64,000 nt of DNA from Thermoanaerobaculia bacterium (lineage in GTDB: Bacteria > Acidobacteriota > Thermoanaerobaculia > Gp7-AA8), in NCBI GenBank assembly GCA_036398925.1, contig DASWOB010000071.1, positions 8,425 to 72,424 of the forward strand, written 5' to 3'. This document shows, piece after piece, positions 1 to 64,000 of this stretch. The notes beneath the pieces were generated by a model. That model did no database searches, was not told the origin of the DNA, and saw only the letters and a list, made by a program, of their open reading frames with translations. A program made the translations under genes and the position numbers. Within the stretch, counting starts at the first letter, position 1. Every line of letters starts with the position of its first letter.

Positions 1-88
1 TTCTCCCCACCGGTGGGGGTAGTCGGCTCGGCCGACAAGAATTCGGGTCCTGGCGCGGTCGGCGCGTACCTCGCTACCATGCGACACC

Positions 89-472
89 GTGGGAAGCCTG
101 ACGTACCCGTACGAAGCAGAACCGGAACTCGACGCTCTGATTCGCCTCGTTAGTGACAAACTGGCGGAAAATGCTGGGCAGCGGACTGGCCCCGAACGCG
201 AGCGTTACCTGGGCGCGATCGAGCAGCTAGCGGCGCCGTACGTCCTTAGTTTCCACGAGGAGATTCTGCGGCTTCGGGAAGCATCCAAGCGGCTAAACCG
301 GCTGCGGAGCCGGCTGCTCCTCATGATGAGGGTAACCGCGCAGCTGCGCCCAACGCGCCGGTCGATCATTTCGACCATGCCGCCGACGCGTGCGGACGCC
401 GGGCGGTCACAACCCGACATCAGTTCTGTTCCCGGGGCGGAAACCGCGCGGTCGAAGGCCCGAAAGCAGTAG
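89..472 (+). CDS. hypothetical protein (weak call)
   Basis: Only sizeable ORF before position 650. The N-terminal half reads like a helical protein. The C-terminal half is Arg/Pro/Ser-rich and may not be native. No motif recognised. Confidence 0.2.
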   Translation: MGSLTYPYEAEPELDALIRLVSDKLAENAGQRTGPERERYLGAIEQLAAPYVLSFHEEILRLREASKRLNRLRSRLLLMMRVTAQLRPTRRSIISTMPPTRADAGRSQPDISSVPGAETARSKARKQ

Positions 473-701
473 GCGCGCGGGCAAGCTCGCGAATAGCCCG
501 CTCAGCGAACCCACCGCCGCACCCGTCATCGCCCGGCAGGATCGAGTAAAAACTTGGGCGATTTGGGCAAGGATTCGCGGCGGCCGAAACCTAGATTGAT
601 CACCGCGACCGAGGCGATGAGGCATCTCGCGTCGATTCAGGCTGGCCACATGCATGGACACCGCGACGTGGTGTTCGAGAAGAACTAGCCAGGAGGACGC
701 G

Positions 702-1544
702 ATGAGCGACGAGCTCGACGACAACGATCTGGATGTCGATCTGACAAAAGACGAAGAGGCTCTCCTCGCGGAGATGCCCGAGCTGACCGGCGTCGGCGGG
801 CACACGCGCCGGATGTTCCTCGGGACGACGATCGCTGGCGGGCTGGGGCTGTTCGCGCTCGATCTGCTGGCGCAGCAGGAGGCGCTGGCGGCACTCGCTC
901 CTGCCTCTGATGCGGTCACGGCGGCGGGGGCGGCGGGGCAGAACGTGGTCAAAGTCGCGTTCAAGGTGAACGGGGCGGTGAGGACGCTCGAGCTCGATTC
1001 GCGGGTGGTGCTGCTGGATGCGCTGCGGGAGCGGCTGGAGCTGACCGGGTCGAAGAAGGGGTGCGATCAGGGGCAGTGCGGGGCGTGCACGGTGATCGTC
1101 GACGGCCGGCGCGTGCTGTCGTGCCTGACGCTCGCCGCGACCGTCGAGGGGAAGGAGGTCACGACGATCGAGGGGCTGGCGAAGAACGATCAGCTCCACC
1201 CGATGCAGGCGGCGTTCATCAAATACGACGCGTTCCAGTGCGGCTACTGCACGCCGGGGCAGATCTGTTCGGCGGTGGCGCTGCTGGACGAGGCGCGCCG
1301 AGGCGAGGTCAGTCACGTGACGGAAGACGTCGGCGCGACGACGACGCAGCTCACCGACGATCAGATCCGCGAGCGGATGAGCGGCAACATCTGCCGCTGC
1401 GGCGCCTATCCGGGGATCGTCGCGGCCATCCAGGAAGTGCATTCGGGGCGGCAGACGCAGCACACGTGGCGCTTCGTCGATGAGGAGCAGCTCGCTCGTG
1501 TCCGGCAGATGGACGGCAGGGAGGATGGCTATGAGACCGTTTGA
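702..1544 (+). CDS. Xanthine dehydrogenase-family [2Fe-2S] small subunit with Tat signal (PaoA/YagT-like)
   Basis: Twin-arginine signal RRMFLGTTIAGGLGLFAL. Two Fe-S cysteine clusters (CDQGQCGACTV; CGYCTPGQI ... NICRCGAY). AGGAGG lies 5 nt upstream of ATG 702, inside ORF 654..1544. Confidence 0.9.
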   Translation: MSDELDDNDLDVDLTKDEEALLAEMPELTGVGGHTRRMFLGTTIAGGLGLFALDLLAQQEALAALAPASDAVTAAGAAGQNVVKVAFKVNGAVRTLELDSRVVLLDALRERLELTGSKKGCDQGQCGACTVIVDGRRVLSCLTLAATVEGKEVTTIEGLAKNDQLHPMQAAFIKYDAFQCGYCTPGQICSAVALLDEARRGEVSHVTEDVGATTTQLTDDQIRERMSGNICRCGAYPGIVAAIQEVHSGRQTQHTWRFVDEEQLARVRQMDGREDGYETV

Positions 1545-2520
1545 TTACGTGCGCGCCAGCGATGCGAGCGCCGCGGCCCGCGCGGTCGGCGCGAACGCGC
1601 AGGCGAAGTTTCTCGCGGGCGGGACGAACATCCTCGATCTGATGAAGGAGGACGTCGAGCGGCCGAATCAGCTGGTCGACGTGACCCGGCTGCAGCTCGC
1701 GGAGATCAAGCCGTTACGCGGCGGGGTCTCCATCGGCGCGCTGGCAACGAACAGCATCACCGCGAACCATCCGCTCATCCGCAACCACTATCCGCTGCTG
1801 TCGCAGGCGATCGTGGCCGGCGCCTCCGCGCAGCTGCGCAACATGGCCACGAACGGCGGCAATCTCCTGCAGCGGACGCGCTGTCAGTACTTTTATGACG
1901 TGGCAATGCCGTGCAATAAGCGCGAACCAGGCAGCGGCTGCGGCGCGCGCGAGGGGCTCAACCGCATTCACGCGATCTTCGGCTGGAGCGAGGCGTGCGT
2001 AGCCACCTATCCGGGCGACATGGCCAATGCGCTCTATGCGTACGAAGCGGTCGTGCGCGTCCGCGCCGCGAATGGAAGGGAGCGGACGATCCCAATCGAC
2101 GAGTTCCACCGCCTCCCTGGCACGACGCCACAGAAGGACACAAACCTCGAGCACGGCGAGCTCATTGTGGCGATCGAGCTGCCAAAGTCGAATTTCGCCA
2201 AGAACGCGTATTACCTGAAGGTACGCGACCGCGCGTCGTACGCATTTGCGCTCGTCGCCGTTGCCGCCGCTCTGGAGCTCGACCGCGGAACGATCCGCAA
2301 CGCGCGCGTGGTCCTCGGCAGCGTGGCCCACAAGCCATGGCGCAGCCGGGAAGCGGAGGCGGCTCTGGCCGGACAACCGGCGTCACCGGAGAGCTTCCAG
2401 CGCGCGGCCGAAGCGGCAATGCGCGATGCGAAGCCACTCGCACACAACGCGTACAAAGTGGAGCTGGGCAAACGAGCCATCGTGCGGGCGCTCCTGCGCG
2501 CGAGCGGGGCTGCGTCGTGA
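1531..2520 (+). CDS. Xanthine dehydrogenase-family FAD-binding medium subunit (PaoB/YagS-like)
   Basis: FAD-binding region AKFLAGGTNILDLMK and a CO-dehydrogenase flavoprotein-like C-terminus. Internal ATG 1531 (MRPFDYVRA) is preceded by GGGAGGA and overlaps the upstream stop by 14 nt. Confidence 0.9.
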   Translation: MRPFDYVRASDASAAARAVGANAQAKFLAGGTNILDLMKEDVERPNQLVDVTRLQLAEIKPLRGGVSIGALATNSITANHPLIRNHYPLLSQAIVAGASAQLRNMATNGGNLLQRTRCQYFYDVAMPCNKREPGSGCGAREGLNRIHAIFGWSEACVATYPGDMANALYAYEAVVRVRAANGRERTIPIDEFHRLPGTTPQKDTNLEHGELIVAIELPKSNFAKNAYYLKVRDRASYAFALVAVAAALELDRGTIRNARVVLGSVAHKPWRSREAEAALAGQPASPESFQRAAEAAMRDAKPLAHNAYKVELGKRAIVRALLRASGAAS

Positions 2521-2700
2521 GCCGGGGGAACGACGGGAGGCCTCCGGCGGCCGGGGCCGCGGGCCCCGGACCCCGCTGGCAGGCCAAGCCTCCGCGTTAC
2601 AGAGTCTTGTTTTGCACGCGTGTCGTCGCGGAGGCTTGGCCTGCCAGACGGGTCCGGGCCCGTGGGCCCGGCCGCCGGAGGCCCCTCGTGGTTCTCCCGG
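2521..2700. repeat. About 180-bp composite palindromic element (inner core of the MITE-like family) between two operon genes
   Basis: Perfect 21-bp arms CTGGCAGGCCAAGCCTCCGCG / CGCGGAGGCTTGGCCTGCCAG. They are flanked by inverted copies of GAACGACGGGAGGCCTCCGGCGGCCGG..GCCGCGGGCCC, a core also seen at 16022-16154, 21181-21340 and 43804-43903. Confidence 0.8.
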
Positions 2701-2718
2701 TCTGCTAAGGAGGCATCG

Positions 2719-4935
2719 ATGCCGAGATACATTGGGAAAGAGATGAGCCGCGTCGATGGCGTGGCGAAAGTGACGGGCAAGGCCAAATATGCGGCCGAGT
2801 TCCGTGCGCCAAACCTGGCGTACGGATTCGTGGTGACGGGAAGCATCGCCAAAGGCTCGATCAAATCGATCGATACGCGCGAGGCCGAGAAGGCAGCCGG
2901 CGTGGTGCGCGTCTTCACGCACCTCAATACACCGAAGTTCGGACCGAAACCGCCGGTCGAAGAAGCACCGCCGCGCGGTACGCAGCCGGAAGAGGACAAG
3001 TCGTTCCGCGCCCTGCAATCGGACCGGATCCTCTTCAACGCCCAGCCGGTGGCGCTGGTGGTGGCCGAGACGTACGAGCAGGCGCGGTTCGCGGCGCGCC
3101 TGGTCAAAGTGGCCTACAACGCGGAGAAGCACGTCACCGACACCGAGGCGGTCCGAGGGGCCGCACGCATCCCGCCGCGTGTTCCTGATGTGCGGCGTGG
3201 CAACCCCGAGGAGGCGATGCGGAACGCGGCGGTCAAGGTGGAGGCCGAGTACCGCATCCCGATCGAGCATCACAATCCGATGGAGCCGCACGCCGCGGTC
3301 GCCGTCTGGCAGGGCGACAAACTGACGATCTTCGACAAGACCCAGAACGTCTACGGCGTGCGGGAGCACCTCGCGGCCAGCTTCGGGATCGCGCCGGAAA
3401 ACGTCAACGTCGTCTCGCCCTTCGTCGGCGGTGCCTTCGGAGCTTCGCTGCGTCCCAACTATTACCCCGCGCTGACTGCAATGGCGGCGCGCGAGCTGAA
3501 ACGGCCGGTGAAGCTGGTCTACACGCGCACGCAGATGTTCACCGGCCACGGCTATCGTCCTTACACGATCCAGAAGATCGCCCTCGGCGCCGATTCGTCG
3601 GGGAAGCTCTCCTCGATGATCCACGAAGCGGTGCACAACACGTCGTCGTTCGAGATGTTCAATGACGGCACGACCAACTTCACGCGCCAGGTGTACGCCT
3701 GCCCGAATCTCTACGCGCCGGTGAAGGTCTCGCACACCGACCTCAATACACCGACCTGGATGCGTGCGCCGGGCGCCGTCAGCGGGATGTTCGCGCTCGA
3801 ATGCGCGATGGACGAGCTGGCGTATTCGCTGAAGATCGACCCGCTCGAACTGCGCCTCATCAACTACGCGGAGCTCGATCCGGAGAGCGGCAAGCCGTGG
3901 TCGAGCAAAGCGCTCCGCGAGTGCTATCGCGTCGGCGCCGAGAAGTTCGGCTGGAAGAACCGCAAGTTCGAGCCGCGCTCGATGCGCGATGGGCGACTGC
4001 TGGTCGGCTGGGGCACGGCCACCGGCGTCTGGGGTGCCTTCCAGCGCGAGGCCACCGCGAAGATCACGCTTCGCGCCGACGGTACCGCCCACGTCGCCAG
4101 CGCGACCAGCGACATCGGCCCCGGTACGTACACGGTGATGACGATGATCGCCGCCGAGTACCTCGGCCTGCCCCCGGACAAAGTGCAGTTCGAACTCGGC
4201 GACACGAAGTTCCCGCGGGCACCGTCGCAGGGAGGCTCGCAGACCACGTCGAGTGTCGGCTCGGCAGTGATGGGGGCAGCGCAGGCGGTCGGCGCGAAGC
4301 TGCTGTCGCTCGCCAGAAAGGATCTGAATTCGCCGCTGAGCGGAGCGATCGGCGCGGACGTGGAGATGCTCGACGGCCGGCTGCGGCTCAAGGCCGACCC
4401 GTCACGCTTCGTCGACATCGCCGAGGTCATGCGCCGCAACGGCTTGACCGAGATCACCGAGACCTACACCTCGCGCCCCTCTCCCGAGCGACAGAACTAC
4501 GCCTCACTCGCCCACGGCGCGCAGTTCATCGAAGTCAAAGTCGATCCCGACCTCGGCACGGTCCGTGTCACGCGGGCCATCGAAGTCTCGGCCTGCGGCA
4601 AGATCATCAACCCCAAGGCCTCGCACAGCCAGGAGATCGGCGGTATCGTCTGGGGCATCGGCATGGCCCTGCAGGAAGCCACCGAGATCGACCACCGCTT
4701 CGGCCGGATCATGAACCCCAACCTCCAGCACTACCACGTCCCGGTCAACGCCGACATCCACCAGATCCACACCGAGTTCATCGAAGAGGACGACCGCATC
4801 GTCAACCCCCTCGGCGTCAAGGGAATGGGGGAGCTGGGGATGGTGGGCATCCCGGCGGCCATCGCGAATGCGGTGTTTCACGCGACCGGGCGGCGGGTGA
4901 GGGATTTGCCGATTACGCCGGACAAGTTGTTGTGA
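2719..4935 (+). CDS. Xanthine dehydrogenase-family molybdopterin-binding large subunit (PaoC/YagR-like)
   Basis: Aldehyde oxidase/xanthine dehydrogenase-type motifs (FVGGAFGAS, GGSQTTSS, C-terminal VKGMGELG). ATG 2719 is preceded by AAGGAGG. About 740 aa. Confidence 0.92.
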   Translation: MPRYIGKEMSRVDGVAKVTGKAKYAAEFRAPNLAYGFVVTGSIAKGSIKSIDTREAEKAAGVVRVFTHLNTPKFGPKPPVEEAPPRGTQPEEDKSFRALQSDRILFNAQPVALVVAETYEQARFAARLVKVAYNAEKHVTDTEAVRGAARIPPRVPDVRRGNPEEAMRNAAVKVEAEYRIPIEHHNPMEPHAAVAVWQGDKLTIFDKTQNVYGVREHLAASFGIAPENVNVVSPFVGGAFGASLRPNYYPALTAMAARELKRPVKLVYTRTQMFTGHGYRPYTIQKIALGADSSGKLSSMIHEAVHNTSSFEMFNDGTTNFTRQVYACPNLYAPVKVSHTDLNTPTWMRAPGAVSGMFALECAMDELAYSLKIDPLELRLINYAELDPESGKPWSSKALRECYRVGAEKFGWKNRKFEPRSMRDGRLLVGWGTATGVWGAFQREATAKITLRADGTAHVASATSDIGPGTYTVMTMIAAEYLGLPPDKVQFELGDTKFPRAPSQGGSQTTSSVGSAVMGAAQAVGAKLLSLARKDLNSPLSGAIGADVEMLDGRLRLKADPSRFVDIAEVMRRNGLTEITETYTSRPSPERQNYASLAHGAQFIEVKVDPDLGTVRVTRAIEVSACGKIINPKASHSQEIGGIVWGIGMALQEATEIDHRFGRIMNPNLQHYHVPVNADIHQIHTEFIEEDDRIVNPLGVKGMGELGMVGIPAAIANAVFHATGRRVRDLPITPDKLL

Positions 4936-5000
4936 GAGCTGAATACGGCCAAGCGGCGCGACTTCGCCTGCGTGTGTGACCAGGTTTCGGACTGCACTGT

Positions 5001-5037
5001 GGGGAGCGGGCGTCTCGCCGCGGGACGCCCGCTCCCC
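5001..5037 (+). terminator. Stem-loop between convergent genes
   Basis: 14-bp perfect stem GGGGAGCGGGCGTC / GACGCCCGCTCCCC with a 9-nt loop, 66 nt after the large-subunit stop. The T-tract is weak. Confidence 0.5.
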
Positions 5038-5094
5038 GTTACTGGTTCTGACGCCACTGCGCCGGTTTTGAGACTGAACGGTGTGGTGAGAGGC

Positions 5095-5122
5095 GCCCGC
5101 CCCCCGGAATCGAGAGGCGGGC
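5095..5122 (-). terminator. Short GC hairpin downstream of beta-helix gene 1
   Basis: GCCCGCC / GGCGGGC stem. Same sequence type and flank (GAACGGTGTGGT..GCGCCCGCCCC) as the hairpins after the two paralogs. Confidence 0.3.
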
Positions 5123-5131
5123 AGGGTCCGC

Positions 5132-7519
5132 TCAGTAGCTGATCTTGAGTTGATAGGTGGTACGCGTCGACGAGTAGCGCCAGACGAGCACGTGGACGTT
5201 GACGGCCGAGGAGCTGGTGTTGGTCCAGGAGACCTGGTCGGGCGTCGTGCCGCCGTTGGTCGCGCTCGCCAGTTCGGTGCCGGCGGCGTTGTAGAGATAG
5301 AGGTCGTAGTCGACCGACAGGCCGTTGAGCAGCGCGGTCACGGTGGCACCCGCGGGGAGGCTCAAGCGGAAGAAGTCGTTCTGCTGCGAGCTCGAGTCGT
5401 TGAGGAACGTGCCGGAGATCTGGTTGCAGCTTCCGGAGATCGCCTGCGGTGCGGAGATGCTGTTGTTCGGCTCCACGTCGGAGATGGAGTTGCAGACCGG
5501 TGCGGTCTGGTAGCTGCCGACGAGCGACGCGCCCGAATACGAGCCGTAGCCGTAGACCATCACGTGCCACGTACCGGCGGCCGGCGAGGCGAACGAGCAG
5601 GTCTCGTTGTTGTCGCTGGTGACGGGGCCGCAGTCGTAGGTGGAGGTCGTCGGCGCTGAGCCGTAGCGCACGTACAGATCGGCGTCGCCGCTGCCGCCCG
5701 AGGTCTGGAAGACGAGGTTCGTGGCGCCGGCGGGGACGCTCATCGTCCAGAACTGCTCGCTGCCGGATGCTCCCGAGAGTCCCGACACCGGAACGGCGTT
5801 CTGCAGCGTGGCCGGGCCGGTGGGGCCGGTCTGGTAGCTGCCGACGAGCGTCGCGCCCGAATAGGCGCCGTAGCCGTCGATCATCACGTGCCACGTACCG
5901 GCGGCCGGGGAGGCGAAGGAGCAGAGCTCGTTGTTGTCGCTGGTGACGGGGCCGCAGTCGTACGTGGAGGTGGTCGGCGCGGAGCCGAACCGCACGTACA
6001 GGTCGGCGTCACCGCTGCCGCCCGAGGTCTGGAACTGCAGGTTCGTCGCCCCGGCGGGGACGCTCATCGTCCAGAAGCGCTGGCTGCCGGCCGCGCCGGA
6101 GAGCCCGGTCACCGGGACGCCGTTCTGCAGCACGCTGCTGCCGGGCGTCGTGGCCGGCTCCGGCTTGATCGCGTGCGCCAGCGTCCAGCCGGGGTTCACG
6201 CCGTCGCCGGAGTAGGCACCGCGATAGGTGGCGATCCGCGGCCGGCTGTTGAAGTCGCGGTCGTACTCGAGAAAGCTGGTGAAGGGGGAGTAGTCGATGG
6301 CGGTGCCCTGAAGCTGGCCGCTCTTGGGGTAGAGGTCGAGGCCCGATCCGAGTGTCGCGGTCGGGTTGTTGAGATAGGTCGAAGCGGCGGCCATCGTGCC
6401 GGTGACGTTGTTGCTCTGCTGCCCGCCGGTCAGCGGCGTACCGGCGAAGACGGCGTTGCCGACGACGCGCTGCGTGTACGCCGGGTCGGCGCTCGCGATC
6501 CGGATGCCGTTCCCGCTCGCAATGATGGTGTTGTTGAAGATGTCGATCTTCCTCGGCACGCTGTTGTGCGCCTGAATTCGCACTCCCTCGTTGGTCCGAT
6601 TCACGAGCAGGTTGTCGTGGAAGGCGATGTTGCCCTCACCCTGGAAGAGGCTCTCGTAGGGGTTCTCGTAAAGGAGGTTCCCGTAGATCTGGTAGGTGTC
6701 GGTGGAGCCGGGGCCGGAGAGCGGCCAGTGCCCGACCAGGAGGTTCGGCCGCGCGCCGGAGCCGGAGAGCGAACCGGTGGCCTTGATGAAGGTGTTGTGG
6801 CGGATGATGGTCGTGCCGCTGGAGGGAACGCCGATCGAGGTGCTGCGGGTGATCTGGTGCTTGAACTGGGCGTTGTAGTCGAGCGTGTCGAAGACGAGGT
6901 TGTGCTCGACCAGCGAGTTGACGAATTCGTCCTCGCCATTGGAGTTGCCGAAGTACATCCCGGTTCCGGTGCTCTGGATCGTGTTGTGGCGGACGGCCCA
7001 GTTCCAGGCCGGACACTTGGTGCTGATGCCGACGGTGAGATACGTCTGGTTGAAGTTCCTGAAGTTGAGTCGTTCGATCAGGATGTGGTGCACGGAAACG
7101 GCGGGTGCCTCCGCTTTGACGCCGTCGCCCGCTTTACTGAGGCCATCGAGGGAGAGGTTGCGGAAGGCGAGGTAGCTCGAGTCTTTGAGGCTGATGACGT
7201 TCCAGCTGTCGCTGCCGGTGAAGAGAGCGGGGGAGCCGCTGGCGGGCCCTTCGAAGACGATGCACTTGCCCGGCTCGCCGTGCTTGTTCACGATGGGGAG
7301 GCCTTGGGTGTAGGTGCCGGCGGCGAGCAGGAGCCGATCGCCCGGGATGAGCCCCGCGATCAGCGAGCGGTAGTTGGAGGGGGTGGCCTGGATGGTCCGG
7401 AGCGGGGCCGCGCCGTTGCAGCCGCTGAGGGTGTCGGCGAGCGTCTGGGCGTGGACGGCGGAGGTGGCGACGACGAAAAGCGTGGCGATGGCGGTGCGGA
7501 GAAGCGCGTTCCTCAGCAT
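5132..7519 (-). CDS. Secreted right-handed parallel beta-helix protein (polysaccharide lyase/hydrolase-like) with three C-terminal PPC domains
   Basis: Signal peptide MLRNALLRTAIATLFVVATSAVHA. About 430 aa with periodic N/I/V-rich beta-helix turns (HNTI, HNLV, DNLL, NNTI, GNAV). Two nearly identical collagenase-type PPC repeats (GGSGDADLYVR.GSAPT) plus one terminal PPC (DVEPNNS..YDLYLYN). Confidence 0.85.
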   Translation of the reverse strand: MLRNALLRTAIATLFVVATSAVHAQTLADTLSGCNGAAPLRTIQATPSNYRSLIAGLIPGDRLLLAAGTYTQGLPIVNKHGEPGKCIVFEGPASGSPALFTGSDSWNVISLKDSSYLAFRNLSLDGLSKAGDGVKAEAPAVSVHHILIERLNFRNFNQTYLTVGISTKCPAWNWAVRHNTIQSTGTGMYFGNSNGEDEFVNSLVEHNLVFDTLDYNAQFKHQITRSTSIGVPSSGTTIIRHNTFIKATGSLSGSGARPNLLVGHWPLSGPGSTDTYQIYGNLLYENPYESLFQGEGNIAFHDNLLVNRTNEGVRIQAHNSVPRKIDIFNNTIIASGNGIRIASADPAYTQRVVGNAVFAGTPLTGGQQSNNVTGTMAAASTYLNNPTATLGSGLDLYPKSGQLQGTAIDYSPFTSFLEYDRDFNSRPRIATYRGAYSGDGVNPGWTLAHAIKPEPATTPGSSVLQNGVPVTGLSGAAGSQRFWTMSVPAGATNLQFQTSGGSGDADLYVRFGSAPTTSTYDCGPVTSDNNELCSFASPAAGTWHVMIDGYGAYSGATLVGSYQTGPTGPATLQNAVPVSGLSGASGSEQFWTMSVPAGATNLVFQTSGGSGDADLYVRYGSAPTTSTYDCGPVTSDNNETCSFASPAAGTWHVMVYGYGSYSGASLVGSYQTAPVCNSISDVEPNNSISAPQAISGSCNQISGTFLNDSSSQQNDFFRLSLPAGATVTALLNGLSVDYDLYLYNAAGTELASATNGGTTPDQVSWTNTSSSAVNVHVLVWRYSSTRTTYQLKISY

Positions 7520-7567
7520 GGAGTCTTCCTCTCAGGTTGCCTGCGGATGGAGTGGTATGGGCGAGGT

Positions 7568-7597
7568 GCGCCCGCCCCGCTTGCGAGGGGCGGGCGC
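7568..7597 (-). terminator. GC-rich hairpin after beta-helix gene 2
   Basis: GCGCCCGCCCC / GGGGCGGGCGC 11-bp stem with an 8-nt loop, 8 nt downstream of the stop at 7605. Confidence 0.5.
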
Positions 7598-7604
7598 GCG
7601 CCGG

Positions 7605-9728
7605 TCAGTAGCTGACTCTCAACTGATAGGTCGTTTGCGTCGATGCGTAGCGCCAGACGAGGACAGTGACGTCGACGGCCGAGCTGCTGGTGTTGGTCCA
7701 GGAGGCCTGGTCCGCGGTCGTGCCGCCGTTCTCCGAGCTCGCCACCTCCGTTCCGGCCGCGTTGTAGATGTAAAGGTCGTAGTCCACCGAGAGGCCGTTG
7801 AGCAGCGCGGTTACCGTGGCGCCGGCGGGGAGGCTCACGCGGAAGAAGTCGTTCTTCTGCGTGCTCGCGTCGTTGAGGAAGGTGCCGGAGATCTGGTTGC
7901 AGCTCCCCGAGATCGCCTGCGCCCCGGCGATGCTGTTGTTCGGCTCCACGTCCGAGGTCGAATTGCAGCTCGCCGCGGAGTGGGTGACCCTCAATTGATA
8001 CGTCGTGCGCGCAAACGAGGGGCTACGGAAGACGAGGACGTAGACGTCGATCGCCGAGGAGGTGGTGTTGGTCCAGGAGGCCTGGTCCGGGGTCGTGCCG
8101 CCGTTGTAGGAGGAACCGACCCAGTTCCCCGCGCCGTCGTAGATCTCCAGGTCGTAGTCCACCGTGAGGCCGTCGAGCAGTGCCGTCACCGCGTGGCCGG
8201 CTGGCAGGTTGAGGCGGAAGTAGTCGTACTCCTCCTGCAGCGGGGTCGCATCGTTGGCGAACGTCCCGGAGATCTGGTTGCAGCTCCCCGAGATCGCCTG
8301 CGGCGCGCTCATGCTGTCGTTCGGCTCCACGTCCGAGATTGGATTGCAGGCTGGGGGCGGCGTGGACGGCTCCGGCTTGATGGTCAGCGCCGGCGTCCAT
8401 CCAGGGTTCACGCCACTGCCCGAGTAGGCACCGCGAAAGGTGGTGACCCGCGACGTGCCGTTGAAGTCACGGTTGTAGTCCAGCAGCGACGAGAAGTTGG
8501 AGTAGTCGATGGCGGTGCCCTGGAGCTGACCGCTCTTCGGGTAGAGGTCGAGGCCCGATCCCAATGCGGCCATCGGGTTGTTGAGGTACGTCGAGGCCGC
8601 GCTGTAGCTTCCCGTCACGTTGTTGCTCTGTGTGCCGCCGGTCAGCGGCGTGGAGGCGAAGACGGCGTTGCCGACGACGCGCTGCGGGTAGGCGGGATCG
8701 GCGCTCGTGATGGAGATGCCGGTGTTCGTGGCCACGATTGTGTTGTTGAAGACCTCGAGCCGCCTCGGCACGCTGTTCTGCGCCTGGAAACGCACGGCCG
8801 TGCCGGCGCGCTGCACGAAGAGATTGTCGTGGAGGGCGACGTTGCCTTCCCCCTGGAAGAGCGATTCGTAGGGATTCATGTAGAAGACGTTCCCGTAGAC
8901 CTGGTAGATGTCGGTGGAGCCGGCGCCGGAGAGCGGCCAGTGGCCGACCAGGACGTTCGGCCGCACGTCGGGCCCTGAGACCGAGCCGGTCTCCTTGCTG
9001 AAGACGTTGTGGCGGATGATGGTCGTGCCGCTCGACGGCGCGCCGACGGCGGTGCTGCGGCTGAGCTGGTGCTTGAACTGGGCGTTGTAGCCGATCGTGT
9101 TGTAGACGAGGTTGTGCTCGACCAGCGAGTTCGAGAACTCGTAGCCGCCGGAGGAGTCGCCCAGGTACATTCCCGTCCCCGTGGCGTTGATCGTGTTGAG
9201 GCGGATGACCCAGTTCCAGGCGGGGCACTTGGTGCTGATGCCGACGCGCTGTTGATTGGGGTTGAAGTTCGTGATGTTCAGCCTCTCGAGCAGGATGTGA
9301 TGCACGGACACCGCGCTCGCTTCGGCCTTGACGCCGTCGCCCGCCTTGTCCAGGCCGTCGAGCGAGAGGTTGCGCACGGCGATGTAGCTCGAGTCCTTGA
9401 GACTCACGGTGTTCCAGCTGTCGCTTCCCGTGAACAGCGCGGGCGAGCCGCTGGCCGGCCCCTCGAAGACGATGCACTTGCCCGCCTGGCCGTGCTTGTT
9501 GTGGATGGGAAGACCCTGGGTGTAGGTGCCGGCGGCGAGCTGCAGCCGGTCGCCTGGGATCAGCCCCGCGATCAGTGAGCGGTAGTTGGACGGAGTGGCC
9601 TGGATGGTCCGGAGCGGAGCTGCGCCGTTGCAGCCGCTCACGGTATCGGCGAGAGTCTGGGCGTGGGTGGCCGAGGCGGCGAGAAGGATGGCGACGATGG
9701 CGGTCGCGAGAAAGGCTTTCCTCAGCAT
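7605..9728 (-). CDS. Secreted parallel beta-helix protein with two C-terminal PPC domains (paralog 2)
   Basis: Signal peptide MLRKAFLATAIVAILLAASATHA. The N-terminal 440 aa are collinear with 5132-7519 and 9814-11928. Two PPC domains (YDLEIYD type and YDLYIYN type). Confidence 0.88.
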   Translation of the reverse strand: MLRKAFLATAIVAILLAASATHAQTLADTVSGCNGAAPLRTIQATPSNYRSLIAGLIPGDRLQLAAGTYTQGLPIHNKHGQAGKCIVFEGPASGSPALFTGSDSWNTVSLKDSSYIAVRNLSLDGLDKAGDGVKAEASAVSVHHILLERLNITNFNPNQQRVGISTKCPAWNWVIRLNTINATGTGMYLGDSSGGYEFSNSLVEHNLVYNTIGYNAQFKHQLSRSTAVGAPSSGTTIIRHNVFSKETGSVSGPDVRPNVLVGHWPLSGAGSTDIYQVYGNVFYMNPYESLFQGEGNVALHDNLFVQRAGTAVRFQAQNSVPRRLEVFNNTIVATNTGISITSADPAYPQRVVGNAVFASTPLTGGTQSNNVTGSYSAASTYLNNPMAALGSGLDLYPKSGQLQGTAIDYSNFSSLLDYNRDFNGTSRVTTFRGAYSGSGVNPGWTPALTIKPEPSTPPPACNPISDVEPNDSMSAPQAISGSCNQISGTFANDATPLQEEYDYFRLNLPAGHAVTALLDGLTVDYDLEIYDGAGNWVGSSYNGGTTPDQASWTNTTSSAIDVYVLVFRSPSFARTTYQLRVTHSAASCNSTSDVEPNNSIAGAQAISGSCNQISGTFLNDASTQKNDFFRVSLPAGATVTALLNGLSVDYDLYIYNAAGTEVASSENGGTTADQASWTNTSSSAVDVTVLVWRYASTQTTYQLRVSY

Positions 9729-9778
9729 GGAGTCGTTCCTCTAAATAGTTGCGGTGTTGAACGGTGTGGTCGAGGAGC

Positions 9779-9804
9779 GCCCGCCCCCTCCAGCAGGGGC
9801 GGGC
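9779..9804 (-). terminator. GC-rich hairpin after beta-helix gene 3
   Basis: GCCCGCCCC / GGGGCGGGC stem with an 8-nt loop, 10 nt downstream of the stop at 9814. Confidence 0.45.
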
Positions 9805-9813
9805 CTGGTCAGG

Positions 9814-11928
9814 TCAGTAGCTGATCTTTAGCTGATAGGTCGTGCGCGTTGACGCGTAACGCCAGACGAGGACGGAGACGTTGACGGCCGAGGAGCCGGT
9901 GTTGGTCCAGGACGCCTGATCCGCGGTCGTCCCGCCATTCTCGGAGCTCGCCACCTCCGTCCCCGCCGCGTTGTAGAGATAGAGGTCGTAGTCCACCGAG
10001 AGGCCGTTGAGCAGCGCGGTGACCGTTCGCCCCGCCGGCACGCTCAGAACGAAGAAGTCGTTCTTCTGCGTACTCGAGTCGTTGAGGAACGTCCCAGAGA
10101 TCTGGTTGCAGCTCCCCGAGATCGCCTGCGCCCCGGCGATGCTGTTGTTCGGCTCCACGTCCGAGATCGAATTGCAGCTTGCCGCCGCGTAGGTGACTTT
10201 CAGTTGATACGTCGTGCGAGCATGCTGGGTCTCACGGAAGACGAGGACGTAGACGTCGATCGCCGAGGCGCCGTTGTTGGTCCAGGACGCCTGGTCGGGG
10301 GTCGTGCCGCCGTTGTAGGAGGAACCGACCCAGTTTCCGAAGGCGTCGTAGATCTCCAGGTCGTAGTCCGCCGTGAGGCCGTCGAGCAGTGCCGTCACCG
10401 CGTGGCCGGCCGGCAGGTTCAGGCGGAAGTAGTCGTACTCCTCCTGCAGCGGGGTCGCGTCGTTGGTGAAGGTTCCGGAGATCTGATTGCAGGTTCCCGA
10501 GATCACCTGCGCCGTGGCCCCGCTGTCGTTCGGCTCCGCGTCCGAAATGGAATTGCAGGCCGGGGGCGGCGGCCCCGAGACTGCCGGCCGGATGGCCAGC
10601 GCCGGCGTCCACCCGGGGTTCGTGCCACTGCCGGAGTAGGCACCGCGGAAGGTCGCGTCCCGCGACGTGCCGTTGAAGTCACGGTTGTAGTCCAGCAGCG
10701 ACGTGAACGGGGTGTAGTCGATGGCGGTGCCCTGGAGCTGTCCGCTCTTCGGGAAGAGGTCGAGGCCCGATCCGAGAGCCGCCATCGGGTTGTTGAGGTA
10801 GGTCGAGGCCTGGGAGTAGGTACCGGTCACGTTGTTGCTCTGCTGCCCGCCGGTCAGCGGGGTGCCGGCGAACACGGCGTTGCCGACCACGCGCTGCGGG
10901 TAGGCGGGGTCGGCGCCCGAGATCCGGATCCCGTTCAGGCCGGCGACGATGGTGTTGTTGAAGACTTCGATGCGCCTGGGGACGCTGTTGTGCGCCTGGA
11001 TCCGGATTGCGTCGCTGTTGCGATTCACCAGCAGGTTGTCGTGGAAGGCGAGGTTGCCTTCCCCCTGGAACAGCGACTCGGTGGGGTTCTGATAGAAGAG
11101 GTTCCCGTAGATCTGGTAGATATCCGTGGAGCCGGCGCCCGAGAGCGGCCAGTGGCCGACCAGGAGGTTCGGCGCGCTGCCGCCCGCCTCGTTGGCGAAG
11201 GTGTTGTAGCGGATGATCGTCGTGCCGCTCGAGGGCGCACCGACGCCCGTGCTGCGGGCGAGCTGGTGCTTGAACTGCGCGTTGTAATCGAGGGTGTCGT
11301 AGATCAGGTTGTACTCGACCAGCGAGTTGGAGATCTCGTAGTAGCCGGAGGAGTCGCCGAGATACATCCCGGTGCCGGTGGCGCTGATCGTGGTGTGGCG
11401 GATGACCCAGTTCCAGGCCGGGCACTTGGTGCTGATGCCGACCCGGAGATAGTTCGGGTTGAAGTTGGTGATGTTCAGCCGCTCGATCAGGATGTGATGC
11501 ACGGAGACAGCGGTGGCCTCGGCTTTGACGCCGTCTCCCGCCTTATCGAGACCGTCGAGCGACAGGTTCCGCACGGCGATGTAGCTCGAGTCCTTGAGGC
11601 TGATGACGTTCCAGCTGTCGCTGCCGGTGAAGAGGGCGGGGGAGCCGCTGGCCGGACCCTCGAAGACGATGCACTTACCCGGCTCCCCGTGCTTGTTCAC
11701 GATCGGGAGGCCCTGGGTGTAGGTGCCGGCGGCGAACTGGAGCCGGTCACCCGGGATCAGCCCCGCGATCAGCGAGCGGTAGTTGGAAGGAGTGGCCTGG
11801 ATGGTTCGGAGAGGGGCTGCGCCGTTGCAGCCGCTCAAGGTGTCGGCGAGAGTCTGGGCGTGGGTGGGCGCGGCGGCGAGGACGAAAAGTGTGGCGATCG
11901 CGGTCCGGAGAAGGGCCTTCCTCAACAT
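9814..11928 (-). CDS. Secreted parallel beta-helix protein with two C-terminal PPC domains (paralog 3)
   Basis: Start moved to the internal Met (MLRKALLRTAIATLFVLAAAPTHA) by analogy with the two paralogs. The upstream 52 codons of ORF 9814..12084 are Arg/Cys-rich junk. Confidence 0.88.
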   Translation of the reverse strand: MLRKALLRTAIATLFVLAAAPTHAQTLADTLSGCNGAAPLRTIQATPSNYRSLIAGLIPGDRLQFAAGTYTQGLPIVNKHGEPGKCIVFEGPASGSPALFTGSDSWNVISLKDSSYIAVRNLSLDGLDKAGDGVKAEATAVSVHHILIERLNITNFNPNYLRVGISTKCPAWNWVIRHTTISATGTGMYLGDSSGYYEISNSLVEYNLIYDTLDYNAQFKHQLARSTGVGAPSSGTTIIRYNTFANEAGGSAPNLLVGHWPLSGAGSTDIYQIYGNLFYQNPTESLFQGEGNLAFHDNLLVNRNSDAIRIQAHNSVPRRIEVFNNTIVAGLNGIRISGADPAYPQRVVGNAVFAGTPLTGGQQSNNVTGTYSQASTYLNNPMAALGSGLDLFPKSGQLQGTAIDYTPFTSLLDYNRDFNGTSRDATFRGAYSGSGTNPGWTPALAIRPAVSGPPPPACNSISDAEPNDSGATAQVISGTCNQISGTFTNDATPLQEEYDYFRLNLPAGHAVTALLDGLTADYDLEIYDAFGNWVGSSYNGGTTPDQASWTNNGASAIDVYVLVFRETQHARTTYQLKVTYAAASCNSISDVEPNNSIAGAQAISGSCNQISGTFLNDSSTQKNDFFVLSVPAGRTVTALLNGLSVDYDLYLYNAAGTEVASSENGGTTADQASWTNTGSSAVNVSVLVWRYASTRTTYQLKISY

Positions 11929-12074
11929 GGAGTTGTTTCCTCTCGGTATGTAGGTGCGGCGTTGTACGGCACAACGAACGACGCTGAAGCGGATTTCAGC
12001 GCACAGCCTTAAGGACGGACGTATGCAACGCTGGAGCCGGAGATCGCGGGACCGGCACTTGCAGCGACATTGAC

Positions 12075-12440
12075 GTGCCGACACGTGAGGCCCGCTACAG
12101 GTTTTCCGACGATGTGCGGGCCACGACCCGCGCCATTGCCCTGCGCATGATTCACGCGGGAGCGGTGGCCGCCTCGCCGGAGGAGCTCGAGGCGTGGATC
12201 GCCCGAACCGACGACGTGCGCGAGAGGCTGACCAAGGGCGGTTACGGCTCCAGGTTCGCGGCGGGCGATCTCTTTCCGCTTTTTCAGGGTTTCGTCGCGA
12301 AGGCGACGGCTGCGAAGGCGACGGCGAGTGCGGCCGCGGCTCCGCGTGGAGCGCGGCCGGGGAGGTGGGTGTGGATCGGGGCGATCGTCGTGGTGGCGAT
12401 CGTGGTGATCATTGTCGTGGCGCGTGGTGTGGGCTTTTAG
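12075..12440 (+). CDS. Hypothetical tail-anchored membrane protein
   Basis: GTG start. Soluble helical N-terminus, Ala-rich linker and a C-terminal TM segment WVWIGAIVVVAIVVIIVVA. No family recognised. Confidence 0.45.
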   Translation: MPTREARYRFSDDVRATTRAIALRMIHAGAVAASPEELEAWIARTDDVRERLTKGGYGSRFAAGDLFPLFQGFVAKATAAKATASAAAAPRGARPGRWVWIGAIVVVAIVVIIVVARGVGF

Positions 12441-12512
12441 AGCGCTGGTGGTGTCGGGGACGAGGGGTGGGCTGGAAGCCCACACCACACGGGGGGCGAG
12501 CTCTTGAGGGAG

Positions 12513-12601
12513 CCATTGAGCTATTGAGCTGTTGAGCGAGGAAGTGATTGGTTGATCAAATACTTCATCGCTTAACAGCTCAACCGCTCAATAGCTGAAC
12601 G
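12513..12601. repeat. Palindromic element with arms made of tandem 8-mers (TTGAGCTN)
   Basis: Left arm CATTGAGCTATTGAGCTGTTGAGC. Right arm is its imperfect reverse complement GCTTAACAGCTCAACCGCTCAATAGCTGAAC. Confidence 0.75.
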
Positions 12602-12677
12602 TCGACATGACGAATCGCGGGTGGCGCGGATGACGACAGGAGCGATTGCGTAGCCGAACCCGGCACACGCTTGTAGG

Positions 12678-12980
12678 ATGGCCTCCGTGACGTTCGTTCG
12701 TGCCCTGCGCCATCTCGCCGTGATCGAGGGAATCTCGACGCTGGTCCTGTTCGGGATCGCGATGCCGCTGAAGTATTTTGCCGGGATGCCGCTGGCGGTG
12801 CGGATCGTCGGGTCGGTTCACGGGGCGCTGTTCGTCGCGCTGGTGGTGATGCTGCTCGTGGCGATCCGGAAGGTGCCGATCTCGCTTGGGCTCGCGGCAG
12901 CGGGCATCGCGGCGGCGGTCGTTCCGGGTGGGCCGTTTCTTCTCGACCGGCACCTGGCCAGACTCGACGCACGCGGCTGA
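12678..12980 (+). CDS. DUF3817-like small membrane protein
   Basis: About 100 aa with three TM segments and the pattern LR..A.IEG.S.L.LF..AMPLKY..G ... HG.LF, which I recall from the DUF3817/YdzA family. Confidence 0.65.
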   Translation: MASVTFVRALRHLAVIEGISTLVLFGIAMPLKYFAGMPLAVRIVGSVHGALFVALVVMLLVAIRKVPISLGLAAAGIAAAVVPGGPFLLDRHLARLDARG

Positions 12981-13067
12981 ATGCCAGCAACCGTGCTTCA
13001 GCCGCCCGAAACCGCCGTTCGTCGCATTCAGCTGGTCCGCTGACCCGCGGCGACCGATCCTTCGTAT

Positions 13068-13517
13068 ATGAACATCTTCAAACCGGATTACGAGCGATAC
13101 GAGGGCGTCCGCCCGATCAACATCTATCTCCTGCGGCTGCTGTTTCTGCTCATGGCGGTGTTCGTCCTCTCCGACGCGGGGTTGGCGATCGTGAAGCACC
13201 AGGGGGAGTGGCAGCCGGTGCGGGCGGCGGCGCTCTGCATGTGGGCGGCGTATTCGCTGGTTTCGATCCTTGGGATCTTTCATCCGCTGCGGCTGATTCC
13301 GATCGTGCTCTTCGAGATCGTCTACAAGATCATCTGGCTGGCGGTCGTGGCGTGGCCGCTCTGGTCGACGAACCGGCTCGTGGGCTCGCCGGCCGAGGAG
13401 ATGACCTACGCGTTCCTCTGGGTGGTGCTGCCGATCGTGGCGATGCCGTGGGGATATGCGTTCCGGACACTGGTGCTGAACCGGAAGGTGCAGGAGCAAC
13501 GTATCCTCGTCGCATGA
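13068..13517 (+). CDS. Hypothetical 4-TM membrane protein, translationally coupled to the histidine kinase
   Basis: Hydrophobic helices throughout. Its stop overlaps the kinase ATG (ATGA at 13514-13517). Confidence 0.6.
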   Translation: MNIFKPDYERYEGVRPINIYLLRLLFLLMAVFVLSDAGLAIVKHQGEWQPVRAAALCMWAAYSLVSILGIFHPLRLIPIVLFEIVYKIIWLAVVAWPLWSTNRLVGSPAEEMTYAFLWVVLPIVAMPWGYAFRTLVLNRKVQEQRILVA

Positions 13518-14593
13518 CCGAACGGAGGGTCGCGGAACCGCAGCCGTTCCCGTTCGCCACGATGTGGCGGCGGATCGGGCTCGCGCTGCTGCTGTCGACT
13601 GGCTTCGGTCTGCTCCTCGGCCTCGAATGGCAGTCGGGCCTCGTCTCTCTTTTGACCCGCACGACGATCCTCGGCCTCGTCGCGACCGCGGTGTTCGGCG
13701 TCTTCGAGCGCTGGCCGAGGAGGTTGCCGGGATGGATCGCGCGCTGGGCGCTGCAGGTTGCGGCGGTCGGTGTGGCGATGCCGGCCGCGACGTTCCTGAT
13801 CTACATCATCACCACGCCCGACGGTGCTCCTCCTTTCTGGCGCGATCCGGACCGGAGGAACGGTTTCATCGGCCTGGCCGGCCTCGGCGTGCTGGCCGCG
13901 CCATGGATCGCGCTGGCCGCGCTCGTCCGTCAGAAGGAGGCGCTGGCGCGGCATCAGGCGCTGGAGTTCGAGCTCGAGCGGAGTGAGCTCGAACGGCAGG
14001 CGCTCGATGCGCGGCTGCATCTGCTGCAGGCGCAGGTGGCGCCGCATTTCCTCTTCAACACGCTGGCGAACATCCAGGCGCTCGTCGACGCCGGCTCGCC
14101 GCAGGCGTCGGCCCTCCTCCGCAGTCTGATCGCCTACCTGCGCGCCGCCGTGCCGCTGCTGAACGAGCCGGTGGCGACGCTGGCGCAGGAAGTCGATCTC
14201 GCCCGCGCGTATCTCGAGCTGATGCACATGCGCATCCCCGATCGGCTGCGGTTCGCGCTGCACGTCGATCCTGCGGCGCTGTCGCTGCGCTGCCCGCCGA
14301 CGGCGCTGCTGACGCTCGTCGAGAACGCCGTCCGCCACGGCATCGATCCGAGTGAGGAAGGGGGCAGCATCGAGATTCGCATCGAACGGCGCGGGGATCG
14401 CGTGGCGATCCGCGTCAGCGACAGCGGTATCGGTTTTCGCGCCGCCAACCGGGGGCTCGGCACCGGGCTCGCGACCTTGCACGAGCGCCTGCAGTTGATG
14501 TTCGGCGGCGAAGCGCAGCTGAACGTCGTGGCCGGTGAACCGAACGGCGTCCGAGCGGAGCTGGAGATGCCGGCCTGGGGAGGGGCGAGATGA
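13514..14593 (+). CDS. LytS/YehU-family sensor histidine kinase
   Basis: Multi-TM N-terminus, then a His_kinase (PF06580-type) box LQAQVAPHFLFNTLANIQALV and an HATPase region (ENAVRHG, DSGIGF, GLGTGL). Start is at the internal Met MTERRV of ORF 13208..14593. Confidence 0.9.
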   Translation: MTERRVAEPQPFPFATMWRRIGLALLLSTGFGLLLGLEWQSGLVSLLTRTTILGLVATAVFGVFERWPRRLPGWIARWALQVAAVGVAMPAATFLIYIITTPDGAPPFWRDPDRRNGFIGLAGLGVLAAPWIALAALVRQKEALARHQALEFELERSELERQALDARLHLLQAQVAPHFLFNTLANIQALVDAGSPQASALLRSLIAYLRAAVPLLNEPVATLAQEVDLARAYLELMHMRIPDRLRFALHVDPAALSLRCPPTALLTLVENAVRHGIDPSEEGGSIEIRIERRGDRVAIRVSDSGIGFRAANRGLGTGLATLHERLQLMFGGEAQLNVVAGEPNGVRAELEMPAWGGAR

Positions 14594-15381
14594 TCGACGG
14601 CCGTCCGACCGCACTGATCGCGGACGACGAGCCGCTGCTGCGCGACGCGCTAAGGCGCCAGCTCGCACGCGTCTGGCCGGAGCTGGAGGTGGTGGCCGAG
14701 GCGCGAAACGGGCGGGAGGCCGTCGACCTGTTCGAAGCGCAGCGGCCGGACGTCTGTTTCCTGGATGTCCACATGCCGGGTCTCTCGGGAGTCGAGGCGG
14801 CGAACCAGATCGGGCGGCGTGCCCACGTCGTGTTCGTGACCGCGTACGACCACTACGCGGTGCAGGCGTTCGCGCAGGGGGCGCTCGATTACCTGCTGAA
14901 GCCGGTGGAGGAGGCGCGTCTGCGGGAAACCGTCGCGCGGCTCAGCGAGCGCCTGCAGGCAGCGACGCCGGCGTTGAACACGGAGCTGTTGCTGCAGCAG
15001 CTCACGGCGCAGCTGGCGCGGCTGCAAGGTGGTGGTGCAGCGGCGCCGTTGCGCTGGATCCGCGCGCAGGTGGGGCAGACGCTGCGGCTCATCGACGTCG
15101 ATGCGATCGACTACATCCGCTCCGACGCCAAGTACACGGTCGTGGCCTGGCGCAACGACGGCCAGCCGGCGGAGGCGGTCGTGCGGACGCCACTCAAGGA
15201 GCTGCTCACGCAGCTCGACCCCGAGCAGTTCGTGCAGGTACACCGTTCCGTGGTCGTGAACCTGCGAGCCGTCCGTCACGTGAAACGGCACGACAACGAG
15301 ACCGCCGAGATCCACCTCAAAGGGCGCGGCGAGGTGCTGCCGGTCAGCCGCAGCTATCTGCATCACTTCCGGCAGATGTGA
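14590..15381 (+). CDS. LytTR-family response regulator
   Basis: Receiver domain (ALIADDEPLLRD..., DVCFLDVHMPG) plus a LytTR DNA-binding C-terminus (IDYIRSDAKYTVV ... FVQVHRSVVVN). ATGA overlap with the kinase. Confidence 0.92.
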   Translation: MIDGRPTALIADDEPLLRDALRRQLARVWPELEVVAEARNGREAVDLFEAQRPDVCFLDVHMPGLSGVEAANQIGRRAHVVFVTAYDHYAVQAFAQGALDYLLKPVEEARLRETVARLSERLQAATPALNTELLLQQLTAQLARLQGGGAAAPLRWIRAQVGQTLRLIDVDAIDYIRSDAKYTVVAWRNDGQPAEAVVRTPLKELLTQLDPEQFVQVHRSVVVNLRAVRHVKRHDNETAEIHLKGRGEVLPVSRSYLHHFRQM

Positions 15382-15502
15382 ATCCGTTCGCTGCACAAGC
15401 ACGCTGCACGCACCGCCGTTCGTCGGCGCATACCGCCGCTCGTCGCACGCGCGTGGCCGGCGCGGCGAGCGGTCGCGATACTCGGCAGCAAGGAGGATCG
15501 CG

Positions 15503-16027
15503 ATGAAAAGCTCACGAATGATGCTGCTGGCTGTTCTGGTGTCGTGCGCGGTGACTGCCTTCGGGCAATCGGAGACGCAGAAGGCGTTCGAGAGGCTGAA
15601 GAGCCTGGAGGGATCGTGGGAAGGGACGATGACCACCCACCCGAAGTTCGAAGGCGTCGACGGCACGAGAACGAAGGTGACGTTCCGGGTGACGTCGATG
15701 GGGCACACACTGATGCACGAGATGACGGGGGAGGGCCGCCCCGATGACCCAATCACGATGCTGTACCTCGAGGAGGGCGAACTGGCGCTGACGCACTACT
15801 GCGACGCCGGCAACCGGCCGCGCATGGTGGGCAAGGTGTCGCCCGACGGCAAGACGGTGACGTTCGCCTTCACCGCCCTCACCGGCAGCACCGAGCACGG
15901 CCACATGCACGGCGCCGTCTTCACGTTTCTCGACGCCGACCGTCACTCGGAGGAGTGGACGTTCATGACGCCCGACGGGAAGCCGATGCACGCGCGCATC
16001 GAGCTGCGCAGGACGACGACTAAGTAG
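15503..16027 (+). CDS. Hypothetical secreted protein
   Basis: AGGAGG RBS. Signal peptide MKSSRMMLLAVLVSCAVTAFGQ. Beta-rich 150-aa body with motif THYCDAGNRPRM. Family not confidently recognised. Confidence 0.7.
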   Translation: MKSSRMMLLAVLVSCAVTAFGQSETQKAFERLKSLEGSWEGTMTTHPKFEGVDGTRTKVTFRVTSMGHTLMHEMTGEGRPDDPITMLYLEEGELALTHYCDAGNRPRMVGKVSPDGKTVTFAFTALTGSTEHGHMHGAVFTFLDADRHSEEWTFMTPDGKPMHARIELRRTTTK

Positions 16028-16154
16028 AATGCACGCACTTGACCCACGGATGAGGAGACGACGGGGGGCCTCCAGCGGGTCCGGGCCCGCGGCCCGGCCG
16101 CCGGAGGCCTCCCGTCGTTCCTGATCTGTTGGTGAAGTGGGAGCATCTGCTTAG
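16022..16154. repeat. MITE-like palindromic element (full-length copy)
   Basis: Terminal inverted repeats AAGTAGAATGCACGCACTTGACCCACGGATGAGGAGACGACGGGGGGCCTCC ... GGAGGCCTCCCGTCGTTCCTGATCTGTTGGTGAAGTGGGAGCATCTGCTTAG. Lies between convergent genes. Confidence 0.8.
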
Positions 16155-16156
16155 CC

Positions 16157-17632
16157 TCACCCGCGGTACGCCTCGTCCTGCTCGATCCGCGACAGCACCC
16201 ACGGAAAGTCGCCGCTGACGATCGTGCCGCCGCAGTATTCGCAGACGGCGGTCTGACCTTCGGAGCGGTCCGCGCCGCAGTTCGGGCAGAGAGGGGCGTC
16301 GGCGGCGGCGGCGCGGCCGCGGACGAAGGTCCAGTACTCGCTCCATTGCTTGCGGAACTGGCTCGAGCCGCCGATGAGGTTGCCCGCGGCGTCGACGGTG
16401 GAGTCGCGGCCGGAGGCGTAGAGGCGAACGGTGATGACGTCGTAGAACGCGTCGCTCGTCACCTTCGCCACTTCGACCTGGTCGATCTGATAGTCATCGA
16501 CACGATTGACGACTCCCTGCCGCAGGTATTCGTCGATCCAGTAGCGATGCATCTGGAAGAGCGCGCCGGTCTCGAGCGGCCGCGCGCGGCGCCAGTCGCG
16601 TGCCGTCCAGGCGTCCTGCAGCTCCTTCGCCACGAAGCGCACCCGCGCGTCGAACGCCTCCCAGCTGAACCCTGGATGCTTCTCCTTGTATGTCTTCATG
16701 TTGCGGGCGATCCACGGCTGCACGACGGTGGCGCGATCGAGCCCCGGCTCCGGTCCGGAGCCACCGCCGCCGAGCTGCGGCGGGCGTTCGTCTTTCTTCA
16801 CGCCGCGAATCGATTGCACGAACCAGTGGAACGAGCCATCGCGCACCGCGGTGCGGCAATAGAGGCAGGTGCCGTCGGTGCGCGTCTCCAGCGGCGCGCC
16901 GCATTTCGGGCAATGCTCCGCGCGCGCTTTATCCGGCGGCGGGGAGAGGAGGTCGCGCGTCCGGGTGAGCGTCCAGACCTCGCTCACGTACCAGCGTCGC
17001 GTGCCGGCCGCCGTCACCTCGGAGTAGTTGGCCTCGAATTCGACGTCGACCTCGACCCTCGGCTGGTCGAGAGCGCGGATCGCGGCGACGCTGAAGCTGC
17101 CGATGACGACTCCGTCGATGGCGGTGAGTCCCGCCGGTGCCTGCTGCTTCAGTCCTTCGCGCACCGGCGCGCTGACGTACGGCGCAAACGCGTCGACGCG
17201 ACCCTGTCCGAGGGCCTCGTAGACACGGGCGAAGAGGCTGTAGCAAAAGTCGGTGAAGACGATCTCCGAGAAGTTGGGATCGAACCCGCGCAGAGCGTCG
17301 AGACTGACCGGCGCCGGGTGCGTCGGCGCCACGCTGAGGATGATGTTCCTCGGCGGCTTGGCGGCACTTCCAAGGCCCGCGAAGACGAAGAAGGCCATGA
17401 AGATCATGATCACGACGGCCATCCCTCCGTCGTCGCCGCCGGACGAGGATCCGCTGCTGCTGGAGCCGCTCGGGCCGCTGTAGGAGTCGCTCGAGTCGCT
17501 GTAGCTGCTGCTCGAATCGGAGGAGGAGGAGGAGGACGAAGAGTCGCCGGAGTACGACTCGCCGCCGCCGATGCGCGCCTGCGCGGTCGTTGCCAGAAGG
17601 AGGAGAGCGAGAACGAGTGCGATCCGTTTCAT
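16157..17632 (-). CDS. Tim44-like domain protein (two Tim44-like domains, each followed by a zinc ribbon)
   Basis: Signal peptide, a Ser-rich tract (SSSSSSSSDSSSSYSDSSDSYS) and a TM segment. Then two repeats that each end in CxxC...CxxC (CPKCGAP..CLYC; CPNCGAD..CEYCG). Confidence 0.8.
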   Translation of the reverse strand: MKRIALVLALLLLATTAQARIGGGESYSGDSSSSSSSSDSSSSYSDSSDSYSGPSGSSSSGSSSGGDDGGMAVVIMIFMAFFVFAGLGSAAKPPRNIILSVAPTHPAPVSLDALRGFDPNFSEIVFTDFCYSLFARVYEALGQGRVDAFAPYVSAPVREGLKQQAPAGLTAIDGVVIGSFSVAAIRALDQPRVEVDVEFEANYSEVTAAGTRRWYVSEVWTLTRTRDLLSPPPDKARAEHCPKCGAPLETRTDGTCLYCRTAVRDGSFHWFVQSIRGVKKDERPPQLGGGGSGPEPGLDRATVVQPWIARNMKTYKEKHPGFSWEAFDARVRFVAKELQDAWTARDWRRARPLETGALFQMHRYWIDEYLRQGVVNRVDDYQIDQVEVAKVTSDAFYDVITVRLYASGRDSTVDAAGNLIGGSSQFRKQWSEYWTFVRGRAAAADAPLCPNCGADRSEGQTAVCEYCGGTIVSGDFPWVLSRIEQDEAYRG

Positions 17633-18252
17633 GCGAGCTGCATCTCCGGGGCGTTGCTCAGATCATCGGGATTGACGTCATCCGCCGGCAGGTCGCGCTC
17701 CAGCACCACGCCGAGGGCACGGATGGCGCCGAGAACGGCCTCGGGGCCGATGGCCTCATCGCCGTGCAGTTCCATCAGCGCCGCGTTCCAGTCATTCGCA
17801 TTCACCCGCCGGAGCAGCCCGCGATCGGCGAGGACTTCCATCCGCCGCTCCAGCAGCGAGACATAGAGGAGCACGCCGGTCTCGCTCGTGGTGTTGCCGA
17901 TGCCGCGATCGTGAAACAGCGCCGCTGCGTGCGTGCGCACCGCCTCCAGCCGCTCCCGCTGCCGCGTGAAGAGCCGCCGCAGTGCGCTGCTGCGCCGGGC
18001 GATGACGATACCGACGGCGTAGAAAGCGATCGCGTCGAGGAGGACCGTGACCGGCGGGACGACCCACGGCATGAAGACGATCCCCGCCAGCGACGCCAGT
18101 ACGAGCGCCGCCGCGAACCGGCCGTCGGCGTGGGCATACGAGCCGGAGCGCGCGCGAACTTCGACCACCAGCTCGGCCGCCGAGCGGTTTTCCAGCTCCC
18201 GCACGGCGTCGCCGATCGCTCGCGCCGCGGCGTCATCGAACTTGTCGGGCAT
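17629..18252 (-). CDS. Hypothetical membrane protein (TPM-like N-terminal segment)
   Basis: Start at the internal Met MPDKFDD. AELVVEVRARSGSY resembles the GEIRVHV strand of TPM domains. Two TM helices. ATGA overlap with the downstream Tim44-like gene. Confidence 0.6.
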   Translation of the reverse strand: MPDKFDDAAARAIGDAVRELENRSAAELVVEVRARSGSYAHADGRFAAALVLASLAGIVFMPWVVPPVTVLLDAIAFYAVGIVIARRSSALRRLFTRQRERLEAVRTHAAALFHDRGIGNTTSETGVLLYVSLLERRMEVLADRGLLRRVNANDWNAALMELHGDEAIGPEAVLGAIRALGVVLERDLPADDVNPDDLSNAPEMQLA

Positions 18253-18398
18253 GGCCGAATTGTAAAGGCGGAGTGTTCGAATTTCAGCCGCGGCACGGGG
18301 TACAGAGCACCTCACGCGCTCTTCTCCATATAAACCCCACAATAGGTCAACAACTCACGGTGACACCGGACCGATCGTGAACGGAAAGGAGACGCACT

Positions 18399-19982
18399 GT
18401 GAAGAAGACATTCATCATTACGCTGCTGTTGGTTTCCATCGCGATGCAGGCCCGTGCCGGGAAGTTCCTGCATGCGCAGGAGGGCAAGCAGATCAAGGGG
18501 CGCTACATCGTCCTGCTGAAAGACTCCGTCGGCGCCGATCAGGTGGAAGCGATCGCGCGCGGCCTCGGCCGGGAACACGCGGGCCGTCTCGTCGCCATCA
18601 TGAAGGACGGGATCCGCGGCTTCGGCATTGAATTGCCGGAGGGGCGGGCGCGTGCACTGGCCCGTCATCCGCTCGTCGAACAGGTCGAGGAGGACGAAGA
18701 GATTGAACTGGCCGCACCTCTCGCCCCCTTCGACTTCGCCAGCACTCTCGCACGCGGCGGTCCCGAGCGCGTGAAGAGCGAGTGGAACAACTGCGGCTGG
18801 GCCGGCTCGTACTACCTCTGCAATTTCGCCGACGATACGTACTGGCACCTGGACCGGATCGATAACAGCGGCCTGATTTACCCCTACAAGGCATACGCGT
18901 ACGTGTCGACGGGCGCGAACGTTCGTGCCTACGTGGTGGACACCGGCGTCTGGTACGACCACCAGGAATTCGGACAGAGCCCGCGGCAGGTCGGCGTCGA
19001 TACAGGCAACCCGGCCACGACCGACGCGGCGAACATGATGGTCGATCCCGACCTCGACGACGCGCCGCGTCCCGGCGAGGAGCCGTCCGTCGCCCAGGAT
19101 TACACGCCAGCCGATTATCCGTGCGGCGCCTATCAGTACACCAACGCCTCGCATGGGACCGCGGTGGCATCAGTTCTGGCCGGAAAGTACACCGGTGTGG
19201 CGAAGGACGCGAAGATTATCCCGGTCAAGATCTTTAACTGCGCCGGTCAGGGATCGAAACTGGCGATGGCGCGCGGCCTCGACTGGATCCGGCAGGACAT
19301 GGCTCGGCACTCCACGCAACGCGGTGTCGTGAGCATGAGCACCTTCATCAACGTGCCGACCGAAGGAAGTCACCTGTGTGAGGCGGGCGATGAGAATGCC
19401 CCGCTCGTCAACTGCGTGAGCGCGGTGGAAAGTGCGATCAACCAATTGATCGCGGCCAACGTGCCGGTGGTCGTCTCGGCGAACAATCAGAGCAACGGCA
19501 ATTGCAGCACATCGCCGGCACGGCTCGGCTACGGCAACGAGAGCGCCGTACCGTCGTTCCATCGCACCATCACCGTCGGCGGCACGATGGCGCTCTCCAC
19601 GAACAACTATGCGGACCAGCGGTGGACCTGCACGCTGACACCGGGAGGATGCACCGGCTATCCGCTTTCGGGCCGCGGCTCCAACTATGGCCCGTGTGTC
19701 AGCATCTATGCCCCCGCCTACAACATCAGGGTGGCTGGCGGTACCGGCCCGACCTCTTATCGGCCGGCCGGGCAGAACAGCAGCGGCACATCCTTCTCGG
19801 CGCCGATCGTGGCCGGTCTCATCGCGCGGCTCCTGAGCACGCCGGCCTACAGCACGCTGACCCCGCATCAACTCTGGCTCGAGGTGCGAAATCGCGCCAT
19901 CGGACGGAACGTGCAGCCGGCCGACTTCGATCCCAGCGCGGTGACGAACACCTGGCTGGCCTACATGTCCGCCCTGGAGTAA
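18399..19982 (+). CDS. Secreted S8 (subtilisin/proteinase K-like) serine protease with I9 propeptide
   Basis: Signal peptide and an inhibitor-I9-like propeptide (KGRYIVLLKD...). Catalytic triad contexts: AYVVDTGV (Asp), HGTAVASVLAG (His), SGTSFSAPIVAG (Ser). Confidence 0.92.
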   Translation: MKKTFIITLLLVSIAMQARAGKFLHAQEGKQIKGRYIVLLKDSVGADQVEAIARGLGREHAGRLVAIMKDGIRGFGIELPEGRARALARHPLVEQVEEDEEIELAAPLAPFDFASTLARGGPERVKSEWNNCGWAGSYYLCNFADDTYWHLDRIDNSGLIYPYKAYAYVSTGANVRAYVVDTGVWYDHQEFGQSPRQVGVDTGNPATTDAANMMVDPDLDDAPRPGEEPSVAQDYTPADYPCGAYQYTNASHGTAVASVLAGKYTGVAKDAKIIPVKIFNCAGQGSKLAMARGLDWIRQDMARHSTQRGVVSMSTFINVPTEGSHLCEAGDENAPLVNCVSAVESAINQLIAANVPVVVSANNQSNGNCSTSPARLGYGNESAVPSFHRTITVGGTMALSTNNYADQRWTCTLTPGGCTGYPLSGRGSNYGPCVSIYAPAYNIRVAGGTGPTSYRPAGQNSSGTSFSAPIVAGLIARLLSTPAYSTLTPHQLWLEVRNRAIGRNVQPADFDPSAVTNTWLAYMSALE

Positions 19983-19994
19983 CGCCGTTTCGGG

Positions 19995-20025
19995 CTGCGC
20001 GGTCGCTGCGAATGTGACCGCGCAG
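19995..20025 (+). terminator. Hairpin downstream of the S8 protease gene
   Basis: 10-bp perfect stem CTGCGCGGTC / GACCGCGCAG with an 11-nt loop. No T-tract. Confidence 0.35.
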
Positions 20026-20046
20026 CAGCTCCGTGAGATCGGTTGC

Positions 20047-20112
20047 CCGTGTGGTGTGCCACCCCCGTTCCCTGGAGACGAGGGGGTGGGCGGAAGCCCA
20101 CACCACACGTGT
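20047..20112. repeat. Short REP-like hairpin (GGGTGGGCGGAAGCCCACACCACAC type)
   Basis: CGTGTGGTGTG ... GGGGGTGGGCGGAAGCCCACACCACACG. Related copies lie near 12423-12490, 33137-33162, 50713-50747 and 55290-55320. Confidence 0.7.
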
Positions 20113-20152
20113 GAGGCTCGCGGTCGGGCGCCTGCGCGGATACGATGCGCGC

Positions 20153-21181
20153 ATGCACGCGATCCGACTCGTCGAGCCCGGCCAGCCCCTCCAGTTCATC
20201 GACCTTCCCGATCCTTCCCCTGCCGCCGGCGAGATCGTTGTCGACGTCGAGCGCGCCGGCATCTGCCACACGGACGCGCACTATCGCGCCGGCACGGCGA
20301 CGATGGAGCTGCCGGTCACGCTCGGACACGAGGTCGCGGGTGTCGTCTCCGCGGTGGGCGACGGCGTGTCGGACCTCCGGGAAGGGGAGCGCGTGGCGTT
20401 GCACTACCTCACCAGTTGCGGCGAGTGCCCGCGCTGCAAGCGTCACGGCGAGCAGTTCTGTCCCACCGGGCAGATGCTCGGCAAAGATCGCGACGGCGGC
20501 TACGCGGGACGGATCGTCATTCCGGCCTTCAATGCCATCCCGATTCCGGACGAAGTGAGCTCCGACGTCGCCGCGATCATGATGTGCTCGACCGCGACCG
20601 CGTACCACGCGCTCCGCCTCGGCAACATTCAGAAGGGCGACTCGGTGGCCGTCCTCGGTTTCGGAGGACTGGGCGTCTCCGCCGCGCAGCTGGCGCGGGC
20701 GCTCGGTGCGTCCGAGGTCTTCGCGGTCGATGTCGTGCCGGAGAAGCTCGAGCTGGCGGCGAAGTTCGGCGCCACGCCGCTCGACGCGCGGGAGACGCCG
20801 GTACACAAGGCCATTCTCGGCGCGACGGACGGCAAAGGGGTCGACATCGCGGTCGAGTTCACCGGCAACGAGAAGGTCGCCCACGGCGCACTGCGGTCGC
20901 TCTCGCCGGGAGGGCGCCTGATGATCGTGGCGATCAACCTCCGCAAGCTCGAGTTCAACCCCTTCACCGACCTCCTCGTGCGCGAGCGCCACATCATCGG
21001 CTGCTCCGACCATACCCGCGCCGAACTGGTGGAGCTGATGGAGCTCGCGCGCAGGGGGCAGATCGACATGTCGCGCGCGATCACGCGCACCGTGCCCTTC
21101 GAAGCCGGCGCGGTCAACGGCGCACTGGACGATCTGGAAAAGGGAAGCGGGCACCTGCGGACGGTGATCGCGGTGCGCTAA
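20153..21181 (+). CDS. Zinc-dependent alcohol dehydrogenase family protein
   Basis: Start at the internal Met MHAIRLVEPG. Motifs GICHTD, GHEVAGVV, structural-Zn cysteines C..C..C, and the Rossmann motif VLGFGGLG. Confidence 0.9.
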   Translation: MHAIRLVEPGQPLQFIDLPDPSPAAGEIVVDVERAGICHTDAHYRAGTATMELPVTLGHEVAGVVSAVGDGVSDLREGERVALHYLTSCGECPRCKRHGEQFCPTGQMLGKDRDGGYAGRIVIPAFNAIPIPDEVSSDVAAIMMCSTATAYHALRLGNIQKGDSVAVLGFGGLGVSAAQLARALGASEVFAVDVVPEKLELAAKFGATPLDARETPVHKAILGATDGKGVDIAVEFTGNEKVAHGALRSLSPGGRLMIVAINLRKLEFNPFTDLLVRERHIIGCSDHTRAELVELMELARRGQIDMSRAITRTVPFEAGAVNGALDDLEKGSGHLRTVIAVR

Positions 21182-21340
21182 GCAGAGTGCTCTCACTTCA
21201 CCAACAGATCAGGGAACGACGGGAGGCCTCCGGCGGCCGGGCCATCAGCCCCGGACAACCAGCGGGTCCGGGCCCGCGGCCCGGCCGCCGGAGGCCCCCG
21301 TCGTTCCCTCATCCGTGGGTCAAGTGCGTGCGTTCTGCTC
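21181..21340. repeat. MITE-like palindromic element (longest copy, opposite orientation)
   Basis: AAGCAGAGTGCTCTCACTTCACCAACAGATCAGGGAACGACGGGAGGCCTCC ... GGAGGCCCCCGTCGTTCCCTCATCCGTGGGTCAAGTGCGTGCGTTCTGCT. Lies between convergent genes. Confidence 0.8.
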
Positions 21341-21368
21341 AGGCGCGCGCGCTCCCCGTTCAGGAAAC

Positions 21369-22706
21369 TTACGGCGTGGCGTTCGACGCCGGCTTGATGG
21401 TGGCGTCTTTCGCCGCGGACGGCGTGCAGCCGTTGGCGAGCATCGTGGCCGGCATGGCCATCGAGTAGCGGCCTTCGGCGGTCATCATCGGCAGGATCCA
21501 CGACTGGCCGGGGCGCGGGCCGTGCTTCGTGGAAGAGCCGCTGCTCATGTCGCGGGAGGAGTGGTAGCTCTCCGAGCCGCCGTTGTCGGCGTTGAGGTAG
21601 ATCCAGCCGTGGACGTCGCCGGTGGTGAGGGCGGGGAGATAGTCGCTGAGCGTGGAGAGGCGCGCCGCGGCGGGGAGGTAATTGCCGCCGGTGGCGAACG
21701 GGACGGAGGTCATGGGGTTCTCGCGCTCGTCGAAGCGCACCACCTCGGCCAACTGCGTCTCGATGCCCTTCTGCACCGTGTCGCAGGTCGCGCTCGCGGC
21801 GGCGGTCGCTTCGCGCCACAGGAGCAGGTCGGTCTGGAAGCCGCCGGTGCTGCCCTGGATGTAGCGCGCGGCCCAGGCGGAGGGAAGCGGCTGGCGTCGG
21901 TCGGAGAATGCTTTCGCTCTCGGGAGGAAGCGGTCGTAGAAGGTGTACGGCAGCGAGGTGGCGACCATTGCTCCCGCCCGGCCGCCTTCCGGAACGGCGC
22001 GGATGTGCACCAGCGATTCGCCGCCGGCGAAGTTGCCGATGAGCGGGTTCGGGAGGACGAACTGGTAGTCGCCGGTGAGGACGTTGTCATAGAGGAGCTG
22101 ATCGAAGTACCTGGCGTCGTTCGGCAGCAGGGACGAGCAGGTGGCGACGAGGTCGATGGTGATGAAGCCGGTGGCCATCAGATGCTGCCCGCCGACACGC
22201 GCGTTCGCGCCGCAGCCGGTCTTCGTGCCGAGGGTCAGCACCTGGCGCAGCTCAGCCAGGAGCTCGGGAGAGAGCGGGGGAGGCGGCGCGGAGCAGGCCT
22301 CGAGCGCGGTGTTGAGAAAGTTCGGGTTGTCGTCGTTCTGCTGCGAGTAGCCGCCGCGTGCGCTTTTGGCCGAGCCGGCGTGGATCGTCCCGCGCACGAG
22401 CACGTCGCGCAGGTTGATCGACTGCGCGTCGTAGCCGGTCAGGAAGACGTCGAACGACAGCACCGGGTAGGCCCAGTCGGTCCAGAGCGTCACGTTGGCG
22501 ATCTGCGGACGGCTGGTCACATTGGTCACGGTGAAGAGCGTCGTCTGCGCGTCCTTGTCGGCGGCGTGCAGGTCGACCTCGAAGTACGGCAGCAGCAGCG
22601 TGGCCGCCGGAAGGGTGGCGATGTCGCAGGTGTCGTCATTGTTCGTCGACGGCCCGGCAAAGGCCGGCAATGCGAGCAGGAGGAGGAGTGCGAGCGGCTT
22701 CCTCAT
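21369..22706 (-). CDS. Secreted protein with one copy of an unassigned ~400-aa module ('PYFEV module'), paralog A
   Basis: Start at the internal Met MRKPLALLLLLALPAFA. Motifs TCDIATLPAATLLLPYFEVD, FLTGYDAQSIN, DNVLTGDYQ, VHIRAVPEGG, DRRQPLP, VRFDERENP, AEGRYS, ANGC. ATGA overlap with paralog B. Confidence 0.9.
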   Translation of the reverse strand: MRKPLALLLLLALPAFAGPSTNNDDTCDIATLPAATLLLPYFEVDLHAADKDAQTTLFTVTNVTSRPQIANVTLWTDWAYPVLSFDVFLTGYDAQSINLRDVLVRGTIHAGSAKSARGGYSQQNDDNPNFLNTALEACSAPPPPLSPELLAELRQVLTLGTKTGCGANARVGGQHLMATGFITIDLVATCSSLLPNDARYFDQLLYDNVLTGDYQFVLPNPLIGNFAGGESLVHIRAVPEGGRAGAMVATSLPYTFYDRFLPRAKAFSDRRQPLPSAWAARYIQGSTGGFQTDLLLWREATAAASATCDTVQKGIETQLAEVVRFDERENPMTSVPFATGGNYLPAAARLSTLSDYLPALTTGDVHGWIYLNADNGGSESYHSSRDMSSGSSTKHGPRPGQSWILPMMTAEGRYSMAMPATMLANGCTPSAAKDATIKPASNATP

Positions 22707-24094
22707 GGTGTTTCGTTTCCTCCCGGGCCGATGGCGGCGCTGGCGTTCGAGCCGCTTTTGGCCGGCGCGATCGAGCAGCCGTTGGCGAGCATCGTCGCGT
22801 CGAAGAGCGCCGAGTAGCGCGACTCCGCGTACATCGACAGCGACAGCCAGTTCTGGCTCTGCCGCCGGCCGACGGTGGTGCTGGAGTTGCTCGTGAAGTC
22901 GCGTCCCGGCGCGGTGCTGTAGCTCATCGAGCCGCCGTTGTTCGCGTTCACGTAGAGCCATCCCGCCACTTCGCCGGGAACGCTCGGTGGGAAGAGCTCG
23001 GAGGTCGTCGGGATGCGCGCCGCGGACGGCACGGCGGCGATGGCGTTGCTGATGGCGGTCGGATTCTCGCGCTCATCGAAGCGGACGATCTCCGTCACGT
23101 CCATGGCCCCGTTCGGCGCGAGGCCGCACGCGTCGCCGCGTCCCATGGCCGGCTCGCGCCAGAACTGAAGCTCGGTCTTGAACTGGCCGGCGCCCCCTTC
23201 GACGTAGCGCGTGGCGAACGTCGAGGGGAGCGGCTGGCGGCGATCCTTCCGCCGCGCGTCGTCGGGTGTGTAGAGGTCGTAGAAGGTGTACGGCAGCGTC
23301 GACTCCACCTCGGCGCCGGCGCGTCCCCCTTCCGGCACCGCGCGCAGATGCACCATGGCCGCGCCGCCCGCGTAGTTGCCGACGTTCGGATCGGGCGAAA
23401 GGTGCTGGTAATCGCCCGTCAGCACGTTGTCGTAGAGGATCTCGTCGTAGTACCCCGGGTCGGCCGGCGTGCGGCTGTTGCAGGTGGAGACGACGTCGAT
23501 GGTGATGTAGCCGGTGGCGTTGGCGTGCGTACCGCCGACGCGTTTCGCTCCGCAGCTGCTGATCACGCCGGTGGTCAGCGCGCTGCGAACGTCCTGCAGC
23601 AGCGCCTCCGGCACACGCTGCGCCTGGAACGGGCAGCTCTGCGCCGCGTCGGAGCGGAAATGCGGATTGGCGTGATTCGGCAGCGAGCGCGCGCCCGGGA
23701 TCTTCGCCGTCGACCACTGCTGCATCAGGATGCCGCGCGCCAGGACGTCGAACAGGTTGATCGACTCCACGTCGTAGCCGGTGAGGAGGAGGTTGTACGA
23801 GAGAACCGGATAGCCCCAGTCGGTCCAGATGGTCACGTGCGCGATCTGCGGCTCCGGCACGGTGTTGACGATGGTGAAGAGGGTGGTCTTCGCGCGGATG
23901 ATCGACGCGTCGAGCTGCACTTCGAAGTAGGGGAGCAGCAGCGTCGCGGCCGGCATGACCGCGACGTCGCAGGTGTCATCGTTGTTCGTGCTGTGGGGAC
24001 GGGAGGTCGGGAACGTCGCGGCGAGCGCCGAGACGGTGAGGAGTGATGACAGCAACAGGACCAGGGAACCGTGAGTGCGAGGGAACCGGAACAT
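22703..24094 (-). CDS. Secreted single-module PYFEV-module protein, paralog B
   Basis: Signal-like N-terminus, then TCDVAVMPAATLLLPYFEV and the same ordered motif set. In-frame conservation with four other genes. Confidence 0.9.
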   Translation of the reverse strand: MFRFPRTHGSLVLLLSSLLTVSALAATFPTSRPHSTNNDDTCDVAVMPAATLLLPYFEVQLDASIIRAKTTLFTIVNTVPEPQIAHVTIWTDWGYPVLSYNLLLTGYDVESINLFDVLARGILMQQWSTAKIPGARSLPNHANPHFRSDAAQSCPFQAQRVPEALLQDVRSALTTGVISSCGAKRVGGTHANATGYITIDVVSTCNSRTPADPGYYDEILYDNVLTGDYQHLSPDPNVGNYAGGAAMVHLRAVPEGGRAGAEVESTLPYTFYDLYTPDDARRKDRRQPLPSTFATRYVEGGAGQFKTELQFWREPAMGRGDACGLAPNGAMDVTEIVRFDERENPTAISNAIAAVPSAARIPTTSELFPPSVPGEVAGWLYVNANNGGSMSYSTAPGRDFTSNSSTTVGRRQSQNWLSLSMYAESRYSALFDATMLANGCSIAPAKSGSNASAAIGPGGNETP

Positions 24095-24165
24095 CTGGCG
24101 CAGCCTCCCGACCGGTTATGGTCTCACGCCATAACTAGGTGAGCACTCTATGCTGGGGAGGCATG

Positions 24166-24192
24166 CCGTTACAAGAGTTATTCGTGTAACGG
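24166..24192 (-). terminator. Hairpin downstream of the small secreted-protein gene
   Basis: CCGTTACA / TGTAACGG 8-bp stem with an 11-nt loop, 13 nt after the stop at 24205. No U-tract. Confidence 0.3.
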
Positions 24193-24204
24193 TTCAGTGA
24201 AGCC

Positions 24205-24624
24205 TTACTTGTCGCCGCTGGTCGTGACGCTGAGCTTCGCCCGCTCCCGCTCGGTCCGCTCGATCCGCCGGATCTCGGCGTTGATTGCCCGGCGCTGCTG
24301 TCGTGCGACGCGCGGCGGCGTGGCCATCACCGTGCGGGTGATGAGGAAGGGATCAGGCATCTCCTGCGAAGTGCGGGGCGTCGTTCCGTGCAGCGGCGCG
24401 AGGAACGGCAGGTAGGCGAAGTTCCACCGCGTGCCGAGGGCGTTGAACTGCACCGTGCCGACATGGAAAGTAATGGGCGGGCGCTCCTCGCGGGGGGCTT
24501 CCGCGACGAAGATGCGCATCAGCGTGTCGCGCGAATAATCGACGTCGTCGTCGGACTCCTGGGCGAAAGCCGGCAGGGCGAAGAGGAGGAGAAGCGGCAG
24601 GATCAAAGTCGCGTTCGGTTTCAT
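24205..24624 (-). CDS. Hypothetical small secreted protein embedded in the paralog cluster
   Basis: Start at the internal Met MKPNATLILPLLLLFALPAFAQ (signal peptide). 139 aa with a basic C-terminal helix RQQRRAINAEIRRIERTERERAK. No family recognised. Confidence 0.6.
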   Translation of the reverse strand: MKPNATLILPLLLLFALPAFAQESDDDVDYSRDTLMRIFVAEAPREERPPITFHVGTVQFNALGTRWNFAYLPFLAPLHGTTPRTSQEMPDPFLITRTVMATPPRVARQQRRAINAEIRRIERTERERAKLSVTTSGDK

Positions 24625-24680
24625 CGCATCACCTGAGACGGACACCATGCAAGAGTGTTACTCATTTGGCAATGGGAGAG

Positions 24681-24740
24681 GCGGTTCCTCGGGTTCCTCG
24701 GCAGGTCTGTCGGTCCTGCCGAGGAACTCCGAGGAACCGC
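24681..24740. repeat. GGTTCCTCG-array palindromic element
   Basis: GCGGTTCCTCGGGTTCCTCGGCAGG ... CCTGCCGAGGAACTCCGAGGAACCGC. Confidence 0.8.
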
Positions 24741-24744
24741 CTTA

Positions 24745-27375
24745 CTACGGTTGAATGGGATTCGTGACGCTGTCTTCGCTCGTCGTTCCTCGGACCTGCG
24801 AGCAGCCGTTACCCAGCGACGTGGCGTCCGCTCCAACGGCGTAGCGTCCCTCGGCCGACATGGCTGTGACGACCCAGGCCTGGGCGGCGGAGATCTGGTT
24901 GTTGCTTTCGGGCCGGGCGAGATTCAGGTACATCCATCCCGCGACGTCACCACTCTGCAGCGGCGGGAAATATTCGTCCGATGACGGCAGCCGCGATGAC
25001 GACGCGAGCAGCTGGGGCGCCTCCGGGAAGCCGATGGTCACGTCGGGCCGGGCGACCGTGGTTGGATTCTCCCGCTCATCGAAGCGGACGGCCTCGACGT
25101 ACGCCGTCAGGTTCTCGTCGTAGTTCGAGCAGATCGCATCCGCCGCGCGGGCCGGCTCGCGCCAGATCAGGAAGTCGGTGAGGAAGGACGTGCCGCCGCC
25201 CTCGATGTAACGTCCGGCGAAGCGCGTCGGCAGCGGCTGGCGGCGATCGCGGTGCGTACCGCCGTAGAAGCCGTCGTAGAACGTGCGGTTGAGATTGGTC
25301 GCCACCTGCGAGCCGGCCGCGCCCCCTTCACCGATCGCGCGGATGTGCACGAGCGGGCTGCCGAGGGCGAAGTTGCCGCTGGCGGAGTTCGGCGTGACGA
25401 ACTGATAGTCGCCGGTCAGGACGTTGTCGAAGAGCAGCTCGCCGATCGCTCCGGCGTCTTTCGGCGACTTGCCGGAGCAGGTCGCGACGACGTCGATCGT
25501 GACGTAGCCGATGGCGTTCGCATGCGCGCCGCCGACGCGGTCCGAGCTGCACGACTGCGGGATGGTGCCCTGCGTCAGCGCACGGCGTATGGCCTCAGTG
25601 ATGGTCGCCGGCAGCACGCGCGGCAGGTTCGCGCAAGCGGTGGCGGCATTCGCAAGGAAGCGGTCGTTGCCGGCCAGCGAGCGCGAGCCGCGCGTGGCGT
25701 TCGAGCTCGTCCCCGGCAGGACGCCGCTCATGAGGATGTCGCGGATGTTGATGGCCTGGACGTCGTAGCCGGTCAGGAAGATGTCGAAGCTGATGACCGG
25801 GAACGACCAGTCGGTCCAGATCGTGGCGCGCGCGATCTGCGGCTGGTTGGTGGTGTTGACGACGGTGAAGAGCGTCGTCTGCGAGCTGCTCACGTCCGAA
25901 TTGACGTCGACTTCAAAGTACGGCAGCAGCAGCGTCGCGGCCGGAAGCTGGGCGACGTCGCACGAGTCATCGTTGCGATGGGTGACGGCCGGCGAGGCGG
26001 GGAGCGCGTCATTGAGGGTGGTGCGCGCCGGACCGATCGGACGGACTGTCGCGTTCGAGGCGGCCATGGTCGGCGAAGCGGGTGCGGTGCCGCAGCCGTT
26101 GCCGAGGGCAGTCACCTCGATGCCGGTGGCGTAGCGGCCCTCCGCGGCCATGCGCGTCACCACCCAGGCCTGGCTCTGGCGGAGGCCGCGGACCGTGCTC
26201 GAGTCGGTGACCAGATCGAAGTTGTTCGACGCGCTGTAGGCGCTCGACCCGCCGTTGTTCAAATTGAGGTACATCCAGCCGGCGACGTCATTCGACAGCG
26301 GCGGGAAGAGCTCCGACGCGGTGCGGACGCTGGAGCTGACCGGCAGCGACGACTCGCTCGTTTTGACAGTCGGATTCTCCCGCTCGTCGAAGCGGACGAT
26401 CTCCGCCAGCGGGGCGTTGTTCGACGCGACGTCGCCGCACTGGCGCGGCCCGCCGGTCATCGATTCCCGCCAGACGATGAACTGCGTGTCGAACGAGGCG
26501 TTGCTGCCTTCGATGAAGCGAGCGGCGAAGGTCGTCGGCAGCGGCTGGCGGCGATCGGTGCGCCGCTTGCCGGCGGGCGTGAGGCGATCGTAGAAGGTGA
26601 AGGGGAGCGGAGAGACGGTGCTCGATCCGGCCGAACCACCTTCCGGCACGGCGCGGATGTGGACGGCCGGTGCCCCCTCCGCGTAATTGCCGGTGGTGCC
26701 GCTCGGCGCGATGATCTGCCAGTCGCCGGTCAGCACGTTGTCGAACAGCAGCTGATCCCAGTACGACTCCCGCAGCGGATGGTCGCTCGTGCAGGTGGCC
26801 ATCAGGTCGATGGTGATGTAGCCGGTGGCGAGGTTCGCGTTCGGAATGGCCACCGGCTGCGAGCAGATGCTCGTTCGCCCGGTCTTGAAGGCGTTCTCGA
26901 CGTCCAAGAGCAGCCCCGAAGGAAGGTTCGTCGGGATGCGCTCGCAGTTCGTGGCCGCCGAGGGGAGGAAGTTCGGGTTGTTCATGTTGGGCTGCGAACG
27001 ACGGCCGGGGGTGGTCCTGCTGGTCGTCCCGCTCGGCGGTGCGATCAGGCCGCGTACGAGCACGTCGTATAGATTGATGGCCTGCACGTCGTAGCCGGTC
27101 AGGAAGACCGGGAAGTTCATCACCGGATGGTCGAGGTTCGTCCAGATGGTGACGCTCGCGATCTGTGGACGGCTGGTCACATTGGTGATCGTGAAGAGCG
27201 TCGTCCGCGCCGTGGAGGCAGGACCGTACTCGAGCTCAAAGTACGGGATCAGCAGCGTCGCCGCCGGCTGGGTGGAGATATCGCAGCTCGAATCCGTGGC
27301 GTTGGTGAAAGGACGGGTGTCCTGGGCGAAGACGGGCAAAGCGAGAACGAGCAGCACCGGCAGTAGCTTTCGCAT
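24745..27375 (-). CDS. Secreted two-module PYFEV-module protein, paralog C
   Basis: Signal peptide MRKLLPVLLVLALPVFAQ. Module 1 ends at GNGC near 26090. Module 2 restarts with SCDVAQLPAATLLLPYFEVD. Confidence 0.92.
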   Translation of the reverse strand: MRKLLPVLLVLALPVFAQDTRPFTNATDSSCDISTQPAATLLIPYFELEYGPASTARTTLFTITNVTSRPQIASVTIWTNLDHPVMNFPVFLTGYDVQAINLYDVLVRGLIAPPSGTTSRTTPGRRSQPNMNNPNFLPSAATNCERIPTNLPSGLLLDVENAFKTGRTSICSQPVAIPNANLATGYITIDLMATCTSDHPLRESYWDQLLFDNVLTGDWQIIAPSGTTGNYAEGAPAVHIRAVPEGGSAGSSTVSPLPFTFYDRLTPAGKRRTDRRQPLPTTFAARFIEGSNASFDTQFIVWRESMTGGPRQCGDVASNNAPLAEIVRFDERENPTVKTSESSLPVSSSVRTASELFPPLSNDVAGWMYLNLNNGGSSAYSASNNFDLVTDSSTVRGLRQSQAWVVTRMAAEGRYATGIEVTALGNGCGTAPASPTMAASNATVRPIGPARTTLNDALPASPAVTHRNDDSCDVAQLPAATLLLPYFEVDVNSDVSSSQTTLFTVVNTTNQPQIARATIWTDWSFPVISFDIFLTGYDVQAINIRDILMSGVLPGTSSNATRGSRSLAGNDRFLANAATACANLPRVLPATITEAIRRALTQGTIPQSCSSDRVGGAHANAIGYVTIDVVATCSGKSPKDAGAIGELLFDNVLTGDYQFVTPNSASGNFALGSPLVHIRAIGEGGAAGSQVATNLNRTFYDGFYGGTHRDRRQPLPTRFAGRYIEGGGTSFLTDFLIWREPARAADAICSNYDENLTAYVEAVRFDERENPTTVARPDVTIGFPEAPQLLASSSRLPSSDEYFPPLQSGDVAGWMYLNLARPESNNQISAAQAWVVTAMSAEGRYAVGADATSLGNGCSQVRGTTSEDSVTNPIQP

Positions 27376-27410
27376 TCCATGTTCTCCTGCTACAGCGAAA
27401 CGAGATTTCG

Positions 27411-27463
27411 TGCGCCGTCCGCGGCGCGGGGAACAATGCCATGCGCCGTCCGCGGCGCGGGGG
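27411..27463 (-). terminator. Two tandem copies of a short GC hairpin between paralogs D and C
   Basis: TGCGCCGTCCGCGGCGCGGGG occurs twice, 31 nt apart. Each has a GCGCCG/CGGCGC stem with a 4-nt loop. No U-tract. Confidence 0.3.
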
Positions 27464-27465
27464 AT

Positions 27466-29715
27466 TTAACGCAAAGGTCCGATGGTGGTCTCAGGTATGG
27501 CGGAGCAGCCGTTGCCGAGTGCAGCGGCGTCGAACGCGGCGGCATAACGCCCTTCCGCGAACATCGAAGAGATGACCCAGCCCTGGTTCGCGGTTTTCTC
27601 GCGGGTCTGAACCGAGAGATCCAGGTACATCCAGCCGGCCACGTCGCCCGACTGTAGCGGCGGGAAGAAGTCGGCCTGTGAGGCGATCCGCCCCGTCACC
27701 GGCAGCGTGTACTCGCGCGGCACGCCCGGGAAGTGGGTCTGCGGGATGTGGACGGTCGGATTCTCGCGCTCATCGAAGCGTACGAGCTCGCCCACCCTGG
27801 TCCGGCCGTTCTCGGCGTACGACGCGCACGCGCCGCGGGCCGGCGTCGTCGGCTCGTGCCACACCAGAAAGTCGGTGAGGAATCCTGACGTGCCCCCCTG
27901 AATGTAGCGCGCCGCAAAGGATGATGGCAGCGGCTGGCGCCGATCGCGTCCCGTCCCGCCGTAGAAGCGGCTGTAGAACGTGCGCGGCAGTGCCCCTTCA
28001 GCGTTCGCGCGGATGTGCACCATCGCATTGCCGGCCGCGTAATTGCCGAGGGCCGGATTCGGCTGCACGTGCTGCCAGTCGCCGGTCAGGACGTTGTCGA
28101 AGCGGAGGTCGGCCAGCGCCTCGAGCTCGTTCGGCGATCGGCCGGAGCAGTTGCCGACCACGTCGATCGTCGCATAGCCGATGGCGTACGCGTGCGCATT
28201 ACCGATGCTCTCGCTCCCGCAGGCGCCGGCGAAGCGGCCGGTCGTCAGCGCGCTGCGAACGTCGTTCAGCAGCGACGCCGGAATGGTCCGCGGTAGCCCG
28301 TCGCACTCGCCGGGCAAGCGCCCACCGGTCAGCAGCTCGCGCAGGTTGATCGGCTCCGCGTCGTAACCGGAGAGCAGCATGTCGAAAGTCAGCACCGGAT
28401 AGGCGCGGTCGGTCCAGAGGGTCACCCGGGCGATGCGCGACTCATTGCTGGTATTGATGACCGTGAAGAGCGTCGTCGGCGCCACCGTCGGCGGCGCTGT
28501 GACATCGGCTTCGAAGAAGGGGAGCAGGAGCGTCGCCGCCGGAAGCTGGGCGACGTCGCACGAATCGTCGGCGCGGACGGGGCCGATCGGCGCGGGCTCT
28601 CGCGGCGCGCAGCCGTTGCCGAGCGGCGTGGCGTCGATGCCGGTCGCATAGCGGCCCTCCGCGCTCATCCGTGTCACCACCCATCCCTGACGGCCGAGGT
28701 CGAGGTACATCCAGCCGCCGACCTCGTTGCCACGCGGCGGAAAGAGCTCGCTGGCCGTGTGCACGCTGGCAGCGACCGGAAGCGAGACCGTGGAGAGTTG
28801 CTCGGTCGCATCACCCTCCTCGTCGAAACGGACCACATCGCCGAGTGGGCCGGCCTCTTCGCGCCAGACGATCAACTCCGTGTCGAAGGAGGCTGCCCCT
28901 CCTTCCGTGAAGCGCGCGGCGAAGCTCGACGGCAGCGGCTGCCGGCGATCGGTGCCGCGTCTTCCTTCCGGCAGGAGGCGGTCGTAGAAGGTGAGCGGCA
29001 GCGACGAGACGGTGGCGGCTCCGGCAGGACCACCCTCCGGAATGGCGCGCAGATGAACGGCCGCACTGCCGCCGGCGTAATTACCGGCAGGCGGATTCGG
29101 CGAGATGATCTGCCAGTCGCCGATCAGCACGTTGTCGTACAGCAGCCCATCCCAATACCCTTCCTCGGCTGGTGTCCGCGCGGTGCAGGTGGCGCTGACG
29201 TCGATAGTGACGTAGCCGGTCAGATGACGTCCGTCCCTCAACGCGGTCTGCAGTTCCGCCAGCAGCGCCGGCGGCAGGTTCACCGGCACCACCCCGCGTG
29301 CGCAGTTCGCCGCGGCGGAGGGGAGGAATCGCGGATTGGCGCTGTTTGCGAGCGATCGCGACCCGGGCGTGGTCGCATTCGACGTTCCGAAGTCGGGAGC
29401 GATGATGCCGCGCCGGAGGACGTCCAACAGGTTGATGGCCTGCACGTCGTAGCCGGTCAGAAAGATCGGGAAGGTCAGCAGCGGCCGGCCGCTGCTCGTC
29501 CAGATGGTCACGCTCGCGATCTGCGGTGTGTTGGTGACGTTCGTGACCGTGAAGACCGTCGTCCGCGCGTTGATGAGGCGCTCGGTGGCGTCCACCTCGA
29601 AGTACGGCACCAGCAACGTCGCTGCCGGCATGACCGCGATCTCGCAGCTCGTGTCGTTCTCCGTCTGGGCGAAGAGCGGAAGCGCGAGCGCGAGGACGAT
29701 CAGCAGTCGTTTCAT
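27466..29715 (-). CDS. Secreted two-module PYFEV-module protein, paralog D
   Basis: Start at the internal Met MKRLLIVLALALPLFAQ, 1 nt after the paralog E stop. Module 1 is shortened (lacks the NNGGS segment). Module 2 starts at SCDVAQLPAATLLLPFFEAD. Confidence 0.9.
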   Translation of the reverse strand: MKRLLIVLALALPLFAQTENDTSCEIAVMPAATLLVPYFEVDATERLINARTTVFTVTNVTNTPQIASVTIWTSSGRPLLTFPIFLTGYDVQAINLLDVLRRGIIAPDFGTSNATTPGSRSLANSANPRFLPSAAANCARGVVPVNLPPALLAELQTALRDGRHLTGYVTIDVSATCTARTPAEEGYWDGLLYDNVLIGDWQIISPNPPAGNYAGGSAAVHLRAIPEGGPAGAATVSSLPLTFYDRLLPEGRRGTDRRQPLPSSFAARFTEGGAASFDTELIVWREEAGPLGDVVRFDEEGDATEQLSTVSLPVAASVHTASELFPPRGNEVGGWMYLDLGRQGWVVTRMSAEGRYATGIDATPLGNGCAPREPAPIGPVRADDSCDVAQLPAATLLLPFFEADVTAPPTVAPTTLFTVINTSNESRIARVTLWTDRAYPVLTFDMLLSGYDAEPINLRELLTGGRLPGECDGLPRTIPASLLNDVRSALTTGRFAGACGSESIGNAHAYAIGYATIDVVGNCSGRSPNELEALADLRFDNVLTGDWQHVQPNPALGNYAAGNAMVHIRANAEGALPRTFYSRFYGGTGRDRRQPLPSSFAARYIQGGTSGFLTDFLVWHEPTTPARGACASYAENGRTRVGELVRFDERENPTVHIPQTHFPGVPREYTLPVTGRIASQADFFPPLQSGDVAGWMYLDLSVQTREKTANQGWVISSMFAEGRYAAAFDAAALGNGCSAIPETTIGPLR

Positions 29716-29716
29716 C

Positions 29717-32185
29717 TCAGTGTGGTCCGATCGGGTTCTGTGCGTCGCTCTTGGGCCGCAGTGGCGCGCAACCATTGCCGAGCGAGGTCGCGTCGAACGC
29801 CACCGCGTACCGTCCCTCGGCGTGCATCGTCGTCACCACCCAACCCTGCGACGGGCCGGCCTGCTGGTCGAGGCGCGCCAGGTTGATGTACATCCATCCC
29901 GCCACGTCTCCTGATTCGAGGAGAGGAAAGAGGCTGTCGGACGTCCGCACGCGCGTCGTGGCGGCGAGTTTGGGATGATGGTATTCGGGCGGCAGCGGGA
30001 CAATGATCGACGGTGACCAGGTGGTCGGGTTCTCGCGCTCGTCGAAGCGGACGTTCTCGATGTACGGCATCGCGCTGTTCTTCGCGAAATCGCGACAGCT
30101 GGCGCTGCTCCCCGTCGTCCCGTCCATCCAGATCACGAAGTCGGTGAGGAATCCCGCCGAGCCTCCCTGGATGTAGCGGGCGGCGAACGCGGCCGGCAGT
30201 GGCTGCCGCCGATCGCGCCGGTGGCCGGTGAGGCGCTCGTAGAACGTGTGCGGAAGGTCTGCGGCCGTCTGGCCGCTCACCGCCCGGATGTGCACGAGCG
30301 GACTGCCGTACGCCTGGTTGCCGGTGGCCGGATTCGGGTCGACGTACTGGTAATCGCCGGTCAGAACGTTGTCGAACGCCAGCTCGTCGTGCGTGCCCGG
30401 CGCCTTCGCCGAGCAGGTCGAGACGAGGTCGATCGTCACATAGCCGGCCGCTTTGAGGTGCGTTCCGCCGATGCGCGTCGTTCCGCAGGATCCCGTCAGT
30501 CCCATGCGCAGCGCGCGCGTCACGTCCTCCCGCGCCGCCGGCGGCAGCGAAGCGGGGAGGCTCTCGCAGCCGCCGATCTCGCCGAACGAGCGCACGCCCC
30601 GCGGCGAGACCGCCGAGCCGGTCGCAGGGAGGCGGCCATCCACCAGCACGTCGCGCAGGTTGATGGCCTGCACGTCGTAGCCGGTCAGGTAGATGTCGAA
30701 CGTCAGCAGCGGATACGACCAGTCGGTCCAGACGGTCGCGCGTGCGATGCGCGGTGCGTTGGTGGTGTTCGTGACGGTGAAGAGGGTCGTCGCGGCGACG
30801 TTCGGCGGCGCGTCGACGTCGACCTCGAAGCGGGGGAGCAGCAACGTCGCCGCGGGAAGGAGCGCGATGTCGCACGAGTCGTCGGACGGCGTCGGCGCGA
30901 TCGGCCGGATCTGCGCACCGACGGTCTGCATGGCCGGACTGGGCGGCGCGGGCGTGCAGCCGTTGCCCATGGCCGTCACCTCGATGCCGGTGGAGTAACG
31001 CCCCTCCGCCTTCATCCGGCTCATCATCCAGGCCTGGCTCTGACGCCGGCCGCGCACGCTGCTCGAATCGCTGATCAGGTCGACGCCCGGAGCCACGCCG
31101 TACGCGGGCGAGCCGCCGTTGTTGAGATTGACGTACATCCACCCGCCGACGTCGTTCGTCAGCGGCGGAAAGATGTCCGCTGCCGTGCGGACACTGGCGA
31201 CGACCGGCAGCGAGCTCACATGCGTCTGTACGGTAGGATTTTCCCGTTCGTCTAGTCGCACCACTTCGGCGAAGACCGTCTCGTTCGTCTCCAGCTCACT
31301 GCAGTTGCGCGGCGCGCCGCTCATCCCCTCGCGCCAGATCACGAGCTCGGTCTCGAACGCCCCTCCCTCGATGTAGCGCGCGGCGAACGTCGACGGCAGC
31401 GGCTGGCGGCGATCGCGGCGTCCGCTCAGCCGGTCGTAAAACGTGAACGGCAGCGTCGTCTCGGCCGGCATCGCCCGCAGATGCACCATCGGAACGCCGG
31501 CCGCGTAATTTCCGGTGACCGGATTCGGCGAGATGAGCGCCCAATCGCCGGTCAGCACGTTGTCATGGAGCAGTTGATCCCAGTAGTAGCCGGGGTCGAT
31601 CGGCGACAGCAGGAGGCACGTCGACACGACGTCGATGGTGATGTAGCCGATGGTCAGGCCGTTGCTCGCCGGGATCGCCACCGCATGATCACCGCATCCC
31701 GTGACCCGCCCCTTCTCGAATCCATTGCGCACGTCGCCGAGCAGCGACGGCGGAATGGTGAGCGGCATCGACGTGCGCGAGCACGACTCCTGCGCCGACA
31801 GCAGAAACTTCGGATTGGCGCTGTTCGCCAGCGAGCGCGATCCCGGCGTCGTCGCGTTCGACGTGCCGAGGGTGGGCGCGATCAGGCCGCCCACCAGAAT
31901 GTCGTACACGTTCAGCGCCTGCACGTCGTAGCCGGTCAGGAAAACCGGAAAGTTCAGCAGGGGATGATCGAGATTCGTCCAGAGCGTCACGTTCGCGATC
32001 TGCGGCGACTGGGAGACGTTCACGATCGTGAAGACCGTCGTCCTGGCCTGTGTGATCGGACGCCCGAGCTCCACCTCGAAGTACGGCACCAGCAGCGTCG
32101 CCGCCGGCTGCATCGCGATGTCGCAGACGTCCTGGGCAAAGGTGGGCACCGCGAGGAGAAGGAGCAGTAGCGCGACGATCCGCAT
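29717..32185 (-). CDS. Secreted two-module PYFEV-module protein, paralog E
   Basis: Signal peptide MRIVALLLLLLAVPTFAQ. Modules start at VCDIAMQPAATLLVPYFEVE and SCDIALLPAATLLLPRFEVD. Ends ...SLGNGCAPLRPKSDAQNPIGPH. Confidence 0.92.
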   Translation of the reverse strand: MRIVALLLLLLAVPTFAQDVCDIAMQPAATLLVPYFEVELGRPITQARTTVFTIVNVSQSPQIANVTLWTNLDHPLLNFPVFLTGYDVQALNVYDILVGGLIAPTLGTSNATTPGSRSLANSANPKFLLSAQESCSRTSMPLTIPPSLLGDVRNGFEKGRVTGCGDHAVAIPASNGLTIGYITIDVVSTCLLLSPIDPGYYWDQLLHDNVLTGDWALISPNPVTGNYAAGVPMVHLRAMPAETTLPFTFYDRLSGRRDRRQPLPSTFAARYIEGGAFETELVIWREGMSGAPRNCSELETNETVFAEVVRLDERENPTVQTHVSSLPVVASVRTAADIFPPLTNDVGGWMYVNLNNGGSPAYGVAPGVDLISDSSSVRGRRQSQAWMMSRMKAEGRYSTGIEVTAMGNGCTPAPPSPAMQTVGAQIRPIAPTPSDDSCDIALLPAATLLLPRFEVDVDAPPNVAATTLFTVTNTTNAPRIARATVWTDWSYPLLTFDIYLTGYDVQAINLRDVLVDGRLPATGSAVSPRGVRSFGEIGGCESLPASLPPAAREDVTRALRMGLTGSCGTTRIGGTHLKAAGYVTIDLVSTCSAKAPGTHDELAFDNVLTGDYQYVDPNPATGNQAYGSPLVHIRAVSGQTAADLPHTFYERLTGHRRDRRQPLPAAFAARYIQGGSAGFLTDFVIWMDGTTGSSASCRDFAKNSAMPYIENVRFDERENPTTWSPSIIVPLPPEYHHPKLAATTRVRTSDSLFPLLESGDVAGWMYINLARLDQQAGPSQGWVVTTMHAEGRYAVAFDATSLGNGCAPLRPKSDAQNPIGPH

Positions 32186-32389
32186 GTCACCGCAATCTAT
32201 GTTGCGATGGCATAAAGATCAAGGTTTCGGGGAGCTCGGATACGCATTGTACGTGATGGTCCCCGGTGCGCTGCAGCCGTTGCCGGCAGCGGAGAGCCGG
32301 CGGGTATGCCTTTACACCATGATCCGTAAAGGTCATCAGTGACCTCTGAAGCTCTGTCCCCCACCTGCGATCTGGTTCGTTTCGAATCC

Positions 32390-32830
32390 GGGCGTCCTTC
32401 GAAAAGGACACCGCCCTCGTAAATCATCAGAGCTGTGTCCTTCGAGAGAGACACCGCCTGTTGAATCACAACGGCTGCCTCGTTCGAGAAGGAGACCGTC
32501 CTCGTAAATCATCAGGGCTGCCTCGTTCGAGAAGGAGACCGCCCTCGTAAATCACCAGGGCTGCCTCGTTCGAGAAGGACACCACCCCGTAAATCATCAG
32601 GGCTGCCTCGTTCGAGAAGGACACCGTCCTCGTAAATCATCAGGGCTGCCTCGTTCGAGAAGGAGCCCGTCCTCGTAAATCATCAGGGCTGCCTCGTTCG
32701 AGAAGGACACCGCCCTTGTAAATCATCAGGGCTGCCTCGTTCGAGAAGGACACCGTTCTCGTAAATCATCAGGGCTGCCTCGTTCGAGAAGGACACCGCC
32801 CTCGTAAATCATCAGAGCGGTCTCGTTCAC
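32390..32830. repeat. 43-bp tandem repeat array (about 8 well-conserved plus 2-3 degenerate units), non-coding
   Basis: The unit GGCTGCCTCGTTCGAGAAGGACACCGCCCTCGTAAATCATCAG repeats head-to-tail (one unit is 42 bp). There are no unique spacers. The period is not a multiple of 3 and stops occur in all frames. Confidence 0.95.
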
Positions 32831-32883
32831 CCGCGAGCGGTGACATCGAAAAGCCCTGTCCCCCAGCAGTCCCAGCCACTCCG

Positions 32884-32985
32884 TTTGTCATCCTGAACGA
32901 AGTGAAGGACCCCCTCCCCACAGGCGAATACGCATGGTGCATCGCTCATGGGGAGGGGGTCCTTCACTTCGTTCAGGATGACAAA
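32884..32985. repeat. Perfect 37-bp inverted repeat (large hairpin/cruciform)
   Basis: TTTGTCATCCTGAACGAAGTGAAGGACCCCCTCCCCA, then a 28-nt loop, then the exact reverse complement. Confidence 0.95.
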
Positions 32986-33183
32986 GCGGGGGGGAGGGAG
33001 GACGCGTGAAGGGGACGACACTCCAGGTCGCGCTGCTGCCAAACCGCCTCACCGCTGCCGCACGACCGCAACGTCCGGACCTCGGAAGACTTCCGGCCAA
33101 TTCCGGCCAATTCCAAACTTCCGCACCCTCACATCAGGGTGGGGTGGAAGCCCACACCATACGGCGGAGCAGTTCGGATCGGA

Positions 33184-34044
33184 TCAGGGCGTGAAAATGC
33201 CGACGTCGTTCGTCACGCTGGTCGACGACAGCACCGCCCACCAACGCAGCGCATCCGAATCGGGCTCGATCTCGATGCGCAGCGAGGTCTCGCCGCCGCC
33301 GATGAAATCGAAAAGCTGCGCCGTGGCCGGCAGGTAGCCGGCCGCTGGAAGATCGCAGCCGCCGAAGCAGGGCGCGACCGCTCCGGTGGGCGGGTCGAGC
33401 GTGAGCGTGGTCGTCGACAGCAGCGTCTCTTCGGCCGTTTGCCGCGCCGAGCGGATGTCGTACACCCGCACCGTCACCCGCGCCCCTTGCGCCGTTTCCG
33501 GCAGGGCGTAGATCCGCAGCGCGTAGCGCGAGCCGCTCACCTTCGGCACCGACAGGATGCTGCGCGTGCCGCGAAGGAACTCCCCCTCCGGCACCGCACG
33601 CAACTGCGCGGGCGCCGCCGCCTTCGGCGATCCGAACGTCACCCAGTTCAACGACCCGCCGATCGTCACCTGGTCGATCGCCGCCGTCTCGACGTAGAGG
33701 AACGCCCCCGGCCTGTCGCTGACGATCGGAACCGATGGCGGCACCAGAGGCGACGGAATCACGTCACCGGCGTGACAGAGCATCGTCCGCTCCGGCGGCA
33801 GCGCCGGCTTCCCGATGATCGACACGCCCGGTCCGGGGAGCGGCAGTCCGCACATCCAGGCCAGCGGAAAAACGTCGGCCGCGCTCTTTCCCTCATTGCG
33901 GAAATGCCACTGCACCGTCCAGCCACCATACGACGCGCTGACCGATCGATGCACCGGCAGCAGCACGCGCGTGTAGTCGGCCGGATTGCGTTGGGCGAAC
34001 GCGTTGACCGCGAAGAGCATCACCAGCAGCATGCGTTTCATCAT
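33184..34044 (-). CDS. Hypothetical secreted protein translationally coupled to the Ser/Thr kinase
   Basis: Start at MMKRMLLVMLFAVNAFAQ (signal peptide). ATGA overlap with the kinase stop. 286 aa, beta-rich. The remaining N-terminal part of ORF 33184..35277 overlaps the kinase gene out of frame. Confidence 0.75.
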   Translation of the reverse strand: MMKRMLLVMLFAVNAFAQRNPADYTRVLLPVHRSVSASYGGWTVQWHFRNEGKSAADVFPLAWMCGLPLPGPGVSIIGKPALPPERTMLCHAGDVIPSPLVPPSVPIVSDRPGAFLYVETAAIDQVTIGGSLNWVTFGSPKAAAPAQLRAVPEGEFLRGTRSILSVPKVSGSRYALRIYALPETAQGARVTVRVYDIRSARQTAEETLLSTTTLTLDPPTGAVAPCFGGCDLPAAGYLPATAQLFDFIGGGETSLRIEIEPDSDALRWWAVLSSTSVTNDVGIFTP

Positions 34045-36650
34045 CGATGTCCCCTCGGCTCCGGATCGACCAGATACAGATCCGACAGCAGCCGAGTGTA
34101 GCTGTAAACCAGCGTCTGCCCGTCCGCCGTCGGCCAGACCGGGCCGACGTTGATCAGCCCCGCCGCTTCGGCCGGCATGACCTCGCGCCAGAGCGTCCGC
34201 TCGCCGGTCATGAGGTCGACCTTCGTCAGTTGCGCCGGGATCTTGCCGAAGGTGGCCACGAAGACCGACTGCCCGTCGGCGGTGAAGCGCATCGGGACGT
34301 CGCCCGACTGCAGGGCGGGAACGGCGATCGGTTCGCCGCCGGCAATGGGAAAGAAGAACCACTTTCGCTCGCGGTTGCGGCCGAGGAAGCGGGTGCCGTC
34401 GGCGGTGACGAGCGTGCCGGTCACGTTCTCCGGCGTGATAGGGCGCGGTGCGCCGCCCTTCCGTGAAAACACGTCCGGCTGCACGTAGACGCGCGGCGGG
34501 TTGTCGCCTTCGCTGCCCTGAAAGAGGATGCTCTGGCCGTCGGGCAGCCAGCGTGCGTTGCGGTGATTGAGCCGGTCGTTGGTGATCCTGCGCGGCTGTC
34601 CGGCGCCGGTGGGCAGGGCGAGGATCGGGGCCGGTTTCTGATTGCGAGGAATCGACAGCACCCACTTGCCATCCGGCGAGAGCGCCTCGGTGGTGCCGTC
34701 GCCGAGGCGCACCGGCGGCGCGCCGTCGATCGAGCGGAGATAGACGCCGTAGATCTCGCCGCCGGCCTGGCCCGACTCGGAGAACGCGATGGTCTTTCCG
34801 TCGGCGGAGAGGTCGCGCACGATCGAGAAGTCGAGCCACGACAGGTCGCGTTCCATCCGCTCGCCGGGGAGGATGGCGAAGATGCCGGCGCGGATGTTCT
34901 GCAGCGAGACGAGCAGGCGTCCGTCCGCGTTGACGTCGTGCAGCCAGAGCCAGCCGGCGTTGGTCAGCACGGTGCTCATCCTGCCGCGGCGCGTGACCGA
35001 CATCAGCGAGCGTCCGCGCGCTCCTTCCAACTCGGCCGCGTACCAGAGCGCGCGGCCGTCGGGGCGCCAGTCGACGCCCTGCACGCTCTGATACTCCGGC
35101 GTCAGCGCGCTGTACTTGCGGTCGGCGATCGTTACCGTCGCCACGACGCCGCGGTCGTCGTTCACGATCGGATGATCGATGAACGCAATGGCGTCGCCGT
35201 CGGGACTGAAACGCGGCCGGCTGATCCAGCCGATGGTGTCGTACAGCACCGTGCCGATCGGATACTCGAGCCGGCACTTGCCGTCGATCGTGCGCACGAT
35301 GGCCAGCGCTTTTCCGTCCGGTGTCCAGTCAGCCGCTTCGACGTCTTCGGCGATCGGACGCGGCGTTCCGCCGCCGATGGCCACCTGTGCGAGCGTCCCC
35401 GCGTCGCGCAGGTAGCCGACCGGCCGGCGGCCGGTGGCGATGGCGAGCTGGCCGGTCGACGAGACGGCCAGGATGTCGGTCGATGTGTAGCCGAGGTTGC
35501 GTGACTCCGGCGAATCGGCCCGGGCAGCGAAGACCGCCACCGGATTGCCGGCCCAGCGCGCGCCGTAGAAGAACGTCTCCCCGTCGGGAGAAAAATGCGC
35601 GCTCAGCACGGTGCCGCTGCGGAAGGTGAGGCGCTGGAACGTCGCCGGCACGCGCGTGCCGCGCATCGTGCCGAGCCAGTACGCCACCGCACCGATCACC
35701 GCGAGCACGGCCAGCGCGAGCAGCGGCCGCACCAGTCTCTTCCAGCGGATGCGCGGCCGCGGCGCGAACGCCAGTGCCTGGCTGGTAAGCCCCGACATCG
35801 AGCCGAGGCCGAAGGCGAGGTCGCGCGCCGACTGAAAGCGCTCGTCCGGACTCTTTTCCAGGCAATGCCGCACCACGCGATCGAGGCCGGCCGGCGCGCG
35901 GTCGGGCTCGAGATCGGCCGGCTCGTCTTTGAGGATGGCGTTCAGCGTCTCGATCGGCGAGTCGCCGCGGAACGGCTGCCGTCCGGCCAGCATCTCGTAG
36001 AGGATCACGCCGAACGAAAAGATGTCGGAGCGATGGTCGCCCGTCTCGCCGCGCACCTGCTCCGGCGCCATGTAGCCGACCGTGCCGAGAATGCGGCCCG
36101 GCTCGGTCGGCGTGACGGGGAGGGTCGGCGCGTGCTCGTCGACACCTACCTGCTCGCCGCCGGGCATGCGGGGGTGCATCAGCTTGACGAGGCCGAAGTC
36201 GAGGATCTTCACGTGCCCGTCGCGCGTGAGGAAGAGGTTCTCCGGTTTCAGGTCGCGGTGGACGATCCCTTTCTCGTGCGCCGCCGCCAGCCCGCGCGCG
36301 ATCTGCACCGCGTAGTCGGTGGCCTTGCGCGGATGGATCGTGCCGTGCCGCAGCCGCGAACGGAGCGACTCTCCTTCGAGCAGCTCCGAGACGATGTAGG
36401 GCCGGTCGTCGTAGACACCGATGTCGTAGATGGCGAGGATGTTCGGATGGTTGAGCATCCCCGCGGCGCGCGCCTCCTGCTCGAAGCGGCGCAGCGCCTC
36501 CTCATCGTGCGAGAGGGTCTTCGACAGCACCTTGACCGCCACCTCGCGTCCGAGGCGCGTGTCGACCGCGCGATAAACCTCGCCCATGCCGCCCGCACCG
36601 ACCGGCGCGAGGAGCTTGTACGGGCCGAGGAGCGTCTCGGGAGCGAGCAT
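34041..36650 (-). CDS. Ser/Thr protein kinase with a TM segment and a C-terminal TolB-like/WD40-like beta-propeller
   Basis: Hanks kinase motifs GAGGMGEVY, AVKVL, HRDLKPENLFL, DFGLVK, APE. TM segment LLALAVLAVIGAVAYWL. Repeated PDG-type propeller blades (SPDGETF, SPDGDAI, RPDGRAL, SADGKTI, SPDGKWV, LPDGQSI, TADGQSV). Confidence 0.93.
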   Translation of the reverse strand: MLAPETLLGPYKLLAPVGAGGMGEVYRAVDTRLGREVAVKVLSKTLSHDEEALRRFEQEARAAGMLNHPNILAIYDIGVYDDRPYIVSELLEGESLRSRLRHGTIHPRKATDYAVQIARGLAAAHEKGIVHRDLKPENLFLTRDGHVKILDFGLVKLMHPRMPGGEQVGVDEHAPTLPVTPTEPGRILGTVGYMAPEQVRGETGDHRSDIFSFGVILYEMLAGRQPFRGDSPIETLNAILKDEPADLEPDRAPAGLDRVVRHCLEKSPDERFQSARDLAFGLGSMSGLTSQALAFAPRPRIRWKRLVRPLLALAVLAVIGAVAYWLGTMRGTRVPATFQRLTFRSGTVLSAHFSPDGETFFYGARWAGNPVAVFAARADSPESRNLGYTSTDILAVSSTGQLAIATGRRPVGYLRDAGTLAQVAIGGGTPRPIAEDVEAADWTPDGKALAIVRTIDGKCRLEYPIGTVLYDTIGWISRPRFSPDGDAIAFIDHPIVNDDRGVVATVTIADRKYSALTPEYQSVQGVDWRPDGRALWYAAELEGARGRSLMSVTRRGRMSTVLTNAGWLWLHDVNADGRLLVSLQNIRAGIFAILPGERMERDLSWLDFSIVRDLSADGKTIAFSESGQAGGEIYGVYLRSIDGAPPVRLGDGTTEALSPDGKWVLSIPRNQKPAPILALPTGAGQPRRITNDRLNHRNARWLPDGQSILFQGSEGDNPPRVYVQPDVFSRKGGAPRPITPENVTGTLVTADGTRFLGRNRERKWFFFPIAGGEPIAVPALQSGDVPMRFTADGQSVFVATFGKIPAQLTKVDLMTGERTLWREVMPAEAAGLINVGPVWPTADGQTLVYSYTRLLSDLYLVDPEPRGHR

Positions 36651-36680
36651 CTGACGCGCGCAGGGTATTACAGGAGGAGA

Positions 36681-36780
36681 CGGTTCCTCGGGTTCCTCGG
36701 TTCCTCGGAGTTCCTCGGGTGGTCACAGGCAGCGGCGTCCGGCCGCTCCGCGGCGGACCCGAGGAACCCCGAGGATCCGC
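36681..36780. repeat. GGTTCCTCG-array palindromic element (asymmetric arms)
   Basis: Four GGTTCCTCG-type units on the left and two CGAGGA(A/T)CC units on the right. Lies between the kinase start and the S46 stop. Confidence 0.8.
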
Positions 36781-36783
36781 CCT

Positions 36784-38874
36784 CTACCGCACCCCCAGCT
36801 CCTTCAGCAACCCCTCCGCCTTCTCCACCCGCTCCAGGATCCAGAGCATGTAGCGGACGTCCGCGTTGATGTTGCGGCCCACCAGCGGGAGATAGGCAAA
36901 GTCGTTCGAGACGTTCTCCCAGACCCGGTCGAAGTTCACGCCCACCAGCTCGCCGCGGCCGTTGATGGTCGGGCTGCCGGAGTTGCCGCCGGTGGTGTCG
37001 GCGTCGGAGAGGAAGGCCACCGGCACGTCCTTGAGCCGCGGGTCGCGCCACGGGCCGTCGAAGCGCGTGGCGGCGGCGGTGAGGATCGCGTCCGGCACGT
37101 CGAACGGCTCGGCGTTGGTGTGCTTCTCGAGCACGCCGTCGAGCGTCGTCTGCGGGTTGAACCAGACCCCGTCGCGCGGCTGGTAGCCCTTCACGTGCGC
37201 GAACGAAACGCGCAGGGTGGAGTTGGCGTCGGGGGCGATCGGACGGCCGGCGTGGGCGATGGCGGCGCGGCGCCACTCCGGGCGGAGGCGGGAGATCGCT
37301 CCTTCCCAGCCGTCGCGCCGCTCGTTCATCGCGCTGATCTCGGTGCTTAGGGCGAAGCCGAGGTCGACCAGCGGATCGCGCCGCGCCTGGAGCTGCGCGG
37401 CGGTCATGTCGAACATCGCCAGGCGATCGCTGAGGTTCAGCAGCTTCGAGTTGGCGTACAGCTGGTCGATGCGGGCGTTGACGTCGGTGTTCGCGAAGAC
37501 GCGATCGATGGCCGCGATGCGCTGTCCCTGCGGCAGGGCGAGGGCCATCTTCACGAAGGAGGCGAGGTGCGCCTTGTCGGCCGGTGCGTAGAAGCTCTTC
37601 TGCTCCCGCTCGATCCGGTCGCGCACGCGGGTGATGTTGCGCGCGGCGAAGACGTCGTCGCGCTCGGTGTCGGCCTTCGCCCGCTCGGTCGCGGCGCGCG
37701 CCACGGCCACCGCCCAGATCAGCGACTTGGGGCCGGTCAGCGCCAGCGAGTTGCCGGTCATCCGCACGTGATCGAGGAGAAAGTCGTGATCGAACGCGGC
37801 GATCTTTTCGTTCGCCACGGTCTGCAAGCCGGCCAGGGCCGGCGTCTTGATCTGTGCCTCCAGGGCGCGCTGCTTGCTAATGGTCGACCAGCGCGCGAAG
37901 CCGGCCAGCTGCCCCTCCGCGTTCTTCTGCCGGTTGGCGAGCGTCTTCGAGAGGTCGGCGACCGCGATCGCCCCTTCGGGCGATCCGGCGGTGGTCCGCT
38001 CCATCAAGGAAATCCACTCGCGATAGACGTTCGCACGGCGCTCGAACCAGATCCGCCGCTCTTCCATCTCCGCCGCCGTGAGGGCTCGATAGGTGACGCC
38101 GGGATAGCCGAGGACCATCACGAAGTCGTCGGGCTTCACCCCTTCTTTGGCGATGGGGAAGAAGAAGTCGGGCTTGTACGGCGCGCCGTTGAAGTAGACC
38201 CGGCCGATGGCAAAGTCACCGGTGTGGCGCGGCCACATCCAGTTGTCGACCTCGCCGCCGAACTCGCCGACCGCACGCGGCGGCGCGTAGACCAGGCGGA
38301 CATCGTCGAACTCCGTCATCTCCTGCAGGACGTACTGCAGGCCGCCGTCATGCGCCGCGACCCTGCAGCGCGTCCGCGCCTGCTTCTCGCAGCTGGCCAC
38401 GATCGCGGCCGACTTACGCTCGATGGCGCGGGAACGCTGCGCGTCGGTGGCGTTCTTCGGCACCGCGGCCAGCACGTCTGTGGTGACGTCCGTGAATCGG
38501 CGCGGCATGGTCACGCGCAGGGTCTTGCTCCGCAGCTCCTCGCCGCGCGCACGGGCCACGAAGCCTTTGGCGATGAGGTCGTTCTGCGGAGTGGCGTGCT
38601 CCTGCAGCACGCCGAAGAGGCAGTGGTGATTGGTCACGAACAGCCCCTCGGCCGAAACGAACCCGCCGGAGCAGCCGCCGGTGCTGATCGTGGCCGAGAA
38701 CAGTCCGGTGCCGCTGCGCGGATCCCACAGACGCTCCGGCGGCAGCTCCAGTCCCTCTTCCTTGAGCCAGGCGCGATCGAGCTCGAGCACCTGCTGCGGC
38801 GTCCATTTCCCCTCGGCCGCCGTCATCGAGAGGGCGGCTGAGACGAGCACGACAACGAGTAGAAAGTTCTTCAT
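36784..38874 (-). CDS. S46-family dipeptidyl-peptidase (DPP7/DPP11-like)
   Basis: Signal peptide. GGCSGGFVSAEGLFVTNHHC (catalytic His context) and GGNSGSPTINGRGELVGVNFD (catalytic Ser context). About 700 aa. Confidence 0.9.
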   Translation of the reverse strand: MKNFLLVVVLVSAALSMTAAEGKWTPQQVLELDRAWLKEEGLELPPERLWDPRSGTGLFSATISTGGCSGGFVSAEGLFVTNHHCLFGVLQEHATPQNDLIAKGFVARARGEELRSKTLRVTMPRRFTDVTTDVLAAVPKNATDAQRSRAIERKSAAIVASCEKQARTRCRVAAHDGGLQYVLQEMTEFDDVRLVYAPPRAVGEFGGEVDNWMWPRHTGDFAIGRVYFNGAPYKPDFFFPIAKEGVKPDDFVMVLGYPGVTYRALTAAEMEERRIWFERRANVYREWISLMERTTAGSPEGAIAVADLSKTLANRQKNAEGQLAGFARWSTISKQRALEAQIKTPALAGLQTVANEKIAAFDHDFLLDHVRMTGNSLALTGPKSLIWAVAVARAATERAKADTERDDVFAARNITRVRDRIEREQKSFYAPADKAHLASFVKMALALPQGQRIAAIDRVFANTDVNARIDQLYANSKLLNLSDRLAMFDMTAAQLQARRDPLVDLGFALSTEISAMNERRDGWEGAISRLRPEWRRAAIAHAGRPIAPDANSTLRVSFAHVKGYQPRDGVWFNPQTTLDGVLEKHTNAEPFDVPDAILTAAATRFDGPWRDPRLKDVPVAFLSDADTTGGNSGSPTINGRGELVGVNFDRVWENVSNDFAYLPLVGRNINADVRYMLWILERVEKAEGLLKELGVR

Positions 38875-39003
38875 GGTCTCCCATCAACTGGCGGCGGCGG
38901 AGCCGCTCGCAGTTCGAAATTGACAAACGGCGCGAATCGTCGCACGTTGTCTGCCATCGTCCAAAACCCCCGTGCAGTCGACTTCAGAATCGAAGGAGAA
39001 TCA

Positions 39004-41886
39004 ATGACACGGATCCGGATCAGCAGCAGGTACGTACGCCTCATCATGACGTTCACGGCCGGCCTGTTGCTCGCCACCGGCGCGCTCGCGCAGACCTACA
39101 CCGGCAACATCCTCGGTACCGTCACCGATTCGAGCGGGATGAGCCTTCCGGGCGTCACCGTCACCGTGACCGGTGCTCAGGCTCCGCAGACCGCGGTCAC
39201 CGACAGCGACGGCGCCTACCGCTTCCTCCGGCTCGAGCCGGGCCGCTACACCGTCCGCGCTGAGCTCGACGGCATGGGCCGCACCGAGCGCGCGGTCGAT
39301 GTCCGGGTGGGCGTCAACGTCGACGTGAATCTGCGCCTGGCGCAAACGGTCTCGGAGGTGCTGACGGTCACGGCCGCGACGCCGGTCATCGACCGCCGCA
39401 GCGTCGGCACGGGCGAGAACCTGCAGCTCGTCGAGCTGACCCAGGTGCCGAGCGCGCGCGATCCGTGGGTCATGCTGCAGACCATACCGGGCGTGCTCGT
39501 CGACCGGGTGAACGTCGGCGGCAACAAGAGCGGCTCGCAGAGCTACTTCGTCGGCAAAGGCGTGGAGCGCCACCAGACCTCGTGGAACGTCGACGGCGTC
39601 AACGTCACCGACATGGCCGCGACCGGCGCGTCGGGCTTCTACTACGACTTCGATTCGTTCGAGGAGATGCAGGTCGCGACCAGCGGCACCGACCCGCGCG
39701 TGCAGACTCCCGGCGTGCAGATCAACCTGGTCGCCAAGCGCGGCACGAACGAGCTCCGCGGCTCCGGCCGCTGGTTCTGGACCGACAAGCAGTTCCAGTC
39801 GGACCCGGAAGTCCCGGCGGAAGCGGCCGACTACCTGACGGTGGTGAACTCGATCGACAAGATCACCGACTACGGCGTCGAGGCGGGCGGTCCGCTCGTG
39901 CGCGACCGGCTCTGGCTATGGGGCGCGTACTCGCGTAACGACATCGATCTGGTGCCGGCAGGGGAGGGCGACTCATCGACGACGACGCTCGACAACTGGA
40001 ACGGCAAGATCAACGCGCAGCTGACCGCCTCGAACCAGGCCAACCTCTATTACATGCGCAACAACAAGACCCAGTTCGGCCGCGGCCTCGGGCCCGATCG
40101 TCCCATCGAGACCGCGCACGCGCAGTCGGGTCCGGGCTACGTGCTGAAGGTCGAGGACACGCACGCCTTCAGCTCCCGTTTCTTCTCCACGGTCACGCTG
40201 GCCAAGATCAACAACGGCTACATCCTCGACCCGATCGGCGGCTTCGGCACCGACATGTATTGGGATCAGGACGGCGGCCGGCCGCAGCGCTCGTACTACC
40301 GCTACGAGCAGCAGATGCCACAGAAGCAAATCCGCAACGACAACTCCACCTTCATCAAGCTCGGCGGCATCGACCACGAGCTGAAATTCGGCTTCGGCTA
40401 TCGCCAGACGCCGGTCAACTCGATGAGCGCCTGGCCGGGCACCGGCAACTGGGGGGCGATCTTCGAGGACGATCCGGACGAGAACTACGCCGCCATCACC
40501 CGCCCCGCCGTCGTCGATTACGGCACCGACTACACCGATCTTTACCTCGGCGACACGATGACCTTCGGCAGGGTCACGGTCATGGCCGGCCTGCGCTACG
40601 ACTCACAGCGCGCCTCGAACGATCCGAGCGAGGTCCCCGCCAATCCGGTCTTCCCCGAGCTGCTGCCAGGCGTCCGGTACGAGGGTGACGAGCAGACGTT
40701 GAAGGTCAGCTCACTCTCCCCGCGCCTCGGCGCGACCTGGAGCCTCAACGAGAAGAACATCGTCCGCGCCAGCTACGCCCGCTACGTCGACCAGCTCGGC
40801 GCCGGCGACGTCGGCGCGAACAATCCGTTCTATCGGATCCAGTACCTCTACTACTACTGGAACGACGTCAACGCCGACAAACTGGTGCAGCGCGGCGAGC
40901 TGGGCGACCTCTTCGACTCCGCGAACATCGATCCGGACAACCCGGCCGCCGGCTACTCCATCGGCCGCGTCGATTACGACATGGAGATGACCAAGACCGA
41001 CGAATTCGTGCTCGGCTATCAGCGCGAGATCGGCGCCGCCTTCTCCGTCGCCGCGAACTACTCGTACCGCAAGCGGACGGACTTCATCTGGACGACCTAC
41101 GAGAAGACCCGCGGCGGAAACGACTTCTACACGCCCGACGACTACCAGTTGAACGGCACGCAGACCGGGACGCTGCCCGACGGCACCGCGTATACCGCGC
41201 CGTATTACAAGCTGAAGGCGGGCGTTCCGGCCCCGTTCTACCAGGTCACGACCAACCGTCCCGACTACAGTCAGACCTACAACGGTCTCGAGCTGAGCGC
41301 CACGCGGCGGATGATCGACCGCTGGATGCTGCGCGCGAACCTGACCCTCACCGACTGGAAGCAGCAGGTGGGGGAGCGCGGCTTCGAGCGCGGCGATCCG
41401 ACCCGCATGGTCATCGGCGACAGCTGCTCGAACTGCGACGGCGCGACCGTGGCGTCGAACGGCGGCGCGGACGGCTACATCAACTCGCGCTGGTCGTTCA
41501 GCCTGAGCGGCGTCTATCAGCTGCCGTACCGGATCAACTTCGGCGCCGCGGTCATGGCGCGCGAGGGCTACGTCATCCCGTACTACTGGCGCCGCAACGT
41601 GCGCGACGGCTTCGGCAACAAGAGCATCCTCCTGACCGACGACTTCGACACCAACCGCCTGGACGACATGCTGAACGTCGATCTCCGGATCGGCAAGGAG
41701 TTCGCGCTGCCGGGCGGACTCGGACTTGACGTCGGACTCGATCTCTTCAACGCCACCGACGAGCGGACCGTGCTCTGGCGCGACAACCGGATGTACGCCG
41801 GCGCCGGCAACGATCCGGACAACAACTGGATCGAGGAGTTGCAGAGCCCCCGCGTCTGGCGCCTCGGCGCACGCCTCTCGTTCTAA
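39004..41886 (+). CDS. TonB-dependent receptor-like outer-membrane protein with an N-terminal carboxypeptidase-regulatory-like domain
   Basis: GGAGAA RBS. Signal peptide. CarboxypepD_reg motif GTVTDSSGMSLPGVTVTV...TDSDGAYRFLRLEPGRYTV, then a plug region. C-terminal ...WRLGARLSF ends in an aromatic residue. Confidence 0.88.
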   Translation: MTRIRISSRYVRLIMTFTAGLLLATGALAQTYTGNILGTVTDSSGMSLPGVTVTVTGAQAPQTAVTDSDGAYRFLRLEPGRYTVRAELDGMGRTERAVDVRVGVNVDVNLRLAQTVSEVLTVTAATPVIDRRSVGTGENLQLVELTQVPSARDPWVMLQTIPGVLVDRVNVGGNKSGSQSYFVGKGVERHQTSWNVDGVNVTDMAATGASGFYYDFDSFEEMQVATSGTDPRVQTPGVQINLVAKRGTNELRGSGRWFWTDKQFQSDPEVPAEAADYLTVVNSIDKITDYGVEAGGPLVRDRLWLWGAYSRNDIDLVPAGEGDSSTTTLDNWNGKINAQLTASNQANLYYMRNNKTQFGRGLGPDRPIETAHAQSGPGYVLKVEDTHAFSSRFFSTVTLAKINNGYILDPIGGFGTDMYWDQDGGRPQRSYYRYEQQMPQKQIRNDNSTFIKLGGIDHELKFGFGYRQTPVNSMSAWPGTGNWGAIFEDDPDENYAAITRPAVVDYGTDYTDLYLGDTMTFGRVTVMAGLRYDSQRASNDPSEVPANPVFPELLPGVRYEGDEQTLKVSSLSPRLGATWSLNEKNIVRASYARYVDQLGAGDVGANNPFYRIQYLYYYWNDVNADKLVQRGELGDLFDSANIDPDNPAAGYSIGRVDYDMEMTKTDEFVLGYQREIGAAFSVAANYSYRKRTDFIWTTYEKTRGGNDFYTPDDYQLNGTQTGTLPDGTAYTAPYYKLKAGVPAPFYQVTTNRPDYSQTYNGLELSATRRMIDRWMLRANLTLTDWKQQVGERGFERGDPTRMVIGDSCSNCDGATVASNGGADGYINSRWSFSLSGVYQLPYRINFGAAVMAREGYVIPYYWRRNVRDGFGNKSILLTDDFDTNRLDDMLNVDLRIGKEFALPGGLGLDVGLDLFNATDERTVLWRDNRMYAGAGNDPDNNWIEELQSPRVWRLGARLSF

Positions 41887-42800
41887 CGGCGAATCTCGCC
41901 TTCAATCACATCCAGCCGCTGGCCGCCCTTGCGCGGCCAGCGGCGCAGATCGAACGTACCGCCCGCCGGGATCTCCCACATCCGCAGGCCGCGAAAGGTG
42001 AGCGGCTTCCCCGGCTCGAGCGCTTCGGCCGCTCCGTCGGCGCGGACGAGGTGCACCGGCCCCTTCCCATACACCTTCGCTTTGCCCCGTCTATCGACGA
42101 CGACCGCGGTGGCTTCGGATACGCCGATCCCGAGCTGCATCTCGCCGCGTGCGAGGAAGACCAGCAGCCGCCCGAGGCGCTCGCGCTGCATGAAGTGGGT
42201 GTCGGTGATCGTGCCGCGCATCACCGTCCAGTCGAAGAAACCGCGCGAGAGACTGACGTCGGCGTGAAACGGATCGCGCAGCACCTCCGCCGATTTCGCG
42301 CTCTGCGAAGGACAGGCGTCGTACGCCACCTCGCTCTGGATGGCCAGACCGGCGCTCGTCCCGCCGATCACACCGCCGCGACGATGGACCTCTTTCACCG
42401 CATCGGTGGTCCTGGTCCCTTTGATCCAGCGGATGTAGTTGCACTGATCGCCGCCGGCGAAGAAGACCACCTCCGCGTTGCGCACCCGCGCGACGACGTC
42501 GTCGCGCCCGGCCGACTCGCGATCAGTGATCACGAACGTCGCGATGGAATCGACGCCGCGCAGCTTCATGAACCACTCGTTGTAGCCATCCGCGCCCGAG
42601 GCGCGCAGCACGACCACGTCGAGCTTCGTCGCGCAGCTCGTACAACCGCGCGCCGCGTCGATCGCCGCCTGCATCGCGTCGGCGATGTCGCCTCCGCCGC
42701 CCGCCAGCACGAGCAGCGGGCCGCGCAGGCGAGGGGCGACATCGCGCGGATCGCCAGCGTCGAAGCGGGTGAGGGCAAAGAGAAGAAGCAGCAGCTTCAT
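41883..42800 (-). CDS. S51-family peptidase (cyanophycinase / dipeptidase E-like)
   Basis: Signal peptide. LVLAGGGGD. Nucleophile context GGTSAGLAI. ATGA overlap with the upstream S9 hydrolase gene. Confidence 0.8.
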   Translation of the reverse strand: MKLLLLLFALTRFDAGDPRDVAPRLRGPLLVLAGGGGDIADAMQAAIDAARGCTSCATKLDVVVLRASGADGYNEWFMKLRGVDSIATFVITDRESAGRDDVVARVRNAEVVFFAGGDQCNYIRWIKGTRTTDAVKEVHRRGGVIGGTSAGLAIQSEVAYDACPSQSAKSAEVLRDPFHADVSLSRGFFDWTVMRGTITDTHFMQRERLGRLLVFLARGEMQLGIGVSEATAVVVDRRGKAKVYGKGPVHLVRADGAAEALEPGKPLTFRGLRMWEIPAGGTFDLRRWPRKGGQRLDVIEGEIRR

Positions 42801-43792
42801 TTCAGGTGCCTGTCCAGAAACGACCAGATCTCCGCGCGCGAGTCTCTGGCCAGCTTCGTGTCGATCCGGTTGAAGCGATGCGCTCCCGGGGCGTTCTCGT
42901 AGATCTTGTACTCGAACTTCTTGCCGGCCGCCTTCAGGGCGGCGATGAGGTGCTCGACCTCCAGCACGTTCACGTCTTCGTCGTTGGTGGTGGTGTGGAT
43001 GAGGAGCGGCGTGCGCAGTTTGTCGGCGTGGTAGACCGGCGAGCGTTTCCGGTACTCCATCACATTGTCCGCGGCCTGCTTGCCGACGAACTCCTCGAAC
43101 AGCGCGCGGTAGCCGCTCGACTTATAGCCCATCCGCTGCACGAGATCGCTGACCGGCACGCCGGCGTACGCGACCTGATAGTCGTCCGGCCAGCGGAAGA
43201 TGTTCATCAGGGTCTGGAACCCGCCGTGACTCCAGCCGATGATGCCGACGCGCTTCGGGTCGACGTTGGGCAGGTTCTCGACCGCCCAGTTCCGCGCGTC
43301 GTGGACGTCGTCGACCTCCGTGCCGCCGTAGTCGATCTGGTCGTAGAGATCGCCGCCGTGACCGATCGAGCCGCGGTACTCCGGCGAGACGATCACGTAT
43401 CCGTGCGAGAGGAGCTCGCGGAACAGATTCGCGTAGTTGGAGGTCAGGCGCCCATGCACGCCGCCGTGCACGAACACGATCATCGGCGCGCGGCCTTTCA
43501 GCCCTTTCGGCGCGAAGACGTAGAGCGGGAAGATGATCCGGTTGCCGGCGTTCTGGCCGGTGGCGTTCTTCTCGCGGCGCGGCGTGGAGGAGGCGATCTC
43601 GTACTTGCTGATGTCGGCCGCGTCGCCGAGCCTGAAGTACCAAGCCACGTCGTCGATGGCGCGGTCGGTGTCCTCGAAGGCTCGATCGGTCGACTGATCG
43701 TGCCGCTCGATCGCCTTCACGGCCGCATCCGGTTGCTGCGCAAAAATCGCGGATGTGAGAAAAAGGAACAGCAACGTCACGAGCGTTCTCAT
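42797..43792 (-). CDS. S9-family (prolyl oligopeptidase-type) alpha/beta hydrolase, catalytic domain only
   Basis: Start at the internal Met MRTLVTLLFLFLTSAIFAQ. GWSHGG nucleophile elbow. Downstream Asp/His contexts (TTNDEDV, GAHRF). Confidence 0.85.
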   Translation of the reverse strand: MRTLVTLLFLFLTSAIFAQQPDAAVKAIERHDQSTDRAFEDTDRAIDDVAWYFRLGDAADISKYEIASSTPRREKNATGQNAGNRIIFPLYVFAPKGLKGRAPMIVFVHGGVHGRLTSNYANLFRELLSHGYVIVSPEYRGSIGHGGDLYDQIDYGGTEVDDVHDARNWAVENLPNVDPKRVGIIGWSHGGFQTLMNIFRWPDDYQVAYAGVPVSDLVQRMGYKSSGYRALFEEFVGKQAADNVMEYRKRSPVYHADKLRTPLLIHTTTNDEDVNVLEVEHLIAALKAAGKKFEYKIYENAPGAHRFNRIDTKLARDSRAEIWSFLDRHLK

Positions 43793-43803
43793 GGCGGAGA
43801 TTC

Positions 43804-43903
43804 TAAGCAGAACGCCCGCACTTGACCCACGGATGAGGAGACGACGGGGGGGGGGCCTCCGGCGTCTCCTCATCTGTTGGTGAAGTGACAGCATTCTGCT
43901 TAG
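43804..43903. repeat. MITE-like palindromic element (short copy lacking the central core)
   Basis: CTAAGCAGAACGCCCGCACTTGACCCACGGATGAGGAGACGACGGGG...CCTCCGGCGTCTCCTCATCTGTTGGTGAAGTGACAGCATTCTGCTTAG. Confidence 0.8.
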
Positions 43904-43919
43904 TGGTAGAGTCGGCACC

Positions 43920-44189
43920 ATGAGCAATGGGAATCGCGTTACCATCGACCGGGTTGGCCGGCTGGTAATTCCGAAGGAAATCCGTGACGAAGCGGGCATC
44001 GAGCCCGGTATGCCGCTGAGCATCGTCTGCCGTGAGGGCCGCATCGAGATCGAGCCGGAGCGCCGGCCGATCCGCATCGTCAAACGAGGCCGCCTTCAGG
44101 TCGCCGAGTCGGTCGAAGAACTGTCCGAGCCGCTGACCGCCGACACCGTCCGCCGCACGCAGGCCCGGGTCCGGAGTGAGGAAGAGTAG
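43920..44189 (+). CDS. vapB: AbrB/MazE/SpoVT-family antitoxin
   Basis: SpoVT-AbrB fold motif VTIDRVGRLVIPKEIRDEAGI. 89 aa. Its end abuts the PIN gene start (shared nucleotide 44189). Confidence 0.8.
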   Translation: MSNGNRVTIDRVGRLVIPKEIRDEAGIEPGMPLSIVCREGRIEIEPERRPIRIVKRGRLQVAESVEELSEPLTADTVRRTQARVRSEEE

Positions 44190-44626
44190 TGGCCGCCAGT
44201 CCGATCGCTGCCGATTCGTCCGTGATCATCGCCGGCCTCGTCGCCTGGCACGAGCGCCACACCCCCTGCGCGGCCGCGCTCGAAGGAGCGCTCGCCCGCA
44301 AGGCGCTGGTGATCCCGGTGCCGGCGCTCATCGAAAGCTACGCCGTGCTCACCAAGCTCCCCGCGCAGCACCGCCTCGCGCACGCCGACGCCTTTCACCT
44401 CCTGCGCAGCAGCTTCAGCACCGCCAGGACCGCCGCACCGCGCACGCGCGACACCTGGTCGATGCTCCGCCGCTTGTCGGTCGCCCCGACCGGCGGCAAC
44501 GACGTCTACGACGCGGTGATGATGCAGGTGGTCGTCGAGTCGGGGGCGAAGACGCTGCTGACGCTGCGGCGGCGGGAACTGGAGCGACTGGGAGTGACGG
44601 GGGTGGAGTTGCTCGAGCCGGTTTAG
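44189..44626 (+). CDS. vapC: PIN-domain toxin (VapC-like)
   Basis: GTG start. Acidic residues at PIN-typical positions (ADSSV, LIESY, YDAVMM). About 145 aa, immediately after the antitoxin gene. Confidence 0.7.
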   Translation: MAASPIAADSSVIIAGLVAWHERHTPCAAALEGALARKALVIPVPALIESYAVLTKLPAQHRLAHADAFHLLRSSFSTARTAAPRTRDTWSMLRRLSVAPTGGNDVYDAVMMQVVVESGAKTLLTLRRRELERLGVTGVELLEPV

Positions 44627-44647
44627 GTTCGGCCGCGCGTCTCGTCG

Positions 44648-45808
44648 TCAATGCAGAAACATCGGCATGCCCATCACTTCCGCCACCTTCGGGCGAAAGT
44701 TCGCGGCGTCGTAGAACCGCGGGACATCCACGCGTTTGTCCGACTGGCCTGTGACCGGGATCGGCACGGCGGTGTAGCGGCCATCGACCACCGCCACCAT
44801 GTGCGCGGGGCCGCCGCGCCGGACCAGGTCGGCCGCGAGGGTGCCGAAGTTCTTCGCCACGATGAGGTCGAGGGAATCGGGCGCGCCGGAACGCATCAGG
44901 TACGCCAGGCGCTGGTAGATGACTTTTTCGCTGGCCCGCTCCTCGAGATGCTCCGCGAGCATGCCGCCGATGCCGCCCAGGCGACGCTGGCCGGCTTCGT
45001 TGGCGATGCCGGTGGCGACGACCTGGCCGGTGGTCGTGCGTGCCCCCTCGGAGATCGCCACGATCGCGTAGTTGCTCGGGTTCTCGGCCTTGTCGCGGGC
45101 CAGCATCTCGAAGATCTGGTCGGGATCGAACGGCACCTCCGCGATGATGGCCCGGTCGACGCCGGAGAGGTACGACGCGAGCAGGCAGGTCTCGCCGGAG
45201 TTGCGGCCGAAGAGCTCGACGACCAGGAAGCGCTCGTGCGAGCCGGCGGTGGTGCGGAGGTCGTTGATGAACTGCACCGAGCGCGTCACCGCCGTCGAAA
45301 AGCCGAGGCAGTAGTCGGTGCCGAAGACGTCGTTGTCCATCGTCTTCGGGATGGCTACGACCGGGACGCCTTCCGCGTGCAGGCGGCGGGCGAAGTTGAG
45401 CGTGCCGTCACCGCCGAGCGCCACCAGCGCGTCGAGGCGCAGGTACTCGATGACCCGCAGCGCGGCGCGGGTCAGGTCATAGCGTTCGCGGTCGTCGGGC
45501 GCGCCTTTTTCGGGGAGGAGGTGCTCCGGGATGTGCTCGAGCCGGCTGATGGCGGGATTGATGCGCGAGGTGTGGAGGATCGTCCCGCCGGCGCGATCGA
45601 TGGGGCGCGTGTTGATCCGGTTCAGCGGCAGGATCCACGGCGTATTGTCGGCCTCGGGATCCGGGACGATGTTCAGCAGGGAGGCCCAGCCGCGGCGCAG
45701 TCCGAGAATCTCGCAGGGCTCTTCGAGCATCCGGGCAACGAATGCTTTGATGGCCGCGTTGAGGCCGGGGACGTCGCCCCCGCCGGTGAGGATTCCAACT
45801 CGTTTCAT
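44648..45808 (-). CDS. pfkA: 6-phosphofructokinase (ATP/PPi specificity not decidable by eye)
   Basis: MKRVGILTGGGDVPGLNAAIKA, ALGGDGTLNFA, IPKTMDNDV. Confidence 0.9.
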   Translation of the reverse strand: MKRVGILTGGGDVPGLNAAIKAFVARMLEEPCEILGLRRGWASLLNIVPDPEADNTPWILPLNRINTRPIDRAGGTILHTSRINPAISRLEHIPEHLLPEKGAPDDRERYDLTRAALRVIEYLRLDALVALGGDGTLNFARRLHAEGVPVVAIPKTMDNDVFGTDYCLGFSTAVTRSVQFINDLRTTAGSHERFLVVELFGRNSGETCLLASYLSGVDRAIIAEVPFDPDQIFEMLARDKAENPSNYAIVAISEGARTTTGQVVATGIANEAGQRRLGGIGGMLAEHLEERASEKVIYQRLAYLMRSGAPDSLDLIVAKNFGTLAADLVRRGGPAHMVAVVDGRYTAVPIPVTGQSDKRVDVPRFYDAANFRPKVAEVMGMPMFLH

Positions 45809-46926
45809 GAGCGCAGTCGCGCTTGCGCCGCTTGTTCGCCCTCGGGGAAGAAAACGACCTTCAGCGCCTCATGGCGATCGAAGCGGCCCATCCCTTCGTG
45901 GAAGTCGTGCAACGAATCGTACGTCGCCTGCACGACCCACTCCACGTCGAGACCCGCGCGCAACAACGAGAGCATTCGCTGCCAGGTTGAATACATCCGC
46001 CGGCCGATGATCCCGTGCATCGTCACTCCTTTAAAGATGACGTTGCGGGTGTAGTCGTCGATCGTCACCGCGTTGCCGGCCGGCAGCCCGAGGAGGGAGA
46101 GCGTGCCGCCCATGCGAACGATGTCGAGGCCGAAGTTGATCGCCGCCGACGAACCCGACATCTCGCAGACCAGGTCGACGCCGACACCGTCGGTGATCGC
46201 GTCGATGGCCTTCTTCACTTCCTTCGGAGCGACCGAGCGCACGTTGAAGGTATGGATGTTGGCGAAGCCACGGCCGGCCGCCCAGCGGCGGGCGGTCTCG
46301 AGCTGGTGATCGCTGACGTCGGTGACGATCACGGTCGACGCACCGCTGTGCTCCGCGATCGCGGCCGACATCGCCCCGATCGGACCGAAGCCAGTGATGG
46401 CCACGCTTTTGCCGGCGAGGTCGAGGATCTGCGTCGTGTGCACGGCATTGCCGAGGGCGTCGAGGAACGCGCCGACGCGCAGGGGGACCGTGGCCGGGAG
46501 CTTGATGACGTTCGACGACGGCACCTTCACGAACTCCGCGAACGCGCCGTCCTCGTGAAGGCCGTAGATCTTCGTCCGGATGCAGATGTGTCCCTGGCCC
46601 GAGCGGCACTGCGGGCATTCGTCGCAGATGATGTGCATCTCCGCCGAGACGTAGTCGCCGACGGAGAGACGTCCCTCGTGCGCGCGCTCGGCGCCTTCGC
46701 CGATCTCCTCGACGAAGCCGCAGAACTCGTGACCGTAGATGCGCGGCGGGGTGACGGACGGCTGGATCGACGGATCCCAGTGATAGATGTGCTTGTCGGT
46801 GCCGCAGACGGCCGCCGCGGCGACGCGGATCAGCACTTCGCCGGGCCCCGGTTTCGGGACCGGACATTCACTGACGATGGTCCCGCCGGGACCGTCCTGG
46901 GGCGCTGATTTGACGACGGCTAGCAT
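45805..46926 (-). CDS. tdh: L-threonine 3-dehydrogenase-like Zn-dependent dehydrogenase
   Basis: Start at MLAVVKSAP. AVCGTDKHIYHWD, YGHEFCGFV, structural Zn site CDECPQCRSGQGHIC, Rossmann motif ITGFGPIG. ATGA overlap with pfk. The upstream part of ORF 45805..47718 is out-of-frame overlap with the next gene. Confidence 0.8.
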   Translation of the reverse strand: MLAVVKSAPQDGPGGTIVSECPVPKPGPGEVLIRVAAAAVCGTDKHIYHWDPSIQPSVTPPRIYGHEFCGFVEEIGEGAERAHEGRLSVGDYVSAEMHIICDECPQCRSGQGHICIRTKIYGLHEDGAFAEFVKVPSSNVIKLPATVPLRVGAFLDALGNAVHTTQILDLAGKSVAITGFGPIGAMSAAIAEHSGASTVIVTDVSDHQLETARRWAAGRGFANIHTFNVRSVAPKEVKKAIDAITDGVGVDLVCEMSGSSAAINFGLDIVRMGGTLSLLGLPAGNAVTIDDYTRNVIFKGVTMHGIIGRRMYSTWQRMLSLLRAGLDVEWVVQATYDSLHDFHEGMGRFDRHEALKVVFFPEGEQAAQARLRS

Positions 46927-46943
46927 GGCGGCGGCGGATGCTA

Positions 46944-47909
46944 TCACGCGCGTTCCAGCGTTCTTTTCCGGAACGCTTTGCGTAACGAACGCAGCGCCGT
47001 ATCGGTCCACTGCTCGAGCAGCGGATCCTCCGCGACCGAGTACGTGCGCGTCCCTTTCGGCAGCTCCGCGATGAACTGCGAGATCATCCAGATCAGCGTG
47101 TCGGGGTCGCGGACGAAGAGGTCCTTGTGCAGGCCTCCCTCGACGCAGTGGATGCGCTTCGAGCCGTGGCCGCACGTTTCGACGATCTCGTGGGCCATGA
47201 AGCAGGGGATGACCTCGTCGTCCGTGCCGTGGATGACGAGTAGCGGCACTTCCAGCCGCTTGATCACCGAAAGCGTGTCGAAAAGGTCGCCAGCGAAGTA
47301 ATGCATCGGCAGGCGGGGGAAGAGCACGCGCGTGATCCGCGGCAGGCTGGTGAACGTCGACTGCAGGATCAGCCCGTCGAACGGATGCCGGCGGATCACC
47401 TGCGCTGCGACGGCCCCTCCCAGCGAGAAGCCATAGAGCACGGACGGCAGATCCTTCGGCCGGATGCGGTCGTGGAAGCGGGCCGCGGTGATTCCATCGG
47501 CCAGGACGCCGCGATAGGTCGGCGTGCCGCTGCTCTTGCCGAAGCCGCGGTAGTCGAAGAAGAGGACGTTGAAGCCGGCGTTCAGCAGGTGAGGGATGAC
47601 CGCCGCGCTGATGGTGAGGTTGCCGGTGTTGCCGTGGCAGAAGAGCCCCGAGGCGATCGGCTTTTCGGCGCGGCAGTACCAGCCGTGCAGCAGTTCGCCA
47701 TCGGGCGTCTCGATCCACTTCTCCTCGACCGCCCCTTCCGGAATGCCGTAATCCTTCGGATCCCAGGAGATGACCGGGTCGGGCGAGGGGCAGAAGATCT
47801 GGGTGTGGCGATAGATGCGCCGGCCGATGTCGACCGCGGCGGCAAACGCGGCGGCGCCCAGCAACAGCGGTAGTGCCGTGTCGGTCCAGGCGGTCGAGCG
47901 TTTCTTCAT
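46944..47909 (-). CDS. Alpha/beta hydrolase with an N-terminal membrane anchor
   Basis: TM segment ALPLLLGAAAFAAAV, HGNTGN oxyanion region, GFSLGG nucleophile elbow, late HG..D..I and His contexts. Confidence 0.85.
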   Translation of the reverse strand: MKKRSTAWTDTALPLLLGAAAFAAAVDIGRRIYRHTQIFCPSPDPVISWDPKDYGIPEGAVEEKWIETPDGELLHGWYCRAEKPIASGLFCHGNTGNLTISAAVIPHLLNAGFNVLFFDYRGFGKSSGTPTYRGVLADGITAARFHDRIRPKDLPSVLYGFSLGGAVAAQVIRRHPFDGLILQSTFTSLPRITRVLFPRLPMHYFAGDLFDTLSVIKRLEVPLLVIHGTDDEVIPCFMAHEIVETCGHGSKRIHCVEGGLHKDLFVRDPDTLIWMISQFIAELPKGTRTYSVAEDPLLEQWTDTALRSLRKAFRKRTLERA

Positions 47910-47912
47910 GAT

Positions 47913-48008
47913 GGTTCCTCGGGTTCCTCGGTTCCTCGGGTTCCTCGGGGGGAACTCCCTCGAAGCGCCGAGGAACTCCGAGGAACCCGAGGAACCGAGG
48001 AACCGCCT
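47913..48008. repeat. GGTTCCTCG-array palindromic element
   Basis: Four GGTTCCTCG units, a spacer, then four CGAGGAAC(C/T) units. Lies in a divergent intergenic region. Confidence 0.85.
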
Positions 48009-48028
48009 CTACCGGCTGAGCAAGAGTT

Positions 48029-48469
48029 TTGCCGTGCTACATTTCGCGCAAGGTGCGCTACCACGAGTCGCGGGCGCGTGTGCGCTACAAGGAAACGGAC
48101 CAGATGGGCATCGCCCATCACTCCAATTACGTGGTCTGGTTCGAGATCGGCCGCACGGACCTCTGCCGCGCCGCCGGGTTTCCGTACACCGACATTGAAT
48201 CGCGTGGATTCCTGCTGGTGGTGACGGAGATCGGCTGCCGCTACCGCAGCTCCTTCCGCTACGACGACGAAGTGCTGATCCGCACCCGCATCGCCGACTC
48301 CGGCAGCCGCGCCATCCGCTTCGCCTACGAGCTGTACGACGCCACCGGCACCGAACTGCGCGCCGACGGCTTCAGCGCCCACGTCTGGGTCAGCGGCGCC
48401 ACACGGCGGCCGGTGCGGGCAGATGCCGATGTGACGACGGCGTTTGCAGCGTGGGGGACGGCGGGGTAG
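48029..48469 (+). CDS. YbgC/4HBT-family acyl-CoA thioesterase
   Basis: RVRYKETDQMGIAHHSNYVVWFEIGR hotdog motif. The ORF opens with TTG at 48029. The in-frame GTG at 48053 is an equally plausible start. Confidence 0.85.
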   Translation: MPCYISRKVRYHESRARVRYKETDQMGIAHHSNYVVWFEIGRTDLCRAAGFPYTDIESRGFLLVVTEIGCRYRSSFRYDDEVLIRTRIADSGSRAIRFAYELYDATGTELRADGFSAHVWVSGATRRPVRADADVTTAFAAWGTAG

Positions 48470-48590
48470 CTGCTCAGCTATTCAGCTCCTCAGCTGTTCA
48501 GCTATTCAGCTCCTCAGCTGTTCAGCTATTCAGGCCTCTACACGTGCACTCGCCGCCTGAACAGCTGTGTAGCTGAACAGCTGAGCAGCT
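48468..48590. repeat. Palindromic element with arms made of tandem 8-mers (TCAGCTNN)
   Basis: Left arm has about 8 units (CTCAGCTATTCAGCTCCTCAGCTGTTCAGCTATT...). Right arm has about 4 complementary units (CTGAACAGCTGTGTAGCTGAACAGCTGAGCAGCT). Confidence 0.85.
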
Positions 48591-48603
48591 CCGCGAAGCG
48601 CCC

Positions 48604-49026
48604 CTACAGCCGCATCATCGGACTCTTCAGATACTGATCCGGGCTGGCCATGAACGTCCGCCGGTTCTCCTCGGACGAAAAGTAGAAGATCCGCCCCTTG
48701 TACTCGAAGGTCGGGGTGGTGGCGCGGATCGAGATCTTGTCGCCGTTGATCGGGTCCATGGCGATCGCGGGGGTGAAGGGGAGGTTGGAGCGGAGCTTGT
48801 CATCCTCGGGGGTGAAGATGATCGGCTTCGGCGTCTCCCACGGCAGCGCTTTCGGTTTCGGCGGCGGCGCTTCGTCGACCAGCATCGGCGGGGGATCGAG
48901 CGGGGCCGGTTGCGGCGGCACGGTGTGGATCGAGCGCATCTCCGCGGCGGCAATGGTGTTATCCGGCGGAGCGTCGCTGCAGCCGAGCGGCGCGAGTGCG
49001 AGTACCAACAGAGCGATACGCCTCAT
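48604..49026 (-). CDS. YHS-domain-like lipoprotein
   Basis: Start at MRRIALLVLALAPLGCSD (lipobox). Pro-rich linker. The C-terminal EYKGRIFYFSSEENRRTFMASPDQY resembles a YHS domain. Confidence 0.6.
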   Translation of the reverse strand: MRRIALLVLALAPLGCSDAPPDNTIAAAEMRSIHTVPPQPAPLDPPPMLVDEAPPPKPKALPWETPKPIIFTPEDDKLRSNLPFTPAIAMDPINGDKISIRATTPTFEYKGRIFYFSSEENRRTFMASPDQYLKSPMMRL

Positions 49027-49078
49027 CTGGAAGGACTTCACTGCGAACAGCACGCCAGCGCGTCGAGGAAGGATTTGT

Positions 49079-49165
49079 TGGTGCCCGGGACTGGAATCGA
49101 ACCAGCACCCTCTAATGAGGACAGGCTTCTGAGACCTGCGCGTCTACCAATTCCGCCACCCGGGC
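49079..49165 (-). tRNA. tRNA-Leu (anticodon CAG), class II with a long variable arm
   Basis: Reverse complement GCCCGGGTGGCGGAATTGGTAGACGCGCAGGTCTCAGAAGCCTGTCCTCATTAGAGGGTGCTGGTTCGATTCCAGTCCCGGGCACCA. It shows a 7-bp acceptor stem, an anticodon loop CT-CAG-AA, a TTCGATT T-loop and an encoded CCA. Confidence 0.93.
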
Positions 49166-49275
49166 AAGAGGGACCGCGATTGTATTGGCAACCGGAGGAA
49201 TGTCAATTGCCTGAGTGAAATTCCAGAATGCTTCCCTCGCCCGGACGAAACGAATATCCTGAGTCGCGGAACGAA

Positions 49276-49896
49276 ATGTCCGTAGCGACCCCTGTGGAAC
49301 GCGCCCACGCAGTGCGACGAAATCCTTCGAACGAAATCTGGAATCTGCCGAACGCGCTCACGCTGTTCCGCATCTTTCTGGTCCCCTTCCTGGTGGTCGT
49401 GCTGCTCACCAAATTCACCGGCCGCGAGTTCGTCGGCCTGGCGATCTTCCTCATCGCTGCGATCACCGACTTTTTCGACGGCTGGATCGCCCGCCGCCGC
49501 AACCAGACCACGCGCATGGGCGCCCTGCTCGACCCGATCGCCGACAAGCTGCTGATGTCCGCCGCCTTCATCTCCCTCGTGGAGATGGATCCGGTCCACG
49601 TCCCGGCCTGGATGGTGGTGATCATCATCGGCCGCGAGTTCGCCGTTTCCGGACTGCGCTCGATTGCCGCGCAGCAGGGGGTGACGATCGCCGCGTCACC
49701 GCTCGGCAAGGGGAAGATGGTCTCGCAGGTCGTGGCCATCTCACTGCTGATCCTCGGCTATCAGCTCGGCCAGTTGCGCGTGACCGGCAAGTTCGCGCTC
49801 TGGGCGGTGATGTTCTTCGCCCTGGCCTCGGGCGTCGATTACTTCATCAAGTTCGCCCGGGCGATCCTGTTGGATCACTCCAGTAAGAGCCGGTAG
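49276..49896 (+). CDS. pgsA: CDP-diacylglycerol--glycerol-3-phosphate 3-phosphatidyltransferase
   Basis: NLPNALTLFRI and the CDP-alcohol phosphatidyltransferase motif DFFDGWIARR....G..LDPIADK. The start may instead be at 49228. Confidence 0.9.
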   Translation: MSVATPVERAHAVRRNPSNEIWNLPNALTLFRIFLVPFLVVVLLTKFTGREFVGLAIFLIAAITDFFDGWIARRRNQTTRMGALLDPIADKLLMSAAFISLVEMDPVHVPAWMVVIIIGREFAVSGLRSIAAQQGVTIAASPLGKGKMVSQVVAISLLILGYQLGQLRVTGKFALWAVMFFALASGVDYFIKFARAILLDHSSKSR

Positions 49897-50696
49897 ACGT
49901 CGTTCTTCCGCAGCCCGAACTTTTCGGCCACCGCCTTCACCGCGTCGTTGCGCCGCATCCCGCTCTCGCGCAGGCGGTCGAACTCCGCGCGGATGGTCTC
50001 CGGTGACGTCTCCTCTTCGACTTTCGCCGGCGCGGCGAGCACCATCGTGATCTCGCCGTGCACCCGGTCGCGTTCTTTGAGCGTGGCCAGCACCTCGGAG
50101 ATCCGGCCGTGGACGAGCTCCTCGTGCATCTTGGTCATCTCGCGCGCCACGGTCACTTCGGTGTCGCCGAGGACCTCCAGCGCGTCCTCGAGCGACGCCA
50201 CCACCCGCTCGGGTGATTCATAGAGCACGGTGGTGTGGCCGAGCTCCGCGGCACGACGGTAAAAATCGAGCCGCTCCCCCTGACGGTGCGGGGTGAAGCC
50301 GAGGAAGGTGAAGGGGAGGGGAGCGATCCCGCTGCTGGCGAGCGCCAGGACGCCGGCGAACGGGCCGGGAATCGGCTCGATGGCCAGCCCGCGCTCCCGC
50401 GCCAGGCGGACGATGCGATAGCCGGGATCGGAGATCACCGGCATCCCGGCGTCGCTGACCAGCGCCAGCGTCTCCCCCCGCTCGACCCGGTCGGCCAGCA
50501 GCGTCGCCTTCGCATCCTCGTTGTGCTCGTGATAGCTGTCGGTGGGGCGGTCGATGCCGAAATGCGTCAGCAGCTTCCGGGTGTGCCGCGTATCTTCGCA
50601 GAGGATCAGGTCCGCCGACTTGAGCGCATCGACCGCCCGCGGCGGAAAGTCGCCGAGGTTGCCGAGAGGGGTGCCGACGATCAGGAGCTTGCCCAC
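49875..50696 (-). CDS. rsmI: 16S rRNA (cytidine1402-2'-O)-methyltransferase
   Basis: GKLLIVGTPLGNLGDFPPRAVDAL...LILCEDTRHTRKLL. GTG 50696 is preferred over ATG 50771 because the extra N-terminus would run through a REP hairpin and overlap the upstream gene. Confidence 0.85.
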   Translation of the reverse strand: MGKLLIVGTPLGNLGDFPPRAVDALKSADLILCEDTRHTRKLLTHFGIDRPTDSYHEHNEDAKATLLADRVERGETLALVSDAGMPVISDPGYRIVRLARERGLAIEPIPGPFAGVLALASSGIAPLPFTFLGFTPHRQGERLDFYRRAAELGHTTVLYESPERVVASLEDALEVLGDTEVTVAREMTKMHEELVHGRISEVLATLKERDRVHGEITMVLAAPAKVEEETSPETIRAEFDRLRESGMRRNDAVKAVAEKFGLRKNDVYRLLLE

Positions 50697-50748
50697 GCGC
50701 GCAGTGTAATCGGGGCTCGTCTGGTGTGGGCTTCCAGCCCGTGCCCCG

Positions 50749-51468
50749 TTACCGCGTCGCGCGCTGCGCAAAACTGCGAGACAGCAGGATCGCCGCCGAC
50801 GAAGCTACATTCAGCGACTCCACCCGCCCCGACATCGGGATGGAGAGCAGCGCCGAATGCCGCAGCAACTCCTCCGAGACGCCCGCCCCCTCATTACCGA
50901 ACAGCAGAATCGCCTCGCGCGCCGGCGGATCGGCGGGGGAGCCGTGCATGGCGGTGGCGAAGAGCGGAAGACCGCTTGCGATCAGCTCCGTGGCCGTGAC
51001 GTTCGCGATCGGCACGTTCAGCACCGCGCCGACCGAGGAGCGGATCGCCTTCGGACCGAACGGATCGGCGCAGCTGGGGAGGAGCAGCACGCCCGACGCG
51101 TCGAAGGCCGCCGCGAGCCGGACGATCGTCCCGACGTTGCCGGGATCCTGCACGCCATCGAGTGCCACCGCCACGCTGTCGCAGCGGGCGAAGATCTCCG
51201 CCGCGTTGCCCGACTTGCGCGAGAAGAGGCCGATCACGCTCTGCGGCGAACGGGTCTCCGCCAGCGAATCGAAGAGCTCGTGCGAGAAGGCCACCGCATC
51301 GCGGCGCTCGCTTTCGCCCCGGGTGACGATGGCCAGCGGACGCCACCCGGCAGCGATGGCATCGGCCACCGGCTTCGGCCCCTCGATGACGATCTCCGAG
51401 TCGTGCTCGCGAATTGCTTCGCGGATCCGTTTGTAGAGCGTGTTCTGCCGGCTGCTGATCGACTTCAT
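50749..51468 (-). CDS. TrmH/SpoU-family RNA 2'-O-methyltransferase
   Basis: Start at MKSISSRQN. SpoU motifs DGVQDPGNVGTIVR, LLFGNEGAGVS, IPMSGRVESLNVASSAAI. Confidence 0.88.
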   Translation of the reverse strand: MKSISSRQNTLYKRIREAIREHDSEIVIEGPKPVADAIAAGWRPLAIVTRGESERRDAVAFSHELFDSLAETRSPQSVIGLFSRKSGNAAEIFARCDSVAVALDGVQDPGNVGTIVRLAAAFDASGVLLLPSCADPFGPKAIRSSVGAVLNVPIANVTATELIASGLPLFATAMHGSPADPPAREAILLFGNEGAGVSEELLRHSALLSIPMSGRVESLNVASSAAILLSRSFAQRATR

Positions 51469-51490
51469 GAATACGCCCGCGATGATAGAT

Positions 51491-51600
51491 GCGGTTCCTC
51501 GGAGTTCCTCGGAGTTCCTCGGGTTCCTCGGCCCAACTCCGCACTCCCCCGAGGAACCGAGGAACCCGAGGAACTCCGAGGAACCCGAGGAACTCCGAGG
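51491..51600. repeat. GGTTCCTCG-array palindromic element (largest copy)
   Basis: Four units on the left (GCGGTTCCTCGGAGTTCCTCGGAGTTCCTCGGGTTCCTCGG) and six complementary units on the right (CGAGGAACCGAGGAACCCGAGGAACTCCGAGGAACCCGAGGAACTCCGAGG). Confidence 0.9.
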
Positions 51601-51617
51601 TGATATAACGACAAAAG

Positions 51618-52820
51618 ATGACGACGATGACTCGAACGTCCATCCGTTTCTCACCGCGCGTGACGGCCATGCAGGAATCGCCGACCCTCGCGGTGTTGAA
51701 CCGGGCGACGAACCTCGTCGCGCAGGGTGTGGACATCGTCGACTTCGGCCCCGGTGAGCCCGACTTTGCGACACCGCGCAACGTCGCCGCCGCGGGACAG
51801 AAAGCGATCGCGGATGGCTTCACCAAGTACACCAATGCCAGCGGCACGAAAGCGCTGCGCGACGCGATTGCCGATCGCTACAACCGGCGCTACGGCATGA
51901 GCCTCACCGCCGCGCACGTGATCGCCGGCAACGGCGGCAAGCAGGAGCTGTTCAACGTCATGCTGGCGCTGATCCAGGAAGGCGACGAGGTGATCATCCC
52001 CGCGCCGTACTGGGTCAGCTTCCCCGATCAGGTCGCGTTCGCCGGCGGCAAACCGGTCTTCGCCGAGCTCGATGCGGCGACCGGCTTCCGGGCCACCTTC
52101 GCCGACGTCGAAGCGCGCATCTCCGACCGCACCCGCGGGGTCATCCTCAACTCACCGAACAACCCTACGGGTGCGGTCATCCGCGCCAGCGAGCTCGAAA
52201 AGATCGTCGAGCTCTGCGTCGCGCGCGACCTCTTCCTCGTCTTCGACGAGACCTACGAGCTGTTCGTCTACCAGGACAACGAGCACGCCTCCGCCATCAA
52301 GTGGTTCGAGCGCTATCCGGAGACGATCATCATCGTGAACTCGATGTCGAAGACGTTCGCGATGACCGGCTGGCGCCTCGGCTACGCCATCGCCCATCCC
52401 GACATCATCGCCGCCCTCGGCAAGATCCAGAGCCACTCCACCTCCAATCCCAGCTCCATCGCCCAGGTGGCCGCCCTCGAAGCGCTCCGCGGCGCCGACG
52501 AAGACGTCCAGCGGATGTACGAGGCCTACTGCGAGCGCCGCTCGTTTCTCATCCCCGCCCTCAACGCCATCGAAGGGATCTGCTGCACCGACCCCGACGG
52601 CGCCTTCTACGTCTTCCCCGACGTCTCCAAATTCTTCGGCCGCCGCGGCATCAAAGACTCGCAGTCGTTCGCCGACTACCTCCTCGACGAAGCCCGCGTC
52701 GCCGTCGTCCCCGGCGCCTCCTTCGGCAACGACAATTTCGTACGAATCAGCTACGCGACGTCGATGGAGCGCATTCGTGAGGGCGTGACGAGAATCGAGG
52801 AAGCGCTGGGGAAGGTGTAA
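51618..52820 (+). CDS. Class I/II pyridoxal-phosphate-dependent aminotransferase (aspartate aminotransferase-like)
   Basis: GEPDFATP, NSPNNPTG, and the PLP-lysine context NSMSKTFAMTGWRLGY. Confidence 0.9.
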   Translation: MTTMTRTSIRFSPRVTAMQESPTLAVLNRATNLVAQGVDIVDFGPGEPDFATPRNVAAAGQKAIADGFTKYTNASGTKALRDAIADRYNRRYGMSLTAAHVIAGNGGKQELFNVMLALIQEGDEVIIPAPYWVSFPDQVAFAGGKPVFAELDAATGFRATFADVEARISDRTRGVILNSPNNPTGAVIRASELEKIVELCVARDLFLVFDETYELFVYQDNEHASAIKWFERYPETIIIVNSMSKTFAMTGWRLGYAIAHPDIIAALGKIQSHSTSNPSSIAQVAALEALRGADEDVQRMYEAYCERRSFLIPALNAIEGICCTDPDGAFYVFPDVSKFFGRRGIKDSQSFADYLLDEARVAVVPGASFGNDNFVRISYATSMERIREGVTRIEEALGKV

Positions 52821-52824
52821 CGAG

Positions 52825-53006
52825 TCTGGCTGTTGGCTGTTGGCTCTTGGCTGTTGGGGGCGGCGCCACGGCTCATCGTGAAAGCGAACTGTTGGTATCC
52901 GCCGGCCAGCCGCGGCGCCCCCTTTCTCGTTCGAACGAGCTGTTCCCCACCCCGCCACGAGCCGTGGCGCCGCCCCCTAAGAGCGAAGAGCCAACAGCTA
53001 AGAGCT
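52825..53006. repeat. Palindromic element with GGCTGTT-array arms and a perfect 19-bp inner inverted repeat
   Basis: TGGCTGTTGGCTGTTGGCTCTTGGCTGTTGGGGGCGGCGCCACGGCTC ... GAGCCGTGGCGCCGCCCCCTAAGAGCGAAGAGCCAACAGCTAAGAGC. The centre contains the 14-nt palindrome CTCGTTCGAACGAG. Confidence 0.85.
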
Positions 53007-53074
53007 AGTGTTGGAATCCTCCTTCCTTCCGTCCGGTTCCCAATCCACGTCCCACACAGCTAGAAGGAGATCTC

Positions 53075-54034
53075 GTGAAAAAGACCATCTCGACATTTGC
53101 CGCCCTCGCGATTGCCGCGACCGTGGCGGTGGCGCAGGACAAGCCGGCGCAACCCGCAACCGCTCAGCCGGCGGCCGCCCAGCAGGCCGGCGACCCGATC
53201 ATCGTCGCCGCGGGTGACGTGGCCATCCGCCAGTCGGAGTTCGAAGGGGCGCTGCAGACGCTTCCGCCCGAGTACCAGCAGTACGCCCAGGGCCCTGGCA
53301 AGCGCCAGTTCGCCGAAGACTTCCTGCGCATGAAGATGCTCGCGAAGGAAGGGATGAAGAACGGCCTCGACAAGGATCCGGACGTCATCAAGCAGCTCGC
53401 TCTGATGCGCGAGAACCTCGTCGCCAACGCGCAGCTCCAGCGCATCGAGAAGGGCATCACCGTCAGTGACGCCGACCTCAAGAAGGTCTACGACACCAAG
53501 AAGAACGACTACGAGCAGGTCAAGGCCCGGCACATCCTGATCGCCTTCAAGGGCAGCCCTGCCGCGCAGGAAGGGAAGCCGGAGCTGACCGAAGAGCAGG
53601 CCAAGGCCAAGGCCGAGGATCTGCGCAAGCAGCTCGTGGGCGGCGCTTCGTTCGAAGAGCTGGCCAAGAAGGAATCGGACGACCTCGGCTCGGGCAGCCG
53701 CGGCGGTGACCTCGGCGCGTTCGGCCGTGGCCAGATGGTTCCGGAGTTCGAGAAGGCCGCGTTCGAAGGAAAGGCTGGCCAGGTTTCGCCGGTCATCCGC
53801 ACGCAGTACGGCTACCACATCATCAAGGTCGACGAGCATGTCACGACGCCGTTCGAGCAGGTCAAGGCCAACCTCGAGCGCGAAGCGCGTCAGGAGCGCC
53901 TGCAGGCCCGTCTCGAAGAGATGAAGACCGCCGCCAAGGTGACGTTCAATGACGCCTACTTCGGTCCCGCCACGCCGCCGCCGGCCACCCCGCAGACTCC
54001 TCCGCCGGCGCCGCCGTCGAGCCAGAACCAGTAA
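53075..54034 (+). CDS. Parvulin-type peptidyl-prolyl cis-trans isomerase (SurA/PrsA-like), secreted
   Basis: GAAGGAG RBS and GTG start. Signal peptide. Parvulin motifs ARHILIAF, GGDLGAFGRGQMVPEFEKAAF, GYHIIKV. Confidence 0.9.
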   Translation: MKKTISTFAALAIAATVAVAQDKPAQPATAQPAAAQQAGDPIIVAAGDVAIRQSEFEGALQTLPPEYQQYAQGPGKRQFAEDFLRMKMLAKEGMKNGLDKDPDVIKQLALMRENLVANAQLQRIEKGITVSDADLKKVYDTKKNDYEQVKARHILIAFKGSPAAQEGKPELTEEQAKAKAEDLRKQLVGGASFEELAKKESDDLGSGSRGGDLGAFGRGQMVPEFEKAAFEGKAGQVSPVIRTQYGYHIIKVDEHVTTPFEQVKANLEREARQERLQARLEEMKTAAKVTFNDAYFGPATPPPATPQTPPPAPPSSQNQ

Positions 54035-54057
54035 CCAGACGCAGATCGACAACGAAG

Positions 54058-54086
54058 AGGCCGGCGATTCGCCGGCCTTTTTTGTT
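54058..54086 (+). terminator. Rho-independent terminator
   Basis: AGGCCGGC / GCCGGCCT stem with a short loop, followed by TTTTTTGTT, 24 nt after the PPIase stop. Confidence 0.75.
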
Positions 54087-54099
54087 ATCGTTCGCCGCC

Positions 54100-54318
54100 A
54101 TGGAGATTCCGTCGAAAGTATCGATCTTCAACCGCACGCTCGAGATCAAGGGGAAGGCCGGCACCCTCATCGCCATCAGCGAAGAGGGGGGCTACTACGA
54201 GGTCGTGCTCGAGGTGCAGCAGCGGAATCACACGGTGCTCTTTCCGATCGCCGAAACAGTGCTGATCTTCAACGAAGCGCTGCCGACGATCGCGGCCGAC
54301 TTTGAAGTCGAGCGGTAG
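54100..54318 (+). CDS. Hypothetical small protein
   Basis: 72 aa starting from ATG 54100 (MEIPSKVSIF...). Its stop lies 6 nt before the next gene. No obvious RBS and no family recognised. Confidence 0.4.
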   Translation: MEIPSKVSIFNRTLEIKGKAGTLIAISEEGGYYEVVLEVQQRNHTVLFPIAETVLIFNEALPTIAADFEVER

Positions 54319-54324
54319 CACGCG

Positions 54325-55209
54325 ATGCGGGTCGTCATCCCGGACGACTACCAGGATGCCGTACGCGACCTGGCGTGCTTCCGGAAGCTCGCCGGGCATG
54401 ACGTGACGGTGCTGCCGCACACCGTCTCCTCCGGCGACGCGGAAGCGCTCGTGCTGATCCGCGAGCGCACCGCGATCACCGAGGAGCTGCTCGATGGCTT
54501 TCCGCGCCTCCGCCTCATCGCGCAGACTGGCCGCGGCACCGCGCACATCGACATGGAGGCGTGCGCCAGGCGCGGTGTGGAGGTGGCGGTCGGAACCGGC
54601 TCGCCGCACGCGCCGGCGGAGCTCACGTTCGCCCTGATCCTGGCCGCCTCCCGCCGCATCTGCACCGAGGCCGCATCGCTGCGCAACGGCGGCTGGCAGA
54701 CCGCCCTCGGGCGCACGCTGCGTGGCCGCACCCTCGGCATCTGGGGCTACGGCAAGATCGGCACGCTCGTGGCCGGGTTCGGGCGGGCGTTCGGGATGAA
54801 CATCCTCGCGCACGGCCGCTCCGCGCCGGCGGATGGAACAGCGTTCGAGCCTGATCGGGCCGGCTTCCTCACGCGGTGCGATGTGCTCTCGCTGCATCTC
54901 CGCCTGGTCGAAGAAACGCGCGGCATCATGACCGCGGACGATCTCGCGCGAATGAAACCGGAGGCCCTGCTGGTCAACACCGCGCGAGCGGAGCTGATCG
55001 AGCCGGGCGCTCTCGTGGCCGCGCTGCGTAACGGCCGCCCCGCCTTCGCCGCCGTCGACGTCTTCGAGCACGAGCCCGCCGTGAACGACCCGCTCCTCGC
55101 CCTCGACAACGTCCTCGCCACCCCGCATCTCGGCTACGTCGAAAAGGACAGCTACGAGCTCTACTTCGGCCAGGCCTTCGACGCCGTCAACGCCTTCGCC
55201 GCGCGCTGA
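54325..55209 (+). CDS. D-isomer-specific 2-hydroxyacid dehydrogenase family protein
   Basis: NAD-binding motif GIWGYGKIGTLVA. Catalytic-region contexts NTARAELI and TPHLGY. Confidence 0.88.
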   Translation: MRVVIPDDYQDAVRDLACFRKLAGHDVTVLPHTVSSGDAEALVLIRERTAITEELLDGFPRLRLIAQTGRGTAHIDMEACARRGVEVAVGTGSPHAPAELTFALILAASRRICTEAASLRNGGWQTALGRTLRGRTLGIWGYGKIGTLVAGFGRAFGMNILAHGRSAPADGTAFEPDRAGFLTRCDVLSLHLRLVEETRGIMTADDLARMKPEALLVNTARAELIEPGALVAALRNGRPAFAAVDVFEHEPAVNDPLLALDNVLATPHLGYVEKDSYELYFGQAFDAVNAFAAR

Positions 55210-55408
55210 AAGCACGGTCATTCGGACGCGCATCGGTAGCTTTGCAGGGGGGGGTGCGGACTTTCGCCGCCCTCGTCCCGCGATACGAGCGGCAGGTGGG
55301 ACGCCCACACCGGGCGGTCGCCGGACCGGAATCGTCCCAACGATCGTGCAGTCAACACGTTACGCCGACCGAGCCGGTGTGGTGATGCGACCAGGTGGGC
55401 GAGGTCGG

Positions 55409-55517
55409 CGACCACGTCGATGTGGTGCGACCACCACGTCGATGTAGTGCGGCCACCACGTCGATGTAGTGCGCGACCACGTCGATGTGGTGCGCGACCA
55501 CGTCGATGTGGTGCGAG
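55409..55517. repeat. Tandem repeat of about 22 bp, 5 copies
   Basis: GACCACGTCGATGTGGTGCGC-type units head-to-tail. Two of the five units have an extra CAC and two have TAG in place of TGG. Each unit contains CCACGTCGATGTGG. Confidence 0.9.
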
Positions 55518-55639
55518 CAGCAGGTGGATGCGTTAAGGAAACGTCAACGCGTGGTCCTCGGGCAACGCGACGCGTCCCTCCTGCCGCACCCGTGACGGAG
55601 CCGCGCTGCTCTCGGTCTGAGGGTGATCTGAGCAGCCGG

Positions 55640-56392
55640 TTACCTCACCGGCTTCGCGAACAGATACGCCACGCCGACGCCGATCAGGTACAGCAGGATC
55701 ATCGGCACCGCGAGCGCGGCCTGGGTGACCATGTCGGGAGTGGGGGTGATCACGGCTGACACGATGAACGCCAGCACGACCGCGAACTTGAACTTCTGCA
55801 TCAGGAACGCCGGCGTGACGATACCGAGGCGGGCCAGGAAGAAGATCAGGATCGGGGTCTCGAAGACGGCGCCGCAGGCGAGGATGATCACGCTGGCGAA
55901 CGAAAAGTAGTCGTCCACCGTGACCATCTGCTTGAACTCGCGGCCGGTCTCGACGAAGAAGCTGCAGGTTGCCGGCAGGAGATAGCGATAGCCGAAGTAT
56001 CCGCCGGCGATGAAGAAGAGGGAGCCGAAGATGATGAACGGCGCGGCCAGGCGGCGTTCCTTCTTGTAGAGGCCGGGGGCGATGAAGAGCCAGACCTGCA
56101 GCAGGATGACCGGCGCCGCGACGAAGAGGCCGGCGAAGAACGCCACCTTCATGTAGAGGAAGAACGGCGCGGTCAGCCTCGTGTACGCCAGCTTGTCGCC
56201 CGGCGCGAGGAACTGCGAGAGCGGCTGCTGCAAGTAGAGGAAGATCTCCTCGGCGAAGCCCCAGCAGATGAAGAAACCGACCGCGGCGGCGATGAACGAG
56301 ACCACGATCCGCTTGCGCAGCTCCTCGAGGTGATCGAGGAAGCCCATCTTCGGCAGCTCTGCTTCGGGGTCGTGAATCGGATCGGCCGACAT
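55640..56392 (-). CDS. tatC: Twin-arginine translocase subunit TatC
   Basis: FLDHLEELRKRI opening and six TM helices with TatC-typical spacing. Starts immediately after the tatA stop. Confidence 0.92.
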   Translation of the reverse strand: MSADPIHDPEAELPKMGFLDHLEELRKRIVVSFIAAAVGFFICWGFAEEIFLYLQQPLSQFLAPGDKLAYTRLTAPFFLYMKVAFFAGLFVAAPVILLQVWLFIAPGLYKKERRLAAPFIIFGSLFFIAGGYFGYRYLLPATCSFFVETGREFKQMVTVDDYFSFASVIILACGAVFETPILIFFLARLGIVTPAFLMQKFKFAVVLAFIVSAVITPTPDMVTQAALAVPMILLYLIGVGVAYLFAKPVR

Positions 56393-56791
56393 CTAGGACT
56401 CGGCCTTCCGGGGGAGCGGTTCCTCGGTTCCTCGCGGTTCCTCGGTTCCTCGGAAGTCGGCAGGCGTTTCGAACGCTGTCGGAGTTTCGACGGCTGTCGC
56501 TGTTTCGACACCTGCCGCTGCTTCGGCGATCTCGGTGGCGGGCGACGCTGGCTCACTCCTTGATACGGTCTCGAAGTCGAACGGCGTAACTACCGGGGTC
56601 GCAATCTTTTTCAGCTCTTCGAGACGAACTTCCCGCTCGATCGTGTTCTTGATGTCGTCCGTCGCCTTACGGAACTCGCCGAGCGCTTTTCCGAGCATGC
56701 GTCCGATCTCCGGAATCCGGCGGGGGCCGAAGACGACCAGTACGACGACGAAGATCAGCAGGATCTCAGGTACGCCTAACGAACCGAACAT
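56393..56791 (-). CDS. tatA: Twin-arginine translocase subunit TatA/E with an extended C-terminal tail
   Basis: MFGSLGVPEILLIFVVVLVVFGPRRIPEIGRMLGKALGEFRKA is canonical TatA. The 132-aa ORF continues through a VET/FET repeat and a GGTTCCTCG repeat arm (RGTEEPRGTEEP) to a TAG that abuts the tatC ATG. Confidence 0.88.
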   Translation of the reverse strand: MFGSLGVPEILLIFVVVLVVFGPRRIPEIGRMLGKALGEFRKATDDIKNTIEREVRLEELKKIATPVVTPFDFETVSRSEPASPATEIAEAAAGVETATAVETPTAFETPADFRGTEEPRGTEEPLPRKAES

Positions 56792-56920
56792 ATCTTTGCG
56801 AGGGGCCTCAGAAGTGACGAGCGGGTAACAGCCGGGCCGGCTTGAATACTCCGCTGATGGAATCGCGTTACTCTGTCCACAGTGTATCCCGAGCGCGATG
56901 CGAGAGAAGTGATAAACGCC

Positions 56921-58591
56921 ATGGCTAAACTCAAGAAAAACGAGAAGTGGAGCTTCACGCTGACTCTGCTGGTGGTGATCGCCGGAGCGACGTTGTTCGG
57001 CGGCTTCTACGGCAACTACCTGTTCGGCGCCCCGATGCAGAACAGCGAGCTGCAGAAGCGGCTGAAGGAGTACACCGACCTCCTCAATGCCGTCACCGCG
57101 AACGCGCCGGAGCCGACCGAGTCCGACAAGTTCGTCTACGCCTCCATCGACGGGATGCTGCGCGTCCTCGATCCGCACACCTCCTTCCTCGAACCGAAGG
57201 AATACGCGGACATGCAGGATCGCCAGAAGGGGACGTTCTACGGCCTCGGCATCCTGGTGACGAAGCGCAACGATCAGGTCACCGTCATTACGCCGCTCGA
57301 GGGCACCCCCGCGGCTCGCCTCGGCGTGCGTGCCGGCGACGTGATCACCGAGGTCGAGGGCGAGTCGACCGAAGACCTCGCGCTCGATGAGGTGGTCAAG
57401 AAGCTGAAGGGGCCGAAAGGCACCACCGTCCACATCAAGATCCAGCGCGTCGGGATGAAAGAGCCGATTCCGCTCACCATCACCCGCGCCGCCATTCCGA
57501 CGAACTCCATCAGCAACGTGCTGATGATCCGTCCGGGCATCGGCTACGTGCGCATCAAAGACTTCACCGGCACGACCGTGCGCGAGCTCGACGACGCCAT
57601 CGACAAGCTCAAAGCGCAGGGCATGCAGAAGCTGGTCCTCGATCTGCGCATGAATCCGGGCGGTCTGCTCGACGCCGCCGTCGGCGTCTCCGATCACTTC
57701 CTCGAGAAGGGGCAGATGATCGTCTACACGAAGGGCCGCACCCCCGATTCGGCGCAGGAGTACACCGCCCCGGGCAAGCACGAGAAGTTCGAAATGCCGG
57801 TGGTGGTCCTCGTCAACCGCGGCAGCGCCTCCGCCTCGGAGATCGTGGCCGGCGCGATTCAGGATCACGATCGTGGCCTGGTGGTCGGTGAGACCAGCTG
57901 GGGCAAGGGCCTCGTGCAGAGCGTCTACACGCTCAACTACGGCGCCGGCCTCGCGCTCACCACGTCGAAGTACTTCACCCCGGCGGGGCGCAACATCCAG
58001 CGCGACTACACCTCGTTCTACGACTACTATGTCGCCGACGAGACGGAGAACGGCCCCGAGGTTCCGCTGTCGCAGCGCAAGCAGTTCAAGACGTCGACCG
58101 GACGCATCGTCTACGGCGGCGGCGGCATCACCCCCGACTACATCGTCAAGCAGCCGCAGCTCGCGCGCACGACGCAGCTGCTCGAAGTGCGCAGCGCGAT
58201 CTTCAACTACGCCGTCGAGTACGCGGCCAAGCATCCGAACCTGACCAAAGACGTGGCGGTGACGCCCGCCGTCATTGAAGACTTCATCAACTTCGCCGCA
58301 TCGAAAGAGATCGCCACCGAGGCCGACATCCGCGATGCGCTGAAGAACGACGCCGACCGCAAGTTCGTCGAGCGCGCGCTGAAGGCGGAGATCGTCGCCG
58401 CCAAGTACGGCTTCGATCAGTCGTATCCGTTCCGTCTGCAGGGCGACGCGCAGGTGGAGAAGGCGCTGGAGGTCTTCCCGGAAGCGCAGAAGCTGGCGAC
58501 GGTGGCAGCCGGATCGCGCGGTGGAACGTTCCCCCCGGCCGATGCCGGAACGCGCGCGGCGGAAGCAACTCCGCGCAACAAAACGCAGTAA
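56921..58591 (+). CDS. S41-family carboxyl-terminal processing protease
   Basis: N-terminal TM anchor. PDZ segment (GLGILVTKRNDQVTVITPLEGTPAARLGVRAGDVI). S41 catalytic contexts (VLVNRGSASASEIVAGAIQD; TSKYFTPAGR). Confidence 0.9.
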   Translation: MAKLKKNEKWSFTLTLLVVIAGATLFGGFYGNYLFGAPMQNSELQKRLKEYTDLLNAVTANAPEPTESDKFVYASIDGMLRVLDPHTSFLEPKEYADMQDRQKGTFYGLGILVTKRNDQVTVITPLEGTPAARLGVRAGDVITEVEGESTEDLALDEVVKKLKGPKGTTVHIKIQRVGMKEPIPLTITRAAIPTNSISNVLMIRPGIGYVRIKDFTGTTVRELDDAIDKLKAQGMQKLVLDLRMNPGGLLDAAVGVSDHFLEKGQMIVYTKGRTPDSAQEYTAPGKHEKFEMPVVVLVNRGSASASEIVAGAIQDHDRGLVVGETSWGKGLVQSVYTLNYGAGLALTTSKYFTPAGRNIQRDYTSFYDYYVADETENGPEVPLSQRKQFKTSTGRIVYGGGGITPDYIVKQPQLARTTQLLEVRSAIFNYAVEYAAKHPNLTKDVAVTPAVIEDFINFAASKEIATEADIRDALKNDADRKFVERALKAEIVAAKYGFDQSYPFRLQGDAQVEKALEVFPEAQKLATVAAGSRGGTFPPADAGTRAAEATPRNKTQ

Positions 58592-58592
58592 A

Positions 58593-58683
58593 CGGTCCTC
58601 GCAGTTCCTCGGGTTCCTCGGTTCCTCGGCGGAACCGCCGCACATCCGAGGAACCGAGCAACCGAGGAACTCCGAGCAACCGA
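58593..58683. repeat. GGTTCCTCG-array palindromic element
   Basis: CGGTCCTCGCAGTTCCTCGGGTTCCTCGGTTCCTCGG ... CCGAGGAACCGAGCAACCGAGGAACTCCGAGCAACCG. Confidence 0.85.
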
Positions 58684-58685
58684 AA

Positions 58686-58725
58686 CGGCGGTTGGCGTGT
58701 CTCACGTCGGCCGCCTTTTGTTTTT
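58686..58725 (+). terminator. Rho-independent terminator
   Basis: Stem of about 12 bp (with G-U pairs), CGGCGGTTGGCGT / ACGTCGGCCGCC, followed by TTTTGTTTTT. Confidence 0.7.
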
Positions 58726-58776
58726 CTGATGAACCTTTGTTAACGTGTCGCCGCTTTTTGGGAGACGCTACAAGAC

Positions 58777-59070
58777 ATGCCCGAGCTCGGAAAGAAGTAC
58801 AACTGCTATAGCTGCCACACCAAGTTTTATGACCTCGGCAAGCCGGTGCCGCTCTGCCCGAAGTGCGGTGCGGATCAGCGCGATGCCGAAGAAGCGCCGC
58901 TCTACACGACCAGCCGCAGCCGGCGCGTCGTCGAGGAGCCGGTGGAGGATGACGATTTCACGGCCACGCCGGAGCCCGGTGCCGTTGCTGCCGATAGCGA
59001 GGAAGAAGAAGACTTCGCTGGTGGCGCGGAGCGTGAAGAAGAGCCCGAGGAAGAGGAAGAAGAGTACTAA
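58777..59070 (+). CDS. FYDLN_acid-type zinc-ribbon protein with an acidic tail (TIGR02300-like)
   Basis: [18 protein letters not shown] followed by an Asp/Glu-rich tail ([23 protein letters not shown]). Confidence 0.8.
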
Positions 59071-59097
59071 TCTTCTTGCTCGCAGCGGAGGTAAAGC

Positions 59098-59724
59098 ATG
59101 CGGAACCTCGGACTCCTGGGGTGTGTCGGTGCACTGATCGTGGCGTTGCTCATCGGCGGCGCCTACTTCGTCAGTGTCCGGAACAACATCGTCGGGCTCG
59201 AAGAAGGCGTCAATCAACAGTGGGCACAGGTCGAGAGTCAGTATCAGCGGCGCTATGACCTCATCCCGAACCTCGTGCGGACCGTACAGGGTGCGGCCAA
59301 CTTCGAGAAAGCAACGCTCGAAGCGGTCGTCAATGCACGGTCGCGCGTCGGACAGGTGCAGGCTCCGGCCGGACCTCCCGGCGCGGCGGGGGCGATCACC
59401 ACGGATCCGAATGCGATGCAGCAGTTCGCCGACGCCCAGCAGGGCCTCTCGAACGCGCTGTCGCGCCTTCTGGTAGTCGTGGAGCGCTATCCGGAACTGA
59501 AGGCCAATCAGGGCTTCCTCGAGCTGCAGTCGCAGCTCGAAGGGACGGAAAACCGCATTGCCGTCGAACGTGGGCGCTACAACCAGGCGGCGCAGGGCTA
59601 CAACACTGCCATCCGCCGCTTCCCGGCCAGCCTGGTCGCGTCGATGAGCGGCTTCAAACCGAAGGCGTACTTCAAAGGCGTGGCGGGCAGCAGCCAGGCG
59701 CCGAACGTCGACTTCAAGTTCTAG
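59098..59724 (+). CDS. LemA family protein
   Basis: N-terminal TM segment. Motifs QYQRRYDLIPNLV and RYPELKAN..F..LQ.QLEGTENRIAVER.RYN are typical of LemA. Confidence 0.9.
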   Translation: MRNLGLLGCVGALIVALLIGGAYFVSVRNNIVGLEEGVNQQWAQVESQYQRRYDLIPNLVRTVQGAANFEKATLEAVVNARSRVGQVQAPAGPPGAAGAITTDPNAMQQFADAQQGLSNALSRLLVVVERYPELKANQGFLELQSQLEGTENRIAVERGRYNQAAQGYNTAIRRFPASLVASMSGFKPKAYFKGVAGSSQAPNVDFKF

Positions 59725-59737
59725 AGGCGCACGGACG

Positions 59738-60532
59738 GTGCGCCTTCTTCGTTTTCTGCCGTTTGTTTTCCTGCTGCTGACGGTGGCGGCGCGCGCGCTC
59801 GACGTGCCGCCGCCACCGACGCGCTGGGTCACCGACCGCGCGAGCATCCTCAGCACCACCGAACTGGCCACGCTCGACACGAAGCTCGAAAACTTCGAGC
59901 AGCAGAGCGGCGCCCAGTTCCTGATCTACATCTTCCCGTCGATCGAGAATGAATCGATCGAAGACTTCACCATCCGCGCGGCGGAGAAGTGGAAGGTCGG
60001 TCAGAAAAAGTACGACAACGGTCTGATCCTCTTCATCTTCTTCAACGAAAAGAAGGCGCGGATCGAGACCGGCTACGGGCTGGAAGGCTCGATCACCGAT
60101 GCCTTCGCATCGCGCGTCATTCGCGAGCAGCTCGCGCCGCGCTTTCAGCAGAACGACTACGCCGGCGGCCTCAATGCGGCGGCCGACGCGATCATGCAGA
60201 AGATCCGCACGGGAGAGGAGCCGGTGGCTCCGCTCAATCCGCGCGGTTCGCAACAGCAGCAGCCCGCGCCACAGCCGTCCGGCATCGACCTCGGCACGAT
60301 CGTCTTCTTCGTCATCATCTTCATCTTCTTCATCCTGCCGGTCATGTCACGCGGACGGCGCGGGGGCGGCGGCTGCGGCGGATGTCTCCTCCCGTTCCTC
60401 TTCTCCGGCGGGCGCGGCATCACCTTCGGCGGCGGAGGAGGCTTCGGGGGTGGTGGCGGCTTCGGCGGAGGCGGAGGATTCTCGGGTGGCGGCGGGAGTT
60501 TTGGTGGTGGTGGTGCAACCGGAGGCTGGTGA
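59738..60532 (+). CDS. TPM-domain protein (YgcG-like) with a TM segment and a Gly-rich C-terminus
   Basis: GTG start and signal peptide. TPM core WVTDRASILS...AQFLIYIFPS...GLILFIFFNEKKARIETGYGLEG. C-terminal GGGGFGGGGGFGGGGGFSGGGGSFGGGG. Confidence 0.88.
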   Translation: MRLLRFLPFVFLLLTVAARALDVPPPPTRWVTDRASILSTTELATLDTKLENFEQQSGAQFLIYIFPSIENESIEDFTIRAAEKWKVGQKKYDNGLILFIFFNEKKARIETGYGLEGSITDAFASRVIREQLAPRFQQNDYAGGLNAAADAIMQKIRTGEEPVAPLNPRGSQQQQPAPQPSGIDLGTIVFFVIIFIFFILPVMSRGRRGGGGCGGCLLPFLFSGGRGITFGGGGGFGGGGGFGGGGGFSGGGGSFGGGGATGGW

Positions 60533-60978
60533 TGCATCAGAAGGACTTCCTCGAAAAACTCGATCAGCAGCGCATCGTCGACGCCATCCACGCGGCCGAG
60601 CTGCGCACCTCAGGCGAGATCCGCGTGCACGTGCAGCCGCGCGCGACCGGCGGTGAGATCCGCGAGGTGGCCGAGCGGACGTTCGAGCGCCTCGGCATGA
60701 CCAAAACGGAGCTGCGCAACGGCGTGCTGCTCTTCATCGCCTGCGAGGAGCAGCGTTTCGTGATCCTCGGCGACCAGGGACTCAACGAGCGCGTGCCGGC
60801 CGGCTTCTGGGACGAAATCGCGGCGCGCCTGACCATCCGCTTCAAGGCAGGGGAGTACACCGATGGCATCGTCGAAGCGATCCACTCCGCGGGCGAAGAG
60901 CTCCTCCACTACTTCCCTCGCAACGAAGCCGACGTCAACGAGCTCCCGAACGAAATCAACATCGAGCACCATCACTAG
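60532..60978 (+). CDS. TPM-domain protein (cytoplasmic type)
   Basis: TGATG overlap with the previous gene. SGEIRVHV, GVLLFIACEEQRFVILGDQG, and a C-terminal HHH. Confidence 0.85.
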   Translation: MHQKDFLEKLDQQRIVDAIHAAELRTSGEIRVHVQPRATGGEIREVAERTFERLGMTKTELRNGVLLFIACEEQRFVILGDQGLNERVPAGFWDEIAARLTIRFKAGEYTDGIVEAIHSAGEELLHYFPRNEADVNELPNEINIEHHH

Positions 60979-61423
60979 CGTCGTCATCGCCTTCGGCTCG
61001 AACCTCGGCGACCGCGCGTATCACCTGCGTCGCGCGCTGCACGAGCTGTCGCCGTTCGTACGTCTGGTGCGCGTCAGCTCCGTGCACGAGACCGCGGCCG
61101 TCGACTCACCGGCCGGATCGCCCGATTACCTGAACCTGGTGGCGGTCGGATACACCACGCTGCCGCCGCTGACGTTGCTGCGGGAGATGCAGTCGATCGA
61201 AGCAAAGCTGGGCCGCGTGCGCACGCGAGTGCGCAACGAGCCGCGGGTGATCGACCTCGACCTGATCTTCTATGGCGCGCTGCGGATGAACACACGCGAG
61301 CTGACGCTGCCGCATCCCCGGTGGAGTCAGCGGGAGTTCGTGGTGAAGCCGCTGCGCGAGGTGTGGAGGCATTCAACCCCGAGCGTAGTCGAGGGGTCCA
61401 TCAAGGCGCGGCGCCTCCGTTGA
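60863..61423 (+). CDS. folK: 2-amino-4-hydroxy-6-hydroxymethyldihydropteridine diphosphokinase
   Basis: VVIAFGSNLGDR, NEPRVIDLDLIFYG, LTLPHPRW..REFV. The conserved core begins near 60980. The only in-frame ATG is at 60863, so the true start is uncertain. Confidence 0.8.
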   Translation: MASSKRSTPRAKSSSTTSLATKPTSTSSRTKSTSSTITSVVIAFGSNLGDRAYHLRRALHELSPFVRLVRVSSVHETAAVDSPAGSPDYLNLVAVGYTTLPPLTLLREMQSIEAKLGRVRTRVRNEPRVIDLDLIFYGALRMNTRELTLPHPRWSQREFVVKPLREVWRHSTPSVVEGSIKARRLR

Positions 61424-61492
61424 CAGGCAGCTGAAGCGCGGCGCCTTGGTTGACCCTTCGACTCGCTTCGCTCGCTCAGGGTGGTGAGGGGG

Positions 61493-62275
61493 TTACCGCG
61501 TGCCGAGCGCCGCGCTGCTCTCGGTTCCCACCCGCGCCGTGCGCACGTAGCTCGCCTTCGTCAGCACCGGATACGGATTCACCATCTCGTCGTCCTGGTT
61601 GATGCCGAAGTGGAGGTGCGGCGGGGTGCTGCGGGCGTTGCCGGTCTGGCCGACGTAGCCGAGGAGATCGCCGGTGCGGACTTCCATCCCTTCGTAAAGG
61701 CCGGGAGCCCAGCGGTCGAGGTGTGCGTAGTAGAACGACGTGCCGGCTTCGGTGGTCAGCCAGAGGCAGAGACCGCCCTTCGGCTGCTCGCCGATGTAGC
61801 TGAGGATGCCGTCGGTCACGGCGACGATCGGCGTGCCCTTCGGCGCGAAGATGTCGATGCCGCGGTGCTTCCGGCGGCCACCGTCGCGCGGGTAGCCCCA
61901 GCTGTCGGAGATGTCGGAGGTGCGTACGCCGACCACTGGCATCAGCATCGCAGAGCCGGAGAGGGGAGCAAACAGCGCTTTCGCGCGATTGGCGAACTCT
62001 TTGTCGCGCGCTTTCGCGTTCGCGGCGGTACCGGTGGTCGTCGAGCCCGACTTCGCCAGGTCACGGCTCTTGTTGCGCGTGAGATCGGCGCTGAGCTGCG
62101 CTATCAGCTGGCTGAAGTCGTCATCCTCGGAAGCGGTGACGGCAGCGGAGCTGAGAGCCGGCGGCGCGGTCGTGACCGTGGTCGTCGAACAAGCCGTCAG
62201 GGACATGAGCACGAGCGGTCCCAGCAGCGCTGTCCATCTGCCGACCCACCCACCGCGAGCGTTGAGAGCGTTCAT
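61493..62275 (-). CDS. M23-family metallopeptidase (lipoprotein-like)
   Basis: N-terminal LVLMSLTAC lipobox-like signal. HRGIDIFAPKGTPIVA (HxxxD) and PPHLHFGI (HxH). Confidence 0.9.
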   Translation of the reverse strand: MNALNARGGWVGRWTALLGPLVLMSLTACSTTTVTTAPPALSSAAVTASEDDDFSQLIAQLSADLTRNKSRDLAKSGSTTTGTAANAKARDKEFANRAKALFAPLSGSAMLMPVVGVRTSDISDSWGYPRDGGRRKHRGIDIFAPKGTPIVAVTDGILSYIGEQPKGGLCLWLTTEAGTSFYYAHLDRWAPGLYEGMEVRTGDLLGYVGQTGNARSTPPHLHFGINQDDEMVNPYPVLTKASYVRTARVGTESSAALGTR

Positions 62276-62386
62276 CGTGCTACCGACCTTTTTGGGTTAT
62301 TGGAAACCGGTACGACGGACGGGAGTGTAGAGTCGAATCAGCGGAGTTGTAAAGGTCTGGTTTCAGCCGAGGCCGCTGAGTCGCTC

Positions 62387-63934
62387 TCAAAGGTTGCGCA
62401 GGACTGACACGGCCGGGCTGAAAAAGAACATACCGCCCGTGGGAGTGATCCACTCGTTCGCCGCGGTGGTCTCAAGCACTCGTTCCCCCTTGATCTCACC
62501 GAAACGGGGCTGGCCGCTCTGCCCCACCAGGAGGTCGTGCCCGAAGCCCTCCGGCGCGTCTGGAGCATTCATCCAGGTGGACACCAGCGTCATGAACTGG
62601 GGATCGAGGACGCGTTGATAGGAGACGAACAGCAGGCCGCGGTCGACGGGCGCTTCCTCACCTTCGGCGAAGGGGGGACCGAAGGTAATCCCGCGGCGCA
62701 GGACGCGGAAGCGATGCGAAGGCCCCTGGTCGGTGTTCTTGTCGCGCGGATTGACCTTGCGGACGTGCGCAAAGTGCGGACAGCGCGCACCGTTGTCGTC
62801 GGCGACGGCCCCCGGAACCGTGCGCCTCACCCCGAGGTCAGCCACCAGCGCATCCGCTTCATCGCTCGCAAAGCCGAAGAAGTTGACCTGATCGTCATCA
62901 TCCGCCATCAATGGATCGGGGCCGTGCGGCGAGCGAACGAGGGGCGTTCCATCCGGCCACCGCCCGACGAGCAGCGCCTCCACCTCGGCGGGCGTAACCT
63001 CGCGCCCGAGCTTCGCAGAAATGCCGGGCGCCTGAGCGGCGGCGAAGTGACGGAAGCGGTCGACGTGCTGCTGGAGGCGGCGGTACACCATGAACGAGCC
63101 GTTCTGCATCCACGGCGCCGGCGGTTTCGCCACCGGGCCGGGGACGGTTGGATCATCGTCGAGCTGCGTCGGGTAGCCGAACAGGAACTGTCCCGGCCAG
63201 AGGAGCGGCTGCCCCGGGCGGGAGAATGACATGGCGCGCGGATCGGCGGCATCGAAGTAACGCCGGGTGAGCACCTGATCGGGACGCTCGGAGAGTCGGC
63301 CGCGCACCCCGGGTTGCGAGATGCCGTCACGAAAACCAAAGTGCTCGATTTCGCCCGGCAATCGCACTCCCGCTTCGACGTACGTAACACGTACGCCGTC
63401 GTGCGCGGGATCGACCGCTTGCAGCGCCGCGGTCCGCGCCGTTACGGTTGCCTCCACGTCGCTGGCGAGGATGAGGAGAATGTCGGGCGATTTTTCTTCC
63501 GTGTCGCCGACTCGCCAGCCGATCGGTCCCGATGTGTCGCGCGGATCGCGGAACGCGGCCCCCTTCATCCCCGCTTTGAACGTGGGTTCGATACGCGCGT
63601 CGTCGAGCGCGAACGCACGAATCGCCGCATGCGCGAGGACGATGTTCAGGAGTAGGTCGGGCTCGACCGGACGTTTGCCGACGACGCGTGCAACAGCGCG
63701 GCGAACCTCACGTACCGTATGCATCTGCCCGAGCGTCGTGATCTCGCGCGACAGATTACTCAACCATTGCCGCGCGGCCGCCTCTCCTCCGGCGACGATC
63801 TTCAGGCCGACGAAGGTGATGAAACCTGCCGCGAATCCCGGCAGTACATTGCCCTGAATCTCGTCAACAGCCAAGAGCGGTTCATTCGATGCGTCCGGTC
63901 CGGTGGCGAGAATGGCATCGGGATGGAGCGCCAC
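62387..63934 (-). CDS. Dyp-type peroxidase family protein
   Basis: GTG start. HFGFRDGISQPGVRG is the DyP distal motif context. About 515 aa. Confidence 0.8.
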   Translation of the reverse strand: MALHPDAILATGPDASNEPLLAVDEIQGNVLPGFAAGFITFVGLKIVAGGEAAARQWLSNLSREITTLGQMHTVREVRRAVARVVGKRPVEPDLLLNIVLAHAAIRAFALDDARIEPTFKAGMKGAAFRDPRDTSGPIGWRVGDTEEKSPDILLILASDVEATVTARTAALQAVDPAHDGVRVTYVEAGVRLPGEIEHFGFRDGISQPGVRGRLSERPDQVLTRRYFDAADPRAMSFSRPGQPLLWPGQFLFGYPTQLDDDPTVPGPVAKPPAPWMQNGSFMVYRRLQQHVDRFRHFAAAQAPGISAKLGREVTPAEVEALLVGRWPDGTPLVRSPHGPDPLMADDDDQVNFFGFASDEADALVADLGVRRTVPGAVADDNGARCPHFAHVRKVNPRDKNTDQGPSHRFRVLRRGITFGPPFAEGEEAPVDRGLLFVSYQRVLDPQFMTLVSTWMNAPDAPEGFGHDLLVGQSGQPRFGEIKGERVLETTAANEWITPTGGMFFFSPAVSVLRNL

Positions 63935-64000
63935 TACCGTAGTCCCTTGAGCGGATTCCGGAGCGCCTCAGTCGGCGGCAGTTCCTCATCGAGATCGACT
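63934..64000 (-). CDS. 3' end of a CDS that runs off the right edge of the window
   Basis: Frame is open from 64000 down to TAG at 63934-63936 (...VDLDEELPPTEALRNPLKGLR). The stop overlaps the DyP GTG by 1 nt. Confidence 0.3.
   Translation of the reverse strand, partial: VDLDEELPPTEALRNPLKGLR

Follow-up and report, generated by a model that had tools for sequence, protein, structure and literature searches.

Tandem expansion of paired, exported two-sandwich modules in a soil acidobacterium: candidate glycan-binding proteins of an unnamed family

Introduction

What are the eight related modules that a soil acidobacterium of the class Thermoanaerobaculia encodes in a run of six neighboring genes, and what might they do outside the cytoplasm? 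The question arises from a 64,000-nucleotide stretch of DNA (hereinafter the window), in which a first-pass annotation made from the sequence alone had picked out these genes as a candidate undescribed system. Members of the Thermoanaerobaculia have a wide distribution in soils and sediments and are almost uncultured, so that their envelope is essentially unknown.

Results and Discussion

Organization of the gene cluster

The six genes form one cluster on the minus strand, possibly a single operon, in the order E-D, C, a small gene, and B-A. The ORF listing places the five module genes, A to E, exactly where they had been reported; the count omitted a sixth gene, which lies between C and B (24205..24624) and codes for a 139-aa protein with a signal peptide. 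Gene E (29717..32185) encodes an 822-aa protein in which a signal peptide is followed by two modules, E1 (30950-32140) and E2 (29762-30889), recovered by the module HMM with domain E-values of 6e-181 and 3e-175, respectively. Gene D (27466..29715; 749 aa), likewise an ORF with HMM matches, has the same architecture with two shortened modules: D1 (28603-29664) is devoid of three loops and two cysteines, and D2 (27499-28575) of the loop at residues 87-120. Gene C (24745..27375; 876 aa) again joins a signal peptide to two HMM-detected modules, C1 (26086-27300) and C2 (24796-25977). Genes B (22703..24094; 463 aa) and A (21369..22706; 445 aa) each code for a signal peptide and a single module (22769-23989 and 21420-22646, respectively), the product of A being the protein that we modeled. 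The mechanical ORFs of A and D reach further upstream, to 22961 and 29775, and the starts given in the first-pass annotation, at 22706 and 29715, are those that yield a signal peptide; the protein database holds the 445-aa product of A at 100% identity and 100% coverage. The coupling proposed for two of the gene pairs is evident in the nucleotide sequence, with the stop of B overlapping the start of A as ATGA and a single nucleotide separating the stop of E from the start of D (TGA G ATG).

A search of the six-frame translation of the window with the module HMM recovers only the eight modules, at domain E-values of 1e-121 to 1e-199, with D2 split into two pieces of which the shorter scores 7e-43; the earlier tally of one copy each in A and B and two each in C, D, and E is thus correct. 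The modules are 355-410 aa in length, display pairwise identities of 45-63%, and have 90 invariant columns in common. The ordered motif string by which they had been defined also holds: PAATLL, DNVL.GD, and DRRQPLP, each found in all eight copies, and VR[FL]DE, AE[GS]RY, NGC, TFY, VH[IL]RA, G[YF].TID, and L[TS]GYD, which we checked along with them, occur exactly one time in each of the single-module proteins (A and B) and two times in each of the others, in constant order.

As the annotation had surmised, all five module proteins possess what a heuristic recognizes as a Sec-type signal peptide, in which a basic N-terminus is joined to a hydrophobic core of 10 residues (mean Kyte-Doolittle value 2.5-3.5). 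A simple rule finds an AXA-like site in four of the five, the signal of D ending instead in LFAQ. Beyond residue 40, a 19-residue hydrophobicity scan flagged one segment in A and none in B to E, and it detected no C-terminal hydrophobic helix in the module proteins. The number of cysteines per protein is always even (6, 6, 12, 10, and 12), and their positions are indeed fixed: among 162 modules, drawn from 83 loci, 98-100% retain C10, C121, C173, C291, and C410 (numbered as in mature A). The module is probably held together by three disulfides.

Extent of the family

Homologs of the module number in the thousands, each named "hypothetical protein" and free of Pfam domains, in agreement with the claim that it belongs to no known domain family. 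Clustering at 50% identity divides the family into at least 1,878 clusters, and the representative genomes of GTDB species contain at least 564 stretches that match it; all named sources are Thermoanaerobaculia or Acidobacteriota. The five module proteins and the small partner gave no matches to Pfam-A 2025 or NCBIfam 20.0 at E<=1, or to PHROGs v4 or PADLOC 2.0 at E<=0.01, and a sequence profile search of the PDB with the module returned only noise (E about 1). Of the checks proposed in the first-pass annotation, Pfam searches, AlphaFold modeling with Foldseek, and an HMM-based survey of phylogenetic spread and neighbors, along with a local hhalign comparison with the ASRT family in place of HHpred, leave its claim unrefuted. 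"System", however, is too strong a term for an array of paralogs with one small partner.

The family often occupies several loci per genome, and its modules commonly occur in tandem, in arrays of 2 to about ten, because of which the window is typical rather than unique: the family is a class-wide expansion with equally long arrays in other genomes. No conservation was found in the gene neighborhoods flanking other arrays. The product of the small partner gene has no cysteine and terminates in a basic, helix-like tail (NAExRRIER). It is 32-35% identical to the products of small genes adjoining module genes in two other loci (L001 and L002), and 12 of 83 loci have such a gene next to a module gene, with the two sharing a strand in every case; it is a conserved companion of this locus type. 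Its own family amounts to only 113 clusters, with neither a name nor a Pfam domain. The small partner, together with Ser/Thr kinase-PD40 synteny, indicates that the window contains an expanded form of a locus that elsewhere has one to four modules.

The modules recur as ancient pairs, either as adjacent genes or as fusions. Among the stop-to-stop ORFs, 15 contain two modules and 132 one, and across seven species positional orthologs are 64-65% identical, as against 54% between the two partners. Within the window, C1, D1, and E1 are mutually 58-63% identical and only 47-52% identical to C2 and E2. We infer that the members of a pair work jointly.

Predicted fold and comparison with ASRAH domains

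The AlphaFold2 model of mature A (pLDDT 93.3, pTM 0.93) consists of two beta-sandwiches. Foldseek searches of the PDB and BFVD with this model recovered no whole-module analog; the only confident structural match in the PDB is to TM1070/ASRT, with a Foldseek probability of 1.0 for TM1070 (1nc7 chains; TM-score 0.73-0.79, normalized to the 117-aa target) and of 0.38-0.72 for ASRT (2ii7/2ii8). The module is thus not entirely lacking in relatives, as one of its sandwiches resembles TM1070/ASRT. When the C-terminal half was modeled alone, Foldseek did not recover these matches; by elimination, aided by strand counting rather than by residue ranges of the match, the likeness appears to reside in the N-terminal half. 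The N-terminal sandwich of the model comprises eight strands and an insertion of ~80 residues in which two of the conserved cysteines lie, and a second, C-terminal sandwich of about 170 aa is present in every module.

The ASRAH superfamily, which includes TM1070 and ASRT, adopts an eight-stranded sandwich for which sugar binding is predicted rather than demonstrated; the superfamily is recognized by a nearly invariant Asn that ends strand 2 and is followed by an ungapped tight turn to strand 3, strand 2 lines the predicted ligand cleft, and extracellular versions occur as dyads or tetrads adjoining glycosyltransferases (PMC2739507). The module likewise has an eight-stranded sandwich, superposable on TM1070/ASRT by Foldseek, and a short fixed turn after an Asn, N45, that is invariant in 118 sequences and ends strand 2 (38-45), 5 residues before strand 3 (51-58). 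By position, without superposition, N45 may be considered the equivalent of the ASRAH strand-2 Asn. The strand that lines the cleft in ASRAH domains is also conserved, T38, T39, and T42 being retained at 94-100%, and the paired modules with their glycan-export context (see below) parallel the ASRAH dyads and tetrads beside glycosyltransferases. Nevertheless, strand 2 reads TT..T..N in the module and SHE..C..N in ASRAH domains; the conserved strand-1 Trp of the latter is absent, strand 1 of the module being AATLLLPYFEV; and the sandwich is interrupted by the cysteine-bearing insertion and always accompanied by a second, unrelated sandwich, in a module over three times as large as ASRT. The Pfam ASRAH model (PF07100) does not match the module proteins at E<=1, and hhalign comparisons of the module profile gave a probability of 0.1 with ASRT and of at most 0.3 with a 120-sequence ASRT alignment, whose shallowness (77-100% identity) makes the latter comparison a weak one.

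CBM6, CBM35, and the accessory domains of GH2/GH50/GH78 are likewise extracellular beta-sandwiches, and PKD, BACON, and fn3 accessory domains travel with CBMs and glycosidases as they do with the module. Such sandwich domains dominate the weak Foldseek lists for the whole module and the C-terminal half alike, but the matches are insignificant (probability <=0.38, TM-score <=0.33). The CBM family models in Pfam do not match the module, and there is no sandwich or jelly-roll catalytic domain of carbohydrate-active enzymes among the Foldseek PDB matches with a probability above 0.4.

A single-copy member in a Wzm/Wzt operon

In about 28-30 species, a single-copy member of the family is embedded in an operon of conserved order: wzm, FG-GAP, module, PKD protein, wzt (with Wzt_C), GT2, and GT2-methyltransferase. 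Across 79 loci, drawn from genomes each representing one GTDB species, the FG-GAP gene adjoins the module gene in 29 and wzm in 28; the PKD protein of the operon varies down to about 30% identity. The genes wzm and wzt with Wzt_C, GT2s, and a methyltransferase make up the usual gene complement of a glycan pathway that depends on an ABC transporter, and the singleton's operon shares them with the O-antigen ABC pathway and the S-layer glycosylation clusters of Geobacillus and Paenibacillus. To our knowledge, three large exported proteins (FG-GAP, module, and PKD) between wzm and wzt are not a feature of described pathways. Other members of the family are fused to PKD, BACON, fn3-like, and Calx-beta domains, all of which are extracellular adhesion or carbohydrate-associated domains. 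The window itself has no wzm or wzt genes, and its paralogs share no more than 41-46% identity with the singletons of the operon; their link to the Wzm/Wzt polymer is putative. The TM1070/ASRT likeness and the operon together provide a functional lead that goes beyond the first-pass annotation.

Functional considerations

We tentatively posit that the modules, stabilized by disulfides, bind glycans after export, function in pairs, and have been expanded at this locus. The Sec pathway would export the products of the six-gene cluster, and the ~400 aa of each module would fold as two beta-sandwiches, of which the N-terminal, apparently the TM1070/ASRT-like one, would have a fold predicted to bind sugar in a cleft lined by strand 2. 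The modules would then act as lectins of a kind outside the cytoplasm, either in the periplasm or on the cell surface, and in twos, whether encoded by coupled genes or fused within one chain; their binding core would be conserved, and their most variable loops are located mostly in the C-terminal sandwich. The ancestral role may be that of the single-copy member between wzm and wzt in the polysaccharide ABC-export operon, which could bind, organize, or anchor the exported polymer together with the FG-GAP and PKD proteins. The window contains a different, expanded branch, in which a locus that comprises one to four modules and the small partner in related genomes has reached eight modules.

Counting against such a lectin-like role are the missing sequence link to ASRT, the absent strand-1 Trp, the lack of wzm and wzt in the window and the low identity of its paralogs to the singletons, the unconserved flanks of other arrays, and the extent of polar conservation. 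In 118 diverse sequences, ~65 polar positions are at least 90% conserved, many of them Asp, Glu, His, or Arg; they include D76, D168, D190, N191, D196, H217, R219, Y240, D252-R253-R254-Q255, R281-E282, R307-D309-E310-E312, Q384, E394, and R396. This looks enzyme-like and above the usual need of a lectin, and, along with four conserved Trp and the retention of these residues in all eight modules of the window, it speaks for a novel enzyme family that processes glycans outside the cytoplasm, as hydrolases, lyases, or the like. In such a family, the singleton would trim or release the Wzm/Wzt polymer and the tandem paralogs would act on other polysaccharides, own or foreign. The fused PKD, BACON, and Calx-beta domains, typical companions of carbohydrate-active enzymes, and the location in a conserved glycan-export operon point the same way, as does the dedicated glycanase (AlgL, BcsZ, PslG, or PelA) common in synthase-type exopolysaccharide operons. 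However, such a glycanase is not known from ABC-transporter-type (Wzm/Wzt) pathways, no known catalytic fold or motif was detected, glycosidases among the Foldseek matches do not exceed a probability of 0.38, and a pure sandwich with no jelly-roll-enzyme analog in the PDB would be an unusual catalytic scaffold; we hence consider an enzymatic role rather unlikely, albeit deserving of serious attention. The common arrays of 2 to about 10 paralogs and the hetero-pairs kept over species could alternatively denote structural proteins that assemble by themselves into a surface layer, sheath, or fiber, with the conserved N-terminal strand and the C-terminal tail mediating contacts between subunits, the arrays providing surface variation, and the Wzm/Wzt polymer glycosylating or anchoring the layer. 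The S-layer genes of several Gram-positive bacteria lie next to a glycosylation cluster of the ABC-transporter type, and Campylobacter fetus maintains its S-layer paralogs in arrays. The conserved extreme C-terminus of the module proteins (consensus IGPxPNxTP, with a final Pro in 196 of 229 proteins), the strand-2 Asn followed in sequon-like fashion by x-[ST] (162 of 181 cases), and the large FG-GAP and PKD surface proteins of the operon would all fit. Yet Pfam and NCBIfam revealed no SLH, CWB2, or C-terminal sorting signal with a membrane helix, and likewise no LPXTG, PEP-CTERM, or T9SS C-terminal domain in the module proteins; lattice and fiber proteins are absent among the Foldseek matches; and rapid divergence is the rule for surface-layer proteins, in contrast to this family, whose conservation in the 118 sequences extends over the whole module length. 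We regard a structural role as improbable.

Exported paralogs arrayed with a small conserved partner gene also recall secreted effectors, be they toxins or bacteriocins, for which the small protein would act as immunity factor or chaperone, or novel peptidases. The latter would suit a proteolytic lifestyle, as suggested by the S8, S46, and M3 peptidase genes near the array; syntenic loci have peptidase genes as well. But the small partner has a signal peptide of its own, and its ~113 clusters stand against thousands of module clusters; the neighboring peptidase genes are on the opposite strand and show no conservation with the family as a whole; and toxin, defense, and peptidase models in Pfam, NCBIfam, PHROGs, and PADLOC are without a match. 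An effector role thus strikes us as very improbable. More speculatively, and with some skepticism on our part, the module might be the founding member of a Thermoanaerobaculia-specific functional class, either a new glycan-active enzyme fold or a hetero-paired surface-array subunit. Such a subunit would be assembled on, or glycosylated by, the Wzm/Wzt polymer. The small exported protein would in that event serve as a dedicated assembly or anchoring factor.

Conclusions

We present a large family, of at least 1,878 clusters, that is unnamed in every database and for whose module, as modeled, the PDB offers no full-length counterpart. The presence of a singleton inside a conserved Wzm/Wzt operon turns this anonymous expansion into a testable hypothesis on how the surface of these bacteria is built or decorated. 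The module would also be a further, very different extracellular version of the TM1070/ASRT sandwich, for which sugar binding is predicted; if its function proves to be ordinary lectin-like binding, the value of the finding would lie mainly in annotation, through a new domain family that covers thousands of proteins now labeled "hypothetical". If, on the other hand, the module founded a functional class of its own, its thousands of paralogs would constitute a major envelope component of abundant, almost uncultured soil bacteria.

Organization of the module array

The five tandem minus-strand ORFs reported in the first-pass annotation were recovered at the coordinates proposed there (A, 21369-22706; B, 22703-24094; C, 24745-27375; D, 27466-29715; E, 29717-32185). 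Ten motifs of the ordered string by which that annotation defined the module were checked: A and B contain each of them once, and C, D and E contain each of them twice, always in the same order. Cut at PAATLL and NGC, the eight modules span 355-410 aa and show pairwise identities of 45-63%, with 90 invariant columns common to all. When a module profile was run against the six-frame translation of the 64-kb window, matches were confined to these five ORFs, with domain E-values from 1e-121 to 1e-199 and module D2 split into two pieces. All five proteins bear out the proposed signal peptides, each having a basic N-terminus and a 10-residue core of strong hydrophobicity; a simple rule finds an AXA-like site in four of them, and a 19-residue hydrophobicity scan flags one hydrophobic stretch beyond residue 40, in A only. 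The claim of two coupled pairs likewise holds, as the B/A junction is an ATGA overlap and E and D lie one base apart. The earlier gene list is right as to the five module genes but overlooked a sixth gene, on the same strand at 24205-24624 between C and B, which codes for a 139-aa exported protein devoid of cysteines (hereinafter the small partner).

Each of the five module proteins has an even number of cysteines. Among 162 modules, C10, C121, C173, C291 and C410 (numbered on mature A) are kept in 98-100%, and a sixth cysteine alternates between two positions. Because these fixed cysteines occur together with export, they fit three disulfides, whose pairing we infer. About 22 residues past NGC, the family proteins (P0001-P0263) carry a conserved tail at the extreme C-terminus, with the consensus IGPxPNxTP-COOH (e.g. 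window 21372-21410 and 22706-22745); the final residue is Pro in 196 of 229 family proteins, 83 of which end in N-x-[ST]-P. An x-[ST] also follows the invariant Asn of strand 2 in 162 of 181 cases. The tail and the Asn-x-[ST] pattern could represent sorting, protease-protection or glycosylation signals.

The N-terminal modules of C, D and E are 58-63% identical to each other, as against 47-52% to the C-terminal modules. Hence, the unit of duplication was a whole two-module gene. Seven species possess two adjacent single-module genes, for which the first-first identity is 65% and the second-second identity 64%, versus 54% between partners; this two-gene pair is old and was retained. A count of stop-to-stop ORFs across the sampled loci gives 132 with one module and 15 with two full modules. 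A combination of adjacent coupled genes (here B-A and E-D) with fusions that join the same two types is what proteins with a joint role usually show.

An unassigned family of the Thermoanaerobaculia

The curated libraries agree with the earlier view that the module belongs to no known domain family: the five proteins and the small partner gave no match at E<=1 in Pfam-A or NCBIfam, and PHROGs and PADLOC were empty for these and for a 278-aa ORF upstream of the array. The sole sequence-profile match in the PDB, to GT25 (E 0.9), was dismissed as noise. Nothing relevant was found in the literature on the module family, on Thermoanaerobaculia envelope proteins, or on Wzm/Wzt with FG-GAP. Homologs are nevertheless numerous. 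Clustered at 90% identity, the matches of a word-indexed search number at least 2,415; an exhaustive HMMER search with E<=1e-3 gave at least 1,878 clusters at 50% identity (780 of them with E<=1e-30), and scanning a single genome for each GTDB species gave at least 564 matching stretches. The 79 loci fetched from the species-representative scan are all titled as Thermoanaerobaculia or Acidobacteriota metagenome-assembled genomes, often with several loci per genome. The only name given to members at source is 'hypothetical protein', and Pfam domains are precomputed for none of them. Metagenomes commonly harbor lineage-specific unknown families; this one is unassigned, exported and expanded, and is a class-wide feature of Thermoanaerobaculia rather than a peculiarity of the window.

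Domains fused to the module in database homologs are all extracellular adhesion or carbohydrate-associated domains. P0130 combines two modules with PKD and BACON domains and P0262 two modules with Calx-beta; P0240 and P0260, at 1.8-1.9 kaa, join a long N-terminal region and PKD domains to two diverged modules, and P0133 has a weak fn3 match. No catalytic domain fused to the module was found among family members; a partial M28 fragment in P0217, considered as such a fusion, looks like a gene-call artefact.

Predicted structure and its resemblance to TM1070 and ASRT

An AlphaFold2 model of mature A, built on a 118-sequence alignment, is of high confidence (pLDDT 93.3, pTM 0.93) and almost entirely beta-strand. 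Its N-terminal part (residues ~19-218) comprises eight strands, with a partly helical insertion of ~80 residues after strand 5 that bears two of the fixed cysteines; residues ~260-400 make up a second sandwich. An internal duplication relating the two halves was rejected (hhalign probability 0.1). Foldseek searches with the full model found no analogue of the whole module in the PDB or the viral BFVD library, and the only confident matches were to TM1070 (1nc7; probability 1.0, TM-score 0.73-0.79 on the 117-aa target) and to ASRT, the sensory rhodopsin transducer from Anabaena (2ii7/2ii8; probability <=0.72). When modelled by itself (pLDDT 84.9), the C-terminal half did not recover these matches from the PDB and gave nothing with E<0.1, but only insignificant CBM-, CUB- and subtilase-C-domain-like matches, headed at probability 0.6 by the C-terminal sandwich of the subtilase KP-43. 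Because the C-terminal half alone fails to recover TM1070/ASRT, the TM1070-like part is assigned to the N-terminal half of the model, by elimination and by the matching count of eight strands, Foldseek having given no residue ranges.

This fold is the ASRAH superfamily of De Souza, Iyer and Aravind (PMC2739507), for which they predicted sugar binding. Its hallmark is an Asn that ends strand 2 ahead of a tight ungapped turn, strand 2 lines the ligand cleft, and the extracellular versions occur as dyads or tetrads and adjoin glycosyltransferases (PMC2739507). As in ASRAH domains, the invariant N45 of the module ends strand 2, here followed by a five-residue turn, and the 94-100% conservation of T38, T39 and T42 on that strand partly fits the description; unlike them, the module lacks the strand-1 Trp. 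Remote sequence homology to ASRT was rejected at hhalign probabilities of <=0.3, whether a single sequence or a 120-sequence alignment was used, with and without the insertion. Hence, the relationship is one of structural resemblance in the predicted model rather than demonstrated membership.

Genomic contexts of the module

The informative context of the family is the operon of its single-copy member. In 79 species-representative loci, the neighbors of the module gene include genes for an FG-GAP protein (29), wzm (28) and a PKD protein (26), all on the same strand. The gene order is wzm (ABC-2 permease), the FG-GAP protein, the single-copy module gene, a PKD protein of 1.3-1.8 kaa, wzt (ABC ATPase with a Wzt_C domain), a GT2 glycosyltransferase, a GT2-methyltransferase and, in L063, a GNAT acetyltransferase gene. 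This operon, a conserved one of the Thermoanaerobaculia, was seen at L063 6736-19510 and in about 28 other related loci (e.g. L052, L076 and L078); a TPR gene lies upstream in divergent orientation. The order is kept even where PKD proteins are down to about 30% identity, and the PKD protein itself lacks the module. The operon has the components that make up an ABC-transporter-dependent surface-glycan pathway, plus the three large exported proteins (FG-GAP, module and PKD) inserted between wzm and wzt. No earlier description of the wzm-FG-GAP-module-PKD-wzt arrangement was found in the literature searched.

A second locus type is marked by homologs of the small partner (32-35% identity), which lie immediately next to module genes, and invariably on their strand, in 12 of 83 loci and belong to a small, unnamed family of 113 clusters. 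Also common to these loci and the window is a Ser/Thr kinase bearing a PD40 propeller (65% identity to the L006 copy), accompanied in some loci, as in the window, by an S46 peptidase. As they hold from one to about nine modules each beside shared neighbors, the eight-module array of the window is an expansion of a conserved locus type. Arrays are the norm in the sampled loci, which range from singletons to at least seven consecutive modules (L019, L054, L010). No conserved flanks beside the arrays were found in these loci, and conserved enzymes beside the other long arrays were likewise not found.

Other features of the window

A 43-bp unit is repeated in about 10 tandem copies (87% matches) at 32398-32828, within a ~1-kb stretch without a convincing gene, the nearest copy being 213 nt upstream of the start of E. 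It is absent from the rest of the window and from all 82 related loci fetched, and might serve the array as a regulatory or phase-variable element. Between it and the 278-aa gene, a long inverted repeat at 32870-32999 (58-nt arms, 84% complementary, 14-nt spacing) resembles a terminator or miniature mobile element. The 278-aa ORF (33184-34020, minus strand), which has a signal peptide and lies between the kinase-PD40 gene and the array, gave no match in a separate Pfam scan and was rejected as a diverged module relative (hhalign probability 2.5%). A promoter and terminator consensus scan of the module locus was uninformative, and an Rfam scan found only a tRNA far from it.

A second minus-strand tandem array, at 5132-12084, comprises three ORFs (795, 707 and 756 aa) that all carry PPC (pre-peptidase C-terminal) domains at the C-terminus. 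A beta-helix region is present in one of them, and their large N-terminal portions otherwise have no assignment. The array includes an internal repeat of 324 bp at 5503-6131. Short runs of the 9-mer GGTTCCTCG and of CCGAGGAAC, its reverse complement, some as facing pairs, occur at 36681-36720, 47913-48004, 51494-51600, 56416-56453 and 58646-58683; they resemble a dispersed element of REP or terminator type that forms hairpins.

Functional implications

We tentatively favor the reading, plausible though far from secure, that the modules are Sec-exported, disulfide-stabilised, putative glycan-binding proteins acting as hetero-pairs. The conserved ASRAH-like cleft would then lie in the N-terminal sandwich; the most variable, indel-rich loops (residues ~316-327 and ~356-383) are in the C-terminal one. 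The ancestral job might have been to handle the polymer exported by Wzm/Wzt, jointly with the FG-GAP and PKD proteins, and the array of the window may be a diversified offshoot with its own small partner.

The main rival is that the module is a new glycan-cleaving enzyme, to which its unusually high density of conserved acidic, His and Arg residues would point; the model, however, matches no catalytic fold, and we hold this to be rather unlikely. The arrays, the pairs and the strikingly conserved, mostly Pro-ended (196/229) IGPxPNxTP tail would also suit a self-assembling surface subunit, which we consider a doubtful proposition, and a toxin, immunity or peptidase role seems very improbable. 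Returning to glycan binding, the family probably comprises, going by the predicted model, extracellular sandwich proteins with a TM1070/ASRT-like domain and a putative affinity for glycans; that it is functionally new in kind is conceivable, if on the whole improbable. Thus, Thermoanaerobaculia possess a large and unnamed family with a confidently predicted fold, whose function we infer and for which the genomic context furnishes a testable lead.
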